Positions 1 to 64,000 of a DNA stretch of 64,000 nt are shown here, piece by piece. The first letter of the stretch is position 1; each line of letters begins with the position of its first letter. The position numbers and the translations under genes were made by a program. The notes beneath the pieces are model-generated. The model did not search any database. It saw only the letters and a program-made list of their open reading frames with translations, and was not told where the DNA came from. This stretch comes from Flavobacteriaceae bacterium (lineage in GTDB: Bacteria > Bacteroidota > Bacteroidia > Flavobacteriales > Flavobacteriaceae): positions 9,075 through 73,074 of the forward strand of contig CBFIFD010000007.1 of the NCBI GenBank assembly GCA_965661835.1, read 5' to 3'.

Positions 1-212
1 GTAAGTTTAAGGGCGCTTTGATGACTAAAGTTTTAACCGATCAAGATCTAGGCGGCCCCACTTACTCGATTCAATATCGTTGTAACAATAAAGCAGACCT
101 CGAGCTCTATTACCAGGAGGATGCAGAAACCATGAGATCGCAAAGCGCCCCGTTTGCGGGCAAATTTATCGCCTTTAGAACTGAACTCGATGTGATTCAA
201 GAATTCTCATGA
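1..212 (+). CDS. C-terminal part of a small conserved protein (DUF4286-like); the 5' end lies left of the window
   Basis: The reading frame of ORF 18..212 stays open back to the window edge. Its TGA overlaps the rsmA ATG (ATGA at 209-212). The family name rests only on my recollection of the small protein that precedes ksgA in Flavobacteriia. Confidence 0.4.
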   Translation, partial: KFKGALMTKVLTDQDLGGPTYSIQYRCNNKADLELYYQEDAETMRSQSAPFAGKFIAFRTELDVIQEFS

Positions 213-997
213 GCGTCAAACCCAAAAAACATCTCGGTCAGCATTTTTTAAAGGACCTCAATATCGCTCAGCGGATCGCCGAGTTGGTGAGCGGTTCGGG
301 CTATGATTATGTACTTGAGATTGGACCAGGTACCGGCGTTTTAACCCAGTATCTGATCGACAAGCCCTGGCAGTTAACTGCACTTGACTTAGATCAAGAA
401 TCAATCGATTACCTGAATCATCACTATGGTCAAAATAAAGTCCGGGTGCGTTATGGAGATGTTCTAAAGACTGATTTTACCGAGCTCTTTGGCCAAAGTC
501 CATTTGCCGTGGTTGGTAATTTTCCCTATAATATTTCATCACAGATTGTTTTTAAAACTATAGAGTGGCGCCATCAAATACCCGAGTTCTGTGGTATGTT
601 CCAAAAGGAGGTGGCCCAGCGTATCTGCGCTGGACCAGGAAGTAAAACCTATGGTATATTGTCAGTATTAACTCAGGCCTATTATCAGGCTGAGTATCAA
701 TTTACTGTTCCTCCTGGAGTTTTTAATCCACCACCTAAGGTAGATTCGGGGGTCCTCAGACTCACTCGTCACGAGCAAAACGTCCTTCCATGTGATGAAA
801 TTTTGTTTGCTAAAGTTGTGAAAATCAGTTTTCAACAACGACGTAAAACCCTTAGAAACAGCTTAAAAATCTTCAATATCTCTCAAAAACTGAAAGAAGA
901 TAGTATCTTTGCTCAGCGACCGGAACAATTGTCTGTTGCGGATTTCATTACGCTCACCCAAAAAATGGAAAGTGATGGCATTTCAACTCACTCCTGA
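209..997 (+). CDS. rsmA: 16S rRNA (adenine1518/1519-N6)-dimethyltransferase RsmA/KsgA
   Basis: 262 aa. KPKKHLGQHFL N-terminus, SAM-binding LEIGPGTG motif and GNFPYNISS motif. Confidence 0.9.
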   Translation: MSVKPKKHLGQHFLKDLNIAQRIAELVSGSGYDYVLEIGPGTGVLTQYLIDKPWQLTALDLDQESIDYLNHHYGQNKVRVRYGDVLKTDFTELFGQSPFAVVGNFPYNISSQIVFKTIEWRHQIPEFCGMFQKEVAQRICAGPGSKTYGILSVLTQAYYQAEYQFTVPPGVFNPPPKVDSGVLRLTRHEQNVLPCDEILFAKVVKISFQQRRKTLRNSLKIFNISQKLKEDSIFAQRPEQLSVADFITLTQKMESDGISTHS

Positions 998-2327
998 TTT
1001 CTTAGAGAACGTAGAGCAGTTGGTAGCGCAAAAAAAGCGCAAATCCATCCGTAATCTTATGGGTTCATTTCACTTCGCTGACTTGGCCGAAGTTCTCGAT
1101 GCCCTTGATATAGAACACGCTACTTATCTGGTCAAATCACTCGAAAGCGACGTGACTTCTGAGGCCCTCATGGAGCTCGATGATGATTTCCGTGAAAAAA
1201 TACTCGAGCGGCTTTCCCCAAAAGAAATTGCTCGTGAACTCGAAGAGATGGATACCGATGACGCTGCTGATGTGGTGTCGGAACTTGAACTCAATATTCA
1301 GCGTAAGGTAATTGACCGCATAGAAGATGCTGAGCACGCCGCAGATATTGTCGAACTACTCAAGTATGAGGAAGACACCGCTGGGGGGCTTATGGCCAAA
1401 GAACTTGTAAAGGTCAAAGATACCTGGACGACGGCCGGCTGCATAAGAGAAATGCGTCGACAAGCCAAAAATGTCACTCGTGTTCATTCGATTTATGTAG
1501 TCGATAAAGATGGTGTGCTCAAGGGGCGCTTATCGCTTAAAGATCTGCTCACCGCGCCAGAACGTGCCCGCATTGATGATATATATATTCCCAAAGTAGA
1601 TTTTGTCACCGATACAACCGAAGGTGATGAAGTGGCCCGAATCATGCAAAAATACGACCTCGAAGCCATTCCTGTGGTCAGCGAATCCAAGGTGCTTCTG
1701 GGTCGGATTACCATTGATGACATCGTTGACTATATACGTGAGGAAGCCGAAAAAGATTATCAAATGGCTGCGGGGATTAGCACCGATGTAGAAGCAGATG
1801 ATAGCCTGGGTAAACTCACAAAAGCTCGCCTCCCCTGGCTTATCATTGGTATGTTTGGCGGTATTGGCGCTGCGAGTATCATTGATGGCTTTGGCACCAT
1901 TCTGATTGAGTTCCCGAATTTATTTTTATTTGTCCCTCTAATTCAGGCAACAGCAGGTAATGTCGGCGTTCAATCGAGTGCTATTGTGGTTCAGGGCTTG
2001 GCCAATGATACCCTAAAAGACAATATTCTAGGACGACTACTCAAAGAAACTGCCTTAGCCCTGATCAATGGCCTGAGTATCGCGCTAATCGTCCTTGTGT
2101 TCAGTCATCTATTCTTTGACACAAGTTATCTTGAGTCCCTCAGTATTGGTGTGGCTTTAGTGGTCGTGATTTTGATTGCTGCACTTATCGGAACCTTTGT
2201 CCCCATGATTTTGGACAAAAAAGGTATTGATCCAGCCGTAGCGACAGGACCTTTTATCACAACCAGTAATGATGTATTCGGCATCCTAATCTACTTTTTG
2301 ATTGCAAAATTCATTTTAGGCTTCTAA
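975..2327 (+). CDS. mgtE: Magnesium transporter MgtE
   Basis: The in-frame ATG at 975 (MAFQLTPDFLE...) gives about 450 aa. It has an acidic N-domain, a CBS-pair region and a C-terminal membrane domain with PLIQATAGNVGVQSS and TGPFITTSNDV motifs. It overlaps the rsmA 3' end by 23 nt. The 909 start in the ORF track looks like a spurious extension. Confidence 0.9.
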   Translation: MAFQLTPDFLENVEQLVAQKKRKSIRNLMGSFHFADLAEVLDALDIEHATYLVKSLESDVTSEALMELDDDFREKILERLSPKEIARELEEMDTDDAADVVSELELNIQRKVIDRIEDAEHAADIVELLKYEEDTAGGLMAKELVKVKDTWTTAGCIREMRRQAKNVTRVHSIYVVDKDGVLKGRLSLKDLLTAPERARIDDIYIPKVDFVTDTTEGDEVARIMQKYDLEAIPVVSESKVLLGRITIDDIVDYIREEAEKDYQMAAGISTDVEADDSLGKLTKARLPWLIIGMFGGIGAASIIDGFGTILIEFPNLFLFVPLIQATAGNVGVQSSAIVVQGLANDTLKDNILGRLLKETALALINGLSIALIVLVFSHLFFDTSYLESLSIGVALVVVILIAALIGTFVPMILDKKGIDPAVATGPFITTSNDVFGILIYFLIAKFILGF

Positions 2328-2335
2328 TCAGGACC

Positions 2336-3277
2336 ATGAGAATTCTTCACATAGATCAAAATCATCCAATTTTGTGGTCAAAGTTGGCTAAACTGGGTTA
2401 TGAGAACATACAAGGACATAACCTAGATAGATCAGAAATTTTAGCCATCATAAAGGACTTTGACGGCGTTGTAATTCGCAGTAGAATTTTTATCGATCGA
2501 GAATTTTTGGACGCCGCCACAAAACTCAAATTTGTCGCCCGAGTTGGCGCCGGGCTCGATGCGATTGATACCGATTATGCCCATCAAAAAAAAATAGCGC
2601 TCATCAGTTCTCCCGAGGGTAACAGCAATGCGGTCGGGGAACACGCCCTAGGCTTGTTACTCAATGTGCTCAACAACATTAATAGGGCAGACCGACAGCT
2701 GCGCCAAGGCCATTGGCACCGCGAGGCAAATCGCGGCCAAGAACTCTCGGCATATACCGTTGGAATAATAGGGTACGGACATATGGGCAAAGCCTTTGCC
2801 AAGACGCTTCAAGGCTTTGATTGTCCTGTTTTCTGCTATGACATCAAGTCAGGAGTCGGTGATCAATATGCACGTCAGGTATCGTTAGAAGAATTCTGGG
2901 CAAAGGTGCAAATTATAAGTCTGCATACACCATTAACGCCATTGACAGAACAAATGATCAACAGTCGTTTTCTGAGCAAATTCGCCCATAATGTCTATCT
3001 GATCAATACCGCTCGAGGACGTTCGGTGGTCACTCGCGATCTAGTGGGTGCCCTCAATGACGGAACAGTCCTCGGTGCCGGGCTGGATGTTTTGGAATAT
3101 GAACACAGCTCTTTTGAAAATTTGCTTGCCCAAAAACCACCCGAAGCGCTTAAAGCCCTTCTGAGTATGGACAATGTTGTTTTATCGCCTCATATCGCAG
3201 GGTGGACCCACCAGAGCAAAGAAAAATTAGCTCGTGTGATTGTCGATAAAATAGAACACCTCTTTCCGCTTAATTAA
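2336..3277 (+). CDS. D-isomer-specific 2-hydroxyacid dehydrogenase family protein (phosphoglycerate-dehydrogenase-like)
   Basis: 313 aa. GIIGYGHMGKA Rossmann motif, INTARG and SPHIAGWT catalytic-region motifs. It starts 9 nt after mgtE. Confidence 0.8.
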   Translation: MRILHIDQNHPILWSKLAKLGYENIQGHNLDRSEILAIIKDFDGVVIRSRIFIDREFLDAATKLKFVARVGAGLDAIDTDYAHQKKIALISSPEGNSNAVGEHALGLLLNVLNNINRADRQLRQGHWHREANRGQELSAYTVGIIGYGHMGKAFAKTLQGFDCPVFCYDIKSGVGDQYARQVSLEEFWAKVQIISLHTPLTPLTEQMINSRFLSKFAHNVYLINTARGRSVVTRDLVGALNDGTVLGAGLDVLEYEHSSFENLLAQKPPEALKALLSMDNVVLSPHIAGWTHQSKEKLARVIVDKIEHLFPLN

Positions 3278-3299
3278 CGATAGGTCGGCAGGCTTAATG

Positions 3300-5105
3300 C
3301 TAATCCAAGGGTTCCTGATACTTGCGCTCAAGTTCAGCTTGAAACTCTTCCATGACCGGTTTAACCGTACTTTCTGGCAAATCTGATATCCTAATGTACA
3401 TCAGGCCGTCAACGGCGTTATTAAAGAGTGGGTCCACATTAAAGGCCACGACTTTTGCATTTTGCTTGATGTATTTTTTAAGCAACACCGGCAGACGTAA
3501 ACTACCCGGTTCAACCTCATCAATGATTCGATCGAATTTGTTGAGATCCGCCTCAGTAGCATCAAAAATAAAATCCTTGTCGCCGTCTTTGAGTTTGACT
3601 TTGTATTCTTTTTTGGGCTTTACGTATTGTGCGAGATATGGGTCGTAATAATTGGATCTCATAAATTCAATCATTAGTCCTTTGCTAAATTCTGAAAACT
3701 TATTTGAGATGCTCACCCCGCCTATCAAATATTTATGGTCAGGAAAACGCAGGGTCGTATGTACAATCCCTTTCCACAATAAAAACAAGGGCATTGGCCG
3801 CTGCTGATAGGTCTTTACAACGAAGGCACGGCCCATTTCAATAGATTGTGCCATAAATTCGTGCAGTTCAGGATCAAATCTGAATAGTTTTTGCAGATAA
3901 AACCCATCGATACCATATCGTTTAAATATCTCTTGACCCAATCCCATACGATAAGCGCCAGCGATTTCTTTGGCTTGATTATCCCAGAGGAATAAATGCT
4001 GATAGTAGGCATCAAATTCATCTAAATCCGTTGCATTATTGGTCCCCTCACCAATTGCTCTAAATGTAATTTCACGCAATCGCCCTATTTCTTTAACCAG
4101 ATGAGGAATCTGCTCAGGACTCCCCAAAAACACCTCGTAATTCTTACTCTCTAATAATCTGCTTGACCCTTGACGCAACAAAGCTATTTCTTGTGCCATA
4201 AGCTCCTTATCTCCTGGGCCTTCAATAGATTTGGGTGCCTTTGGCAATTTGATGGTCTTGGGGATTTGCTCAATTAGTCGCTTTTTTTGATAAGGATTAG
4301 CCAATACATACGTTTTTTTGCGCAAGAACTGGGTAAAAGAATCTAAACTCTGATATTCCTTTTGGTCCGCCACAGGAATAGGTCTGCCAATACGCACCCG
4401 AATTATGCGTTGCTTTTGGGTTAAAAGCTCTGAGGGTAATTTTGCGGTGCGCAGGGTATCGCTGATTTTAGCCAATCGGTAAAAAAGTGCACTATTTTGG
4501 GCATGAAAATATATCGGGACCACGGGCACCTCAGCTTTTTTGATCAATTTCATCGCGGCTACCTCCCAAGGGCGATCTACAAGGAGCTTTCCATCGCGAT
4601 AAGTTGACACTTCACCGGCCGGAAATATCCCAAGACCGTGCCCCGCTCTCAAATGCTTGAGTGCGCTTTTGAATCCCGCGACACTCCCCGCTACTTTTTT
4701 GTGCTGCTCAAATGGATTAACCGGCATTACGAAGGGTTTGAGCGGCTCGATACGATGCAACAAAAAATTGGCGATAATCTTAAAATGTCGATCGTGTTCT
4801 AATAGAAATTTTAAGAGTAATATACCGTCAATTCCACCCAAAGGATGGTTCGAAATTGTTATGAAAGGGCCAGATTTTGGCAGACGTTTGAGATCCTCCT
4901 CAGGTATGTCAAATTTAATTTCAAATTCCGTGAGCAATTGGTTGATAAACGCCAGATCACTCAGGTGTTTGTTGCGGTCGTAGATTTTGTTGAGTGTGGC
5001 GATTTTAAGCAAGCGCATTAAACCCCAACCTATCGCTGTGCCAATGAACCCAAGGTGATTCACTTTGATGGCTTTCGCTACTTCCTTTGCATTTACTAAT
5101 CCCAC
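3300..5105 (-). CDS. Fused O-/N-acyltransferase, OlsF-like (ornithine/amino-acid lipid synthase candidate)
   Basis: 601 aa. N-terminal PlsC-type blocks (SNHPLGGIDG, IFPAGEVS). The C-terminal half has OlsB/hemolysin-like acyltransferase motifs (LREITFRAIGEGT, DEFDAYYQHLFLWD). Confidence 0.65.
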   Translation of the reverse strand: MGLVNAKEVAKAIKVNHLGFIGTAIGWGLMRLLKIATLNKIYDRNKHLSDLAFINQLLTEFEIKFDIPEEDLKRLPKSGPFITISNHPLGGIDGILLLKFLLEHDRHFKIIANFLLHRIEPLKPFVMPVNPFEQHKKVAGSVAGFKSALKHLRAGHGLGIFPAGEVSTYRDGKLLVDRPWEVAAMKLIKKAEVPVVPIYFHAQNSALFYRLAKISDTLRTAKLPSELLTQKQRIIRVRIGRPIPVADQKEYQSLDSFTQFLRKKTYVLANPYQKKRLIEQIPKTIKLPKAPKSIEGPGDKELMAQEIALLRQGSSRLLESKNYEVFLGSPEQIPHLVKEIGRLREITFRAIGEGTNNATDLDEFDAYYQHLFLWDNQAKEIAGAYRMGLGQEIFKRYGIDGFYLQKLFRFDPELHEFMAQSIEMGRAFVVKTYQQRPMPLFLLWKGIVHTTLRFPDHKYLIGGVSISNKFSEFSKGLMIEFMRSNYYDPYLAQYVKPKKEYKVKLKDGDKDFIFDATEADLNKFDRIIDEVEPGSLRLPVLLKKYIKQNAKVVAFNVDPLFNNAVDGLMYIRISDLPESTVKPVMEEFQAELERKYQEPLD

Positions 5106-5155
5106 TACCCGTGATAGATTTATTTACTTAAGCATAAAGATACACAATGTATGAC

Positions 5156-6418
5156 TCAGTCCGCATTCTTTAGGACCAGCTGAAGGGTATTTCCGCTTTC
5201 TTGTCGCAATAAGACCTCACGGTCTTTGGTGGCATTGTGAACCATTTTGGTCGGTGCATGCCGCAAAGTTAGGAGCGTCACTTGATCGTGAATTAACACT
5301 TTAAATTGCTTTTGTAATCGGGTGACCAGCTCACTTAACCTATTGTATTTATTGTCTACACAAACTGAAAAACTAATGGCAGAATTTTGAATTAATTCCA
5401 CTTTCATTTGATAGGCGTGGAGCCATTTGAACACATCACCGATATGGTCCTCCATCATAAAATTAAAGTCTAAGGCTGACAGTTGGATCAAAACCTGTTG
5501 CTCTTTCTTAATAATGCATCCGACCAATGGCTTCAATTCTGGTCCGCTCCCTACGCGCGTTCCTCGACCACTAGGATCGCTAAACGGCCTGACCCAAAGT
5601 GGTATCTCCTTGCGCTGAAGCGGCTGTAGCGTTTTTGGATGAATTACCGAAGCACCATAAAATGCCAATTCTATGGCTTCTTGGTAGGATATGTGCTCAA
5701 GCAATACAGGGTCTTTAAAGCTCCGAGGATCGGCACTAAGCACCCCAGGAACGTCTTTCCATATTGTGACACTCAATGCGTTGAGACAATACGCAAAAAT
5801 AGCCGCCGTATAATCACTCCCCTCACGCCCTAAAGTAGTGGTAAAATTGTGCTTAATTTCTCGTCCTAAAAACCCCTGGGTCAAGATCATTTTGCTCGGA
5901 TCAATCGTTGCCTTTATCGCCTTTTGAGTGGCCTCCCAATCTACGATTCCCTCGCGGTAATTGGCATTAGTCTTGATACAGCTTCGGACATCAAGCCACT
6001 CTAGGTCAATCCCTGAGTCTACACAGTAATGACTCACAATAGTTGTCGAAAGGAGCTCTCCATAACTGACGATTTGATCGTATACAAAAGCGTGATCCGT
6101 AGCTTTATTACGGCGTGTAAAATCACTCAGGCCTTGACGGATATTTGCTATGGCCGAAAAAACTGTGTGACTGGGTTGGTCAAACAATTCTTTGGCAATG
6201 TTTAAATGCAAATCAAAAACTTCAGATATATAGGCCTCACAATTGGGGTCATTACTGAGATAACGCTCCACGACTTGCTCTAAGGCATTGGTTGTTTTTC
6301 CCATAGCAGAAAGAACAACCACCAAAGGCTCCTCACCGGCCAATTTTAAAATATTGACCACTTGTTTGACCCCATTGGCGTCCTTTACTGAGGCGCCCCC
6401 AAATTTATATACTTTCAT
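5156..6418 (-). CDS. lysC: Aspartate kinase
   Basis: 420 aa. MKVYKFGGASV amino-acid-kinase N-terminus, GREGSDYTAA motif and a C-terminal ACT-like region. Confidence 0.85.
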   Translation of the reverse strand: MKVYKFGGASVKDANGVKQVVNILKLAGEEPLVVVLSAMGKTTNALEQVVERYLSNDPNCEAYISEVFDLHLNIAKELFDQPSHTVFSAIANIRQGLSDFTRRNKATDHAFVYDQIVSYGELLSTTIVSHYCVDSGIDLEWLDVRSCIKTNANYREGIVDWEATQKAIKATIDPSKMILTQGFLGREIKHNFTTTLGREGSDYTAAIFAYCLNALSVTIWKDVPGVLSADPRSFKDPVLLEHISYQEAIELAFYGASVIHPKTLQPLQRKEIPLWVRPFSDPSGRGTRVGSGPELKPLVGCIIKKEQQVLIQLSALDFNFMMEDHIGDVFKWLHAYQMKVELIQNSAISFSVCVDNKYNRLSELVTRLQKQFKVLIHDQVTLLTLRHAPTKMVHNATKDREVLLRQESGNTLQLVLKNAD

Positions 6419-6909
6419 GAATCTAAATACGCTGTTAAGGACTGGTCAGTCATTGATACCATGCGCCACTCTTTGGACACCTCTGCTCCAGATTTCTGGT
6501 AAAAATCAATCGCTGGAGTATTCCAATCCAAGACTTCCCAATTGACGCGACGCACCTTGTTCTCTAGGGCAAATGACAAAACAGCCCGGTATAGCAAACT
6601 GCCTATGCCTTGGCCTCGAAATGCCTCTTGTACCATTAAGTCCTCCAGGTGTATGGTCGGACCTTTCCAGGTGGAATATCGTGGATAAAACAATGCCATG
6701 CCCACGATTTTATGATCCAACTCGGCGACATAACACTTAAATTTTGGATTCGCTCCAAATCCGTCACGGATCAAATCGTCGGTTGTAATCACCACCTGAC
6801 TTGACGCGTTTTCAAAATCTGCCAAGCCCTGAATTAAACTCAAAATTGAGGGGGCATCATCTTGTACAGCAAAGCGAATCATTGGGTTCATTGTCATAGA
6901 AGTTAACAC
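6415..6909 (-). CDS. GNAT family N-acetyltransferase, diamine/thialysine acetyltransferase (SSAT)-like
   Basis: 164 aa. RGQGIG acetyl-CoA loop and an SSAT-like pattern (DGFG..P.F.C.VAE, YSTWKG, HLEDL, VLDWN.PAI.FY). The true start may be an internal Met (MNPMIRF / MIRF). Its stop overlaps the lysC ATG (ATGA). Confidence 0.75.
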   Translation of the reverse strand: MLTSMTMNPMIRFAVQDDAPSILSLIQGLADFENASSQVVITTDDLIRDGFGANPKFKCYVAELDHKIVGMALFYPRYSTWKGPTIHLEDLMVQEAFRGQGIGSLLYRAVLSFALENKVRRVNWEVLDWNTPAIDFYQKSGAEVSKEWRMVSMTDQSLTAYLDS

Positions 6910-6969
6910 AAATATCGCATGTATTTATCAAAATTCCCGATATTTGAACTGATTTCCTAACCAACCCAT

Positions 6970-8001
6970 ATGACTGTCCAAAAGAACCGTACCCTTGGTG
7001 AATTCATTATTGAAAATCAAAATGAATTCAAATATTCTTCTGGAGAATTATCACGCCTTATTAACTCAATACGCCTAGCGGCCAAAGTGGTTAATCACGA
7101 GGTCAATAAGGCTGGGCTTGTCGATATTGTGGGACAAATCGGCGAGGTCAACATACAGGGTGAGGATCAACAAAAACTCGATGTCTTTGCCAATGACACC
7201 TTCATCAATACCCTGACCAATAGAGAAATAGTTTGCGGGATTGCGAGTGAGGAAGAAGAGGACTTTATTACAATTCAAGGCCGAAATGGACAAAATGACA
7301 ACAAATATGTCGTGCTAATCGATCCATTAGATGGTTCAAGCAATATCGATGTGAATGTCTCTGTAGGGACGATTTTTTCTATTTACCGGAGAGTTACCCC
7401 GGCTGGAACCCCGGTTTCGATCGAAGATTTTTTACAAGCCGGAAAGCACCAGGTCGCTGCGGGTTATATCATTTACGGAACCTCTACCATGATTGTTTAT
7501 ACCACAGGACATGGGGTCAATGGATTTACATTAAACCCGGCTCTGGGCACCTACTATTTGTCGCACCCCAATATGTCTTTTCCGGCAACAGGCCAAATTT
7601 ATTCAGTCAATGAAGGGAATTACGTTCATTTTCCTCAAGGGGTCAAAGATTACATCAAATACTGTCAAAAAGAAGAAGAGGACCGGCCCTACACCTCTCG
7701 TTACATCGGCTCATTGGTCTCGGATGTACATCGCAATATGATCAAAGGCGGAATTTACATCTATCCCAATACAGCCAAAGACCCCGACGGAAAGCTCAGG
7801 CTCCTCTACGAATGCAACCCTATGGCTTTTTTAATCGAGCAAGCTGGGGGAAAAGCTAGTGATGGGTATGGCCGAATTTTAGATATTGAGCCTACGGCAT
7901 TACACCAAAGGACCCCATTTATTGGCGGAAGTATCTCGATGGTGGAGCAAGCCGAATCATTCATGCAACAATACCCCAAACCCAGCAGCGGATCAAATTA
8001 G
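6970..8001 (+). CDS. fbp: Fructose-1,6-bisphosphatase class 1
   Basis: 343 aa. [19 protein letters not shown] metal-site motif and [21 protein letters not shown]. Confidence 0.9.
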
Positions 8002-8066
8002 CCGGCGCTGTAAAATTTTTACAGATAGTTTTGCCGTTGTTGCCCAGTTAGTATCTTTGTCGCCCG

Positions 8067-11000
8067 ATGGTGCCAAGCCGCATATCCGCCTTATTTGAAC
8101 AGTCTTTGCCTTGGCAAAAATTGAGGCAGCGCCTATCCGAAAATGAGGCCGTCACCAAAGTCGCTGGCCTGGTTGGCTCGGCACAAAGTCTGATAATCTC
8201 CAAAATTTTCCAGGAAGAACAACGGCCATTGGTCTGCGTGATGAACGACAAAGAGGCCGCGGCGTATTTACTCAATGACCTTGAAGGATTATTGGGTCAA
8301 GAGTATGTATTATTCTACCCAGGGAGTTATCGCCGTCCTTATCAAATTGAAGAAACAGACAACAGTAATGTCCTGATGCGCTCAGAGGTACTGACGCATC
8401 TCAATAGCCGCAAAAAACCCGCGCTTATTGTCACCTACCCTGCGGCCATATTTGAGCAGGTTGTGACAAAAAAAACATTGATACAAAACACTATAAAACT
8501 CAAAACCGGGGCCCAGCTTGATGTCGATGGGCTCAATGAATTACTTTTTGAGGCGGAGTTTAAGCGTGTAGATTTTGTGACTCAGCCCGGGGAATTTTCA
8601 GTGCGTGGGGGCATAGTCGATGTCTTTTCATTTAGCAATGATCACCCGTACCGTTTGGAGTTTTTTGAGGATACTCTAGAAAGCATTCGCGAATTTGATA
8701 TTGAAACTCAGCTCTCTATTGGTCTGAACAATAAAATTTCTATAATTCCAGATGTCGGTGAAAAATCTCGGGCTGTAATGCGGCAGAGCTTTTTGTCCTA
8801 TGTAGGCGATCAAGCCCTTGTTGTCCTCCAAGATCGAACATTTATTCTCGATCAAATTCGAGACCTCTTTGGTAAAGCTACAGAGTATTACGCTCAGTTG
8901 GACAGCCCATTACAATGGTCTACTCCTGAGGCTCTTTTTTATAATCCATCTCTGCTGGAACAGGACTTAAATGCTGTGCCAAATATTTGGTTAGAAACTA
9001 AAGGTACGGGGGAGCAATCTTTTTCGTTCGAGCAGACCCCACAGCCCTCATTCAATAAACAATTTAATTTACTCATTGATCAGATTAATCTAGATTACGA
9101 TCAAGGTTTAACCACCCTAATCTGTTGTGGTTCTGAGGCTCAAGCAAAACGCTTTAGAGATATTTTTGAGGACAGTACTCAAGAGGTCAATGGCTACTTT
9201 ATTGAGGTGTTTTCCATGCACCAAGGCTTTGTCGATAAAGCCCAAAAAATCGCTGTGTACACCGACCATGAAATTTTTGAACGCTACCATAAGTTCAAAT
9301 TAAAAAATGGGTTTGCCAAAAAACAAGCCGTGAGCTTAAAGGAGCTCTCTCAATGGCAGATTGGAGATTATGTCACTCATATTGACCACGGGGTGGGTAC
9401 ATTTGGCGGACTACAACAAATTGAGGTTGAAGGGAAAACACAAGAGGCCATCAAACTCGTTTACGGTGATCGCGACATATTGTACTTGAGCATACACTCG
9501 CTTCACAAAATAGCCAAGTTTAATGGCAAAGACGGATCTGTCCCAAAATTATACAAGCTTGGCAGTGCCGCCTGGAAAAACCTCAAAACCAAAACAAAGA
9601 AAAAAGTCAAACAAATCGCCTTTGACCTGATTGAGCTGTACGCCAAAAGGCGCATGCAAAAGGGCTTTGCATTTGGCCCCGACTCCTATTTACAATACGA
9701 GCTTGAATCTTCATTTTTATATGAGGACACCCCGGATCAAACCGCTGCTACCGAAGATATCAAAAAGGACATGGAACGCTCACAGCCCATGGATCGACTC
9801 GTTTGTGGGGATGTGGGTTTTGGCAAAACTGAAGTAGCGATAAGAGCCGCATTTAAAGCTGTCGACAACGGCAAACAAGTGGCCGTACTAGTGCCAACAA
9901 CTATTCTCGCGTTTCAACACCACAAGACCTTTTCTAAACGACTCAAAGACTTACCCGTAGAGGTAGACTATTTGAATCGATTCCGCACCGCCAAGGAACG
10001 AAAAAATATATTGGAACGACTCAAGAGTGGACAGCTTGACATTGTCATCGGGACCCACCAGCTGGTCAATAAATCGGTACAATTCAAAGATATCGGGCTG
10101 CTCATTGTCGACGAGGAACAAAAATTTGGGGTCTCGGTTAAAGACAAACTCAAAACGCTCAAAGAAAATATCGACACCTTGACTTTGACTGCAACACCCA
10201 TCCCGAGAACTCTTCAATTTAGCCTGATGGCTGCTCGCGATCTATCGGTAATCAGCACCCCTCCACCCAACCGCTATCCGGTGGATACCCAGGTGGTTCG
10301 TTTTAGCGAAACACTGTTACGTGATGCCATTCATTACGAGCTCTCGCGAGGAGGACAAGTCTTTGTGGTACAAAATAGAATAGAACACATTCACGAATTA
10401 GCTGGAGTCATACAAAGACTTATTCCTGAGGCTAAAATCGCTGTGGGGCACGGACAGATGGAAGGTAAAAAACTAGAGTCCATAATGATGGGCTTCATGG
10501 AGAACGAGTATGATATTTTGGTCTCGACCACCATCATCGAAAATGGATTGGACGTGTCTAATGCCAATACTATTTTGATTAATAACGCCCATCAATTTGG
10601 GTTGTCCGATTTGCATCAGATGCGCGGTCGCGTAGGGCGCAGCAACAAAAAGGCATTTTGTTATTTCATCACACCACCCTATTCAGCCATGACCGATGAA
10701 GCCAGAAAACGCATGACCGCCTTGGAGCAATTTAGCGATTTGGGCAGTGGAATTCATATCGCTATGAAGGACCTTGAAATACGAGGAGCTGGAGATCTTT
10801 TGGGCGGAGAACAAAGTGGTTTTATCAATGAGATTGGCTTCGAAACCTATCAAAAAATATTGGCAGAAGCCATCGAAGAGCTCAAAGAAAAAGAATTCAA
10901 AGATTTATACAAAGATCAATTAGCCAAGAAAAAAGTCTTTACTCGTGACACTGTGGTCGATACCGATTTTGAATTGCGCTTTCCTGAAGATTACATCAAT

Positions 11001-11414
11001 GGAGTCACCCAGAGACTACAGTGTTATACCGAACTAAATGAGTTGAAAAAAGAGGGAGATTTTGCGGTCTTTGAACGCAACTTAATCGATCGATTCGGCG
11101 CATTACCTCAAACGGCCCAAGACCTGTTAGAGTGCGCCAAACTAAAATCGAGTGCCGCAGAATTAGGCCTTGAACGAGTGGTCTTAAAAAATCAACGCAT
11201 GATTGGCTATTTCATTCAAGATCAAGACAGTCCCTTTTATCAAACGCCCATTTTTCACAATATCATAAACGCGGTTCAAACCCATGATTCTGGGCGGATG
11301 AAACTCAAAGAAAAACAAACTAAAAACGGATTGCGTTTACTTTTGACGGTTGAACATATCCCCAGTGTAACGGTGGCTCTGAGTCATTTGCGCGGGTTAC
11401 TTCAAAAGGGATAA
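8067..11414 (+). CDS. mfd: Transcription-repair coupling factor
   Basis: 1115 aa. CarD-like RNAP-interacting region and SF2 helicase motifs (GDVGFGKTEVA, VDEEQKFG, LTLTATPIPRT, QMRGRVGRS). Confidence 0.95.
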   Translation: MVPSRISALFEQSLPWQKLRQRLSENEAVTKVAGLVGSAQSLIISKIFQEEQRPLVCVMNDKEAAAYLLNDLEGLLGQEYVLFYPGSYRRPYQIEETDNSNVLMRSEVLTHLNSRKKPALIVTYPAAIFEQVVTKKTLIQNTIKLKTGAQLDVDGLNELLFEAEFKRVDFVTQPGEFSVRGGIVDVFSFSNDHPYRLEFFEDTLESIREFDIETQLSIGLNNKISIIPDVGEKSRAVMRQSFLSYVGDQALVVLQDRTFILDQIRDLFGKATEYYAQLDSPLQWSTPEALFYNPSLLEQDLNAVPNIWLETKGTGEQSFSFEQTPQPSFNKQFNLLIDQINLDYDQGLTTLICCGSEAQAKRFRDIFEDSTQEVNGYFIEVFSMHQGFVDKAQKIAVYTDHEIFERYHKFKLKNGFAKKQAVSLKELSQWQIGDYVTHIDHGVGTFGGLQQIEVEGKTQEAIKLVYGDRDILYLSIHSLHKIAKFNGKDGSVPKLYKLGSAAWKNLKTKTKKKVKQIAFDLIELYAKRRMQKGFAFGPDSYLQYELESSFLYEDTPDQTAATEDIKKDMERSQPMDRLVCGDVGFGKTEVAIRAAFKAVDNGKQVAVLVPTTILAFQHHKTFSKRLKDLPVEVDYLNRFRTAKERKNILERLKSGQLDIVIGTHQLVNKSVQFKDIGLLIVDEEQKFGVSVKDKLKTLKENIDTLTLTATPIPRTLQFSLMAARDLSVISTPPPNRYPVDTQVVRFSETLLRDAIHYELSRGGQVFVVQNRIEHIHELAGVIQRLIPEAKIAVGHGQMEGKKLESIMMGFMENEYDILVSTTIIENGLDVSNANTILINNAHQFGLSDLHQMRGRVGRSNKKAFCYFITPPYSAMTDEARKRMTALEQFSDLGSGIHIAMKDLEIRGAGDLLGGEQSGFINEIGFETYQKILAEAIEELKEKEFKDLYKDQLAKKKVFTRDTVVDTDFELRFPEDYINGVTQRLQCYTELNELKKEGDFAVFERNLIDRFGALPQTAQDLLECAKLKSSAAELGLERVVLKNQRMIGYFIQDQDSPFYQTPIFHNIINAVQTHDSGRMKLKEKQTKNGLRLLLTVEHIPSVTVALSHLRGLLQKG

Positions 11415-11767
11415 AATGCATCTTCGATATGACTGATTTGATAGTTTGAAGGCCGCCCAACAACGGAAATCAAATCAAAACGAATCGAGAGATTCGGTGT
11501 TTTTAGTCGTTGTGCCAAACGATGTCCTGCGCGAATTAAATGCCTCTGTTTTTTTTGATCTACTGCAGCGATTGGGTCTTGCCATAAGTCAGAGGTTCTT
11601 GTTTTTACCTCGACAATGATCAATAGATTCGGGCTTTGACGTGCCACTAAATCCAGTTCAAGACGCCCGATTTGATAATTTCTATAAAGTATATCAAACC
11701 CCTTTGTCTGGAGGTATTGCTCTGCAATTCCTTCGCCCCAATGGCCTAAATCATTGTGCTGTGCCAT
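11402..11767 (-). CDS. YraN family (UPF0102) endonuclease-like protein
   Basis: The ATG at 11767 (MAQHNDLGHWGEGIAEQYL...) gives 121 aa with the typical ELDLV....L.IVEVK core. The longer ORF-track start (11821) would overlap the upstream gene heavily. Confidence 0.75.
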   Translation of the reverse strand: MAQHNDLGHWGEGIAEQYLQTKGFDILYRNYQIGRLELDLVARQSPNLLIIVEVKTRTSDLWQDPIAAVDQKKQRHLIRAGHRLAQRLKTPNLSIRFDLISVVGRPSNYQISHIEDAFYPF

Positions 11768-12689
11768 GGACCTGTATTTCGGCCTTGTCTTGGGTAACGG
11801 ACAAGGTACAGGGGAGTCCAAGGGGAATGGCCTGATTATCGCTTAAGTGACCGATGGGCGCATCAAATACGACAGGGTAGGATTCCTCAGCGACCGCAGA
11901 CCAAATTATCTCTTTAGCGTCATAACCAAAAGGAATATTATGGTCATTCATGTCGGTCATACCACCGACAATCAAACCCGCCAAACCCTGGAGCATTCCG
12001 CTGCGCTTTAGCGAATACATCATTCGATCGACATGATAAAGGTACTCGTCGAGATCTTCGATTAGAAGTATCTTGCCCCGGGCAGCTATAGCATCTTGAC
12101 TGCCCTGTAAGCTGTATATTAAGGAGAGGTTCCCCCCGACTACGGGCGCCTTTATGCGGCCCGTACGTATTTTTGAGACGGTTCCGGTAGACCTCGAATC
12201 GACTTGTGACAAGGACCATGCGATGGTATAATTATGTCCCGAAATAGCCTGCTTGATCGTCTGAGCGGTTTGTGGAGATTTTTGTTCCATTGCCAAAGGC
12301 ATTTGAGCGTGAAGGCTTACCCAACCTATGTTTTGTAATCTAGCGTGTAGGGCCGTTATATCGCTGTAGCCCATGATCCACTTTGGGTACTTGTGAAATT
12401 CATCAAAATTGACCTGATCTAAAATTCTGATAGTGCCGTAACCACCGCGCGCGCACCAGATTGCTTTTACCTCGGGATGGTCCAAAGCCCACTGAAGATC
12501 CTGGGCGCGCGCGGTGTCCGACCCAGCAAATTGATGGTGCTTAGCCCCAATACTTTGGCCTAAAACCACTCGAAACCCCCATCGGCTAAGACAGTCTTTT
12601 GCTTGACTTAAGTCTTTCTCGGACACAAAGCGAGCTGTAGCAATAATGGCCACCAAAGCGCCATGAGTTAAGTAATCCGGTCGATTCAT
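11751..12689 (-). CDS. LD-carboxypeptidase (peptidase S66 family)
   Basis: 312 aa. GYSDITAL nucleophile motif, CARGGYG motif and the family's typical two-domain length. Confidence 0.8.
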   Translation of the reverse strand: MNRPDYLTHGALVAIIATARFVSEKDLSQAKDCLSRWGFRVVLGQSIGAKHHQFAGSDTARAQDLQWALDHPEVKAIWCARGGYGTIRILDQVNFDEFHKYPKWIMGYSDITALHARLQNIGWVSLHAQMPLAMEQKSPQTAQTIKQAISGHNYTIAWSLSQVDSRSTGTVSKIRTGRIKAPVVGGNLSLIYSLQGSQDAIAARGKILLIEDLDEYLYHVDRMMYSLKRSGMLQGLAGLIVGGMTDMNDHNIPFGYDAKEIIWSAVAEESYPVVFDAPIGHLSDNQAIPLGLPCTLSVTQDKAEIQVHGTAQ

Positions 12690-12796
12690 GATTCAAATAA
12701 ACTTATTGGGAAGCAGACTAAAATTAAACAATTCTTAACAAAAGGAGTCAAATGGTTATAATTTCATAGTTTTATAACGAATCATCGCTTTTTCTA

Positions 12797-14263
12797 TTGA
12801 ATTCTGCTACAACATCTTGTAATGCGAGTACACTCGACCCTTATGTTCCGGGCACTGATAATCCTTGGGATAAGATTAAAGTAAAACATTGCTATCGACG
12901 CCTGGGTTACGGAGCGAGTTATGATGCAGTAAACTCAGCGCTAACAAACACTCCAGGAGATCTTATCGACCAAATAGTCGATGGTGCTGTCAGTGCACCG
13001 CTGCGGGAAGATCCGTTTTGGGGCTTTTATAGACTTATTGATTTTACTGATTTCAATACCGAAAACCCAGAGTATATCAATGACTTTAGAGTCGAGACTG
13101 GAAATCTCATGGTCAGTGGTGGTCTTAAGGGGCGTATGATCTTTTTTTGGTTGAACCATTTTGTGACCGAATTAGATACTTATAACTATGCGCCATACTT
13201 GTTTCAATACTACCGTACAGCAGAATTACACGCCTTGGGAAATTTCAAAGACCTTGTGCGCGCCATGGGTCTGACCCCAGCCATGCTATTTTATCTCAAT
13301 GGCTTTCAAAACACAAATACAGAACCCAATGAAAATTACGCACGGGAACTCTATGAGCTTTTTACTTTGGGCGAAGGCAACGGGTACACCCAAGACGACA
13401 TTGTAGAAACATCCAAAGCCTTGACCGGCTATAATCTCAGCGCGTCACCGGGTGGGCCAATTATATTCAATACGAATACTTTTTACAATGGCGATAAGAC
13501 CATATTCGGGCAAACAGGAAACTGGAATTATCATGACGTCATCGACATTCTGTTCCAGGAGCGCGGGCCGCTTATCGCCCAACATATTAGTCGAAAATTA
13601 TATCGATATTATGTCAGCCCTGATATCGACATTATGATCGAAACCAATATCATTACGCCTATGGCACAAACCATGGTGGATAATGATTTTGAATTGATCC
13701 CCGTGCTCAAGCAGCTCTTTAAAAGCGCCCACTTTTTTGACCAAAATGCAAATGGCGTTCTTATAAAAAGTCCTTTTGATCTGATTTTTCAGTTTGTGAA
13801 CGAATCTAACTTTTCGTACAACAATGAGTTAATGGAGGCCTTTGTCTATTATGCTGCCGTACTAGGCCAAACTATGTTTAATCCACCAGATGTTGCTGGC
13901 TGGCAAGGAGATCAAGCCTGGATAGGCACCTCCACCATTACTGGGCGTTGGGCTTTGTTTAGAGCCTATTTAACCCTGCTTTTTGATAGTGGGCAAGAGG
14001 AGCGCTTTAGAACCCTGGCCATTGAGCTAACCAATAATAGTAACGACCCTGCATATATTACTAAAGTCCTCGCGGACCACTTTAATGCTCGTGAACTCTT
14101 TACTGCTTCAGATTATGACGTTGCGACCCAAGTCTTTAAATGGGAAATTCCACAGAATTATTACGATGATGGATTGTGGAATTTAAGCTGGGCAGAGGCC
14201 CCTTATCAAGTTTTGCTTTTACTAACCCACTTGGCCAACTGGCCCGAATTTCAACTCAAATAG
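12797..14263 (+). CDS. DUF1800 family protein
   Basis: 488 aa with a TTG start, no in-frame ATG near the 5' end, and no obvious signal peptide. Family-typical segments are HFVT, NENYARELYELFTLGEGNGYTQDDIVETSKALTG and PPDVAGW. It is always paired with DUF1501. Confidence 0.7.
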   Translation: MNSATTSCNASTLDPYVPGTDNPWDKIKVKHCYRRLGYGASYDAVNSALTNTPGDLIDQIVDGAVSAPLREDPFWGFYRLIDFTDFNTENPEYINDFRVETGNLMVSGGLKGRMIFFWLNHFVTELDTYNYAPYLFQYYRTAELHALGNFKDLVRAMGLTPAMLFYLNGFQNTNTEPNENYARELYELFTLGEGNGYTQDDIVETSKALTGYNLSASPGGPIIFNTNTFYNGDKTIFGQTGNWNYHDVIDILFQERGPLIAQHISRKLYRYYVSPDIDIMIETNIITPMAQTMVDNDFELIPVLKQLFKSAHFFDQNANGVLIKSPFDLIFQFVNESNFSYNNELMEAFVYYAAVLGQTMFNPPDVAGWQGDQAWIGTSTITGRWALFRAYLTLLFDSGQEERFRTLAIELTNNSNDPAYITKVLADHFNARELFTASDYDVATQVFKWEIPQNYYDDGLWNLSWAEAPYQVLLLLTHLANWPEFQLK

Positions 14264-14269
14264 ACGGCC

Positions 14270-15892
14270 ATGGACCCAAAAAAATATAGTTCAAAAGAAA
14301 AACACTCAGGTCAGATAAATCATGAACATCATGACCATGAGCACGACTATTGGTCACGCCGAAGCTTTATCCAAGCCCTAGGGCTGGTCGGTGGAGGAAG
14401 TATCCTCATGGGGCAACAAGCCGTGTCAGCGGCCCAGGCGACTCCGCTGACCGTAGCTCTTTCAGAAAGTCAAAATGATAATATCTTGGTCATTATTAGG
14501 CTCAATGGAGGGAACGATGGACTCAATACGATCGTTCCGGTTTATGATTACGCAACCTATGCCAATCTCCGGCCCAATATTCGACATTTTGAACCGAACT
14601 TGATGCCATTAAATGACGATTTCAGTTTGCCTGATTTTATGGGAGACCTAGAATCAGTTTGGGGAGATGGACAAATGAAAGTCGTCCATGGTGTGGGTTA
14701 TCCAGATCAAAATCTCTCCCATTTTAGATCAAGCGATATATGGGCCTCGGCCGCACATGATTACGAAGAACATACCGGGTGGTGGGGACGCTATTTTGAG
14801 GACTTATATCCAGACTATCTAACGAATCCACCTGCGGCGCCACCGGCAATACAGATCGGTAATATCGGTAATTTAATATTTGATGGTTTTGATAATAATT
14901 ACGCGTTCACGGTGGCAAATATTGAGCAATTACAAGCCATTGGCACCAATGGTGCGATACATGACGTAGTTGATGTGCCGGGCTGTATCTATGGAGATAA
15001 ACTCACCTATTTGCGGGCTACGGCGAATACGACTTATACCTACTCAGGAGTGATCAATGATGCTTATATGGCCTCGAATAATAATGCCAACTATGGCAAT
15101 GGAGATTTAGCCGAACAATTGGCCGCTGTGGCACGACTGATCAAAGGCGGGCTTGGCACAAAAGTCTATATGGTTTCGCTAGGCAGTTTCGATACACACG
15201 CAGATCAGCGTTATCAGCATCAAGCCCTGCTCCAAGATCTCTCATCAACGATCAAAGCATTTTACCAAGACCTTGCCTCCGGTGGTTGGGATCAAAAAGT
15301 ACTGTCGATGACCATTTCGGAGTTTGGTCGTCGACCCTATGAAAACGGAGCCTCCGGTACCGACCATGGGGCGGCTTCACCCATGATGCTATTTGGCCCT
15401 GCACTAAACGGGAGTGGATTTGTCGGAGAGCACCCCGATTTATTGACCTGGGATGATTATGACAATCTCATTCCGTCGAATGATTTCCGCGATGTTTATG
15501 CCTCGGTGCTAGCCAATTGGTTCTGTCTTGATCCTGAAGTTATTGATTCTATTTTGCTCAACCATAATTATGAAATGCTTGACCTTGGACTCGATTGTCA
15601 AACCCTGAGTAGTCCGAGCTCTCAATCCTTGTTGCGATTTACCCATCGGCCCGTATATCAAAATAATCAAACGATTATCGAGCTTGAAACACAGCAGACC
15701 GCCCACGGCCGAATTGTACTTTACGATCTGATGGGCCGTGAGTTAGTCACCCTGGCAGACCGCATGTTTTTTCCGGGCAGACATCAAGTTGATGTGCGAC
15801 AGTCTGCAGGGATTCGATTGAGTTATGGTCAATACATTTACCGGATCACATTTGCTGGCCAACATTACAGCAAATCCATAATGCTGCGATAA
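14270..15892 (+). CDS. DUF1501 family protein (alkaline-phosphatase/sulfatase-fold) with twin-arginine leader and T9SS C-terminal sorting domain
   Basis: 540 aa and starts 6 nt after DUF1800. SRRSFIQALGLVGGG is a Tat-type motif. GGNDGLN, FDTHADQ and SEFGRR....GTDHG are family motifs. The last ~70 aa (RIVLYDLMGRELVTL...GQYIYRITFAG..YSKSIMLR) look like a Por/T9SS CTD. Confidence 0.75.
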   Translation: MDPKKYSSKEKHSGQINHEHHDHEHDYWSRRSFIQALGLVGGGSILMGQQAVSAAQATPLTVALSESQNDNILVIIRLNGGNDGLNTIVPVYDYATYANLRPNIRHFEPNLMPLNDDFSLPDFMGDLESVWGDGQMKVVHGVGYPDQNLSHFRSSDIWASAAHDYEEHTGWWGRYFEDLYPDYLTNPPAAPPAIQIGNIGNLIFDGFDNNYAFTVANIEQLQAIGTNGAIHDVVDVPGCIYGDKLTYLRATANTTYTYSGVINDAYMASNNNANYGNGDLAEQLAAVARLIKGGLGTKVYMVSLGSFDTHADQRYQHQALLQDLSSTIKAFYQDLASGGWDQKVLSMTISEFGRRPYENGASGTDHGAASPMMLFGPALNGSGFVGEHPDLLTWDDYDNLIPSNDFRDVYASVLANWFCLDPEVIDSILLNHNYEMLDLGLDCQTLSSPSSQSLLRFTHRPVYQNNQTIIELETQQTAHGRIVLYDLMGRELVTLADRMFFPGRHQVDVRQSAGIRLSYGQYIYRITFAGQHYSKSIMLR

Positions 15893-15962
15893 CCCCCTGT
15901 CTTTTATTTCGACATTACACAGAATTATTGCCTCGTTTCTTCAGTCTAAAATCCTTACTTTT

Positions 15963-15982
15963 ACGACTTATATATAAGTCGT
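15963..15982. promoter_or_regulatory. Perfect 20-nt palindrome ACGACTTATA|TATAAGTCGT overlapping the metG GTG start
   Basis: Read directly from the sequence. The right arm contains the first two bases of the GTG start codon at 15981. Function is unknown (operator or start-occluding hairpin). Confidence 0.3.
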
Positions 15983-18047
15983 GAAACAAACCCCAAAACG
16001 ATACACCGTAACTGCAGCATTGCCCTATGCCAATGGCCCTGTTCATCTTGGGCATTTGGCTGGCGTATATATTCCTGCAGATATTTATACCCGCTATTTG
16101 CGATTACAGGGACGCGACGTAGCCTTTATCTGCGGTAGCGATGAACACGGCGTGCCTATTGCCATCAAGGCCAAAAAAGAAGGGGTCACACCCCAGGCTG
16201 TTGTGGACCGTTACCACAAAATTATAAAGCAGAGTTTTGAAGATTTTGGCATCAGCTTTGACAATTATTCTAGGACGTCCGCTCCTGTGCATCATGAGAC
16301 TGCATCGGACTTCTTTAACAATCTTCACGACAAAGGACAATTTGTTGAGGAAACTACCGAACAACTTTATGATGACCAGGCCAAGCAATTTTTAGCGGAC
16401 CGCCTGGTTACTGGAACCTGCCCTAAATGTGGGAATACTGAGAGTTACGGTGATCAGTGCGAGCAATGTGGCACGAGTCACAACGCTACGGACCTGATCA
16501 ATCCCAAGAGTACACTCTCTGGAAGCACTCCAGTATTGAAACAAACCAAACACTGGTTTTTGCCCTTAGATCAACATCAGCAATGGCTTAAAAATTGGAT
16601 TTTGGACGAGCATAAATCTGACTGGAAGCCCAATGTATATGGGCAATGCAAGTCATGGATTGATGATGGCTTGCGCCCTCGAGCGGTAACTCGTGACTTA
16701 GATTGGGGTATCCCCGTTCCGGTAGATAATGCACAAGGCAAAGTACTATATGTTTGGTTTGATGCCCCTATTGGGTATATCTCTGCAACCAAAGAGTGGG
16801 CGGATAATAATGGGATAGATTGGACCCCGTATTGGAAGAATTCAGAAACCAAACTGGTTCATTTCATCGGCAAAGACAATATTGTCTTTCACTGTATTAT
16901 TTTCCCAAGTATGCTCAAAGCTCATGGAGATTTCATACTCCCTGACAACGTACCGGCCAATGAATTTTTAAATTTAGAAGGGGATAAAATTTCAACAAGT
17001 CGCAACTGGGCCGTATGGCTGCACGAGTATCTGGTAGACTTTGAGGGCCAACAAGACGTCTTGCGCTACACCCTCACCGCCAACGCGCCAGAGACCAAAG
17101 ACAACGACTTTACTTGGGCCGATTTCCAAGCGCGCAACAACAACGAATTGGTGGCCATTTTTGGTAATTTCATTAACCGGGTAACGGTGTTGACGCATAA
17201 ATACTACCAGGGTGCAGTGCCTCAGCCCTATGAACTCTCGCAGGAAGATGAATTGATTCTGAATCAACTCAAAGCGTTTCCCGATGTGATTGCAGATTCG
17301 ATTGAGCGCTACCGTTTTAGAGAGGCCCAATCTGAATTAATGAATGTCGCCCGAATGGGAAATAAATATTTGGCTGATGCCGAACCTTGGAAGCTTGTCA
17401 AAAGCGATGAGAAAAGAACGGCCACGATCATGTACGTTGCCCTTCAGATTGCCTCAGCTTTGGCCGTACTCAGCGAACCCTTTCTTCCATTTACCTCAAA
17501 TAAGTTAAAGACTTCGTTGGGGCTGAATAATCCAGATTCATCTCTCGGTTGGAGCCATATCGCAAAGGCCACAACTTATCTCCCCACGGGACATATCATC
17601 ACAAAAAGCCCGCTGTTATTCCGTAAAATCGAGGATGAAGAAGTCGAACAACAGCGCAATAAATTAGCCCAAACAAAACTAAATAATCAGCCCATGGATG
17701 ATCGCCACACGCCTCAAAAAGATCTTGTCAATTTTGATGATTTTACCCAAATGGACTTTCGAGTGGGTACGATATTGAGTGCAGAAAAAATGCCTAAAGC
17801 CGATAAACTTTTGGTCTTAAAGGTCGATGTAGGTCTCGATCAACGGACTATTGTGTCTGGCATTGCTGAGCACTTTAAACCTGAAGAAATTATTGGCAAA
17901 CAGGTTTGCGTTTTACTCAATCTTGCTCCGCGGAAGATTCGCGGCACAGAAAGTCAAGGGATGATTTTAATGGCAGAACAAGAAGACGGCGCCCTTTGTT
18001 TTTTGAGTCCTGATCAAGCCATTAAGTCTGGGGCTACGATTCGCTAA
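15981..18047 (+). CDS. metG: Methionine--tRNA ligase with C-terminal tRNA-binding (EMAP-like) domain
   Basis: 688 aa with a GTG start (stop codon two codons upstream, no ATG alternative). [13 protein letters not shown] (HIGH-type) motif, CPKC/CEQC zinc knuckles, KISTSRN (KMSKS-type) motif, and a C-terminal FRVGTI...[10 protein letters not shown]-fold domain. Confidence 0.95.
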
Positions 18048-18097
18048 ATGCATTGATACAGGGCCAAAACGCTCGAGCTCGGTAGCTTCTGAAAAGG

Positions 18098-18328
18098 CTA
18101 TACTATTTTGGTGCTAATGATATTGACCGGGCAGGCCTTTGCTGCTTCACAACCAGATTCGTAAACCGAATCATCCGGTGTTTTGAGCGTATAAAATCCC
18201 TTTTTTTCTTGAGAATGCAGCAAGACACTTTTGCCGTCTTTTTTAGACATTTGAAACTGCTCAGGAGCAAGTTCAACGCAGTAATTACAACCGATACACT
18301 TTTGTCTTTGTAAGGTGATTATAACCAT
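18098..18328 (-). CDS. Small [4Fe-4S]/[3Fe-4S] ferredoxin
   Basis: 76 aa. CIGCNYC ... ACP cysteine pattern (CxxCxxC...CP). It starts 11 nt downstream of the U32 gene. Confidence 0.75.
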   Translation of the reverse strand: MVIITLQRQKCIGCNYCVELAPEQFQMSKKDGKSVLLHSQEKKGFYTLKTPDDSVYESGCEAAKACPVNIISTKIV

Positions 18329-18339
18329 ACTTTTGGGCG

Positions 18340-19596
18340 TTATGCCGTGGCGTACTCAGTTTTGACCACTTTGTATAACTTATCGGAGGGACGGATCCGG
18401 AATGACAATGGAACGGTAATGCTGTCTCCTTTGGTCGCCGTTTCTTGAGCCTGGTCATTAACCAGCATTTCTGAGAGCTCGAGTTCCTGGGCTCCTGTGG
18501 TTGGTCCTTGAATAAGGATGGTGTCGCCTAATTTTAAATCGTAGGCCTCTATTTTAAATTCCCCAATATTGGCCTTTGGAAAAAAGTGAACGCCTTTGCC
18601 GACATATACTTTTTTCTGGGTGGCCTTTGACCCATTAACCTCGCTCCATTCACCGAGTTTTTGACCCAAATAATATCCACTCCAAAAACCGCGATTGTAT
18701 ACTTTTTCGAGCGCGCCCATCCACTGAGCAACGCGCTCTTTGTCAAAGGTTCCTTGGGTGTGGGCGTCAATCGCCTCTCGATAGGTTTGGATCACTTTTG
18801 CGACATACTCCGGAGCACGACCACGGCCTTCTATTTTGAGAACTTTGACCCCTGTATCGATAACTTGATCCAAAAAATCAAGAGTACACAAATCTTTGGG
18901 CGACATCATATATTGATTGTCTAGTTCAATTTCAAAGCCACTCTCCTGGTCGATTACTGTATATTTCTTGCGGCAATTTTGTTTGCAGGCCCCACGATTT
19001 GCCGAGGAGTTATGAGAATGTAGACTCAAATAACATTTGCCCGAAACAGCCATACACAGGGCTCCATGACCAAAAATTTCTACTTCGACCAGTCTTCCGC
19101 TTGGTCCGCGGACATCATCACGCTCAATTTGATCGATTATTTTCTTCACCTGGCGCAAACTCAATTCACGACTCATGACCATAGTATCGGCAAACATCGC
19201 ATAAAACTTCACAGTTTCGATATTGGTGATATTGATTTGCGTTGAGATGTGTATCTCCATACCGATTTGACGCGCATAAGCAATTACGGCTTGATCCATC
19301 GCGATTACGGCAGTTATTCCTGCGCTTTTAGCCGCATCCAATAGGGTTTTGATGATTGATAAATCGTGGTCATAAATAATGGTATTTAAAGTCAAATAGG
19401 TTCTGACCTTCTCGGGCTCACATCGCTTGACAATTTCAGGTAAGTCTTCAATTGTAAAATTAATACTCGCGCGGGCGCGCATGTTGAGTTGGTCCACACC
19501 GAAATAAACAGAATCAGCGCCGTTATCGATTGCAGCCTGCAGCGATTCAAAATTCCCTGCGGGGGCCATTAATTCTATAGTGCCATTTTCAGTCAT
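18340..19596 (-). CDS. Peptidase U32 family protein (probable O2-independent Fe-S hydroxylase type rather than a protease)
   Basis: 418 aa. U32 signature EIFGHGALCMAVSGKCYLS. The four Cys are spaced CX6CX15CX3C. Confidence 0.85.
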   Translation of the reverse strand: MTENGTIELMAPAGNFESLQAAIDNGADSVYFGVDQLNMRARASINFTIEDLPEIVKRCEPEKVRTYLTLNTIIYDHDLSIIKTLLDAAKSAGITAVIAMDQAVIAYARQIGMEIHISTQINITNIETVKFYAMFADTMVMSRELSLRQVKKIIDQIERDDVRGPSGRLVEVEIFGHGALCMAVSGKCYLSLHSHNSSANRGACKQNCRKKYTVIDQESGFEIELDNQYMMSPKDLCTLDFLDQVIDTGVKVLKIEGRGRAPEYVAKVIQTYREAIDAHTQGTFDKERVAQWMGALEKVYNRGFWSGYYLGQKLGEWSEVNGSKATQKKVYVGKGVHFFPKANIGEFKIEAYDLKLGDTILIQGPTTGAQELELSEMLVNDQAQETATKGDSITVPLSFRIRPSDKLYKVVKTEYATA

Positions 19597-19646
19597 AGCC
19601 TGAGCATTATTTCGAGCAAAGGTAGTAATTGCCTCAAACTAATCGT

Positions 19647-19677
19647 ATAAAAATCTGAGCGGCATACGCCGCCCAGA
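19647..19677 (-). terminator. Rho-independent terminator downstream of ssb
   Basis: 10-bp stem with one mismatch (TCTGAGCGGC / GCCGCCCAGA), ATAC loop, followed on the minus strand by ATTTTTAT. Confidence 0.5.
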
Positions 19678-19689
19678 TTACAATCAAAC

Positions 19690-20016
19690 TTATAGCATAA
19701 GCAAATTATGGCAATGCACCTCAGTGGCATAGCGTCTTTGACCCTCTGGATCATCCCAAGAACGGGTGACGAGTTTACCCTCTAAAGCAACTTCCTTTCC
19801 TTTGCCTAAATACAGCTCTATCAGTTCGGCGGTTTTTCCCCAAGCAACCACATAATGCCACTGTGTGTCAGTAATGCGCTCTCCTTTATTGTTTTTGTAA
19901 CTCTCATTAGTTGCCATTGAAAACTTTGCGAGCTTTCGGCCTGAGGCTACCGTTACAATTTCTGGATCATTGCCCAAATTTCCGATCAACTGTACTTTGT
20001 TTCTTAACGTACTCAT
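19690..20016 (-). CDS. ssb: Single-stranded DNA-binding protein, short form without acidic C-terminal tail
   Basis: 108 aa. OB-fold core (NKVQLIGNLG.DPE, W..VV.WG..AE). It ends ...VHCHNLLML with no Gly/Pro-rich linker or acidic tip. Confidence 0.85.
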   Translation of the reverse strand: MSTLRNKVQLIGNLGNDPEIVTVASGRKLAKFSMATNESYKNNKGERITDTQWHYVVAWGKTAELIELYLGKGKEVALEGKLVTRSWDDPEGQRRYATEVHCHNLLML

Positions 20017-20244
20017 AATTCTAATTTTTAAATATTAAACAGTTAATAATGCCTGCCAATAGACAGATTGACCCTGCAAAACTCATAAATCTGGGGATTA
20101 AGAATTCACTTTTAAACGTTTAATTTTAATGCAGTATGAATGAATTTATAAATTCGGACTTGGGCAATTTTTGTATCTTCAAACACATCATTGGCGAATC
20201 CCAGCTCGCCGAACTAATTAAACTGAATCAAGACACCTGAGATC

Positions 20245-22155
20245 ATGAGTCATTATCATCTAAAACATTCCGAAGCCTATCATCAAGCCTATCAAGAGAG
20301 CGTAGAACATCCTGAGGCTTTTTGGAATGAAATCGCAAAGCGTAACTTTTTATGGAAAAAATCATGGCACAAAACATTTGAATGGGATCAAAAAAACAGC
20401 AAAGTCCAATGGTTTTTAGGTGGGCAGTTGAACATCACAGAAAACTTGCTGGATCGACATTTGCCAGATAAGGCTCATAAAACAGCCATTATATTCGAAC
20501 CAAATAATCCTGACGAACCTCAGCAAGAAATCAGCTATGCTGAACTGGCCAGATCGGTAAATAAAATGGCGAATGTTCTCAAAAATCAAGGGGTACACAA
20601 AGGAGATCGAGTGTGTATTTATCTGCCGATGATTCCAGAATTGGCCATTACTGTATTGGCTTGTGCACGAATCGGCGCCATACACTCTGTTGTATTTGCT
20701 GGTTTTTCGGCTACCGCACTAGCCGCGCGCATCAATGATTGTGATTGCGCTTTGGTCGTTACAAGTGACGGGAGCTTTCGCGGAGCCAAAACTATAGACC
20801 TTAAGAAGATTGTGGATACGGCCCTTGAAGAATGCCCAGGGGTAAAAAAGACTTTGGTTGTCGCCCGTACCAATCACAAGATCAACATGACACCCCAGAG
20901 AGATCTGTGGCTGGCTCCGCTGTTTGATCAAGCTGATGACGAGTGTTCAGCAACAATTATGGAGGCCGAAGACCCATTGTTTATTCTTTATACTTCAGGA
21001 TCTACAGGCCGTCCAAAAGGGATGGTCCATAGCTGTGGCGGATATATGGTTTACTCAGCGTATACCTTCAAAAACGTATTCCAATACTCTGAAGACGATA
21101 TTCACTGGTGTTCCGCCGACATTGGTTGGATCACTGGCCATAGTTATATTATCTATGGTCCACTGGCCAATGGTGCAACTACCGTAATGTTTGAGGGTGT
21201 TCCTTCATATCCTGACTATAGTCGGTTTTGGGCGGTCATTGAAAAGTATAAGGTCACACAATTCTATACAGCGCCTACCGCTATAAGGGCACTGGCCAAA
21301 GAATCATTGGACTTTGTAACCCCACATGATTTATCCAGCCTCAAAGTATTAGGAACTGTGGGAGAGCCCATCAACGAAGAAGCGTGGCAGTGGTACTTTA
21401 AACATATTGGTCAAAGTCGAGTTCCTATTGTCGATACTTGGTGGCAAACCGAAACGGGTGGAATTATGATCGCACCATTACCCGGAATAACAAAAGCCAT
21501 TCCCACCTATGCCACGTTACCTTTACCTGGGATACAGCCCGTATTACTCGATGAACACGGTAATGAACTCATAGATTCCGAGGCCTCAGGTCTGTTATTC
21601 ATCAAGCATCCCTGGCCTTCTATTGCACGGACGATATGGGGGGATCATAAGCGTTATGTTCAGACTTATTTTGGTGCACATGCCGACAAATATATGACTG
21701 GCGATGGAGCGACACGCGATGCTCAAGGAAACTATCGCATTACCGGACGCGTGGACGATGTTATTATCGTCTCAGGACACAATTTAGGAACAGCACCTAT
21801 TGAGGATGCCATCAATGAACACGCCTTGGTCGCTGAGAGTGCGGTTATCGGGATTCCACACCCCATTAAAGGAAACAGTCTCTTTGGATTTATCATTCTC
21901 AAGCAAAACTCTGACTCAGAAACGGATTTAAAACAACAAATCAACGCGGCGATCACGCAACAAATCGGTCCAATTGCTAAACTCGATCAAATGGTCTTTA
22001 CCAAGGGACTCCCCAAAACACGAAGTGGTAAAATCATGCGGCGAATTTTACGCAACATTGCCCAAAATAATTTTGATTCTCTCGGCGATACCAGCACACT
22101 TCTCAATCCGGAAATAGTCGACGACTTAATTCAAATGATGCAAAAAAATAACTGA
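20245..22155 (+). CDS. acs: Acetyl-CoA synthetase
   Basis: 636 aa. YTSGSTGRPKG AMP-binding signature, WWQTETGG, and C-terminal PKTRSGKIMRR. Confidence 0.95.
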   Translation: MSHYHLKHSEAYHQAYQESVEHPEAFWNEIAKRNFLWKKSWHKTFEWDQKNSKVQWFLGGQLNITENLLDRHLPDKAHKTAIIFEPNNPDEPQQEISYAELARSVNKMANVLKNQGVHKGDRVCIYLPMIPELAITVLACARIGAIHSVVFAGFSATALAARINDCDCALVVTSDGSFRGAKTIDLKKIVDTALEECPGVKKTLVVARTNHKINMTPQRDLWLAPLFDQADDECSATIMEAEDPLFILYTSGSTGRPKGMVHSCGGYMVYSAYTFKNVFQYSEDDIHWCSADIGWITGHSYIIYGPLANGATTVMFEGVPSYPDYSRFWAVIEKYKVTQFYTAPTAIRALAKESLDFVTPHDLSSLKVLGTVGEPINEEAWQWYFKHIGQSRVPIVDTWWQTETGGIMIAPLPGITKAIPTYATLPLPGIQPVLLDEHGNELIDSEASGLLFIKHPWPSIARTIWGDHKRYVQTYFGAHADKYMTGDGATRDAQGNYRITGRVDDVIIVSGHNLGTAPIEDAINEHALVAESAVIGIPHPIKGNSLFGFIILKQNSDSETDLKQQINAAITQQIGPIAKLDQMVFTKGLPKTRSGKIMRRILRNIAQNNFDSLGDTSTLLNPEIVDDLIQMMQKNN

Positions 22156-22225
22156 TTTAAATTAAGGTACGGTTTTTGTAGTTAGGGAGTCCGTGGCAAA
22201 TAAACCCTAATCACTAGTTTGCACC

Positions 22226-24628
22226 ATGCGTTTCGTCGTTTATCTATTGAGCCTTATTTACTGTTGTTTTGCGTCAGCGCAAACCCTAACTGTATTAGAC
22301 CGTAAATCAAATGAGCCTATAGTTCATGCAAGCCTATTAGATACTGTGAGCAACGCCTATACTTGGACTGACTTCGAAGGCAAAGCGAGTTTCGAAAATC
22401 TCTCAAAAGAAGCCTTTTTATCAATTCAAGCCTTAGGTTACGAAGGCCGAGCATTAAGCCTAAAACAGTTGAGTGCTCATAATTATCTTTTGTTGCTGGA
22501 CGCTAGCAATACAGAGCTGGATCAAGTCGTTGTTTCAGCCACTAAATGGCGGCAAGCGCGAGACAAAAGTCCCTTGAAAGTCGTCAGCCTCAAGCCTGCT
22601 GATATTGCTCTTCAAAATCCACAAACTACAGCCGATCTCATCGGAAATTCCGGAGTAGTTTTTATTCAAAAGAGTCAGCAAGGTGGCGGAAGTCCAATGA
22701 TTAGGGGATTCGCGGCCAATCGCTTGATTTATACCGTAGATGGTGTGCGCATGAACAACGCCATCTTTAGAGGCGGGAACATACAAAACGTCATTTCATT
22801 GGATGCGCTGTCCTTACAAAACGCAGAGGTGCTTTTGGGACCAGATGCTGTAGTTTATGGGAGTGATGCCATCGGCGGGGTGATGAGTTTTGAGACCCTA
22901 GGGCCACGGTACGCCAAGGACGAACAAGTTTCAGTTTCAGCACGGGGACTCACGCGTACAGCCTCGGCAAATTTTGAACGAACCGCTCATGCAGACCTCC
23001 AGCTGGGATCTAAAAAATGGGCCGTTACCAGTAGTTTTACAAGAACTAGTTTTGGAGATTTACGCCAAGGGAATAATGGCCCTGACGACTATTTAAGGCC
23101 TTATTATGTCAGTCAATTCAGCGGACAAGACTTGATCGTTCCTAACCCTAACCCTAACCGTCAAGCGCCCTCTGGTTATGGTCAAAGTAACTTTATGCAA
23201 AAGGTGTTTTTTCGGCCGAATTCTAAATGGGATTTCAGTTTGGCCTACCACCACTCCGAAACCTCTGCATTTAGCAGATACGACAGGCAATTGAGAATTG
23301 TAAATGACTTGCCGCAATACGGTCAATGGGATTATGGACCACAAAAGTGGACGATGAATCAATTCACGGCCAATCATACAAAAGTCCGTGGGATATTCTC
23401 CGAAATGACCTTGAGGCTGGCAGAGCAAAATTTTCAAGAAAGTCGCATCACTAGAGCCTTTAATGACCCCATACAGCTGCGCCGATCTGAGGATGTTGTC
23501 GCTTATTCAGCCAATCTCGATTTACGTAAATCGATCAGTACCAAAGGGGAATTATTTTATGGTATTGAATGGGTATTGAATCAAGTAAATTCAATAGGCG
23601 TTGAAACCAATATCGATAACAATACAAGTGCAGCTGGTCCCGCACGATATCCAAAATCAGATTGGACATCTTATGCCATTTACCTCTCCTATCAACATCA
23701 ATGGAATTCCAAATTAATGACTCAGGGCGGACTGCGCTACAATGGTATCGGCCTTGATGCACAATTCGATACGCGCTTTTATCCGCTACCATTTGATAAC
23801 GCCAAACTCGATACAGAGGCGGTTACCGGAAGTATTGGCCTAGTTTATCAACCCTCTTCTCTTTGGAATTTCAGGGCAAACGTGGCTACGGCATTTAGAG
23901 CCCCTAACGTCGATGATATCGGTAAAATATTTGATTCAGAGCCTGGCTCAGTTGTGGTGCCTAACCCTGATTTAGTTCCTGAATACGCGATAAGTTGGGA
24001 TTTTGGTGTCGCACACATGCTCCACAAAAAATTAAAACTTGATTTCAGTGGCTACTTCACTCAACTCGACAATGCACTTATGCGCCGTGATTTCACCTTG
24101 AATGGTGACACAGAGATTATCTATGATGGTGTTTTAAGTCGTGTTCAGGCCATACAAAATGCAGCACAGTCACGAGTTTATGGAATACACACCGGTGTAG
24201 AACTAAAACTTCCTTCTGGCTTTGCACTCACCTCCGATCTCAACTGGCAACGTGGTACGGAGGAAATGGAAGACGGAACAAGCAGTCCCGCACGGCACGC
24301 CGCCCCATGGTTTGGTGCCACACGACTCTGGTTTCGCGCCGAGAATCTAGTGATTCAAGGCTATTCGCAATACAGTGGAGGGCTTAGTTATGATAAATTA
24401 GCTATCGAAGAACAATCAAAAACAGATATCTATGCCCTTGATGCTCAAAATAGGCCATATGCCCCTGGTTGGCAAACCTTTAATGTCAAAGCTCAATATT
24501 CACTAGACGCTCATATCGACCTCATCGCGGGTATTGAAAATATTACCGATCAGCGTTATCGAACCTATAGTTCGGGTATTTCAGCCGCTGGGCGTAATCT
24601 AATTCTGGCACTTCGGGCACAAATTTAA
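22226..24628 (+). CDS. TonB-dependent receptor
   Basis: 800 aa. Signal peptide (..CCFASAQ), carboxypeptidase-regulatory-like N domain, plug motifs (GGGSPMIRGF, VDGVRMNN, YGSDAIGGV), and barrel motifs FRAPN...NPDLVPE. Confidence 0.85.
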   Translation: MRFVVYLLSLIYCCFASAQTLTVLDRKSNEPIVHASLLDTVSNAYTWTDFEGKASFENLSKEAFLSIQALGYEGRALSLKQLSAHNYLLLLDASNTELDQVVVSATKWRQARDKSPLKVVSLKPADIALQNPQTTADLIGNSGVVFIQKSQQGGGSPMIRGFAANRLIYTVDGVRMNNAIFRGGNIQNVISLDALSLQNAEVLLGPDAVVYGSDAIGGVMSFETLGPRYAKDEQVSVSARGLTRTASANFERTAHADLQLGSKKWAVTSSFTRTSFGDLRQGNNGPDDYLRPYYVSQFSGQDLIVPNPNPNRQAPSGYGQSNFMQKVFFRPNSKWDFSLAYHHSETSAFSRYDRQLRIVNDLPQYGQWDYGPQKWTMNQFTANHTKVRGIFSEMTLRLAEQNFQESRITRAFNDPIQLRRSEDVVAYSANLDLRKSISTKGELFYGIEWVLNQVNSIGVETNIDNNTSAAGPARYPKSDWTSYAIYLSYQHQWNSKLMTQGGLRYNGIGLDAQFDTRFYPLPFDNAKLDTEAVTGSIGLVYQPSSLWNFRANVATAFRAPNVDDIGKIFDSEPGSVVVPNPDLVPEYAISWDFGVAHMLHKKLKLDFSGYFTQLDNALMRRDFTLNGDTEIIYDGVLSRVQAIQNAAQSRVYGIHTGVELKLPSGFALTSDLNWQRGTEEMEDGTSSPARHAAPWFGATRLWFRAENLVIQGYSQYSGGLSYDKLAIEEQSKTDIYALDAQNRPYAPGWQTFNVKAQYSLDAHIDLIAGIENITDQRYRTYSSGISAAGRNLILALRAQI

Positions 24629-24647
24629 TTTCAATGCTTATTTTAGG

Positions 24648-26078
24648 GTGATGAAAAAACTGATCCCATTAGCTTTAGGTCCCATAATAGCTGGGGCAAT
24701 TCTATTGCTCCCAGAGCCGCTTTTTAATCCATTAATGGATAAAATATTTGCTGGAAGTTTATGGATGGTGATCTGGTGGATCACCGAAGCGGTCTCCATT
24801 TCAATTACGGCGCTTTTGCCGATTGTTTTATTTCCGCTACTTGGAATCAATTCGATTGGTCAAATTACCGTTCATTATGCCAATCCCATAGTATTTCTAT
24901 TTTTTGGAGGATTTGTGATTGCTCTGGCTCTGGAAAAAGTAGCCCTTCACAAACGAATGGCGCTTCATATATTAAAGCTAACGGGGCCACGCGCCAATGG
25001 TGTCGTATTTGGATTTATGTTGGCTACGGCACTGCTTTCAATGTGGATTTCTAATACTGCCAGCACGGTAGTTATGCTCCCTATGGCCCTTTCTGTATAT
25101 GCCTTAGTCAAACAAAGAACGCGACAAAACAAGAAAAAACTCAAGCGCTTTGCCCTGAGTCTCATGCTCGGTATTGCTGCGGCTGCTAATATCGGAGGAA
25201 TGGCAACATTAATTGGGACCCCGCCAAACAGTGTCATGTTGGCCTTTTTAAATAAGCAGTACCAAATAGACATTGGATTTTTTCAATGGATGACTTTTGG
25301 GGTCCCGCTTGCGGGACTACTGTTATTGATCGCTTACTGGATCATCGTACGATTGACCTATCCAAGCGGCCTTGGATTATTGGATAGTGCACACGAGATT
25401 ATTGATGCCGAACTCCAAAATCTTGGCCCAATAAAACGTAAAGAAAGAGCAGTGCTCACTCTATTTTTGCTGACCGTTACAGGATGGGTCCTCAGAGGAC
25501 AAATCAATGAGTGGTGGCCCTCGTTAGCCTTAACAGATACACATATTGCGATGCTTGGCGCTTTGGCACTTTTTACCATTCCGGTAAGTCAAGGAAAAAA
25601 GCCCTGCGTGCTACAGTGGGAGGACACGGCAAAACTCCCATGGGGGATTTTAATCTTATTTGGTGGTGGGCTCGCTCTTGCCAATACCCTTGCGCAAGGT
25701 GGCATTATCGATGCAGTTCAAGTCTTTATCAGTCATCAAAATCAGTGGTCTGCATTGCTGATTCTCATTGCTTTAGTCACCTTGGTTTTATTTCTAACAG
25801 AGCTTATGAGCAATGTAGCCTTGGTCACTGTATTTTTGCCTGTAATTGCGGGGATTGCTTTAGGTTTGGAACAACCCTTATTAACCATGGTCATCCCTAT
25901 TACTTTGGCCTCGAGTTGTGCTTTTATGTTGCCTATGGCAACTCCGCCTAATGCTATTGTTTTTGCCAGTGGTCATATCAGTGTGGCCCAAATGGTGCGA
26001 TCAGGATTTTGGTTGAATCTAATGTGTTTGTTGGTGATTTTACTTTTGAACCAATTCTTATTGCCCTATTTTTTCTAA
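24648..26078 (+). CDS. DASS/SLC13 family anion (di/tricarboxylate or sulfate):Na+ symporter
   Basis: 476 aa polytopic membrane protein. Two hairpin-tip motifs (WISNTAST and LMSNVAL) typical of DASS carriers. GTG/ATG start at 24648/24651. Confidence 0.8.
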   Translation: MMKKLIPLALGPIIAGAILLLPEPLFNPLMDKIFAGSLWMVIWWITEAVSISITALLPIVLFPLLGINSIGQITVHYANPIVFLFFGGFVIALALEKVALHKRMALHILKLTGPRANGVVFGFMLATALLSMWISNTASTVVMLPMALSVYALVKQRTRQNKKKLKRFALSLMLGIAAAANIGGMATLIGTPPNSVMLAFLNKQYQIDIGFFQWMTFGVPLAGLLLLIAYWIIVRLTYPSGLGLLDSAHEIIDAELQNLGPIKRKERAVLTLFLLTVTGWVLRGQINEWWPSLALTDTHIAMLGALALFTIPVSQGKKPCVLQWEDTAKLPWGILILFGGGLALANTLAQGGIIDAVQVFISHQNQWSALLILIALVTLVLFLTELMSNVALVTVFLPVIAGIALGLEQPLLTMVIPITLASSCAFMLPMATPPNAIVFASGHISVAQMVRSGFWLNLMCLLVILLLNQFLLPYFF

Positions 26079-26120
26079 AACTCTCTTTCCCTCCGTAACT
26101 TTGCCGCCTATTTCAATGCT

Positions 26121-28688
26121 ATGAAACACACCAAAGAAGAAAGATTTCAAAAACACGTGCTGTCGAAATATCAAATTTACAACAGCATCTTTATGACCTT
26201 GCCCTTTGATTCAATTAACAAAACTGGGGTCCTTTTACCTCTTTTTGAGGAGCTTTGTGTCTCTGGATACGAACAGGGGAAAAATCCAACCGAAATTGTC
26301 GAGGAGTTCTTTGGTAAATACTGCCCCGACTTTGATAAAAAACAAAGCGTAGACCTCTTGTTTAACTTCATCCAGTACATTGAGCGACAAGTTGTTTTAT
26401 TTGATGCCCTAGAAGAGGCTTCTTTTTCAATCATAAATAATACAGAAGGACGAGGAACCCTGCGCAGTATCAAAGATGAGGCTCATGAAAAAAATCAACG
26501 AGAGGCCCTCAAAGATTATCTTAAGCGATTCAAAGTACGGCCTGTTCTAACGGCCCATCCCACACAATTTTATCCTGGTTCTGTCCTCGGTATTATTACG
26601 GATTTAGCCAAAGCTATTCAGCACAATAAACTGGATGAGATTGAATTACTTTTAGCTCAGTTGGGCAAAACTCCTTTTTTCAAAAAGTCAAAACCGAGCC
26701 CGCTCGATGAAGCTGTAAGCTTAATCTGGTATCTCGAGCATGTATTCTATCATGCGGCGCACAATATTTATAGATTCACCAAAACACACATTTTTGATGG
26801 GGAAGAGCTCCCAAACGAACTCATCAATCTTGGATTTTGGCCCGGCGGGGATCGTGATGGCAATCCTTTTGTTACCTCCGAAATAACTCTTGAAGTCGCG
26901 ACAAAGCTTCGCCGCGCGCTGATGAAAAATTACCATAAGGATGTGCGCAAAATGAAGCGCCGCATTACGTTCAACCAGGCCGAACCCATCGTGATTCGAT
27001 TGGAACAAAAGCTCGCCGAGGAACTCAATTCAAATACGACTATTGAGGGAGATCGAACAGAGGAATTTCTGGATGAATTAAATGCCCTAAAGCAAATATT
27101 AGAAGTGCAGCACGAAGGGCTATTTGTCTCTTTGGTGGATGAATTGATTGAGAAAATGAAGCTTTTTGGATGTTATTTTGCAACCCTCGATATTCGTCAA
27201 GATTCACGCATACACACTAAGGCCATAATGGCCATTGCTGAGTCGTATCCCCAGCTCATTCCCGCGAATTACCTCGAGCTCAATACAGATCAAAAAATTA
27301 CACTTCTGGGCCAATTAAATGGTTGTATCTCGGCCGATAAAATTAATGACCAGATGGGGCAACAAACTTTGGCCTCAATTTATGCCATGAAAAGTATTCA
27401 AGCCAAAAATGGCGCTAAAGCTTGCGAGCGTTATATCATAAGTAATAACGGAAGTGTTGTAAACGTCATGGAGGCCTTTGCCATGATTCGACTCTGTGAC
27501 TGGAAAGAGCCCAACTGCGACGTAATTCCGCTGTTTGAAACTATCGATGACCTCAAAGATGCCGATAAAGTGATGGAGGCGCTCTACACCAATAGTGAAT
27601 ATCAAAAACACTTAAAAAGACGTGGTAATCGACAATCTATAATGTTAGGATTCAGCGATGGCACCAAAGATGGCGGCTATCTTATGGCTAACTGGGCTAT
27701 TTATCGGGCTAAAGAACGACTTACCCAAGTCTCTAGGGATCATGGCGTTACGGCCCTATTTTTTGACGGTCGCGGCGGTCCACCAGCGCGTGGAGGGGGC
27801 AAAACACATCAATTCTATGCTTCATTGGGTAACACTATAGAGCATGAAGAGGTTCAGCTGACTATTCAAGGCCAAACCATTAGTTCTAATTTCGGAACCT
27901 TGGCCTCTTGTCAATACAATCTCGAACAGCTCATCAGTTCGGGAATCTCCAATGAGGTCTTTGCCCCAGATCAAGCCAACATAAGTGCTGAGCAAAGGCT
28001 TATTATGGAACAATTGACTGAACTCAGCTATACGGCTTATCAGGATTTCAAAAACCACCCGAAGTTTTTGCCGTATTTAGAGCGTATTAGCACCTTGAAA
28101 TATTATGCCAAAACCAACATTGGAAGCCGACCGGCCAAACGAGGGGGTAGCGATCAACTGAATTTTAGTGACCTTAGAGCGATTCCATTTGTAGGCAGTT
28201 GGAGCCAGCTCAAGCAAAATGTGCCCGGATTTTACGGTGTTGGTATCGCTCTAGATACCTTGAAAGCCCAAGGAAAATTGGCTGAGCTCCAAGATCTGTA
28301 TAAAACTTCGGCATTTTTTAGAACCCTACTTGAAAATAGTATGATGAGTTTGAGCAAGAGTTATTTTCCGCTCACAAAGTATCTAAAAGACGATCCCGAG
28401 TTTGGTCCTTTTTGGCAACTCATTTATCAAGAATACTTGCGATCAAAAGAATTACTGCTAGAAGTTTCTGGGTTGGAGCAATTAATGGAAGACTCTCGAG
28501 CGATGCGCGCTTCTATTGGTGTGCGGGAGCGTATCGTATTGCCCTTGTTAACCATACAACAATACGCATTGCGCGGCATTCGAGGCATTCAAAAACAAGG
28601 AGGAGATGACCAAGACTTAAAGGTCTATGAGAAAATGGTCACCCGATCACTATTTGGTAATATTAATGCCAGTCGTAATAGTGCCTAA
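26121..28688 (+). CDS. ppc: Phosphoenolpyruvate carboxylase
   Basis: 855 aa. VLTAHPTQ active-site His motif, GFSDGTKDGG and FDGRGGPPARGGG motifs. Confidence 0.9.
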   Translation: MKHTKEERFQKHVLSKYQIYNSIFMTLPFDSINKTGVLLPLFEELCVSGYEQGKNPTEIVEEFFGKYCPDFDKKQSVDLLFNFIQYIERQVVLFDALEEASFSIINNTEGRGTLRSIKDEAHEKNQREALKDYLKRFKVRPVLTAHPTQFYPGSVLGIITDLAKAIQHNKLDEIELLLAQLGKTPFFKKSKPSPLDEAVSLIWYLEHVFYHAAHNIYRFTKTHIFDGEELPNELINLGFWPGGDRDGNPFVTSEITLEVATKLRRALMKNYHKDVRKMKRRITFNQAEPIVIRLEQKLAEELNSNTTIEGDRTEEFLDELNALKQILEVQHEGLFVSLVDELIEKMKLFGCYFATLDIRQDSRIHTKAIMAIAESYPQLIPANYLELNTDQKITLLGQLNGCISADKINDQMGQQTLASIYAMKSIQAKNGAKACERYIISNNGSVVNVMEAFAMIRLCDWKEPNCDVIPLFETIDDLKDADKVMEALYTNSEYQKHLKRRGNRQSIMLGFSDGTKDGGYLMANWAIYRAKERLTQVSRDHGVTALFFDGRGGPPARGGGKTHQFYASLGNTIEHEEVQLTIQGQTISSNFGTLASCQYNLEQLISSGISNEVFAPDQANISAEQRLIMEQLTELSYTAYQDFKNHPKFLPYLERISTLKYYAKTNIGSRPAKRGGSDQLNFSDLRAIPFVGSWSQLKQNVPGFYGVGIALDTLKAQGKLAELQDLYKTSAFFRTLLENSMMSLSKSYFPLTKYLKDDPEFGPFWQLIYQEYLRSKELLLEVSGLEQLMEDSRAMRASIGVRERIVLPLLTIQQYALRGIRGIQKQGGDDQDLKVYEKMVTRSLFGNINASRNSA

Positions 28689-28712
28689 TTTCCATTAAAA
28701 TCGACTTCAGGT

Positions 28713-29429
28713 CTATCCAAAAACCTGGCGGTATATTTCGATTGATTTAGGCCGCTTGAATCCTATCGCGTGTAACTGCATATAATCCATGAGTAAATCG
28801 AGCAACACCCTTCTTTGTGCTGTAGTTGTTTTCCATTGGGTCAATTTTGCAAACGAGGTTTCAGCCAAAGTGTAAAGGTCTTGTATGACCTCGGGGCTAT
28901 AAGTCGAGCCCATTGCTAAATGCTGAAACACACCTTCTTCCATATTGAAATACGGTAAGCGCTCAGGTTGAAAATCAGGATAACATCCCAAATGCTGTTG
29001 TAATTCCAAAACAATTTTTAGATGGAAATTTAAGGGCATTTCTGTAGCATCAAGGGCCAACAAGGCGTCGCTAATAAAGGAAAAAAGAGGAGGGTTTGAT
29101 TCTTGTTCCTGCAGGGTCATTTTAAATACCTCTGCTAAAAATAAAGCCATAGAGCTCTTGATAATATCACTGTGCAAACTTGTGTAATGCATCGCCACTT
29201 TGGCTTCTGTGAGCCGCTCTAATTGACCCTTATCCTTGTGCTTAGCCTCAATCTGGAGTTGGGTCAACGGTTGGAACATCGCTGGCCTAAATGGTCCTCT
29301 TTTTGATTTTTGCAATCCACGAATCATATAACTCCTCAATCCTGAAGATTCTGTCAACATTTTGACAATTACGTCAGATTCTCCGTAACGGACTGTGGAA
29401 AGAACTAAGGCCCGCGTATTCACCCTCAT
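28713..29429 (-). CDS. recO: DNA repair protein RecO
   Basis: 238 aa. N-terminal OB-fold pattern (ALVLSTVRYGESDVIVKMLT) and RecO-like length. Its ATG shares one base with the upstream stop (TGATG). Confidence 0.75.
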   Translation of the reverse strand: MRVNTRALVLSTVRYGESDVIVKMLTESSGLRSYMIRGLQKSKRGPFRPAMFQPLTQLQIEAKHKDKGQLERLTEAKVAMHYTSLHSDIIKSSMALFLAEVFKMTLQEQESNPPLFSFISDALLALDATEMPLNFHLKIVLELQQHLGCYPDFQPERLPYFNMEEGVFQHLAMGSTYSPEVIQDLYTLAETSFAKLTQWKTTTAQRRVLLDLLMDYMQLHAIGFKRPKSIEIYRQVFG

Positions 29430-31702
29430 CAGCGAACAATCATAATTTTGAGAACCTTTGTTTCAAAGGCATCCTCAGAAGTGATCAAAACCAAATAAAC
29501 CCCAGAGGCAACTCTATGACGTCCAAAAGCGCGGGTATCCCATAAAATACTTCCGCCTTGGCTTTTGTCTTCAAATACCAAGTTACCTTCGATATCTGTT
29601 ATTTTGACATTTGCCCCTGCCGAAAGCCCGTCGACAGTAACCTGGCCTTGAAACCCTGGACGAACAGGATTGGGATAAACATACGCCTGGGATAAATCAT
29701 CACGAGGGTCGGTGGCAGAACCCTCAAAGGCCACAAGACCCTTGGTGGTGGCAAAATAAACTGTTCCAGTATCGCCATCGATGGCTATGTCTTGTACATT
29801 GTCTGAAGGTAATGGCGAGTTCTCTTTGGTAAATCGAAGTAACGTCTCTTGACCATTCGCTGATAGATAAAAAACGCCCGAGGTAGCCGTAGCAATCCAT
29901 TTGTTATTGGATCCATCGACTTCAATGTCGGTGACCGACTGCTGAAATAATAACTCCTGTGGCACCCCTTCTTCGAGTATAATAATTGGTTGAGCCTCAA
30001 CATTATTACCACTTTGAAAAAATCCAGTCGTGTTATAAAGTACACGTAATCCCTCACGAGTCCCTAGCCAAAGACGATTGTTTTTATCAAAGGCTAAACT
30101 ACGGACATCTGTTGACGGTAAATTACCGTTACCGGAACCCTCAGTGATACGGTTGAAACTATTGGCGCTGGGGTTGAACCCAATAAGTCCATTTTCGGCC
30201 GAGCCAAAAAAGATGTATCCTTCACGACTGATCTTTAAATCTGTCAATGCCAATTCATCCTCTGCATTAATGATTCCTGATAAGTCAATTTTGCCAATTT
30301 GGCCCGACGGACTTAAACGCAATAATCCTTGGTCAATTTTTGATTGAACAAACCACAAATTATTATCGCGATCAAAATCAGACCCATAAATCCGTAGTCC
30401 TGCTCCGGGATTATCCACAGGTATTGTCAGACTACTCGTGTTTTGATCATAGAGAATCTCTGGCACACCCGAGGTTATTTTGAGCAATCCAAACTGAAAA
30501 GATGAGGCAAATACTTCTTCGGGATTCAGGGGGTTAATTTTCATGTGTACGATGTCACTCGCCCCAAAAAGATCAACAGCAGGGATATTATTCCATTGAT
30601 CATTTTTGAATTGACTGAGTCCTCTGTAACTCAAGGGAAATGGATTGAAGCTTACCGTGACTTCGCCAAAGCCAACCCACAATTGTCCGGAAGAAGCATC
30701 GATCGAAAATGGATTATTAAATAAAGGGCCTTGAGGGCCAATGGCGGTCCAGTCGAATTGTCCACTCGATTTTTTTTGCAGACCGTTGGCCTGTGTCCCG
30801 GCAAAAATTTGATCGGCAAATCCTAAACCTACAGAGAATTGATCTTCTATTTCGAGCGGAAGTGTTGCCACATCGATGGGTGAAAAATCGGCTCCATATG
30901 TGTTGACCGTTTTTTCTGTTGTGATGGTTAAGACATTACCCTGAACACGCATGTCGACAATTGGATCCGAACCAAAGTCCGCCATGATCTGGACAGGCTC
31001 AGGGGTTAATCGGAGTACTCTTTGATTGGTCCTGGCAAAATAGACCGCATCATTCAGAGTCTGAATAGCAATAATTCCTCCGCCAGTAATGGTTTCCCAT
31101 GAGGCATAATCAATCAAATCAGGCCCGTCGAGTAAGGCCTTTTTAATACCGTTTTGTGCTGTTGCTGCATAAATAAAAGACCCTTGAATCGTGGTTTGGT
31201 TTACTGCAATCGTGCTCCCTAATTCTCCAATATAATAAGTGTCCCCAAACTCCATTAATGCCAGATCAAAAACTGAAATGCCAAAATCAGTCGCGACGTA
31301 AACCTGGCCCTCATACTCATAAAAATGATTGATTGCCTTGATATTTGGCGGAATACTGGGCTTGTCTAAAATCGCCACTATTTGAAGGACCTGGTCATTC
31401 GTGATGATTTCGATTAGACCGTTGTCATGTCCTACCAGCAACAAATTATAGTCTTGACTGTAATGTATTTGGGTAATGTTTTCTCCAGAAAGTCCCTCTA
31501 TTGTGGTGATGTTGCTGAGTTGTTCTGTCCATATATCGTAGGTGTAAATAGCATTTTCAGCCGCTACAAAAACCCGATCATCCCCGTAAGCTATATCTTT
31601 TATACTGTTATACGAAAAATAGCCAGCCCACAGCGCTGAATCTCCCTGCGCGTGAAGCGTCAATGACACAAAAAGTGCTAAAAAAAGTTGATATATCCTC
31701 AT
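29429..31702 (-). CDS. Double beta-propeller protein with T9SS C-terminal domain, PorZ-like
   Basis: 757 aa. Sec signal (..LTLHAQG). Repeated two-component-regulator-propeller motifs (NRLWLGTREGLRVL, NKWIATATSGVFYL, GTVYFATTKGLVAF). C-terminal YVYPNPV...SGVYLVLI...KVLKIMIVR sorting domain. Confidence 0.6.
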   Translation of the reverse strand: MRIYQLFLALFVSLTLHAQGDSALWAGYFSYNSIKDIAYGDDRVFVAAENAIYTYDIWTEQLSNITTIEGLSGENITQIHYSQDYNLLLVGHDNGLIEIITNDQVLQIVAILDKPSIPPNIKAINHFYEYEGQVYVATDFGISVFDLALMEFGDTYYIGELGSTIAVNQTTIQGSFIYAATAQNGIKKALLDGPDLIDYASWETITGGGIIAIQTLNDAVYFARTNQRVLRLTPEPVQIMADFGSDPIVDMRVQGNVLTITTEKTVNTYGADFSPIDVATLPLEIEDQFSVGLGFADQIFAGTQANGLQKKSSGQFDWTAIGPQGPLFNNPFSIDASSGQLWVGFGEVTVSFNPFPLSYRGLSQFKNDQWNNIPAVDLFGASDIVHMKINPLNPEEVFASSFQFGLLKITSGVPEILYDQNTSSLTIPVDNPGAGLRIYGSDFDRDNNLWFVQSKIDQGLLRLSPSGQIGKIDLSGIINAEDELALTDLKISREGYIFFGSAENGLIGFNPSANSFNRITEGSGNGNLPSTDVRSLAFDKNNRLWLGTREGLRVLYNTTGFFQSGNNVEAQPIIILEEGVPQELLFQQSVTDIEVDGSNNKWIATATSGVFYLSANGQETLLRFTKENSPLPSDNVQDIAIDGDTGTVYFATTKGLVAFEGSATDPRDDLSQAYVYPNPVRPGFQGQVTVDGLSAGANVKITDIEGNLVFEDKSQGGSILWDTRAFGRHRVASGVYLVLITSEDAFETKVLKIMIVR

Positions 31703-31775
31703 CCCGTGCGCTTGGCCCTTTTAAACCGCGAAAAATACTATTTATTGTAGAAACGCCCATGAATAATCATCACTG

Positions 31776-33119
31776 TTACACGACGCCCTGTGCCATCATA
31801 GCCTCAGCGATCCGCACGAATCCTGCAATATTTGCTCCCTTGACGTAATCGACATAACCATCTTGATCCTTGCCGTACGTCACACAAGCCTCGTGGATGT
31901 CATTCATCACTTGATTTAAGCGCGTATCGACCTCTTCGGCAGTCCAGCTCAATTTGAGAGAATTTTGAGACATTTCAAAGCCAGAGGTAGCTACACCCCC
32001 CGCGTTGGAGGCTTTGCCCGGGCTAAATAATATTTTTGCCTTTTGGAACACCTCAATCGCCGCTGGGGTCGAAGGCATATTGGCTCCTTCGCCTACACAC
32101 ATACAACCATTATCGACCAGGCTTTGAGCCTCTGTTTTGTCCAACTCATTTTGTGTGGCACAAGGCAAAGCAATGTCGCAAGCTACACCCCACGGCCGCT
32201 CACCGGGGAAGAATTTGGCATTAGGGTATGCCTCGGCATAAGAACTAATACGGCCTCTTTTTATATTTTTAAGCTCTTGAACAAACGCTAATTTATCTTG
32301 GTCTATTCCTTCAGGATCGTATATATAGCCTGAGGAATCCGAAAGCGTAAGTAATGTGCCACCTAATTGAATGATTTTTTGAGCTGAAAATTGCGCCACA
32401 TTCCCCGATCCTGAAATGACCACCTTTTTACCAGTAATCTCTTCACCAATGGTTGCCAGCATATTTTTAACAAAGTATACATTACCGTAGCCCGTCGCTT
32501 CGGGACGCATCAAAGATCCTCCATAACTCAGACCTTTACCCGTCAAAACACCTGTAAATTCATTGCGCAGTCGCTTGTATTGACCGTACATATATCCAAT
32601 TTCACGACTCCCAACACCAATATCTCCAGCAGGAACATCCGTGTTTGGACCAATATGTCGTGCCAGCTCGGTCATAAAACTCTGACAAAAGCGCATGACT
32701 TCGGCATCGCTTTTACCCTTGGGGTTAAAGTCGCTCCCACCCTTACCTCCGCCAAGGGGTAAGGTCGTTAAGCTGTTTTTGAACATTTGCTCAAAGCCTA
32801 AGAACTTTAAAATACTCAAATTGACCGAGGGATGAAAACGAAGTCCTCCTTTGTACGGACCAATTGCTGAGTTGAATTCAACGCGGTATCCACGATTTAC
32901 TCGAATAGCTCCAGAATCATCAGTCCAGGGCACTCGAAATATAATGGTGCGTTCGGGCTCTAGCATGCGCTCAAGTAAGTTTTTACCTTGATATTTTGGG
33001 TGGGCTTCAATAAATGGAATTACCGTTTCGGCAACTTCTGTAACGGCCTGTAAAAACTCAGGCTCATTTGGATTTTTTTCTGCTGCAAGCGAAATAAAAT
33101 CTTGAATCGATTGTTTCAC
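31776..33119 (-). CDS. gdhA: NADP-specific glutamate dehydrogenase
   Basis: 447 aa. KGGLRFHPSVN and LGGGKGGSDF motifs, GSGNVAQ Rossmann motif. Confidence 0.95.
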   Translation of the reverse strand: MKQSIQDFISLAAEKNPNEPEFLQAVTEVAETVIPFIEAHPKYQGKNLLERMLEPERTIIFRVPWTDDSGAIRVNRGYRVEFNSAIGPYKGGLRFHPSVNLSILKFLGFEQMFKNSLTTLPLGGGKGGSDFNPKGKSDAEVMRFCQSFMTELARHIGPNTDVPAGDIGVGSREIGYMYGQYKRLRNEFTGVLTGKGLSYGGSLMRPEATGYGNVYFVKNMLATIGEEITGKKVVISGSGNVAQFSAQKIIQLGGTLLTLSDSSGYIYDPEGIDQDKLAFVQELKNIKRGRISSYAEAYPNAKFFPGERPWGVACDIALPCATQNELDKTEAQSLVDNGCMCVGEGANMPSTPAAIEVFQKAKILFSPGKASNAGGVATSGFEMSQNSLKLSWTAEEVDTRLNQVMNDIHEACVTYGKDQDGYVDYVKGANIAGFVRIAEAMMAQGVV

Positions 33120-33329
33120 AAAAAAAGAATTAAGATTTGGTTAAGTCTATCAAAGATTGATTATTTGACAAATCATCCGAATATTTAGCGGCTTTTTTTG
33201 CGATATTGTCAAAAATCGGTTGTTTAATTTTTGTTTATTACAAATATAAATCACTTTTAGCGATCTAATCCTTTTTTTTTACCAAATCATTACACTTCCT
33301 AATTTCATACGAGGTGTTTGCTATTTTTT

Positions 33330-33337
33330 TATCTTTG
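33330..33337 (+). promoter_or_regulatory. Candidate Bacteroidota -7 promoter element (TAnnTTTG) for the downstream OM protein gene
   Basis: TATCTTTG is an exact match to the TAnnTTTG consensus, 23 nt upstream of the ATG at 33360. No convincing -33 TTG at the expected spacing. Confidence 0.3.
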
Positions 33338-33359
33338 AAGAATTCAGCAACCAGTTTTT

Positions 33360-34211
33360 ATGCGCTTTAGTCCCCAAATATTTATATTCATTTTATCGAT
33401 GACCCTGGGGTTCCAGAGTTTCGGCCAAAAAGAAGGCCCTGTAGGCAGTGGTCTTCAAATCGGTTTTTCAAATGAATTAGGCGTCGTCGGTGGTCCTGTA
33501 GCCTTTTATGGCGATTATGGTCAGCGTGGAAACTACGCCACCAATATCGGCAATACTGGCTGGGGCTTTGGTATCGCTCATTATCTTAATTTTGCCTACC
33601 GAGCAGATTGTCAATGCTACAACCCAGACACCTATTTCAACGATCGATTCAAGGTTCGCACTGAATTGACCATACACAAAACTAATTTTCAGCACTACGG
33701 TCAATGGGTCGGTCCGTCAGCCACCTCATTTGCATCAGATCAACTCAGAGCGATGAAAGGCTCGAGTACTGTCTTAGATGTAGGCCTGCAATTAGAGTAT
33801 TACTTATGGAGTATCCGTGACTTTATGGCAGAGGATCGTCCTTGGGCCCCTTATTTTGCTGCAGGATTGCATTGGGTCGGTTTTGACCCATACGCCTACA
33901 GCGACTTCGGCAACCTCAATACACCCATCACCACCCCTGACAAATACTACTACAGCTTTCAACAGGCGGGTGGATCTACCTGGAGCATTGTATCGAGTGT
34001 CGGAACGCGCTATAAATTGAGTAAGTCAGTAGATTTTTTGATGGATTGGCGCTGGCAATATTATTTCTCAAATTGGGTCGATGGGCTCAATCCTCAAATT
34101 GAATACAATACCCAAGCCCTTGGCCTTGGCAATGGTGTCCCTGTACCTGAAAACAAGGCGAATGACTGGATCTTTTGGATTTCTTTAGGGGGCGTATTTT
34201 ACTTGAATTAA
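33360..34211 (+). CDS. Putative outer-membrane beta-barrel protein (hypothetical)
   Basis: 283 aa. Sec signal (..GFQSFGQ), alternating aromatic/Gly-rich strands, and a terminal ...GGVFYLN beta-barrel-like C-terminus. Confidence 0.5.
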   Translation: MRFSPQIFIFILSMTLGFQSFGQKEGPVGSGLQIGFSNELGVVGGPVAFYGDYGQRGNYATNIGNTGWGFGIAHYLNFAYRADCQCYNPDTYFNDRFKVRTELTIHKTNFQHYGQWVGPSATSFASDQLRAMKGSSTVLDVGLQLEYYLWSIRDFMAEDRPWAPYFAAGLHWVGFDPYAYSDFGNLNTPITTPDKYYYSFQQAGGSTWSIVSSVGTRYKLSKSVDFLMDWRWQYYFSNWVDGLNPQIEYNTQALGLGNGVPVPENKANDWIFWISLGGVFYLN

Positions 34212-34283
34212 CTCTAACTCGAGACCTGTGGTCTTATAAATGCCTCATCGGCCCACAAAATTTGGGCGCTAAGTTGAAGGGCA

Positions 34284-35423
34284 TTATGCCAATGCCTGCG
34301 CCAAGTCCTGAATTAAATCTTCCGCATCTTCAATTCCTACACTTAAGCGAATCAACGAATCGACGACTCCCGTTTTTTCACGTTCCGCTTTGGGAATACT
34401 TGCGTGGGTCATACTCGCTGGGTGTCCTGCGAGACTTTCTACGCCACCAAGGCTTTCAGCAAGCGTAAACACCTTGAGCTTTTCTACGGTCGAAATTGCC
34501 TTTTGGAAATCATTTCCTTTAGTTACAAAAGAAATCATACCCCCAAAATCGCGCATTTGATTGCGGGCTACATCGTGATTTGGATGATCGGCAAAGCCAG
34601 GCCAATAAACCTGTTCTACCTCTGGATGACTCTTGAGGTACTCAGCCACTGCACGACCATTATCACAGTGTCTTTGCATACGTACATGAAGGGTCTTTAT
34701 ACCCCGCAATACCAAGAAACTATCTTGGGGTCCGCAAACGGCACCACTGGCATTTTGGATAAAATACAACCGCTCGGCCAATTCCTGATCTCTGACTACC
34801 AATGAACCCATGACCACATCGCTGTGCCCACCCAAATACTTAGTGGCACTGTGCATGACAATATCAGCTCCTAAAGTCAAAGGCTGTTGCAAATATGGTG
34901 TGGCAAAGGTATTGTCCACAGCCAAAAGTATTTGATGCTTTTTGGCAATAGCGGAACATGCTGAAATATCCACCACATTCATCATTGGATTAGTGGGTGT
35001 CTCAACCCAAATAAGTTTTGTATTCTGGTTGATCTTTGCTTCAATATTCGCAACGTCGGACATACCCACAAAATGAAATTTAATCCCGAATTTCTCAAAA
35101 ATCTTAGTAAATAACCGGTAAGACCCTCCGTAAAGATCGTTGGTCGAAATCACCTCATCTCCTGGACTCAGTAATTTCATCACGGCATCAATTGCCGCAA
35201 GTCCACTACCAAAAGCCAAACCATAACTGCCGTCTTCGATACTGGCTAAAGCTGCCTCCAAAGCCGAGCGGGTCGGATTGTGTGTGCGCGAATACTCAAA
35301 GCCTTTATGGCCACCAGGGGTCGTCTGTGCGTAAGTAGATGTTTGATAAATGGGTGGCATCACCGCTCCGTATGCCGGGTCGTGCTGTTGACCTCCGTGA
35401 ATGGCTTTGGTATTGAATTTCAT
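34284..35423 (-). CDS. Cys/Met-metabolism PLP-dependent enzyme (cystathionine gamma-synthase/lyase / beta-lyase family)
   Basis: 379 aa. SATKYLGGHSDV PLP-lysine motif, and DNTFATPYLQ.PL motif. Confidence 0.85.
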   Translation of the reverse strand: MKFNTKAIHGGQQHDPAYGAVMPPIYQTSTYAQTTPGGHKGFEYSRTHNPTRSALEAALASIEDGSYGLAFGSGLAAIDAVMKLLSPGDEVISTNDLYGGSYRLFTKIFEKFGIKFHFVGMSDVANIEAKINQNTKLIWVETPTNPMMNVVDISACSAIAKKHQILLAVDNTFATPYLQQPLTLGADIVMHSATKYLGGHSDVVMGSLVVRDQELAERLYFIQNASGAVCGPQDSFLVLRGIKTLHVRMQRHCDNGRAVAEYLKSHPEVEQVYWPGFADHPNHDVARNQMRDFGGMISFVTKGNDFQKAISTVEKLKVFTLAESLGGVESLAGHPASMTHASIPKAEREKTGVVDSLIRLSVGIEDAEDLIQDLAQALA

Positions 35424-35493
35424 AGTGCTGTTTTAGAGAGACAAAAGTAAGGGATTCCAAAGTCATTCAAAAAACAAGTCTAAGAGAAAACAA

Positions 35494-35985
35494 TTGTATT
35501 TTTGCTTTGTGAACTTAAAGCGTCATTTCTTTGGCTTTTATTGCCTCCTAACGATTACAGGATGCACTCACGGGCCGTTTATTTCCATATCACCACAAAA
35601 CCAAAGTGCCCAAGACCAGACCCTGTGCCAGGGGCGGATATGTCCGGAATTAACCATTTCTTATCCCAATTTTGTGACCCGAGATACAGCCTTGACCGCG
35701 CGACTTGAAACAACGAGAGATAGCCTCATTCTTGAAGCCTTATATTTAGGAAGTGATCAGGTTAATTATTCCTTGAGTATCGGCCAAAGCATTGATCAGT
35801 ATCTCTGGGTGGCACTAGACTATAACCCTGAACCTCAAAGGGAAGGTAATTACAACGGACATCTCAACGTCGTGGCTTTAAACCAAAAAGACACGCTTTT
35901 GGCTATGACTTTAGAGGGAAGCCTATACCTGCCAGATGGTCGTAAAACGCTTAACAATCAAAAGCGCATTCGCTTAAAACAATAA
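35494..35985 (+). CDS. Hypothetical lipoprotein
   Basis: The ORF starts at TTG 35494. An in-frame GTG at 35509 gives a cleaner lipoprotein leader, (M)NLKRHFFGFYCLLTITGC. No recognisable catalytic motif. Confidence 0.45.
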   Translation: MYFCFVNLKRHFFGFYCLLTITGCTHGPFISISPQNQSAQDQTLCQGRICPELTISYPNFVTRDTALTARLETTRDSLILEALYLGSDQVNYSLSIGQSIDQYLWVALDYNPEPQREGNYNGHLNVVALNQKDTLLAMTLEGSLYLPDGRKTLNNQKRIRLKQ

Positions 35986-35996
35986 AGACAATCGAT

Positions 35997-36356
35997 ATGA
36001 AAAAACTCTATTATTTGAGTAGCTGTAGTACCTGTAAGCGCATCATTAAGCAATGGAAGCTCCCTCGAAGTTTTGATATGCAAGATGTTAAAGGCGCCCC
36101 TTTGACGCTTCACGACTTAAGCCAAATGCACAAGCGCTCTGGAAGCTATGAGGCGCTATTTAGTAAAAGAGCAAAGCTATTTCACCAGCGCAAACTCGGC
36201 GCCGAGGACTTGGACGAGGCGCGGTATAAAAGTCTACTGCTTGAGCATTATACCTTTTTAAAACGACCTGTACTGATCTGGGACGATCAAATCTTTGTCG
36301 GGTCTTCAAAAGCGACTGTCGCGCAAGCCGCAGAGGCCATTGAGACCCATGACTAA
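35997..36356 (+). CDS. ArsC/Spx/YffB family thioredoxin-fold protein
   Basis: 119 aa. N-terminal CSTCKR redox motif and family-typical length. Confidence 0.75.
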   Translation: MKKLYYLSSCSTCKRIIKQWKLPRSFDMQDVKGAPLTLHDLSQMHKRSGSYEALFSKRAKLFHQRKLGAEDLDEARYKSLLLEHYTFLKRPVLIWDDQIFVGSSKATVAQAAEAIETHD

Positions 36357-37278
36357 ACAAACGCTATCTCATAGAACTTTAGCCCTTATGGCAGCCACGG
36401 CCGCAGGGGTTATCTATGGAATTAATCACACCATAGCCAAGGGGCTCATGCCTCAAGTAATCGAACCCTATGGCTTTATTTTATTGCGCGTCATTGGTGC
36501 CTGTGCGGCGTTTTGGGTGCTGTCACTATTAGGCCCAAAAGAACGGGTCAGGCGCAAAGATTGCGGGCGCCTTTTGTTGTGTGCTTTTTTCGGCATGGCC
36601 TTAAATATGACTGCATTTTTTAAAGGGTTGTCGCTTTCAACACCCATAAACTCCTCAGTTGTTATTACGTTGGTCCCTGTTATTTTACTGGTTCTTGGTC
36701 GGGTCTTCTTAAAAGAAGTAATTGTCTTGAGAAAGACGCTCGGTATTTTTATTGGTCTTTCCGGAGCGATAGGGCTGATTTTACTCGACGTACCCAAACA
36801 ACTCAATGCGCCAAATATCCCTTTGGGTAATTTTTTCTTTGTCCTCAATGCCCTGTCGTATTCCATATATCTGATCATTGTAAAGCCATTGACTGCCAAA
36901 TATCATGTGCTCACTTTGATGCGTTACTTTTTTACTATTGCCGTAGTCATTAATTTACCCTTAGGCTATCGAGAATTCATACAGGTTTCTTGGTTGAGCT
37001 TAAGCCCTATGATTATCGCCCAATTGGTCTTTGTGGTTCTCGGAACCACGGTGCTGACCTACTTATTCAATATTTATGCTTTGAAACACCTGAGTCCTTC
37101 GACCATCGGGGCGTTTATTTATCTGCAACCCGTAGTCGCTACTGTCGTCGCTTTATGGGTTGGGGCAGATCAGCTGACTCCACTTCGCTGTGTGACTGCC
37201 TTGATGATTTTTACCGGGGTTTATCTCAGTAGTCAAAAACGTAAAGTACCGATAAATCAACCGGTCAATGAGGATTAA
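36349..37278 (+). CDS. EamA/DMT family transporter
   Basis: The ATG at 36349 (MTKQTLSHRTLALMAA...) overlaps the ArsC-like stop by 8 nt (ATGACTAA). About 10 hydrophobic segments in two EamA-like halves. Confidence 0.8.
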   Translation: MTKQTLSHRTLALMAATAAGVIYGINHTIAKGLMPQVIEPYGFILLRVIGACAAFWVLSLLGPKERVRRKDCGRLLLCAFFGMALNMTAFFKGLSLSTPINSSVVITLVPVILLVLGRVFLKEVIVLRKTLGIFIGLSGAIGLILLDVPKQLNAPNIPLGNFFFVLNALSYSIYLIIVKPLTAKYHVLTLMRYFFTIAVVINLPLGYREFIQVSWLSLSPMIIAQLVFVVLGTTVLTYLFNIYALKHLSPSTIGAFIYLQPVVATVVALWVGADQLTPLRCVTALMIFTGVYLSSQKRKVPINQPVNED

Positions 37279-37323
37279 ATCGCATAACAATTACCTAAAT
37301 TTGCGTCTTAAATCAAAAATCAA

Positions 37324-38301
37324 ATGCCTTTAGTTGATGCCCAATATCATCCCATAGGATGGTTTAAAAACGGCCATTTTTCAACGATTTATTCGGCTAA
37401 AATTAGACGCGCCCCTAAACTCAAGTTTCAGAGAGATCGATTGAGTTTGGATGATGGTGATTTTATAGATTTAGATTGGTCCTACAGTAAAAGTAAGTCT
37501 GGCGAGCAGCCAAAGTATGTGGTTATTTTGTTGCACGGACTCGAAGGGAATACTCAGCGGTCCTACATGCGTGGCCAAGCTGCCGCGCTGATCGCTTCGG
37601 GGTTTGATGTATGTGCCATGAATTTTCGCGGTTGCTCTGGAACCGAAAATCTCAAGCTGCAGAGCTACAACGCAGGAAAAATAGAAGATTTAGATCAAGT
37701 TGTGAGGCGTGTAGTAAAACTAAATCAATACAGCCGTATTTATGCGGTTGGATTCAGTCTCGGCGGGAGTCTTTTACTCAATTATCTCGGCACAAAACAA
37801 GGGGATTATCAGCATATTTATGCAGCGGCGGCCGTATCGACCCCGCTCGACTTGAGCGCATCGATTCGGCGGTTGGCTCGTTGGGACAATCAGGCGTATC
37901 AATGGGTGTTTTTATCCACACTCAAATCAAAATATCGACAAAAGCAAAAGGCATACCCTTTGAAATTATCTTTCGATGCGCCGCGCGCGATGAAATCGCT
38001 AAAAGACTTTGACAATCTTTATACCGCTCCAGTGCACGGCTATCTTAATGCCGAGGATTATTACTCAAAAAACAGCCCGATTAACACTCTTGAACACATC
38101 GAGGCGCCGACACTGATTCTTAATGCTCAAAACGATTCTTTTCTCTCTGAGGCCTGTTTGCCAATAAGTATTGCGCAAAGTTCAAAAATAATTTATCTTG
38201 AAGCCCCAAAATACGGAGGTCACGTCGGGTTTCATGATCCCTCGGGGCTGTATTATAACGAAACTAGAATAAGTGAATTTTTTAAAGCCCTATCGGCTTA
38301 G
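37324..38301 (+). CDS. Alpha/beta hydrolase (YheT/ABHD1-3-like)
   Basis: 325 aa. LLHGLEGN oxyanion region, GFSLGGS nucleophile elbow, and C-terminal GGHVGF. Confidence 0.8.
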   Translation: MPLVDAQYHPIGWFKNGHFSTIYSAKIRRAPKLKFQRDRLSLDDGDFIDLDWSYSKSKSGEQPKYVVILLHGLEGNTQRSYMRGQAAALIASGFDVCAMNFRGCSGTENLKLQSYNAGKIEDLDQVVRRVVKLNQYSRIYAVGFSLGGSLLLNYLGTKQGDYQHIYAAAAVSTPLDLSASIRRLARWDNQAYQWVFLSTLKSKYRQKQKAYPLKLSFDAPRAMKSLKDFDNLYTAPVHGYLNAEDYYSKNSPINTLEHIEAPTLILNAQNDSFLSEACLPISIAQSSKIIYLEAPKYGGHVGFHDPSGLYYNETRISEFFKALSA

Positions 38302-38314
38302 ATAACAAGATCCT

Positions 38315-38815
38315 ATGAAAAATTATTTGATCGCTACAGTATTGGCTTTGATTTTGAGTAGTTGCGGCGAAACAAAAAAAGAAGAAAAACCAGCCCTAAA
38401 AATAGGCCAAACCACTACTAAAACTGTGACTCCATCTGGAACAAAGCTAGCGCTAACGGGCAATGATATGATGCAGTATGACAAAAAAGAATTGATGGCT
38501 AAAGCTGGAGAAAAAATAACGCTGACCCTTCGTCATGTTGGCCAACTCGAGAAGAGAGTCATGGGTCATAATTTTGTTTTGCTCAAGGCGGGCACCAATA
38601 TTACCGGTTTTGCCAATGAGGCGGCATCGGCTGGAGAGGCTGCTGATTGGATTCCCAATGATGGCGCACAGGTCATTGCACACACCAAGATGCTCGGTGG
38701 AGGACAAACCGATGTCATCACTTTTGAGGCCCCCGAACCTGGTACTTACGACTATATCTGTAGTTTTCCAGGACACTCAGGGATGATGCGCGGTACGTTG
38801 ACTGTAACGCCTTAA
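38315..38815 (+). CDS. Lipid-anchored azurin (type-1 copper cupredoxin)
   Basis: 166 aa. Lipobox LILSSCG plus a Lys/Thr-rich linker. Azurin core GNDMMQYDKKEL..., VMGHNFVL (His ligand) and YICSFPGHSGMMRGTL (Cys-His-Met ligands). Confidence 0.8.
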   Translation: MKNYLIATVLALILSSCGETKKEEKPALKIGQTTTKTVTPSGTKLALTGNDMMQYDKKELMAKAGEKITLTLRHVGQLEKRVMGHNFVLLKAGTNITGFANEAASAGEAADWIPNDGAQVIAHTKMLGGGQTDVITFEAPEPGTYDYICSFPGHSGMMRGTLTVTP

Positions 38816-38860
38816 AGTACGAGCCAGACGATATGTCTGCCAGGATATTTAAATTAAAAA

Positions 38861-38881
38861 AACCCTCCTGTTTGGAGGGTT
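38861..38881. terminator. Bidirectional rho-independent terminator between azurin (+) and the GMC operon (-)
   Basis: Perfect 8-bp stem AACCCTCC/GGAGGGTT with a TGTTT loop. It is flanked by AAAAAAA on the left (a T-tract for the minus-strand transcript) and TCTTT on the right. Confidence 0.6.
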
Positions 38882-38907
38882 CTTTAATCGTCTAAATCAT
38901 TACTTAA

Positions 38908-39600
38908 TTACAGGGACATAACTTTTCCGTTGCCCGCCTCTGAATTCGGGAGGCAGCCCTTGTATACTCCAGGGACTGGATCATACCATAAAAAGTTTTC
39001 TCCTATTTGCTGGGTTTGAGTCCAAGTCCAAATCGTCATGCTCCGCACTTCATGAATTAATGCGCTCGCCAGGACATCATCTGAGGCGGTCGCTTGAGGG
39101 TCTGATTTTAAGGCCTCACGATACGCCCAATATTCCTTTGACCATTGGTCTGCCTCAGCCTTATCTGCCTTAAAATAATGACTCAAAAGTGTATCGTAAG
39201 TCTCAACACTAGCTTTGTCAAAATCAGTTTGATGATCACGTTCTAAAACACGCTCTAGTGCGGCAAAACCCTTGCGAACTTGACTCTGCCTGGCAGAGGT
39301 AGAGTACTGGGTAAATTCATCTTCTAGAGCGGAAATTTGATCATCCGAAGGTAAGACCTGATCCCAGTACAAATCGATAAACTCATGTACTCCGACATCA
39401 ACGGCGCCGGGCGCCTGAGCATCTTTTGGTATGATCAAGCCAACCATTTCCTTTAATGCGTTTGCCTGTGTTGTTGATAAAAATGATGGGGTATACCCCG
39501 AGCCCGAGCCACAGCTTTGTAGCAGGCTAATGATGGCTGGTGTTGCCACTAAGGCACCACTGCCTAATCCTAAGTTCTTTAACGCTTGTCTTCTGTTCAT
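38908..39600 (-). CDS. Small Tat-signal subunit of a GMC flavoprotein dehydrogenase (gluconate 2-dehydrogenase subunit 3 family)
   Basis: 230 aa. NRRQALKNLGLGSGALVATPAIISLLQSC is a twin-arginine motif followed by a lipobox Cys. Its ATG shares one base with the GMC stop (TGATG). Confidence 0.7.
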   Translation of the reverse strand: MNRRQALKNLGLGSGALVATPAIISLLQSCGSGSGYTPSFLSTTQANALKEMVGLIIPKDAQAPGAVDVGVHEFIDLYWDQVLPSDDQISALEDEFTQYSTSARQSQVRKGFAALERVLERDHQTDFDKASVETYDTLLSHYFKADKAEADQWSKEYWAYREALKSDPQATASDDVLASALIHEVRSMTIWTWTQTQQIGENFLWYDPVPGVYKGCLPNSEAGNGKVMSL

Positions 39601-41297
39601 CAGGATTCCTTTTTAATTTGGTTTACAGCATGGTTTGCGGCTCTCGCGGTAAATGCCATGTAGGTCAAAGACGGATTCACACAACTCGCACTGGTCATGA
39701 ACGAACCATCGGTACAATATACATTAGGGACCATATGAATTTGGTTGTGTTCATTCAGTACTGAGGTTTTTGGATCTCTTCCCATACGTGCGGTTCCCAT
39801 CTCGTGAATGCCAAGTCCGGGAGCACCAGGGTCGTCCCATGGACGGATGTTCTTATATCCGGCACTCTCTAGCATCTCCATGGCTTGTTGCACCATGTCT
39901 TTTCGCATTTCCCACTCGTTTTCTTTCCACTCTACATCAAAGGTCACGGTAGGAAGGCCCCACTGATCTTTTTTGTCGTAGTCGAGTTCCATTTTATTTT
40001 CATGGTACGGTAAGCATTCGCCAAAGCCCATCAAAGTCATACTCCATTTACCTGGTTGACTGACTAGATCTTTCAGATCTTTTCCGTAACCTATTTCGGC
40101 AATCTGATCTCCATAATTTCCCCGAGACGCGCCACCCTGATAACCATAACCGCGCAAGAAATTTGATTGATCGGTGACCCCACCTATATTTCTAAATCGA
40201 GGAATATATATTCCGTTAGGACGACGACCCTTGAAATATTGATCTTCAAAACCGTCAACATCTGCAAAAGCACCGGCTTTAAAATGGTGGTCCATAATAT
40301 TGTGTCCTAATTCACCTGAGTCATTGCCCATTCCATTAGGGAATCGTTCACTCTTGGATTGAAGTAAAATACTCGCCGTAGCAATCGCCGAAGCGCACAA
40401 GAAAATTACCTTAGCATTAAACACGAGGTGCTCTCCTGTCTCGGTATCGATCACTTTTACTCCTGAAGCGCGTTGTGTATTGGGGTCGTAAATCACTTCA
40501 TGCACAATGGAGTTCGGGCGTAAGGTCATATTCCCGGTGCGCTCTGCAGCAGGTAAGGTCGAAGAAACGCTACTAAAATATCCTCCAAATGGACACCCGC
40601 GAATACAGCGACTGCGGTAAACGCAATTCGATCGCCCTTCATGGGCCTTATCTCCTGTCAGGTGTGCTGTTCTTCCGATGGTCAGTACACGGCCATCATC
40701 ATAATTTTTATCAATTTTTTCACGAAGATCACGTTCTGCACAATTGAGCTCCATGGGCGGCGAGAACACACCATCAGGCAACACTTCTTTGCCAAGGGCC
40801 TCTCCGCTTACCCCTATATACTCCTCCACTTTGTCGTACCACGGAGCGATGTCTGCATAACGCACTGGCCAATCCACTGCCACACCTTCTCTTTTGTTTG
40901 CCTCAAAGTCAATGTCACTCAAGCGATATGATTGACGCCCCCACATAATCGATCGGCCTCCCACGTGGTAGCCCCGAATCCAATCAAAGCGTTTTACTTC
41001 ATTGTACGGGTGAATAATATCATCAACAAACCAGTGGGCCGACTCATCACGAGTCGTATAACCGGTTCTATTTTGCTTGACCTGTCGCTTTTGTTGCTCA
41101 ACGGTGCGACGATTTTTAAAGTCAAAATCCCAAGGATCTTTATTAGCGGTAGGATAGTCTTCGATATGCTTTACCATGCGCCCACGCTCTAGAACTAGAG
41201 TTTTTAGGCCGTTTTCGCAAAGCTCTTTAGCGGCCCATCCGCCGCTAATCCCTGAACCCACGACGATTGCGTCGAATTGTTCGTTCGGTTTTGCCAT
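39600..41297 (-). CDS. GMC family FAD-dependent oxidoreductase (catalytic subunit, no signal peptide of its own)
   Basis: 565 aa. DAIVVGSGISGGWAAKEL FAD-binding motif and C-terminal GMC region (HEMGTARMG, DGS....S..NPSLT). Confidence 0.85.
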   Translation of the reverse strand: MAKPNEQFDAIVVGSGISGGWAAKELCENGLKTLVLERGRMVKHIEDYPTANKDPWDFDFKNRRTVEQQKRQVKQNRTGYTTRDESAHWFVDDIIHPYNEVKRFDWIRGYHVGGRSIMWGRQSYRLSDIDFEANKREGVAVDWPVRYADIAPWYDKVEEYIGVSGEALGKEVLPDGVFSPPMELNCAERDLREKIDKNYDDGRVLTIGRTAHLTGDKAHEGRSNCVYRSRCIRGCPFGGYFSSVSSTLPAAERTGNMTLRPNSIVHEVIYDPNTQRASGVKVIDTETGEHLVFNAKVIFLCASAIATASILLQSKSERFPNGMGNDSGELGHNIMDHHFKAGAFADVDGFEDQYFKGRRPNGIYIPRFRNIGGVTDQSNFLRGYGYQGGASRGNYGDQIAEIGYGKDLKDLVSQPGKWSMTLMGFGECLPYHENKMELDYDKKDQWGLPTVTFDVEWKENEWEMRKDMVQQAMEMLESAGYKNIRPWDDPGAPGLGIHEMGTARMGRDPKTSVLNEHNQIHMVPNVYCTDGSFMTSASCVNPSLTYMAFTARAANHAVNQIKKES

Positions 41298-41432
41298 ATT
41301 TCAGATTGTTTAATTGTTTGGTCTCGTCTTGCCATGAACAGATAGAGTGGTCCAAAAGCAAGTGTCCTAATTTCTTGTTTTTTTATTGATTAACCAAGTT
41401 CTTTATGAGGAATGAATTAATTTCGGTTAGCG

Positions 41433-41448
41433 AAAACGATTTCGTTTT
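41433..41448. promoter_or_regulatory. 7-2-7 inverted repeat AAAACGA-TT-TCGTTTT in the divergent GMC / TIM-barrel control region
   Basis: Read directly from the sequence. It lies about 100 nt upstream of the ATG at 41549 and about 135 nt upstream of the GMC ATG. Candidate operator only. Confidence 0.25.
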
Positions 41449-41548
41449 AAAATGAAACCCTCCTCGGACTCTATAAATCCGACTCCACAAAAAAAAATCA
41501 TTTATCTTAGAAGACCATTTATACAAACGACCGATTAAACACCCAAGC

Positions 41549-42508
41549 ATGACTCTAAGAAAACTTATGGCAATAGGCGCTACTTTTGCCCTTATCAGCT
41601 GTCAAAACAACCTTAAAAAACCTGAAGCAACGACCCCAGAGACCCCAAAACAAAATTTTGAGATTTCTTTAGCCCAATGGTCCATACACAGCAAAATACA
41701 CAACGGCACAATCGATCCAATGGATTTTGCATCCATCGCCAAGGAATTAGGCTATACAGGACTCGAATACGTCAGTAATTTGTATGTCGGTGAAGAGGTC
41801 AATTATCCCATGAAAGAACAAGGGCTAGACGCTGTATTGACTGAACTAAAACGCCGAAGTGATTCACTGGGCATGACTAATGTCTTAATTATGGTGGATG
41901 ATGTAGGTGACCTTTCGGTTGAAGACCAAGCACTCACCGCACAGGCTGTAGAAAATCATAAAATATGGGTCGATGCCGCGGCCTTTTTAGGCTGTCGTGC
42001 TATTCGGGTGAATCTATTTGGGACATCAAACCCAGAAGCATGGGTCAGGAGTTCAGTGCGCTCTTTAAAAGCACTGAGCACCTATGCCGCTGATAAAAAT
42101 ATCGCCATTCTGGTAGAAAATCACGGTGGCTTATCTAGCGACGGAAAACTACTCGCTCAAGTTATGAAGGAAGTCGCTATGGACAACTGTGGCACCTTGG
42201 TCGATTTTGGTAACTTTTGCGTGCGTCGTGAAAACGGTGAACGATGGGACGGGCCTTGTGTTCAGGAGTACGATCGCTATCAAGGCATAGAAGAGCTCAT
42301 GCCATATGCGCAAGGAGTATCCGCTAAATCCTATGCGTTTGACGATGAAGGGAACGAAACCACTATGGATTTTCCTAGAATACTTAACCTAGTCAAAGAC
42401 TCAGGTTTTTCAGGTTTTATCGGAGTAGAATTTGAAGGCGAGGTTGCTGATCCATTTCCCGGAATGGAGGCCACCAAATCTCTGATAGAAACCGTTCTGA
42501 TCAACTAA
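41549..42508 (+). CDS. Xylose-isomerase-like TIM-barrel protein (sugar phosphate isomerase/epimerase family), lipoprotein
   Basis: 319 aa. Lipobox FALISC. Family pattern around IRVNLFG and ILVENHGG. Confidence 0.75.
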   Translation: MTLRKLMAIGATFALISCQNNLKKPEATTPETPKQNFEISLAQWSIHSKIHNGTIDPMDFASIAKELGYTGLEYVSNLYVGEEVNYPMKEQGLDAVLTELKRRSDSLGMTNVLIMVDDVGDLSVEDQALTAQAVENHKIWVDAAAFLGCRAIRVNLFGTSNPEAWVRSSVRSLKALSTYAADKNIAILVENHGGLSSDGKLLAQVMKEVAMDNCGTLVDFGNFCVRRENGERWDGPCVQEYDRYQGIEELMPYAQGVSAKSYAFDDEGNETTMDFPRILNLVKDSGFSGFIGVEFEGEVADPFPGMEATKSLIETVLIN

Positions 42509-42580
42509 TGGTTCCGTAAGTTTATTTTGTAAAAAATAACGCTAATCAAAACAACATAACTCAACTTAATCACAACAACC

Positions 42581-43813
42581 ATGAAGACCACAACTCGATT
42601 TCAACTGTCATTTATGATGTTCCTCGAATTTTTTATTTGGGGAGGATGGTTCGTGACTATGGGCACCTTTTTAGGCAATAATTTAGGCGCTAGCGGTGCA
42701 GAAACGGCTATGGCCTATTCGACCCAATCTTGGGGCGCGATTATTGCTCCATTTATTATTGGGCTCATCGCTGACCGTTTTTTTAATGCAGAACGCATCC
42801 TTGGGGTCCTACATTTAATTGGGGCCTTTTTGATGTACCAAATGTACTTGTCTACCGATTTCGGAAGTTTTTATCCCTATGTCTTGGGGTACATGATCGG
42901 CTATATGCCGACACTCGCTCTGGTCAATTCAGTGTCCTTTAATCAAATGAAAGATCCTGCTAAAGATTTTTCCCTAATTCGTGTCTGGGGTACTATCGGT
43001 TGGATCGCCGCAGGTTTGGCCATTAGCTATATTTTCCATTGGGATCCGAATCCTGAGGTCGCCGGAGACAAAGGAATGTTACAAAACACCTTCTTAATGG
43101 TGTCCATTGCCTCAGCTGTGTTGGGTGTATTTAGTTTTACCTTACCTAAAACCCCACCTAAAGCAGATGACGGCTCAAAAATTACCGTAAGCGACATTTT
43201 GGGACTCGAAGCTCTGAAACTACTAAAAGACCGAAATTTTTTAGTGTTCTTTCTTTCTTCAGTACTGATCTGTGTGCCTCTGGCCTTCTATTATCAGCAC
43301 GCCAATCAATTTCTTTCAGAAATTGGTGTGGAAAATGCCACCGGCAAAATGACCATTGGACAAATTTCTGAAGTTCTGTTCATGCTGTTGTTGCCTTATT
43401 TTTTCAAAAAATTTGGGTTCAAAATGACCATTCTTGTCGGCATGCTCGCCTGGACAGTTCGATATTTATTATTTGCATATGGCGATGCAGGTGAAGGTGT
43501 CTTTATGCTGCTGATTGGAATTGCACTGCACGGCATCTGTTATGATTTCTTTTTTGTATCCGGACAAATTTACACCGACAGCAAGGCCGGCGAAAAAGTT
43601 AAAAGTGCTGCACAAGGATTAATCACCCTAGCGACCTATGGGGTTGGAATGCTCGGTGGTTTTTATATTGCCGGACTCATTACCGACGCCAATATCATTG
43701 CAGATGGTCATAATTGGACGGCGATATGGCAAATGCCAGCAATTTTTGCCGTAGTCGTATTTGTATTTTTTGCCGTACTATTCAAAAATGAATCCATTGA
43801 GTACAAGGAATAA
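42581..43813 (+). CDS. MFS transporter of the nucleoside:H+ symporter (NupG/XapB-like) family
   Basis: 410 aa with about 12 hydrophobic segments. N-terminus RFQLSFMMFLEFFIWGGWFVTMGTFL is typical of the family. Confidence 0.8.
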   Translation: MKTTTRFQLSFMMFLEFFIWGGWFVTMGTFLGNNLGASGAETAMAYSTQSWGAIIAPFIIGLIADRFFNAERILGVLHLIGAFLMYQMYLSTDFGSFYPYVLGYMIGYMPTLALVNSVSFNQMKDPAKDFSLIRVWGTIGWIAAGLAISYIFHWDPNPEVAGDKGMLQNTFLMVSIASAVLGVFSFTLPKTPPKADDGSKITVSDILGLEALKLLKDRNFLVFFLSSVLICVPLAFYYQHANQFLSEIGVENATGKMTIGQISEVLFMLLLPYFFKKFGFKMTILVGMLAWTVRYLLFAYGDAGEGVFMLLIGIALHGICYDFFFVSGQIYTDSKAGEKVKSAAQGLITLATYGVGMLGGFYIAGLITDANIIADGHNWTAIWQMPAIFAVVVFVFFAVLFKNESIEYKE

Positions 43814-43845
43814 TCGTATGTTAGATTGTTAGAAAAATTAATATT

Positions 43846-44979
43846 ATGAGTCGAAAAATTAAATGGGGCGTCCTTGGCGGTGGTGGTGATTCTTTAATCG
43901 GGGTGTTACACCGTGTGGCCGCCTCTATGTACGACGCGTACGCCCTTACAGGGGCTGTTTTTAACCCAGATTTTGCCCAAAACAAGGCCTTCGCCCAAGA
44001 AATCGGGATCCCATTGGACCGTATTTATCCTGATTTTGACACCATGGTCGAAGCAGAGCTGGCCTTACCTGAGCAAGAGCGTATACAGGTGTTTTCTGTG
44101 CTTACCCCGAACTTCCTCCATTTCCCGATGGCCAAAAAACTCATGGAAAGTGGCTTTCATGTGATTTGTGAAAAACCGATGACTATGACCCATGAGGAAG
44201 CTTTGATTTTGGAACAAATTCAAAAAGACAAAGGCGTCTTATTTGCATTAACCCATACTTACACAGGCTATCCCATGATTCGTCAAATGAAAGCCATGAT
44301 CAAAGATGGTGTCATTGGCGCCATTCAAAAAGTAGACGCTCAGTATTATCAGGGCTGGATTAATCCTATTATTCACGATCCACAGCAGCGCGCTTCAACT
44401 TGGCGTCTAGATCCAGCTAAATCTGGTATTAGCTGCTGTATGGGAGATATAGGGGTCCACGCTTATCAAATGCTTGAATACGTGACTAGTCAAAAGATTG
44501 AGTCGATTTTGGCGGACCTCAACCATTTGTATGAGGATAATCAAATGGACATAGACGGTACGGTACTCTTGCGCCTTGGCCAACATGTAAAAGGTGTTTT
44601 ACGAGCGAGTCAAATAGCTACCGCCGAAGAAAATAACTTTGCCCTGGCGATTTACGGTCGTGAGGGCGCCTTAAAATGGGCCCAAGAAAACCCAAACTAT
44701 TTGACGCTTTTAAAAGATGGGCAACCCGCGCAAATCCTCAAACCGGGTCACGATTACAATAGCGCCTTTTCTTTGGAAGGCACGAAACTCCCACCCGGTC
44801 ACCCAGAAGGCATCTTCGACGCCATGGGGAATATTTATCGGGGTATGGCTAAAGCTGTTCGTGGCGATTCGTTTACCGACGGGGAATTCCCCTCTATGGA
44901 AGACGGAGTGCGCGGTATGAAATTTATTGAAACAGCTGTTGCCTCACACCAGAAAGGCAATGTTTGGAAATCACTTTAA
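43846..44979 (+). CDS. Gfo/Idh/MocA family NAD(P)-dependent oxidoreductase (cytoplasmic)
   Basis: 377 aa. KWGVLGGGGDSLIG Rossmann N-terminus, EKPM motif (VICEKPMT), and no signal peptide. Confidence 0.85.
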   Translation: MSRKIKWGVLGGGGDSLIGVLHRVAASMYDAYALTGAVFNPDFAQNKAFAQEIGIPLDRIYPDFDTMVEAELALPEQERIQVFSVLTPNFLHFPMAKKLMESGFHVICEKPMTMTHEEALILEQIQKDKGVLFALTHTYTGYPMIRQMKAMIKDGVIGAIQKVDAQYYQGWINPIIHDPQQRASTWRLDPAKSGISCCMGDIGVHAYQMLEYVTSQKIESILADLNHLYEDNQMDIDGTVLLRLGQHVKGVLRASQIATAEENNFALAIYGREGALKWAQENPNYLTLLKDGQPAQILKPGHDYNSAFSLEGTKLPPGHPEGIFDAMGNIYRGMAKAVRGDSFTDGEFPSMEDGVRGMKFIETAVASHQKGNVWKSL

Positions 44980-44988
44980 ATAAGACAG

Positions 44989-46044
44989 ATGAAAACGATT
45001 AAAGGACCTGCAGTATTTTTGGCCCAATTCATGGACGATAAAGCGCCCTTCAACAGTCTTGATGGGCTGTGTCAGTGGGCCGCAGATCTCGGTTACAAGG
45101 GGATTCAAATTCCCACATGGGAATCGCGACTTATCGATTTAACCCTTGCGGGAGAAAGCAAAAACTACTGCGATGAGCTTCAGGGCAAAATTCGTTCCTA
45201 TGGACTCGAAATCACAGAGCTCTCCACTCATTTACAAGGACAACTCGTCGCTGTGCACCCAGCCTATGATTTAATGTTTGACAATTTTGCTCCAGACGAT
45301 TGTAAAAACAATCCGAAAAAACGTACTGAGTGGGCCCGAGCCCAATTAATGAGTGCCGCTAAGGCCAGTGGTCATCTGGGTCTCAAAGCCCATGCTACAT
45401 TCAGCGGTGCCTTGCTCTGGCACACATGGCACCCTTGGCCACAGCGTCCGGATGGCCTGGTTGAACTTGGTTTTGAGGAACTCGCGAAGCGGTGGATGCC
45501 TCTGCTCAATGAATTCCAAGACAACGGCGTGGCGGTCTGTTATGAAATTCATCCGGGAGAAGACCTACATGATGGCGTTACTTTTGAGCGCTTTTTGGCA
45601 GCTACTGGAAGTCACAAAGCAGTCAACATACTATATGACCCAAGTCATTTTGTCTTACAACAACTTGATTACTTAGCCTATATAGATCATTACCACGAAT
45701 TCATCAAAGCCTTCCACGTAAAGGATAGCGAGTTCAATCCCGACGGAAAACGCGGTGCTTTTGGGGGTTATGGCGACTGGAAGGATCGTGCCGGACGTTA
45801 TCGGTCCCTAGGCGATGGCCAAATTGATTATAAATCAGTGTTCAGTAAACTGACCGAATACGGTTGTGACGTCTGGGCGGTCATGGAATGGGAATGCGTT
45901 ATCAAAAGCCCAGAACAAGGGGCCAGAGAAGGCGCCAAATTCATTCAAGATCATATTATTGAGGCGACCCAAAAGCGATTTGATGATTTCGCGGGTGCAG
46001 AAATTGATCAAGAACGCCTCAAAAAAATATTGGGTATCAAATAA
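44989..46044 (+). CDS. Xylose-isomerase-like TIM-barrel protein (sugar phosphate isomerase/epimerase family, cytoplasmic)
   Basis: 351 aa with no signal peptide, starting 9 nt after the Gfo/Idh/MocA gene. Family pattern around YEIHPGE, YDPSHF and WAVMEWE. Confidence 0.8.
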   Translation: MKTIKGPAVFLAQFMDDKAPFNSLDGLCQWAADLGYKGIQIPTWESRLIDLTLAGESKNYCDELQGKIRSYGLEITELSTHLQGQLVAVHPAYDLMFDNFAPDDCKNNPKKRTEWARAQLMSAAKASGHLGLKAHATFSGALLWHTWHPWPQRPDGLVELGFEELAKRWMPLLNEFQDNGVAVCYEIHPGEDLHDGVTFERFLAATGSHKAVNILYDPSHFVLQQLDYLAYIDHYHEFIKAFHVKDSEFNPDGKRGAFGGYGDWKDRAGRYRSLGDGQIDYKSVFSKLTEYGCDVWAVMEWECVIKSPEQGAREGAKFIQDHIIEATQKRFDDFAGAEIDQERLKKILGIK

Positions 46045-46110
46045 TACAGGCTTACGGACCTCAAACCGTACCCAATAGAACTTGTGTAACGAACAAAATA
46101 AAAAACCAAA

Positions 46111-46902
46111 ATGACCAAATCTAACTATTTATTTATCAGCTTACTGGCTTTGATGCTGTCTTGCGGCAAAGGATCCCAGCCTTCAGCGGCTCAGGAATCG
46201 TCAGGGTCATCAGAAGAACCGACGAATCCCGAAGAAACTGAATTTTGGACACCCGTCCCTAATAAAGTTACCCCCTATGGGCAAAACGGAGTGCCGAGTG
46301 ATGCTATTGTTCTTTTTGACGGAAGTAATCTCGACCAGTGGATAAGCGCGGTAGACAGCACAGCTGCAAAATGGGCCATTAATCCTGATGGAAGCATGAC
46401 TGTTGTGGACGGAACCGGTGATATCCAAACCAAAGAAAATTTTGGCAGCATTCAGCTTCATGTGGAATGGCGCAGTAATCCACAAAATATAGCCCCTGGA
46501 CAGGCCAGAAGCAACAGCGGCGTTTATCTTCAAAATCGTTATGAAGTACAGGTTTTAGACAACAACGATAATCCGACCTATGTCAATGGTATGGTTGGAT
46601 CGATCTACAAACAATCCCCTCCATTGGTTATGGCTTCTGTTCCAACGGGGTCTTGGAATCGTTACGACATTATTTACCATGCTCCAGAATTTGACGCTCA
46701 GGGAGCGATGACAAAGGGGCCCATCATGACCGTGCTCAACAACGGTGTCCTGATTCAAGATCATTTTGAACTCAAAGGGACCACCGAGTACATTGGCTGG
46801 CCCACAGTAAGTGCCCATGGGCCTGGACCTGTTAAGCTTCAAGACCATGCGGACCAAAGCGGCGTATCTTATCGCAATGTCTGGGTCAGACTATTGGATT
46901 AA
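46111..46902 (+). CDS. DUF1080 / 3-keto-disaccharide hydrolase family lipoprotein
   Basis: 263 aa. Lipobox LMLSCG plus a Ser/Glu/Pro linker. LFDGSNLDQW, NSGVYLQNRYEVQVLD and VKLQDHADQSGVSYRNVWV motifs. Confidence 0.8.
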   Translation: MTKSNYLFISLLALMLSCGKGSQPSAAQESSGSSEEPTNPEETEFWTPVPNKVTPYGQNGVPSDAIVLFDGSNLDQWISAVDSTAAKWAINPDGSMTVVDGTGDIQTKENFGSIQLHVEWRSNPQNIAPGQARSNSGVYLQNRYEVQVLDNNDNPTYVNGMVGSIYKQSPPLVMASVPTGSWNRYDIIYHAPEFDAQGAMTKGPIMTVLNNGVLIQDHFELKGTTEYIGWPTVSAHGPGPVKLQDHADQSGVSYRNVWVRLLD

Positions 46903-46921
46903 CTAATGTAATATCTGAATT

Positions 46922-47662
46922 ATGAAATATTTTATCGCCTTAACCTTGGTAACGATCATTTCCGTTTCGTGCCAAAACTCTAAAAATGGGCCAAATAAGG
47001 CCAAAGCAGTGCCCGAACAAGAAACAGTGACAACAGACCAGTGGCTCACCCTTTTTGATGGGACTAATTTTGACCATTGGCGTGGCTATTTGTCCGATAC
47101 CATGCCGGATTCTTGGACGATTCAAGATAGTGCCATGGTCTTTACTCCAGGAGAAAAAGGAGGGCAAAATATCATCACCAAAGACTTATTTTACAATTTT
47201 GAACTTTCCCTAGAGTGGAAGATTGCCCCGGGAGGCAATAGTGGTATATTTTGGGGGATAATGGAAGACGCTGCCTATCCAGAAGCCTATCAGTCTGGTC
47301 CTGAAATTCAGGTGTTGGATAATGAATTACACCCAGACGCAGCTCATGGTCAAGGTACCCACACCGCAGGATCGTTATACGATATGGTCGCGCCCTCAGC
47401 CGATCATACCAATCCTGCTGGGTCCTGGAATCACTGTGTCCTGCACGTTGACCATAGGATTAATCAAGGCATAGTTTACATGAACGGACATCAAATTGTA
47501 GAATTTCCACTTGATGGGCCTCAATGGGATGACATGGTTGCCCAATCTAAGTTCGCGAACTGGCCGGTTTTTGGAAAATCGCCTAAGGGCTATATTGGAC
47601 TGCAAGATCACGGAGATCAAGTATCCTACCGCAAAATAATGGTCAGACACTTGATCAATTAA
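46922..47662 (+). CDS. DUF1080 / 3-keto-disaccharide hydrolase family lipoprotein (paralog)
   Basis: 246 aa. Lipobox ISVSC. LFDGTNFDHW, GGNSGIFWG, EIQVLDN and IGLQDHGDQVSYRKIMV motifs. Confidence 0.8.
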   Translation: MKYFIALTLVTIISVSCQNSKNGPNKAKAVPEQETVTTDQWLTLFDGTNFDHWRGYLSDTMPDSWTIQDSAMVFTPGEKGGQNIITKDLFYNFELSLEWKIAPGGNSGIFWGIMEDAAYPEAYQSGPEIQVLDNELHPDAAHGQGTHTAGSLYDMVAPSADHTNPAGSWNHCVLHVDHRINQGIVYMNGHQIVEFPLDGPQWDDMVAQSKFANWPVFGKSPKGYIGLQDHGDQVSYRKIMVRHLIN

Positions 47663-47702
47663 CTGTATCGATTATCATTGACGTTTATTTGGACACTGCC
47701 TC

Positions 47703-48068
47703 ATGGATTATGAATTTTGTCTGAGTTTGGGATACTGTGCGTTTATGTTGCTCCTGTTTTTGATATTTCGGGCTGTTCCTCCCAAAAAAATCAATCACTT
47801 CTATGGCTACAGAACAAGCCGTTCTATGGCTAACGAAACGGTATGGCAAGACGCCAACAACTACTCAATGAATCTAGGTGTTCAGATCGGTCTTTGGAGT
47901 ATGTTATTGCCTTTATTTTATTACTTTATTTGGCCGGAGCAACTCTTTTTGGCCACGGTAATCACCCACTGTGCAGCGTTGATTCTCATTGTCGTGGGCA
48001 CAGAACGTTATCTTAATCAGCGTTATGATAACAAGGGACAACCAAAAAACTTAACCCCAAAAGACTAG
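47703..48068 (+). CDS. SdpI/YhfL-like small membrane protein
   Basis: 121 aa with 3-4 hydrophobic segments. NHFYGYRTSRSM....W motif typical of the SdpI family. Confidence 0.5.
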   Translation: MDYEFCLSLGYCAFMLLLFLIFRAVPPKKINHFYGYRTSRSMANETVWQDANNYSMNLGVQIGLWSMLLPLFYYFIWPEQLFLATVITHCAALILIVVGTERYLNQRYDNKGQPKNLTPKD

Positions 48069-48102
48069 ATTCCTTACCTTTGTGAGCCAATGATGGCTTG
48101 AT

Positions 48103-48960
48103 ATGATTTACTCAATGACAGGGTTCGGTAAAAGTGTACGTACACTTCCGGGCAAAAAAATAACAATAGAAATCAAATCTCTTAACAGCAAGGGATTGGA
48201 TCTCAATGCGCGCATGCCCAATGCATTGAGGGAGAAAGAACTCGTCATGCGAGATCGAATAGCCAAAGCCCTAAAGCGAGGTAAGATTGATCTATCGGTG
48301 TATGTGGAATCAACGGGGGCAGAGCACTCTGCGCAATTAAATACTCCTGTAATTCAGGCCTATATGGCCCAACTAGAAACCCTAGCTCAGGGCGCTGAGA
48401 TCGAGCACTTGCAAATGGCCTTACGTCTTCCCGAGAGCATTCAAACTGAACGCGAAAGCATCGACGATCAAACCGCCGAGGAACTCTTCAAGGGTATTGA
48501 TGAATCCTTAGCCTCCTTACAGGAATTTCGGGCCTCAGAAGGCGCTGTATTGTCTGAAGACTTTCGAGCGCGAGTAACTTTGATAAGAGCGCTATTAGAC
48601 AAGGTTAAAACACAAGATAAGCATAGGATTCCCCAAGTTCGTGAGCGTCTGCGCAAAGCAGTCCAGGAACTTGAGCAAAACGTCGACCAAAATAGATATG
48701 AACAAGAGCTAGTTTATTATCTCGAAAAGTACGACATCACAGAGGAAACGGTGCGCTTGAGCAATCATTTGGACTATTTTATAAGTACCATGGATTCGAG
48801 TGAGTCCAACGGTAAAAAACTGGGATTCATAACCCAAGAAATCGGCAGAGAAATCAACACCATTGGTTCCAAGGCTAATGATGCTGAGCTACAACAACTC
48901 GTGGTTCAAATGAAAGACGAACTTGAGAAAATTAAAGAACAAGTTTTAAACGTATTATAA
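48103..48960 (+). CDS. YicC/YloC family protein (stress-induced endoribonuclease family)
   Basis: 285 aa. SMTGFG N-terminus and C-terminal EIGREINTIGSKAND motif. Confidence 0.85.
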   Translation: MIYSMTGFGKSVRTLPGKKITIEIKSLNSKGLDLNARMPNALREKELVMRDRIAKALKRGKIDLSVYVESTGAEHSAQLNTPVIQAYMAQLETLAQGAEIEHLQMALRLPESIQTERESIDDQTAEELFKGIDESLASLQEFRASEGAVLSEDFRARVTLIRALLDKVKTQDKHRIPQVRERLRKAVQELEQNVDQNRYEQELVYYLEKYDITEETVRLSNHLDYFISTMDSSESNGKKLGFITQEIGREINTIGSKANDAELQQLVVQMKDELEKIKEQVLNVL

Positions 48961-49532
48961 TGCCTAATCGTGGCAAACTCATCGTATTTTCTGCCCCCTC
49001 AGGCGCTGGTAAAACTACTATTGTTCGGGCGCTTTTAAATAAGCCTGAGCTCAATTTAGCCTTCAGCATTTCTGCAACCTCAAGGCCGCCGCGCGGTAAC
49101 GAGGTCGACGGTAAAGACTATTATTTTATGAGTTCTGAAGCATTTGCCACTGCGATTAAAAATGACGATTTTCTGGAATGGGAAGAAGTCTACTCGGGTC
49201 AATATTATGGCACTTTGCGTTCAGAAGTTGAGCGATTGCGCAATGACGGAAAAAATGTAGTTTTTGATATCGATGTTCAGGGGGGTATCTCGATTAAAGA
49301 CGATTTCAAAACTGATGTTCTATCGATATTTGTTCAGCCCCTTAGTATGGCAGTACTTGCTGATCGATTAAGGGCCCGAGCTACAGAAAGTGATGAAAAA
49401 ATAAACTTACGCCTCGATAAAGCCCATCAAGAATTAGCGCAGGCTCAAGCCTTTGACCACATCTTAATCAATGATGATCTGAACCTAGCGATCAATCAAG
49501 CCAAAGAATTAATCTCAAACCATATCGCTTAG
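48960..49532 (+). CDS. gmk: Guanylate kinase
   Basis: 190 aa. SAPSGAGKTT P-loop, and TSRPPRGNEVDGKDYYF. Its ATG shares one base with the yicC stop (TAATG). Confidence 0.9.
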   Translation: MPNRGKLIVFSAPSGAGKTTIVRALLNKPELNLAFSISATSRPPRGNEVDGKDYYFMSSEAFATAIKNDDFLEWEEVYSGQYYGTLRSEVERLRNDGKNVVFDIDVQGGISIKDDFKTDVLSIFVQPLSMAVLADRLRARATESDEKINLRLDKAHQELAQAQAFDHILINDDLNLAINQAKELISNHIA

Positions 49533-49537
49533 GTACC

Positions 49538-50140
49538 ATGGGGCAGAACAAAACTATTGGACTTTATTTTGGTACATTCAATCCGATACACATCGGACAT
49601 TTAAATATTGCCCATTACTTTGCCCATCACAGTAATCTCGACCAAGTCTGGCTGGTTGTTACGCCACAAAACCCACTTAAGACTAAAAAAAGTCTTTTGG
49701 CCGACTATCATCGTGCAGCATTGGTTGACATTGCCGTTGAGGAGTATCCAAGACTCAAAACATCACGTGTTGAATTTGATTTGCCTCAGCCTAATTATAC
49801 AGTCAACACATTGGCGGTATTACAAGAACAACATCCCAATAACACTTTTGCTTTGATTATGGGCCAGGACAACTTAAGAAGTTTACACAAATGGAAAAAT
49901 TATGAGTGGCTTCTCAAAAACATCCCAATACTGGTTTATCCCAGAATCCTAACTCCAGATTCAGGTGAACCTGCGGTTAAATTTCAAGGCGAGATCACAG
50001 AAGTAAAGGCGCCTATTTTTGAATTATCCTCTACATTCATTCGCAAAGGCATCCAGGATGGATTAGACGTGAGACCCATGCTTCCTGAACGGGTGTGGCA
50101 TTATATTGATGAAATGAATTTCTATAAAAAAAACCGCTGA
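49538..50140 (+). CDS. nadD: Nicotinate-nucleotide adenylyltransferase
   Basis: 200 aa. GTFNPIHIGH (HxGH) motif and SSTFIR (ISST-type) motif. Confidence 0.9.
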   Translation: MGQNKTIGLYFGTFNPIHIGHLNIAHYFAHHSNLDQVWLVVTPQNPLKTKKSLLADYHRAALVDIAVEEYPRLKTSRVEFDLPQPNYTVNTLAVLQEQHPNNTFALIMGQDNLRSLHKWKNYEWLLKNIPILVYPRILTPDSGEPAVKFQGEITEVKAPIFELSSTFIRKGIQDGLDVRPMLPERVWHYIDEMNFYKKNR

Positions 50141-50163
50141 GCCTTCAACAATACTCAGCGGTT
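50132..50163 (+). terminator. Possible terminator hairpin overlapping the nadD stop
   Basis: 10-bp perfect stem AACCGCTGAG/CTCAGCGGTT with a 12-nt loop. The trailing T-tract is weak (TTTAAC). Confidence 0.35.
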
Positions 50164-50347
50164 TAACTAACTAAAATAACTAACCAAAAAATTACATCAA
50201 TATAGCGCTTGAATGCTTCGAGAACCCTATATCATTACTTTAAACGACTGTATTCTAAGCAAAGTATAGCGTGAATCATAATCTCTTGTTAAAGTTTATT
50301 TTGCTCCATAACACTCATGGGTTTTAAGGATTCATTAAATTAGTACC

Positions 50348-51367
50348 ATGAAGCAACCCGCACAAAAAGCCACGTTTGACTTTGGGGTCATTGGCGGTGG
50401 AAGTTGGGCGACAGCCCTAGTAAAAATGCTCTGCGAAACCCAAACCCAAGTAGGATGGTATATGCGCAATACCCAAGCTATTGAGCATATAAAAAAAGAA
50501 GAACACAATCCAAATTATTTAAGCTCTGTTGCCTTTGATGTATCACAAATATGGTTGAGCGATCAACTAGACGATATCCTTTCACATGCCAAGGTTGTTA
50601 TTTTAGTGGTCCCGTCGGCCTTTCTTGTCAGCGAGCTCGAAAATATGAACGGTTCTTTCGATGGAACACTGGTGTTCTCTGCCATTAAAGGTATTGTTCC
50701 AGAAAGTAATTTAATCGTTGGGGCGCACCTGAACAAATATTATGATATTCCGATGAGCTCAATAGGCGTAATCACTGGGCCTTGTCATGCCGAAGAAGTG
50801 GCTCTAGAACGATTGTCCTATCTGACGATTGCCTGTGCCCACACACCTAATGCTGAGCTGATGGCCAAGGCACTAAGTAGTCGTTATATAAAATGTTCCA
50901 TCAGCGATGATATCATTGGGACGGAGTACGCCGCGGTTCTAAAAAATATCTATGCTTTAGCGGCCGGTATTGCACATGGTCTGGGCTATGGAGACAACTT
51001 CCAAAGCGTTTTGATGAGTAATGCTATTCGAGAAATGAAGCGTTATGTTAAAAAAGTTCACAGAATAAAACGCAACATTAATGGGTCAGCCTACCTGGGC
51101 GATCTGCTCGTCACAGGATATTCGGTCTTTAGCCGGAACAGAATGTTTGGAACGATGATTGGAAAAGGGTACACAGTAAAAAGCGCAATCCTTGAAATGA
51201 AGATGGTCGCTGAAGGTTATTACGCCACAAAAAGCGCCTACGAATTGAATGTCAATAAAGGCAAAAAACAAGCAAAAACACCCATAATTAACGCCGTTTA
51301 TCAGATACTCTACCTCGGAAAATCTCCTGAGAAGGTGTTTTCGGCTTTGACCGAGAAGCTCGATTAA
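50348..51367 (+). CDS. gpsA: NAD(P)H-dependent glycerol-3-phosphate dehydrogenase
   Basis: 339 aa. GGGSWATAL dinucleotide-binding motif and family-typical length. Confidence 0.9.
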   Translation: MKQPAQKATFDFGVIGGGSWATALVKMLCETQTQVGWYMRNTQAIEHIKKEEHNPNYLSSVAFDVSQIWLSDQLDDILSHAKVVILVVPSAFLVSELENMNGSFDGTLVFSAIKGIVPESNLIVGAHLNKYYDIPMSSIGVITGPCHAEEVALERLSYLTIACAHTPNAELMAKALSSRYIKCSISDDIIGTEYAAVLKNIYALAAGIAHGLGYGDNFQSVLMSNAIREMKRYVKKVHRIKRNINGSAYLGDLLVTGYSVFSRNRMFGTMIGKGYTVKSAILEMKMVAEGYYATKSAYELNVNKGKKQAKTPIINAVYQILYLGKSPEKVFSALTEKLD

Positions 51368-52387
51368 TTAAAAACTGCTTTTGAATTGTTCCAAAAAGCG
51401 CAAGTCATTCTCGCTGAGTAATCGTATGTCAGGGATTTGATGCAGTAATAAAGCGATTCGATCGATGCCCATTCCAAAAGCAAATCCAGAATAAACATCA
51501 GGATCAATTCCGCAGTTCTTAAGGACATTAGGGTCTACCATTCCGCACCCCATAATTTCTAACCAACCTGTCCCTTTAGTCATTTTGTAATCCGTCTCAG
51601 TTTCTAAACCCCAGTATACGTCGACCTCAGCGCTCGGTTCTGTAAAGGGAAAATACGACGGTCTTAACCGAATCTTTGACGTGCCAAAAAGCTCAGTTGT
51701 AAAATGTGCCAGGGTCTGCTTGAGATCCGCAAAGCTCACATCTTTATCGACGTACAGACCTTCAATCTGGTGAAAAAAGCAATGAGAACGGGCAGAAATT
51801 GCTTCGTTTCGATACACACGTCCCGGTGATATCGTTCGGATCGGTGGTTTGTGCTCTTCCATATACCGAACCTGAACCGACGAAGTGTGCGTACGCAATA
51901 GAATATCTGGATTTGTTTGAATAAAAAAGGTATCTTGCATATCCCGTGCAGGGTGGTATTCTGGTAAGTTCAGCGCCGTAAAATTATGCCAGTCATCTTC
52001 AATTTCAGGCCCCTCGGAAACATTAAATCCGATGCGAGAAAAAATATCGATTATTCTGTTTTTAACCAGAGATATGGGGTGCCGCGCACCCAGTTTTGTC
52101 GGTAAACCAGGGCGGGTTAAATCTCCGTAAACGCCTTTGGCAGTTTCATTTTGAGCCAATGCTGCTTTACAATCGTTGACCCGCTGTTCTGCCGCATTTT
52201 TCAATGCATTGACCGCTTGTCCAAATGCCTTTTTCTGATCAGGAGGAACTTGTTTAAACCCCGCAAAAAATTCGTTCAAAAGTCCCTTTTTGCCTAAATA
52301 GGTGATGCGAAAGGCCTCGATTTCTTCCTGAGTTTGTCCCTGAAATTCAGCGACTTTAGCAATGTGTTCATTTATTTTATCGATCAT
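51368..52387 (-). CDS. pheS: Phenylalanine--tRNA ligase alpha subunit
   Basis: 339 aa. Class II motifs including LRPSYFPFTEPSAEVD and GFAFGMGIDR. It abuts the gpsA stop with no gap. Confidence 0.95.
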   Translation of the reverse strand: MIDKINEHIAKVAEFQGQTQEEIEAFRITYLGKKGLLNEFFAGFKQVPPDQKKAFGQAVNALKNAAEQRVNDCKAALAQNETAKGVYGDLTRPGLPTKLGARHPISLVKNRIIDIFSRIGFNVSEGPEIEDDWHNFTALNLPEYHPARDMQDTFFIQTNPDILLRTHTSSVQVRYMEEHKPPIRTISPGRVYRNEAISARSHCFFHQIEGLYVDKDVSFADLKQTLAHFTTELFGTSKIRLRPSYFPFTEPSAEVDVYWGLETETDYKMTKGTGWLEIMGCGMVDPNVLKNCGIDPDVYSGFAFGMGIDRIALLLHQIPDIRLLSENDLRFLEQFKSSF

Positions 52388-52432
52388 CGATAAGGGTATT
52401 TGAAGGCGTAAAAATAGGGATTTTATCCCGAA

Positions 52433-52825
52433 TTAGTCGATGAACTTTTGAGCCAAAAAATACTGAACTAGAGCTTCTTTCATAAGCACAGCTTGCTCAC
52501 CAGCTTTAAGTGCTGGTAAGGGTTCAATATTTTTATAATGCGGCCATCCTTGATCATCCACAAAATCGAAACTGTAATAGCCGTAGGGTTCGAGTAATTT
52601 ACAAATGGCTATGTGCATGAGATTAATCTTTTCATCCTTCTTAAATTTTTTGTGAATTTGACCTAACTCTTGTACCCCGACTAAATATATTATGGCGTCC
52701 AAATCCAGGGGTTCGCCATCGGCAAACTGAGTGCTCAATCGCTCAACCAAACAATCCCAGCGCTCTTTTAAAAGGACATCTCGTGACATAGAGCAAAAAT
52801 AAGTTGAATAATCCTCATTTACCAA
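52433..52825 (-). CDS. Hypothetical protein
   Basis: 130-aa ORF. An internal ATG at 52789 (MSRDVLLKERW...) would leave more room for the divergent promoters. No recognisable motif. Confidence 0.4.
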   Translation of the reverse strand: MVNEDYSTYFCSMSRDVLLKERWDCLVERLSTQFADGEPLDLDAIIYLVGVQELGQIHKKFKKDEKINLMHIAICKLLEPYGYYSFDFVDDQGWPHYKNIEPLPALKAGEQAVLMKEALVQYFLAQKFID

Positions 52826-52856
52826 GAAATCCTATCTTTACCGAGAAGCTTAAGTC

Positions 52857-53390
52857 ATGCATTTATTTGACCTTTTATTATTTACTTTACTTGTCCTTGG
52901 CTTTATATGGGGGTTGCGTAAAGGCCTCATTCAAACACTCGCTTCGCTCTTAGCCCTTGTCCTCGGAGTTTACGTAGCATTGACCTTTACCGGCGCGACT
53001 GCCCAGCTATTGACTCAGTGGTTTGATTGGCCCAAGAAAAACACAGATTGGATAGCCTTTATCGTTTTGTTTATCTTAACGGTAGTGATTGTAGTAACTC
53101 TAGGCAAATGGGTTACAAAACTTGCGGGCTTAGTCGCATTAGGTTGGATTAATCGCCTACTCGGTGGGCTGCTCTACACCGCGCAAACTGCCTTAATTTT
53201 GAGCTATGTACTTTGGTTTTTTGCCCAAATACAACTCGACGATTACGTGTTGCCCGAACAGACCAAAACAGAAGCCAAAAGCTATGAAGCGCTCGCGAAA
53301 TTTGCCCCTTCAGTCACACCTACGTTACAAGAATTTTGGTCACGTCATCGCCATAGTGAGCCAGAAGGTTCTAACTCGGATCAACTCTAA
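52857..53390 (+). CDS. CvpA family membrane protein
   Basis: 177 aa. Four hydrophobic segments with a family-typical N-terminus (DLLLFTLLVLGFIWGLRKGLI). Confidence 0.7.
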   Translation: MHLFDLLLFTLLVLGFIWGLRKGLIQTLASLLALVLGVYVALTFTGATAQLLTQWFDWPKKNTDWIAFIVLFILTVVIVVTLGKWVTKLAGLVALGWINRLLGGLLYTAQTALILSYVLWFFAQIQLDDYVLPEQTKTEAKSYEALAKFAPSVTPTLQEFWSRHRHSEPEGSNSDQL

Positions 53391-53399
53391 AGATTCGTT

Positions 53400-54170
53400 C
53401 TAGAGTGACCTGATCTCTTGGGCAAGCACCCACCCGCGGCGTCCGTCGGCCAGTTCTATTTCTTGCCATTCGTCTTGAGTTTGTAACAGTCTCAATTTAG
53501 TGCCTGCGTGCAATTGAAAAAGGGCCTCATCACTCATCCGAGGTCCAGAACGTACGTTCATTTCTTGTTGAAAAACGATGGCCCAGCGATAATCTTCATC
53601 GTATGCCTGGGTTTTATTCCCCAGATAGATTGAGGCCATAAACATCATTACTGAAGCCACGGCTAAAACAAAGCTAAATCGTTTAGCAATAGGCGATTGC
53701 ACCCATTGAAATCTCAATACAGCAAAGACAAAAAGACCCGTAAACAACAGGCCCAACCACGCCCAAGTATTCAAGGAAAGTAAATGCCCTGAGGCCTCAT
53801 CCCACCGTTGAAACAAGGTTTTAGGCTGTTTTTGAATAATGTCAATTAATGCATTTTGGACATAAGCTCTATTGGCATTAATTTCTGGGTCGTCAGGATC
53901 GAGTTCAAGTGCTTTTTCGTAATAGTAAATACTTGAGGCCAAATCATTCAAATGGTAAAAGGCGTTGGCCATATTGTAATACACGGCGCTGCTGTGCACC
54001 CCTGACTCTAACACAGCTTCCCAGCGCATAATGGCCTCTTTGTATTGTTCGTTTTTGTAGCGCTGGTTACCTTGGTCAAACCAATTGTCTGCTTGAGCTT
54101 GACCCATTGAATTTTGGGGTATAAAAAATATCAGAATCACTAACCAATAATAAAGTATGCTCGCCCTCAT
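53400..54170 (-). CDS. batE: BatE-like TPR + TM + SH3-domain protein
   Basis: 256 aa. Signal/TM, TPR repeats (YNMANAFYHL.., YYEKALELDPDD), an internal TM pair, and a C-terminal SH3b-like end (WQEIELADGRRGWV). It is the last gene of the Bat operon. Confidence 0.7.
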   Translation of the reverse strand: MRASILYYWLVILIFFIPQNSMGQAQADNWFDQGNQRYKNEQYKEAIMRWEAVLESGVHSSAVYYNMANAFYHLNDLASSIYYYEKALELDPDDPEINANRAYVQNALIDIIQKQPKTLFQRWDEASGHLLSLNTWAWLGLLFTGLFVFAVLRFQWVQSPIAKRFSFVLAVASVMMFMASIYLGNKTQAYDEDYRWAIVFQQEMNVRSGPRMSDEALFQLHAGTKLRLLQTQDEWQEIELADGRRGWVLAQEIRSL

Positions 54171-55942
54171 CTTTTTGTGTTATTAATCATGGTAATGACC
54201 TCCTCTGCCTCGCCAAAGTCACTTTGTACCTCCATGGCTGTAAACGGAGCATATCGCGCTTGCTCACATCGTTCAACTAGCTTTATCAATCGCTCAATTG
54301 CTTGAGTCTCTACTTGGCGCTGGCTCATCATAGTCCTTATATTTTCCTTGGACAATCCTGAAGTCTCAATGCTGAGTTGGGCTTTTAAAAACAAATGCAA
54401 GGACCGCTCTAATGCGGCGTAAAAAGCCGAAGGATTACCCTGCTCTGCTTTGGCCTGACTCAGATATTTAGCGATTAAGCGTTTGCGCTTGCGTAGGTCT
54501 CTCGCCAGAGTATCGCCGAGATAGCGGCTTCTCAAAGCCCCAATAATCATCAATAATGGCAGTATGGCCAATACGCCCAAAATCCAGTACCAATACGCCC
54601 AAGTGCCAAACCATGGCTCAATGTTAATCGGGCGCCAATCAGACTTTAACTTAATGTATCCAAAGCGTTCTGTGTCGACTTTTGTAGGTTGCGTTACTTG
54701 ACTGTCCGAACTTTGTGCTAAAGATTCCTGTATTGGACCACTGATTACATTGACCACCTGGTCTTGTGTGTTTTTGGTGATGTATTGCTCGAGTGATGGA
54801 TCAAAATAAGAAAAACTCAATGCGGGTAATGGGTATGATCCTTGATTTTGGGGCACAAGGGTGTAAACTTCAGAAACAGATCCACGCATGCCACTTGATC
54901 GGGTGTTTATCTTGTCCTTTCGTGTGGGTTCGTAGGCTTCAAAAGACTTAGGGAATTGAGGCTTGGGCAGTTCAAATAATTTTAAATTACCCGCGCCACG
55001 CACCGTGACACTGTATTCTAGAGATTCTTGAGCATCGAGCTCAGATCGAGAAACAGCACTGTCAAAATCAAAAGAACCAACGGCTCCCGTAAAATCTTCC
55101 GGGCGATTTTCCGAAGGCAGGGGTTTGACATTAATGGTGCGGCGACCCGCAGAAATCGTTTTGTTGACACGGGTGGTCATAAAACGACCAAAAAAGTCTC
55201 TTCGGTTCGAGCGCACGTCAATAGGTACGTCTAAGGTTAGCGGTTCGATGCTAAGTTTTCCTGTCTTTTGCGGATATAGCACCGTGGTGCGCAAGACTAC
55301 ATAGCGATAGTCCTCGCCTCGGTATTGTCCGTCGTAAATTTGTAATTGGCCCTTTTGGTCTAAAGTTTGACTCCAAAAATCAGCGTATTTTGGTGAATCA
55401 ATCTCACGCCAGTTGCTGGTAATGCTTACCTGATTAGAGACATATAACTTATACACCACGGTAATGGCCTCATTTAAATATGGTTTTGTGTTCGATACCT
55501 CCGCCACCAAATGGACATTTTCACTCGCCAAATAATCTGCACTATTGGCGTCAGTGGGTATGTCAACAGCCTCAGTAACAATAACCTCTACGGGTAAAGA
55601 TTTGTAGAGTGCTCCGTCTATATCGATTACTGCTTGCCCAATGGTGATGGCTCCTTTGCGCTGTGGCGCCAAGAAAAAACTATAGGTCTTGGAGTAGGTT
55701 CGCTTACCGTTAATCCATGAATTGCTGATGGATTGATTTGGTCCGCCTAATACGCGAAACCCCTCAAAACTAGGGGGCTGAAAATTATCCCCATCCTGAT
55801 TCATTTCAAAATCAATGCGAAGACGTTCGTTCAGGCCCAGCTTCTTTTTACTGACTTTTGCCACGAATTCTACCTGAGCCTCGAGGCCAAATGGTGCCAT
55901 GAGGAGAAAAGCATAGAAGACCCATTTTATCATCACGCGCAT
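54167..55942 (-). CDS. batD: BatD-like (oxygen-tolerance family) membrane protein
   Basis: 591 aa. Signal peptide, large periplasmic beta-rich region, one TM (WAYWYWILGVLAILPLLMIIGAL) and a helical cytoplasmic tail. ATGA overlap with batE. Confidence 0.75.
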   Translation of the reverse strand: MRVMIKWVFYAFLLMAPFGLEAQVEFVAKVSKKKLGLNERLRIDFEMNQDGDNFQPPSFEGFRVLGGPNQSISNSWINGKRTYSKTYSFFLAPQRKGAITIGQAVIDIDGALYKSLPVEVIVTEAVDIPTDANSADYLASENVHLVAEVSNTKPYLNEAITVVYKLYVSNQVSITSNWREIDSPKYADFWSQTLDQKGQLQIYDGQYRGEDYRYVVLRTTVLYPQKTGKLSIEPLTLDVPIDVRSNRRDFFGRFMTTRVNKTISAGRRTINVKPLPSENRPEDFTGAVGSFDFDSAVSRSELDAQESLEYSVTVRGAGNLKLFELPKPQFPKSFEAYEPTRKDKINTRSSGMRGSVSEVYTLVPQNQGSYPLPALSFSYFDPSLEQYITKNTQDQVVNVISGPIQESLAQSSDSQVTQPTKVDTERFGYIKLKSDWRPINIEPWFGTWAYWYWILGVLAILPLLMIIGALRSRYLGDTLARDLRKRKRLIAKYLSQAKAEQGNPSAFYAALERSLHLFLKAQLSIETSGLSKENIRTMMSQRQVETQAIERLIKLVERCEQARYAPFTAMEVQSDFGEAEEVITMINNTKR

Positions 55943-55943
55943 C

Positions 55944-56837
55944 TTACCAGTCTTTTGAACGTTTTACTTTGGCCCCCTTGGCCTTTTGTAAATTCATTTT
56001 ATCCTGCACTTTTTGCTCCTCGTTATTCATGGCCTCTAGCAAGTTTTTAATTTGCTGCGGAGACATTTGACCAGGTTTAGGCTGCTGAGGATTTTGCTTG
56101 TCTTTTTGATCATTGGGCTCTTGATTGTTCTCTGGCTTATCCCCTTTTTGGTTCTCAGGGTCCTTTTGATCCTCACCCTGGTCCTGCTGGTCTTGATTGT
56201 CCTGGTTCTCTTGATTTTCGTCGTTTTGATTGGGATCGTCTTGATTCTCCCCGCCTTGATCTTGCTGATCTTGCTGGTTCTGATCCTCCTTTTCTTCTTG
56301 ATCTTTCTTGTCGTCCTTGTTTTCGTCGGGAGGAGGTGGGTTTTTATCCAAAAGATCCTGGGCAACCGCTAGATTATAACGACTCTCATCGTCTTGCGGA
56401 TTACTGCGTAAAGCTTCCTTGTAAGCCTCTACCGCTTCTTGATACATTTTCTCTTTCATAAATGTATTGCCTAGATTATGAAACGCCCGATGCCTCTGCG
56501 GGTATGATTCTGCATTACTAGCCGCTTGTTTAAACCGAAAAAGGGCTTCCTTATTTTGACCCCGCAGGTGATATTCATTACCCAGGTTGAAGGCCCCGTT
56601 CTCACGCTCTCCGAGAGCCAAAGCCTTTCGATAATCAGCCTCAGCCTCAGCAAAAGAACCCTCAGACAAATGTGTGGCTCCGCTAGAGAGCGCAATTTGC
56701 GCTTCGGGCACCACGGACTTCTGCGCAGTAGACTCATCTTGCGCGTTTAGGTCGGCAAGAAAAAGCACACAGCAAAACCACATGGCTAACAAAATGAACG
56801 GTCTTGTCATCATTCTAGTCGTCATCACTTTGTTCAT
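55944..56837 (-). CDS. batC: BatC-like TPR protein with long acidic/Gln/Asn-rich tail
   Basis: 297 aa with an ambiguous start (Met codons at 56837, 56825, 56813, 56810). TPR repeats, then a low-complexity stretch of about 100 aa (DENKDDKKDQEEKEDQNQQDQQDQGGENQDDPNQ...). Confidence 0.7.
   Translation of the reverse strand: MNKVMTTRMMTRPFILLAMWFCCVLFLADLNAQDESTAQKSVVPEAQIALSSGATHLSEGSFAEAEADYRKALALGERENGAFNLGNEYHLRGQNKEALFRFKQAASNAESYPQRHRAFHNLGNTFMKEKMYQEAVEAYKEALRSNPQDDESRYNLAVAQDLLDKNPPPPDENKDDKKDQEEKEDQNQQDQQDQGGENQDDPNQNDENQENQDNQDQQDQGEDQKDPENQKGDKPENNQEPNDQKDKQNPQQPKPGQMSPQQIKNLLEAMNNEEQKVQDKMNLQKAKGAKVKRSKDW
56045..56345. repeat. Cryptic hexamer-type low-complexity DNA (GATCAA/GACCAG-like units) encoding the BatC D/E/Q/N/K tail
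   Basis: Repeated CTTGAT/CTGGTC-like units are visible on the + strand. Long shadow ORFs appear in other frames and strands (56036..56365, 56052..56372). Confidence 0.6.
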
Positions 56838-57864
56838 TAAACAAATTTAATTTTTTTAACCAATTGGTCTTGCGCTCCAACATTATAGAATCGGCAAGCA
56901 ATAAAACCAAGGCGATCACTAAAAACCACTGAAACTGATCCTTAAAATCGGTAAACTGCTTGGACTCAAATTCGGTCTTATCCATGGCGTTGAGAATCTC
57001 CTGAACCTCAGCCACGACCTCTTTGGTTTGTGTTCCGTCTATATAGCGTCCTTGACCCCATTGGGCGATGTTTTGTAGGTTTTCTGTATTGAGTTTGGTA
57101 ATGACCTGATTATTGCTTTGATCTCTTTTGTAAAACTGCAAAATGCCATTGCGCTTTATCGGTATTGGCGCCCCCGCAGGACTCCCAACACCGATGGTAT
57201 AAATTTGAATGCCTAAGGCTACAGCAGCGTCAACGATATCTTGATTTTCTCCCTCGTGATCCTCGCCATCACTCACGATAAGCAAAACGCGATTGGTTTG
57301 TTCTTGATCATTGAAATAGGTCATCGAAAGGTTAACCGCTTCATTGATTGCCGTTCCTTGGGACGAAACCATATCGGTGTTCATGTTGTTCAAAAATAAC
57401 TTTGCAGAGGCAAAATCTGTTGTAATGGGTGCCTGTGGAAAAGCACTCCCTGCGTAACCAATCACGCCGACCCGATCCCCCACGAGATTGTTTATGATCT
57501 GGGTGACTAACTGCTTTGATTTTTCCAAACGATTTGGCGCGACATCCTCGGCGAGCATACTTTTGGAGACATCGACCGCAAAGACCACATCTACTCCCTG
57601 TCGCGTTACCGTTTCGATTTTGGAACCAAGCTTGGGGTTAACAAGGGCAATAATTAAAGACGCAATGCACAAAGCCCAAGTACTAAATTTAATCCATGAC
57701 TTGATGGTCGATTGGTTTGGGCCTAATCGATCTAGGGCCCGCTGTGAAAAAAACCTTTTTTGTACCGATTTCTGCCAAACCAGACGCCACACAAATAGCA
57801 TAAATGCGATAAAAATCGCGGCAAGTCCGTAGAAATATATTGGCTCCTCTAACTGATACATCAA
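56815..57864 (-). CDS. batB: BatB-like von Willebrand factor A domain membrane protein
   Basis: 349 aa. Two N-terminal TMs, a VWA MIDAS motif (AVDVSKSM), and a C-terminal TM. The start (TTG 57864 or ATG 57861) overlaps the batA stop. Confidence 0.8.
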   Translation of the reverse strand: MMYQLEEPIYFYGLAAIFIAFMLFVWRLVWQKSVQKRFFSQRALDRLGPNQSTIKSWIKFSTWALCIASLIIALVNPKLGSKIETVTRQGVDVVFAVDVSKSMLAEDVAPNRLEKSKQLVTQIINNLVGDRVGVIGYAGSAFPQAPITTDFASAKLFLNNMNTDMVSSQGTAINEAVNLSMTYFNDQEQTNRVLLIVSDGEDHEGENQDIVDAAVALGIQIYTIGVGSPAGAPIPIKRNGILQFYKRDQSNNQVITKLNTENLQNIAQWGQGRYIDGTQTKEVVAEVQEILNAMDKTEFESKQFTDFKDQFQWFLVIALVLLLADSIMLERKTNWLKKLNLFNEQSDDD

Positions 57865-58865
57865 ATAAAGCTTTTGAATAGGGTTTGACGCATTAGGAAC
57901 TCAAAGATCAATAGGCCAATCGCGGCAAGAACCAGCGGGCGGTATCCTTCGTCATATTGCTGATACTTAAATTCTTCAACTTCGGTTTTCTCGAGTTTGT
58001 TGATTTCATCGTAAATCTCACCGAGCTTTGAATTGTTTGTGGCGCGAAAATACAACCCACCCGTCGTTTGTGCGATATCCTGAAGCAAAGCTTCATCAAT
58101 TTCGACCGGAACTTTTCCATATTGAAATTTACCGTTTGGGCGCATTCCAACAGGCGACAGGGCGAGGCCATTAGATCCCAGGCCGATGGTATAGACTTTT
58201 ATGCCAAATTCTACGGCTAATTCACTGGCAGTGCGCGGATCTATAAATCCTGAATTATTTACTCCATCAGTGAGCAGAATAATCACTTTACTTTTTGCGC
58301 GACTCTCTTTAAGTCGGTTCACCGCTGTAGCTAATCCCATCCCTATCGCCGTTCCCCCTTCAATAATCGTATTGTACTCAATAGATTTAAGGGCCGTTAG
58401 CACAATGGTCTTATCACTGGTGAGCGGTGTTTTGGTATAACTTTCTCCAGCATACTCAACCAAGCCCAGTCGGTCGTTGGGGCGATTGGCAATAAATCGC
58501 CCAGCAACCTGCTTTAAGGCCTCTAATCGATTTGGAGACAAATCACGCGCCAGCATACTGGCAGACACATCAATAGCCATGATTATATCTATACCACGTG
58601 ATGTTTTTACCCGTGTACTTTGATCGACGTGTCTGGGCCGAGCCAAAGCAATGATAATCAACACAACGGCCGATAGGCGCAACAACCACAATAATGACTT
58701 GGCAAAAGACCAAAACTTATTGGTTTGATCGGTAATGCTCAAAGCCGACATGGTCCACTCTGCGTTGTGTCGTCGTCGGCTGTGCCAAAACCAAAAAATA
58801 AGCAGTGGTACTAGAGTAAGCAGCCAAAACCACTGGGGCGAGACAAATTCAAAGGTTCTTGTCAT
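57861..58865 (-). CDS. batA: BatA-like von Willebrand factor A domain membrane protein
   Basis: 334 aa. Two N-terminal TMs, a VWA MIDAS motif (AIDVSASM), and a C-terminal TM. ATGA overlap with the upstream gene. Confidence 0.8.
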   Translation of the reverse strand: MTRTFEFVSPQWFWLLTLVPLLIFWFWHSRRRHNAEWTMSALSITDQTNKFWSFAKSLLWLLRLSAVVLIIIALARPRHVDQSTRVKTSRGIDIIMAIDVSASMLARDLSPNRLEALKQVAGRFIANRPNDRLGLVEYAGESYTKTPLTSDKTIVLTALKSIEYNTIIEGGTAIGMGLATAVNRLKESRAKSKVIILLTDGVNNSGFIDPRTASELAVEFGIKVYTIGLGSNGLALSPVGMRPNGKFQYGKVPVEIDEALLQDIAQTTGGLYFRATNNSKLGEIYDEINKLEKTEVEEFKYQQYDEGYRPLVLAAIGLLIFEFLMRQTLFKSFI

Positions 58866-60517
58866 GGCGCTTTAGGTTTTTGCTGTGTCTGCGGAATTTC
58901 CAAAGACACCGAATTGATAACCCGCTCTTTTAATCCCTGGGCAAATCTATTGTCGTCTACATAGGCCACCATTACGGTTTGTATCCCGCCCTGTTGATCA
59001 AAAACTAACAACTCATACTCGTGGGATTCAGACCCTGTTTGACCAGAGTCATCGGCCACATAAAAACTGCCATAAGCTCTGAGTCCCTTTATGCCCTCAG
59101 GCGTTTCAAACGACTCATCTTTGACGATCAGAGTTCTTGCGCCTTGCTCTTCTAAAAGCACCAATGATCGGTTTAGCGCTTGATTAATGTTCCAGTTCTC
59201 TTGAGGTTGAACTTGTGTTGAGGTTACCGCGATATAAAAGTCATCGTCCAGAGTAAAGGCCTCAAAAATAGCGGTACCACGCGCCGACAGACTGTCTTGA
59301 TCGGGATGGTTGAACATCTTACGGACTAAAATCTCAGGGGATTCAAGAATTACGGCAGGAACACCATATTCACTTTTATACCAAGGACCCTGCGCCAGGT
59401 CACGCATTTGATTGCCAAAAATCTGGTCTTTTGCCTCTTGTGGTCCCACATAAAACACGTAACCCACAATAGCGACAGTCACTGCTGCAGCCGCATATAA
59501 CCAAGTTCTTTTGCGTTTTTGTTTTGCCAAAAATTCCGCCCTCGCCGCTGCATCCATCGCAGCTTGCTCGTCCTCGGGCTCGGGCTCAGGAATACTCGCT
59601 TTGAATTCTTCGACCAAAATTGAGCTTTGGGCGTAATCTGATTCGCCTTGTTGCTGAGCGACCTGTGACTTAGCAAATTTAATCAGATCCGCACGACGTA
59701 AAATAGCACCTAATGTCGTTATGGTTTGGGTTTTTATGTCAAAATGATCGCCATTACTGTGCAGTGACAAGCGGTCCAAAAGTTCATCGGTAGTGCTTTC
59801 CAAGGCCCGTGAATCGATCTCGCGATGAATATATGTCTTCAGAATATCTGTGAGTTCTGAATAAAATGCTTTAGGGTTAAATTGACCCTCAGAGAGCTGA
59901 TTCTTGATGGCCGAGAGCCTTTGACTTGCCTCTTGGTATGGAGGAAGTGGTGGAGGGGCAAGGGCTTTGGTTGCTGTTCTTTTTTTTCGCCACATCCATA
60001 TGAGTCCTCCAATCAATCCCACGGCAATTAGGGTGAGCCAAGGCCAAATAGGTCCCGGTCTTAACGGAATTTGAGCCGAGGGCTTGATCACAAAAATTGG
60101 TTGTTGCGTCGTGTCGACCGCCATGGTCATTACGGCAATACCGAATTCTGGGGTATCATGAGCGCTGTCATTGATCATGACTCTTTGTTTGCTGAGGCGA
60201 TGGTAGCCAGAGTCAAATTTGGTTAACCCATATTTTTTGCGCAATTGCCATTGGCTTTTGTTGCTCTGATTTCTCAGTGTGTCGACAGTGTAAGACCGAA
60301 TCACTTCAAAAGCGCCAAAGGATTTACCTTCGGGAAACATGACAAAATCGGTGCTATCGGCCTGAACTTCAATGACCAATTCAAGCTCTTCACCGATGCG
60401 CATCTGCGTGGTATCCACCGCAGCTCTAACTTGAGCATAAACGCGCGTACTGCACAATAAGGTCAGCATCAGCCATAGGCCAAGAACAGAGGTTGTATTT
60501 AGTGGTTCTAATCTCAC
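58862..60517 (-). CDS. Large two-TM protein of the Bat operon (BatD-like N-domain + helical cytoplasmic region + unknown C-terminal domain)
   Basis: 551 aa with a GTG start 3 nt after the DUF58 stop. Signal peptide (..STRVYAQ). The N-domain resembles the BatD N-terminus (V....IGE.LEL.IEV...F..P....F..FEV). TM1 is PWLTLIAVGLIGGLIWMW and TM2 is WLYAAAAVTVAIVGYVFYV. Confidence 0.5.
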   Translation of the reverse strand: MRLEPLNTTSVLGLWLMLTLLCSTRVYAQVRAAVDTTQMRIGEELELVIEVQADSTDFVMFPEGKSFGAFEVIRSYTVDTLRNQSNKSQWQLRKKYGLTKFDSGYHRLSKQRVMINDSAHDTPEFGIAVMTMAVDTTQQPIFVIKPSAQIPLRPGPIWPWLTLIAVGLIGGLIWMWRKKRTATKALAPPPLPPYQEASQRLSAIKNQLSEGQFNPKAFYSELTDILKTYIHREIDSRALESTTDELLDRLSLHSNGDHFDIKTQTITTLGAILRRADLIKFAKSQVAQQQGESDYAQSSILVEEFKASIPEPEPEDEQAAMDAAARAEFLAKQKRKRTWLYAAAAVTVAIVGYVFYVGPQEAKDQIFGNQMRDLAQGPWYKSEYGVPAVILESPEILVRKMFNHPDQDSLSARGTAIFEAFTLDDDFYIAVTSTQVQPQENWNINQALNRSLVLLEEQGARTLIVKDESFETPEGIKGLRAYGSFYVADDSGQTGSESHEYELLVFDQQGGIQTVMVAYVDDNRFAQGLKERVINSVSLEIPQTQQKPKAP

Positions 60518-60520
60518 GGG

Positions 60521-61387
60521 TTACGCTCTATTTTTGAAATAACCTAACAACTTTCTCACATAGCTTTCTTGTAAACTACAGTCAATAGTTCCTGCACCAC
60601 ATTTAGAGAAGGACTCATGGAATTCTGAGACATTTTTCTGGTAGGCCTTGAAGTGGTTGCGCCGCACCGCTTTACTTCCCGTATGAACCAGGCGGCGTTC
60701 TCCCGTTTCACGATCGAGCATTTCCACCATCCCCAAATTAGGCATCACGGCCTCGCTTTGATCGTAAACCCGAATCCCGGTGACATCGTGCTTACGCGCC
60801 GCAATGCGCAAGGGCGATAAAAATGGAGCGCTAATAAAATCAGAGAGCACAAAGACAATCGCCTTTTTTTTCATTACCGAGGTCAAATATTTCAGGGCCG
60901 CGCTGATATCAGTCTTTTGTCCTTTAGGCTTAAACTCCAAAAGTTCGCGAATGACCCTCAAAACATGAGATTTTCCTTTTTTGGGTGGGATGAATAATTC
61001 TATTTGGTCTGTAAAAAGAATCAACCCTATCTTATCGTTATTCTGCAGTGCTGAAAACGCTAGGGTCGCCGCTATTTCTGTGAGCATTTCACCCTTAAAT
61101 TGATCCTGGCTGCCGTAAATTTCTGATTGACTCACATCGACCATAAGCATCAGTGTCAGCTCGCGTTCCTCTTCAAAAATTTTGACAAATGGCTCGTTGT
61201 AACGCGCCGTAACATTCCAGTCTATAGCCCGAATATCATCGCCGTATTGATAACTGCGGACTTCGCTAAAGGTCATCCCTCTTCCCTTAAATGTGGAATG
61301 ATATTCCCCGCCAAAGACATGGTCGCTCAAGCGCCGTGTCTTAATTTCTATCGCACGTACTTTTTTTAAAAGGGTTTTGGTATCCAC
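60521..61387 (-). CDS. DUF58 domain protein (VWA-like, MoxR partner)
   Basis: 288 aa. GEYHSTFKGRGMTFSEVR.Y..GDD.R.IDWNVTAR motif is typical of DUF58. Confidence 0.85.
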   Translation of the reverse strand: MDTKTLLKKVRAIEIKTRRLSDHVFGGEYHSTFKGRGMTFSEVRSYQYGDDIRAIDWNVTARYNEPFVKIFEEERELTLMLMVDVSQSEIYGSQDQFKGEMLTEIAATLAFSALQNNDKIGLILFTDQIELFIPPKKGKSHVLRVIRELLEFKPKGQKTDISAALKYLTSVMKKKAIVFVLSDFISAPFLSPLRIAARKHDVTGIRVYDQSEAVMPNLGMVEMLDRETGERRLVHTGSKAVRRNHFKAYQKNVSEFHESFSKCGAGTIDCSLQESYVRKLLGYFKNRA

Positions 61388-61427
61388 AATACTGGGATTT
61401 TGGCCTCAGTTAAATTAAATGACTTGT

Positions 61428-62432
61428 CTAGGGAACTTCAATGACATCGACAATACGATTAATCAAGGCCTCTGAAGTTACCTCCTCTGCTTCAGCCTCA
61501 TAAGTAATCCCCACCCGATGACGTAACACATCGTGCACTACCGCGCGGACATCCTCAGGGATCACATAGCCTCTGCCTTTGATAAAGGCATAACTCTTGG
61601 CGGCAAGTGCGAGATTAATACTCCCACGCGGTGAGGCGCCATAACTAATCAGGGGTTTTATATCTGATAGATTGTAGTCCTCAGGTCGGCGTGTGGCAAA
61701 AATAATGTCTAGTATATACCGCTCTATTTTTTCATCCATGTACACCTGACGCACGGCTTTTTGTGCCTTTTTGATCTGAGCCAATGTCGCGACGGGCTTT
61801 ACAGACTCAAGGCCTCCGTTTAAATTTTGACGAACGATTAGCTGCTCTTCAGCCAAAGCTGGATAATCGATTACGGTTTTGAGCATAAAACGATCGACCT
61901 GTGCTTCTGGCAATGGGTAGGTTCCCTCTTGTTCAATTGGATTTTGAGTGGCCATGACCAAAAATGGCTGGTCGAGTTTAAAGGTCTCGTCTCCGATAGT
62001 CACCTGCTGTTCCTGCATGGCCTCAAGAAGTGCAGACTGAACTTTAGCAGGGGCACGGTTGATTTCATCTGCCAAGACAAAATTGGCAAAAATCGGCCCT
62101 TTCTTAATGCTAAAATCATTGGTTTTGATGTTGTAGATCATTGTCCCAATAACATCGGCAGGCAATAAATCAGGGGTAAATTGCACCCGACTGAATGACC
62201 CCTTTACAGCCTTGGACAATGTGTTAATTGCCAACGTTTTAGCCAATCCAGGGACACCTTCAAGCAAAATATGCCCTTGTGAGAGCAATCCAATAAGCAG
62301 TCGCTCGATCATGTGTTTTTGGCCAACAATAACCTTATTCATCTCTTGAGCGAGTAGCCCTACAATGGCGCTCTCGCGCTCAATCATTTCGTTGAGCATT
62401 CCCAAATCTTGTGGCGTCTGATTAGTTTCCAT
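61428..62432 (-). CDS. moxR: MoxR family AAA+ ATPase
   Basis: 334 aa. Walker A LLEGVPGLAKT and Walker B LADEINRA, with MoxR-typical length. Confidence 0.9.
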   Translation of the reverse strand: METNQTPQDLGMLNEMIERESAIVGLLAQEMNKVIVGQKHMIERLLIGLLSQGHILLEGVPGLAKTLAINTLSKAVKGSFSRVQFTPDLLPADVIGTMIYNIKTNDFSIKKGPIFANFVLADEINRAPAKVQSALLEAMQEQQVTIGDETFKLDQPFLVMATQNPIEQEGTYPLPEAQVDRFMLKTVIDYPALAEEQLIVRQNLNGGLESVKPVATLAQIKKAQKAVRQVYMDEKIERYILDIIFATRRPEDYNLSDIKPLISYGASPRGSINLALAAKSYAFIKGRGYVIPEDVRAVVHDVLRHRVGITYEAEAEEVTSEALINRIVDVIEVP

Positions 62433-62610
62433 AACTACATTCTGTCATTAAAAAAGACCGACTGCAATAATCGATCTTAAATTTCACTATGCAAATTGAC
62501 GATTATTCATTAATTCCGCTGTTAATAATTGGTTAAAAATTACCATGAATAAAGGGCTTTGCAGCAATGTTTCCTGAATAATTTGTCTAATTTTAGATAA
62601 AATAATTTCC

Positions 62611-63480
62611 ATGGAACATTCATTTTCTTCTGTTATCGTCGGATGTATGGATTGGGGCTCTTGGCGGCGCAATTTTGACACCGAAGAAATGACAGACCTT
62701 ATTCAGTGGAGTATTTCTCATGGTCTTACCAGTTTTGATCATGCCGATATTTACGGAGATTACACTGTTGAGGAACAATTTGGCAAGGCCTTTGACCGGG
62801 CAAATGTATCGCGAGAAGATGTACAAATAATCAGTAAATGTGGGATTCAATATGCTTGTGAGGCCAGGCCACATTCTGTAAAACACTATCAATACGATGC
62901 GGCTTATATTGTGGACAGTGCTCGTCGTTCAATCGAGCAATTGCGCTGTGGCTACCTCGATCTTTTTTTACTGCACCGACCCAGTCCTTTGATGCGTCCC
63001 GAGGCCGTTACAGAGGCAGTGAATACCCTCAAAGAATCTGGAGCAATTCGGGCTTTTGGAGTATCCAATTTCACGCCGAGTCAAACAGATCTGATTGCAT
63101 CACAAGCAGAAATACAGGCCAATCAAATTCAGTGCTCCTTGACCCATTTAACTCCGTTTTTCAACGGAAGTCTTGATCATATGTACACTCATGGGATACG
63201 TCCTATGGCCTGGAGTCCAATAGGTCAAGTATTCAAAGACAAAAGTGAAACGTCCCATCGAATCCATGAGGTCTTAAACGAACTTTGCGAGCATTATAAT
63301 GCCAGCAAGGATCAAATATTGTTGGCTTGGCTGATGACTCATCCCTCTGGGATAATACCCGTAGTGGGTACCACTCAAAAAGAGCGACTAGCCTCTGCGG
63401 CCAAGGCCGCGACCATTAAGCTCTCAGAAATTCATTGGTTTGAACTCCTTGTCGCGAGTCAAGGCCATAAGGTTCCTTAG
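62611..63480 (+). CDS. Aldo/keto reductase family oxidoreductase
   Basis: 289 aa. FDHADIYG active-site Asp/Tyr region, LLHRP, and GVSNF motifs. Confidence 0.85.
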   Translation: MEHSFSSVIVGCMDWGSWRRNFDTEEMTDLIQWSISHGLTSFDHADIYGDYTVEEQFGKAFDRANVSREDVQIISKCGIQYACEARPHSVKHYQYDAAYIVDSARRSIEQLRCGYLDLFLLHRPSPLMRPEAVTEAVNTLKESGAIRAFGVSNFTPSQTDLIASQAEIQANQIQCSLTHLTPFFNGSLDHMYTHGIRPMAWSPIGQVFKDKSETSHRIHEVLNELCEHYNASKDQILLAWLMTHPSGIIPVVGTTQKERLASAAKAATIKLSEIHWFELLVASQGHKVP

Positions 63481-63497
63481 ATTTTATTTTATCACTC

Positions 63498-64000
63498 ATG
63501 ACACGACTCAAAAATAAGACCGCATTGATTACGGGTGCCACCTCAGGAATTGGACTTGCCACTGCACAGGCCCTGGCACAAGAGGGATGCCGCTTAATTA
63601 TCACCGGAAGGCGTTCTGTGCGACTCAGCACCATCGCAAATAATTTGAGTGCTCTGGTCTCAGTACATACACTTAATTTTGACGTGCGCGACCGAACACG
63701 TGTTTTTGATTCAATCGCTGATCTTCCCGATGAATTCAAAGCCATCGATATTTTGATTAACAATGCGGGAAATGCGCATGGTTTGGACACCATCCAAGAG
63801 GGCGATCCAGACGACTGGGACGCCATGATCGATATTAATGTCAAAGGATTGCTTTATGTCTCAAAAGCAGTTATCCCTGATATGGTAAAGCGAGGTTCAG
63901 GCCAGATTATACATATCGGCTCAACCGCAGGGAAAGAAGTCTACCCAAAAGGAAATGTCTATTGTGCCAGCAAACATGCTGTAGATGCCCTAAATCACGG
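63498..64000 (+). CDS. Short-chain dehydrogenase/reductase (SDR), 3' end beyond the window
   Basis: Not in the ORF track because it runs off the edge. My translation from the ATG at 63498 is MTRLKNKTALITGATSGIG...INNAGN...GSTAGKEVYPKGNVYCASKHAV, which shows the TGxxxGIG, NNAG and S...YxxxK motifs. Confidence 0.85.
   Translation, partial: MTRLKNKTALITGATSGIGLATAQALAQEGCRLIITGRRSVRLSTIANNLSALVSVHTLNFDVRDRTRVFDSIADLPDEFKAIDILINNAGNAHGLDTIQEGDPDDWDAMIDINVKGLLYVSKAVIPDMVKRGSGQIIHIGSTAGKEVYPKGNVYCASKHAVDALNH

Follow-up and report, generated by a model that had tools for sequence, protein, structure and literature searches.

What do the eight adjacent genes at positions 38908–47662 of the 64,000-nt stretch of flavobacterial DNA analysed here (the window) accomplish together? 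An initial annotation had proposed that they could oxidise a glycoside in the periplasm, cleave or hydrate the keto-intermediate there, and import and reduce or isomerise the product. We found all eight open reading frames at these positions, and ORF boundaries, Pfam matches and N-termini agreed with the gene families and signal peptides assigned before; signal peptides and lipoboxes were judged by reading the N-termini of the translations. The locus and its immediate surroundings are as follows.

38315–38815, plus strand: lipoprotein azurin (TIGR02695, PF00127), outside the coordinates of the initial annotation
38861–38881: hairpin AACCCTCC-TGTTT-GGAGGGTT, between convergent stop codons
38908–39600, minus strand: small "hitchhiker" subunit with Tat signal and lipobox (PF13618, E = 5e-18)
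39600–41297, minus strand: FAD GMC catalytic subunit with 3Fe-4S motif, predicted glycoside 3-dehydrogenase (PF00732, PF05199)
41298–41548: divergent promoter region with palindrome AAAACGATTTCGTTTT at 41433–41448
41549–42508, plus strand: TIM1, periplasmic lipoprotein TIM barrel, predicted 3-keto-glycoside lyase or keto-sugar isomerase (PF01261)
42581–43813, plus strand: NupG-type MFS transporter (PF03825, E = 1e-116, 390 bits)
43846–44979, plus strand: cytoplasmic Gfo/Idh/MocA oxidoreductase (Gfo), predicted NAD(P)H 3-keto-glucose reductase (PF01408, PF22725, PF02894)
44989–46044, plus strand: TIM2, cytoplasmic TIM barrel, by homology a 2-hydroxy-3-keto-glucal hydratase (PF01261)
46111–46902, plus strand: DUF1080-A lipoprotein, second subfamily (PF06439, E = 5e-37)
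46922–47662, plus strand: DUF1080-B lipoprotein, predicted 3-keto-alpha-glycoside 1,2-lyase and glucal hydratase (PF06439, E = 2e-42)

All ORFs of the locus have an assignment, and no gap between genes exceeds 72 nt except at the promoter region; the 9 nt reported between Gfo and TIM2 lie at 44980–44988. Housekeeping genes surround the locus, and inspection of its neighbours revealed neither a SusC/SusD pair nor a glycoside hydrolase or regulator, in line with the initial annotation. For the regulator this holds within the window, although the palindrome in the promoter region is CG-centred and resembles a LacI operator. Related CG-centred palindromes occur in other loci of this type (L007, L008, L054, L068, L021, L026 and L064), and a LacI-family gene adjoins the small subunit in locus L063.

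We consider it likely that the locus encodes a non-hydrolytic 3-keto route, with oxidation, elimination, hydration and reduction split across the inner membrane. This reading draws on gene content, localisation signals, homology to solved or named enzymes, conserved catalytic and cofactor motifs, and co-clustering across taxa. The co-conservation that the initial annotation had put forward as a check was found. Among 69 species-level related loci with full flanks, anchored on TIM2, Gfo was present in 68, GMC in 64, at least one DUF1080 gene in 62, TIM1 and the small subunit in 57 each and the MFS gene in 50. All seven families occurred together in 38/69, and the arrangement is far beyond chance. 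The cluster is conserved in over 20 genera of flavobacteria, and nearly all marine Flavobacteriaceae have it; the extra Tat-exported TIM barrel of the closest relatives is absent from the window. Clustering of these families extends to Hymenobacter (identities of 55% for GMC, 58% for MFS, 64% for TIM2 and 47% for DUF1080-A) and to Pseudoalteromonas, where an unrelated MFS takes the transporter role and the other families are kept. The pairing of Gfo and hydratase genes recurs in Pseudoalteromonas, Croceicoccus, Rhizobium and Hymenobacter, and the periplasmic and cytoplasmic sets share one operon across phyla.

The first step would take place in the periplasm. The small subunit begins MNRRQALK...LLQSC, a twin-arginine motif followed by a lipobox, and the GMC protein starts straight at its GxGxxG FAD motif and has no signal peptide; the former would carry the FAD/3Fe-4S enzyme across the membrane. 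Judging by the TGATG overlap of the GMC stop and small-subunit start, the small subunit is translationally coupled to GMC. The GMC motif C225-x5-C231-x3-C235 is spaced like the cluster ligands C212/C218/C222 of BcGDH, and 83 of 85 GMC homologues from related loci have C-x5-C-x3-C, as does the enzyme of Pseudoalteromonas. Together, the two proteins show the characteristic features of a dehydrogenase complex of the periplasm. Burkholderia cepacia glucose dehydrogenase, Gluconobacter fructose dehydrogenase and gluconate 2-dehydrogenase likewise join a C-x5-C-x3-C GMC protein to a Tat hitchhiker subunit, but they possess a membrane-bound triheme cytochrome c subunit that is lacking here, and their substrates and regiochemistry differ from the role predicted for this locus (PMC6719666). 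The best PDB matches of GMC were the fructose dehydrogenase large subunit (E = 3e-37) and FAD-GDH alpha (E = 5e-33); these nearest solved relatives, at about 30% identity, act on fructose C5 or glucose C1. Gene context suggests that GMC would instead oxidise the C3 hydroxyl of the non-reducing sugar in small glycosides and disaccharides, the presumed natural substrates.

GMC would hand its electrons to a small redox protein with a lipid anchor, in this locus probably azurin rather than cytochrome c. The azurin ORF, which adjoins the small-subunit gene, scored 113.9 bits against TIGR02695 (cutoff 105.1), and its lipobox LSSC and copper ligands GH...C-x4-H-x3-M can be read in the sequence. No ORF with a CxxCH motif, the mark of a c-type cytochrome, was found in the 64-kb window. 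Azurin or a monoheme cytochrome c occupies the same slot in 22 of 57 related loci, and these alternatives have an N-terminal tether and upstream DNA in common; azurin homologues adjoined the small-subunit/GMC pair in 6/6 sampled. Cytochrome c lies within the operon in Aquimarina (L012) and Hymenobacter, and in R. radiobacter a monoheme cytochrome c is used by glucoside 3-dehydrogenase (PMC9915066). The one unusual detail of the locus is azurin where sister loci have a monoheme cytochrome c. The azurin gene, convergent with that of the small subunit, comes after the gene of a cytoplasmic alpha/beta-hydrolase and therefore belongs to a separate transcription unit. Since a carrier gene is missing nearby in the other 35 of 57 loci, much of its adjacency could be due to inherited gene order. 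The hairpin at 38861–38881 is likely a bidirectional terminator; it was read directly from the sequence and is absent from the output of the consensus scan.

Release of the aglycone by elimination, which turns the 3-keto-glycoside into 2-hydroxy-3-keto-glucal, would fall to the lipoprotein lyases: DUF1080-B, probably DUF1080-A and possibly TIM1. The lipoboxes of the two DUF1080 proteins read ...MLSC and ...SVSC. DUF1080-B matched 8RR2, 8TDA, 9FBE and 8V31 at E of about 1e-39 and keeps 8/8 active-site residues of BT2 (E103, N134, E164, Q166, Y190, K245, Q273 and H275). For BT2 and AL2, 3-keto-alpha-glucoside lyase and glucal hydratase activities have been demonstrated (PMC8121099; bioRxiv 10.1101/2024.03.25.586180). 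DUF1080-A (best PDB match 4QHZ, E = 6e-66) is 30% identical to DUF1080-B and retains the N, E-x-Q, Y and Q-x-H positions, with the Lys lost. The role of TIM1 (lipobox ...ALISC) appears to be the least certain part of the locus. Its AF2 model (pLDDT 91), searched with Foldseek, matched 4OVX best (45% identity, function unknown), then the catalytic subunits of C-glycoside deglycosidases (E = 1e-14 to 1e-11) and then sugar epimerases. The likeness to C-glycoside lyases is only remote, and epimerases are about equally similar. TIM1 has no detectable kinship to AtOGE or BT1/AL1, and 8BVK was absent from its sequence and fold matches.

The DUF1080 enzymes may hydrate part of the glucal to 3-keto-glucose in the periplasm, and the MFS transporter would import 2-hydroxy-3-keto-glucal and/or 3-keto-glucose. 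Neither Gfo nor TIM2 has a signal peptide. TIM2 aligned end to end with 8RO4, named 2-hydroxy-3-keto-glucal hydratase (E = 4.8e-160; about 70% identity, read off the alignment), and is a close homologue, predicted to have that activity; we take the 8RO4 enzyme to be AtHYD. TIM2 would thus hydrate imported glucal, and Gfo (best PDB match 3V5N, E = 2e-81) would use NAD(P)H to reduce 3-keto-glucose, yielding glucose. If the DUF1080 proteins already hydrate in the periplasm, there would seem to be some redundancy with a hydratase in the cytoplasm.

The 8RO4 homology, BT2 residues and GMC/Tat pair support the initially proposed order of periplasmic oxidation, cleavage, import and reduction, but not the claim that the pathway is undescribed. 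Reportedly, Kastner et al. 2024 (Angew. Chem. e202410681) describe the GlycDH/AtOGE/AtHYD/Gfo operon of Agrobacterium tumefaciens, and Arellano 2010 the Caulobacter crescentus lacABC cluster. The same gene set is present in A. tumefaciens (Bitter et al. 2023, PMC10628242) and around Caulobacter lacABC (PMC9007349; PMC8121099). The A. tumefaciens operon has the FAD-GMC dehydrogenase with its Tat subunit, two TIM barrels of the xylose-isomerase-like type, a Gfo reductase and the four-step chemistry in common with our locus; AtOGE, AtHYD, Gfo and NADH convert 3-keto-phlorizin into glucose in vitro (PMC10628242). In contrast, TIM1 is not AtOGE-like, and our locus adds two DUF1080 lipoproteins and the NupG-type MFS, has lipoproteins for all periplasmic parts and adjoins azurin instead of cytochrome c. 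Caulobacter lacABC is surrounded by the same families, two DUF1080 proteins and a transporter, and shows fitness phenotypes on lactose, raffinose and salicin; similar clusters were noted in Bacteroidetes, those of Pedobacter and Echinicola have growth phenotypes on glycosides, and these, with Algoriphagus and Indibacter, are close known systems (PMC9007349; PMC8121099). The likeness to LacABC is one of gene families, and its cytochrome c component LacC has no counterpart in the window. B. thetaiotaomicron BT2156-2160 and Alistipes AL1-5 resemble our locus in their periplasmic 3-keto chemistry, in having a TIM-barrel lyase and in a DUF1080 lyase/hydratase whose active-site residues are the same, but there oxidation is the work of a Gfo enzyme that is exported via Tat, holds its NAD tightly and is not linked to respiration (PMC8121099; bioRxiv 10.1101/2024.03.25.586180). 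Here Gfo is cytoplasmic (32 against the BT_2158 family model, cutoff 750), and the predicted oxidant is a respiratory FAD/3Fe-4S dehydrogenase. DgpA/DgpBC, CarA/CarBC and LgdA/LgdB employ the same enzyme superfamilies and oxidation-elimination logic, but are wholly cytoplasmic, and our locus has no beta subunit gene.

We weighed three other readings. The periplasmic enzyme could be a free-sugar, polyol or inositol dehydrogenase, with the cytoplasmic pair handling an imported keto-sugar or inosose and no glycosidic cleavage. The best solved GMC relatives fit this, as do weak matches of TIM2 and Gfo to IolE and IolG, but these scores fall far below cutoff (51 vs 290 and 47 vs 355), and two DUF1080 proteins with lyase residues are co-conserved in the locus. 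TIM2 is moreover a close full-length homologue of a glucal hydratase, and glucal forms solely via elimination from a 3-keto-glycoside (PMC10628242); we regard this reading as improbable.

Gfo/TIM pairs oxidise and cleave intracellularly in the DgpA/DgpBC and LgdA/LgdB systems. With this precedent and the strong PF03825 match, the transporter might import intact nucleosides or glycosides for cleavage inside, the periplasmic set being a separate system. However, TIGR00889 scored under its cutoff (370 vs 446), the levoglucosan dehydrogenase (LgdA) model gave 82 against 650, and AtHYD is inactive on 3-keto-phlorizin (PMC10628242). The transporter swap in Pseudoalteromonas and the shared operon also argue against intact import, which we find more doubtful still. 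Least probable is that the locus is specialised for C-glycosides or some other narrow class of substrates and is not a broad system for scavenging O-glycosides. DfgA, DgpC, CarB and CGD catalytic subunits are the nearest characterised structural neighbours of TIM1, and GlycDH also oxidises C-glucosides (PMC10628242), but TIM1 is 15–22% identical to those subunits, and a DgpB/CarC-type beta subunit gene would not fit in, as all ORFs are assigned and the gaps are short. The housekeeping surroundings and near-universal occurrence, together with phenotypes of homologous clusters on ordinary disaccharides (PMC9007349; PMC8121099), likewise favour the broad 3-keto route. The locus is thus likely a marine flavobacterium's copy of a described pathway, one that splits glycosides by oxidising the sugar and not by hydrolysing the bond.

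ORF calls and a Pfam search recovered eight ORFs with the boundaries and Pfam domains that the initial annotation had given them; an azurin gene lies outside the interval that it had covered.

38315-38815, plus strand: azurin
38908-39600, minus strand: small subunit of the dehydrogenase
39600-41297, minus strand: GMC, the FAD dehydrogenase catalytic subunit
41549-42508, plus strand: TIM1, a TIM-barrel protein
42581-43813, plus strand: NupG-type MFS transporter
43846-44979, plus strand: Gfo oxidoreductase
44989-46044, plus strand: TIM2, a second TIM-barrel protein
46111-46902, plus strand: DUF1080-A
46922-47662, plus strand: DUF1080-B

Translations bore out the localisation signals claimed for these proteins. 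The small subunit, a PF13618 match, begins MNRRQALK...LLQSC, which combines a twin-arginine motif with a lipobox. GMC has its FAD-binding GxGxxG motif right at the protein start and no signal peptide. TIM1, DUF1080-A and DUF1080-B carry the lipoboxes of lipoproteins, and neither Gfo nor TIM2 has a signal peptide. The GMC stop overlaps the small-subunit start (TGATG), the six plus-strand genes are spaced by 9-72 nt (9 nt between Gfo and TIM2), and a 251-nt intergenic region separates this set from the divergent GMC/small-subunit pair. As also claimed, the neighbouring genes include no SusC/SusD pair, glycoside hydrolase or regulator; they are housekeeping genes. G+C content is even along the window (42-47%), and an Rfam gathering scan of the whole window gave zero matches. 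The source is an uncultured marine member of the Flavobacteriaceae; marine metagenome contigs carry GMC genes identical to that of the window, which also encodes PorZ and BatD. Elsewhere in the window, a DUF1800 gene adjoins a DUF1501 gene (12797-15892), and a TonB-dependent receptor gene without a SusD partner is followed by one for a Na+/sulfate-type (DASS) symporter (22226-26078, about 13 kb from the locus).

We compared this arrangement with characterized systems. In A. tumefaciens, GlycDH, a GMC flavoenzyme with a Tat partner, oxidizes glucosides at C3. AtOGE, an eliminase with a TIM-barrel fold, then splits the product into the aglycone and 2-hydroxy-3-keto-glucal. Hydration of this glucal falls to AtHYD, another TIM barrel, and reduction of 3-keto-glucose to a Gfo enzyme that uses NADH; in combination, the last three enzymes converted 3-keto-phlorizin to glucose (PMC10628242). 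This published chemistry fits the gene anatomy and supports the mechanism initially proposed, in which periplasmic oxidation and cleavage are followed by import and cytoplasmic processing. Oxidation and elimination would be carried out in the periplasm by lipid-anchored proteins, whereas the hydratase and reductase steps would be cytoplasmic, so that the MFS transporter would have to carry glucal and/or 3-keto-glucose across the membrane. We infer both the C3 regiochemistry of this GMC and the substrate range; algal disaccharides, glucosides and osmolyte glycosides are suggested as marine substrate candidates.

The further claim that this combination of genes was undescribed did not stand, as Caulobacter LacABC and related clusters had already been reported (PMC9007349, PMC8121099). 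The Caulobacter lacABC cluster genes are important for growth on lactose, with related raffinose and salicin phenotypes, and clusters of LacA with DUF1080 occur in Algoriphagus, Indibacter and Pedobacter (PMC9007349). Liu et al. noted that BT2156-2159 homologues cluster with LacABC in Caulobacter, and that homologues of this kind are important when Pedobacter and Echinicola catabolise disaccharides and glycosides (PMC8121099). Given these descriptions, the locus is a further case of a known pathway and therefore opens no new mechanism. Like systems of the GlycDH/LacABC type, the window encodes an FAD GMC dehydrogenase that reaches the periplasm together with its Tat small subunit, and an AtHYD-type hydratase TIM barrel (TIM2); unlike them, it lacks a dedicated c-type cytochrome (LacC or monoheme CYTc). 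The lyase set and transporter of the Agrobacterium operon also differ from those of the window. The B. thetaiotaomicron system uses a periplasmic NAD-bound Gfo, whereas the window has a respiratory FAD dehydrogenase, and the Gfo of the BT2156-2160/AL type is Tat-exported, whereas the window's Gfo is signal-less.

TIM2 matched PDB entry 8RO4, deposited as a 2-hydroxy-3-keto-glucal hydratase, from end to end (E = 4.8e-160, about 70% identity), and its prediction as a hydratase is the strongest single assignment of the locus. DUF1080-B matched DUF1080 enzymes of B. thetaiotaomicron and Alistipes that have solved structures (E about 1e-39). Nasseri et al. named Glu103, Asn134, Glu164, Gln166, Tyr190, Lys245, Gln273 and His275 in the B. 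thetaiotaomicron 3-keto enzyme BT2. When we mapped these residues through an alignment with 8TDA, whose chain numbering is the native numbering minus 9, DUF1080-B kept all eight. The lyase that such a pathway requires, either a DUF1080 protein of the BT2 type or a TIM barrel of the AtOGE/BT1 type, is thus predicted to be supplied by DUF1080-B. DUF1080-A belongs to another subfamily, with 4QHZ as its best match and 30% identity to DUF1080-B; it keeps most BT2 positions, the lysine not among them.

The nearest matches to Gfo are unnamed oxidoreductases from rhizobia (3V5N, E = 2e-81). Three curated models, for levoglucosan dehydrogenase, for inositol dehydrogenase and for the BT_2158 glycoside 3-dehydrogenase, score it far under their cutoffs. 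It scored 32 bits against NF058561, the model for Tat-exported Gfo glycoside 3-dehydrogenases (cutoff 750). Its 82 bits against the LgdA equivalog NF052479 (cutoff 650) set it apart from the LgdA/LgdB levoglucosan pathway. We predict that it is a 3-keto-glucose reductase encoded with the hydratase.

TIM1 is the weak point of the functional reading. Its model (pLDDT 91) found the uncharacterised planctomycete protein 4OVX as its best fold match, followed by catalytic subunits of C-glycoside deglycosidases (15-22% identity) and then sugar epimerases. In sequence it is unrelated to TIM2. We rejected it as an orthologue of AtOGE or of the B. thetaiotaomicron and Alistipes enzymes BT1/AL1, with zero sequence matches and with 8BVK outside the top 50 fold matches. 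DgpBC/CarBC enzymes pair a TIM-barrel catalytic subunit with a small beta subunit, whereas the window offers only the remote fold match of TIM1; the locus leaves neither an unassigned ORF nor a gap with room for a beta-subunit gene. In the closest relatives, the small subunit is followed immediately by an additional Tat-exported TIM barrel (L007:3073-4008, L008, L011, L016, L018:234-1211 and others; L numbers denote related loci gathered with TIM2 as anchor). It too was rejected as an AtOGE orthologue, being hydroxypyruvate-isomerase-like or epimerase-like, and it is absent from the window, where 92 nt separate the azurin and small-subunit stop codons.

We then analyzed the conservation of the locus. 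A TIM2 scan with one genome per species matched at least 599 species, and the best 80 of these loci were almost all from Flavobacteriaceae. Among the 69 of these 80 with enough flanking sequence for a tblastn comparison, Gfo was found in 68, GMC in 64, at least one DUF1080 in 62, TIM1 and the small subunit in 57 each, the NupG-type MFS in 50 and all seven families in 38, usually in the gene order of the window. The pairing of Gfo with the hydratase gene held in 68/69 loci and in four other taxa. A homologous cluster, all on one strand, is present on a plasmid of Hymenobacter volaticus (Cytophagales; NZ_CP095062, L096 479-13390). It encodes GMC (55% identity to the window), the small subunit, a NupG-type MFS (58%), Gfo, a hydratase-type TIM barrel (64% to TIM2), a c-type cytochrome, two Tat-exported TIM barrels and a DUF1080 protein (47% to DUF1080-A). 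Pseudoalteromonas sp. CF6-2 (Gammaproteobacteria) has an AraC regulator, Gfo, hydratase-type TIM barrel, MFS, DUF1080, GMC, small subunit and TIM barrel, and Croceicoccus has Gfo, hydratase-type TIM barrel, small subunit and GMC, with a GH3 gene adjoining. The families thus cluster across Flavobacteriaceae, Hymenobacter, Pseudoalteromonas and Croceicoccus, so the genes are co-conserved within and outside the family, in line with the initial annotation.

Several variants accompanied this pattern. L018 (8145-9848) and 15 other loci have a further GMC paralogue, which shares about 65% identity and lacks a small subunit of its own; in Maribacter, Flagellimonas, Zobellia and Cellulophaga it separates Gfo from the hydratase gene, and in L018 ASCH-domain and DinB-family genes flank it. 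A reduced locus without TIM1 and MFS is found in a clade of uncultured Flavobacteriaceae (L015, L017, L022, L024, L043, L045); its small subunit and GMC form one side, its Gfo, hydratase and DUF1080 the other. In Hymenobacter, a GH65 phosphorylase gene and a SusD gene adjoin the cluster, and these neighbours hint that its substrates there may be alpha-glucosides of the kojibiose, trehalose or maltose type.

Near-universal in marine Flavobacteriaceae, the locus has housekeeping genes as neighbours and is not part of a polysaccharide utilisation locus. Because of this position and the lack of a CAZy glycoside hydrolase, the pathway would escape surveys of marine carbon turnover that rely on CAZymes.

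The divergent GMC/TIM1 promoter region contains the palindrome AAAACGATTTCGTTTT (41433-41448). Related CG-centred palindromes occupy the same place in L007 and L008 (CGAAAACGTTTTCG), L054, L068, L021, L026 and L064. The exact palindrome AAAACG..CGTTTT recurred in just 3 of 47 intergenic regions, and a looser search found CG-centred relatives in about 10 more. In L063, a LacI-family regulator gene adjoins the small subunit. The pattern is suggestive of a LacI-type repressor encoded elsewhere in the genome. A Sigma-70 promoter scan returned fewer sites than shuffled sequence, a result that is uninformative for Bacteroidota. Between the convergent azurin and small-subunit genes lies a GC-rich 8-bp hairpin with flanking A and T runs (38861-38881), a likely bidirectional terminator, which a consensus terminator scan did not pick up.

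GMC is closest to the catalytic subunits of fructose dehydrogenase and of the Burkholderia FAD glucose dehydrogenase. In the latter, three cysteines hold a 3Fe-4S cluster (PMC6719666). The same spacing (C212, C218 and C222 in BcGDH) is found in the window's GMC, C225-x5-C231-x3-C235, and the motif recurs in 83 of 85 GMC homologues of related loci. This motif argues that GMC is not an oxidase but a dehydrogenase built to pass its electrons on to a partner protein. Operons for the FADGDH/FDH complexes share the cysteine-rich motif but also encode a multihaem cytochrome c subunit, LacABC-type enzymes depend on cytochrome c (PMC8121099), and the partner of the glucoside 3-dehydrogenase from Rhizobium radiobacter is a monoheme cytochrome c (PMC9915066). 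By contrast, no ORF of the 64-kb window contains a CxxCH motif.

Directly past the small-subunit stop, and convergent with it, lies the azurin gene. Its product is a lipoprotein that scored 113.9 bits against TIGR02695 (cutoff 105.1) and has all the copper ligands (His, Cys, His and Met, in MGHNF and C-SFPG-H-SGM-M). Sister loci have a cytochrome c in the position that azurin takes in the window: within 2.6 kb of the small-subunit/GMC pair, 14 of the 57 related loci with sufficient flanks encode an azurin, and 8 encode a homologous monoheme cytochrome c. In one clade, the two types have about 1 kb of upstream DNA in common (72-77% identity) together with the first 135 nt of the gene, which encode a signal peptide and the tether CGPKKEKKKxFEYKRT; the redox domains that follow are unrelated. 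This alternation is a domain swap in place. In Aquimarina (L012), the cytochrome c gene leads a tightly packed operon that also holds GMC on the same strand, and a lipoprotein cytochrome c lies within the operon in Hymenobacter. Six of six sampled azurin homologues (57-66% identity) adjoin dehydrogenase genes. In all six sampled loci, however, azurin also follows a cytoplasmic alpha/beta-hydrolase (Hydrolase_4/Abhydrolase_1; 37324-38301 in the window, ending 13 nt before azurin), even where genes further upstream differ, so azurin sits in a different transcription unit from the dehydrogenase. This separate unit, the wider shared gene order in most loci and the 35 of 57 loci with no carrier gene nearby count against a dedicated role. 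That azurin is the physiological electron acceptor of the glycoside 3-dehydrogenase is thus possible, but on balance we doubt it. We are just as tentative about the broader proposal that, in this and some other marine Flavobacteriaceae, a lipid-anchored azurin has replaced in place the cytochrome c acceptor of an FAD/3Fe-4S glycoside 3-dehydrogenase.

A limited search of the literature returned nothing relevant on azurin together with GMC sugar dehydrogenases, which is a weak negative. If the proposal is true, this would be, as far as we know, the first case in this enzyme class of a sugar dehydrogenase coupled to a cupredoxin, and it would represent an iron-sparing swap in the style of plastocyanin and cytochrome c6 in heterotrophic marine carbohydrate catabolism. 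If functional, the exchange of azurin and cytochrome c would tie sugar oxidation in these bacteria to the availability of copper versus iron.
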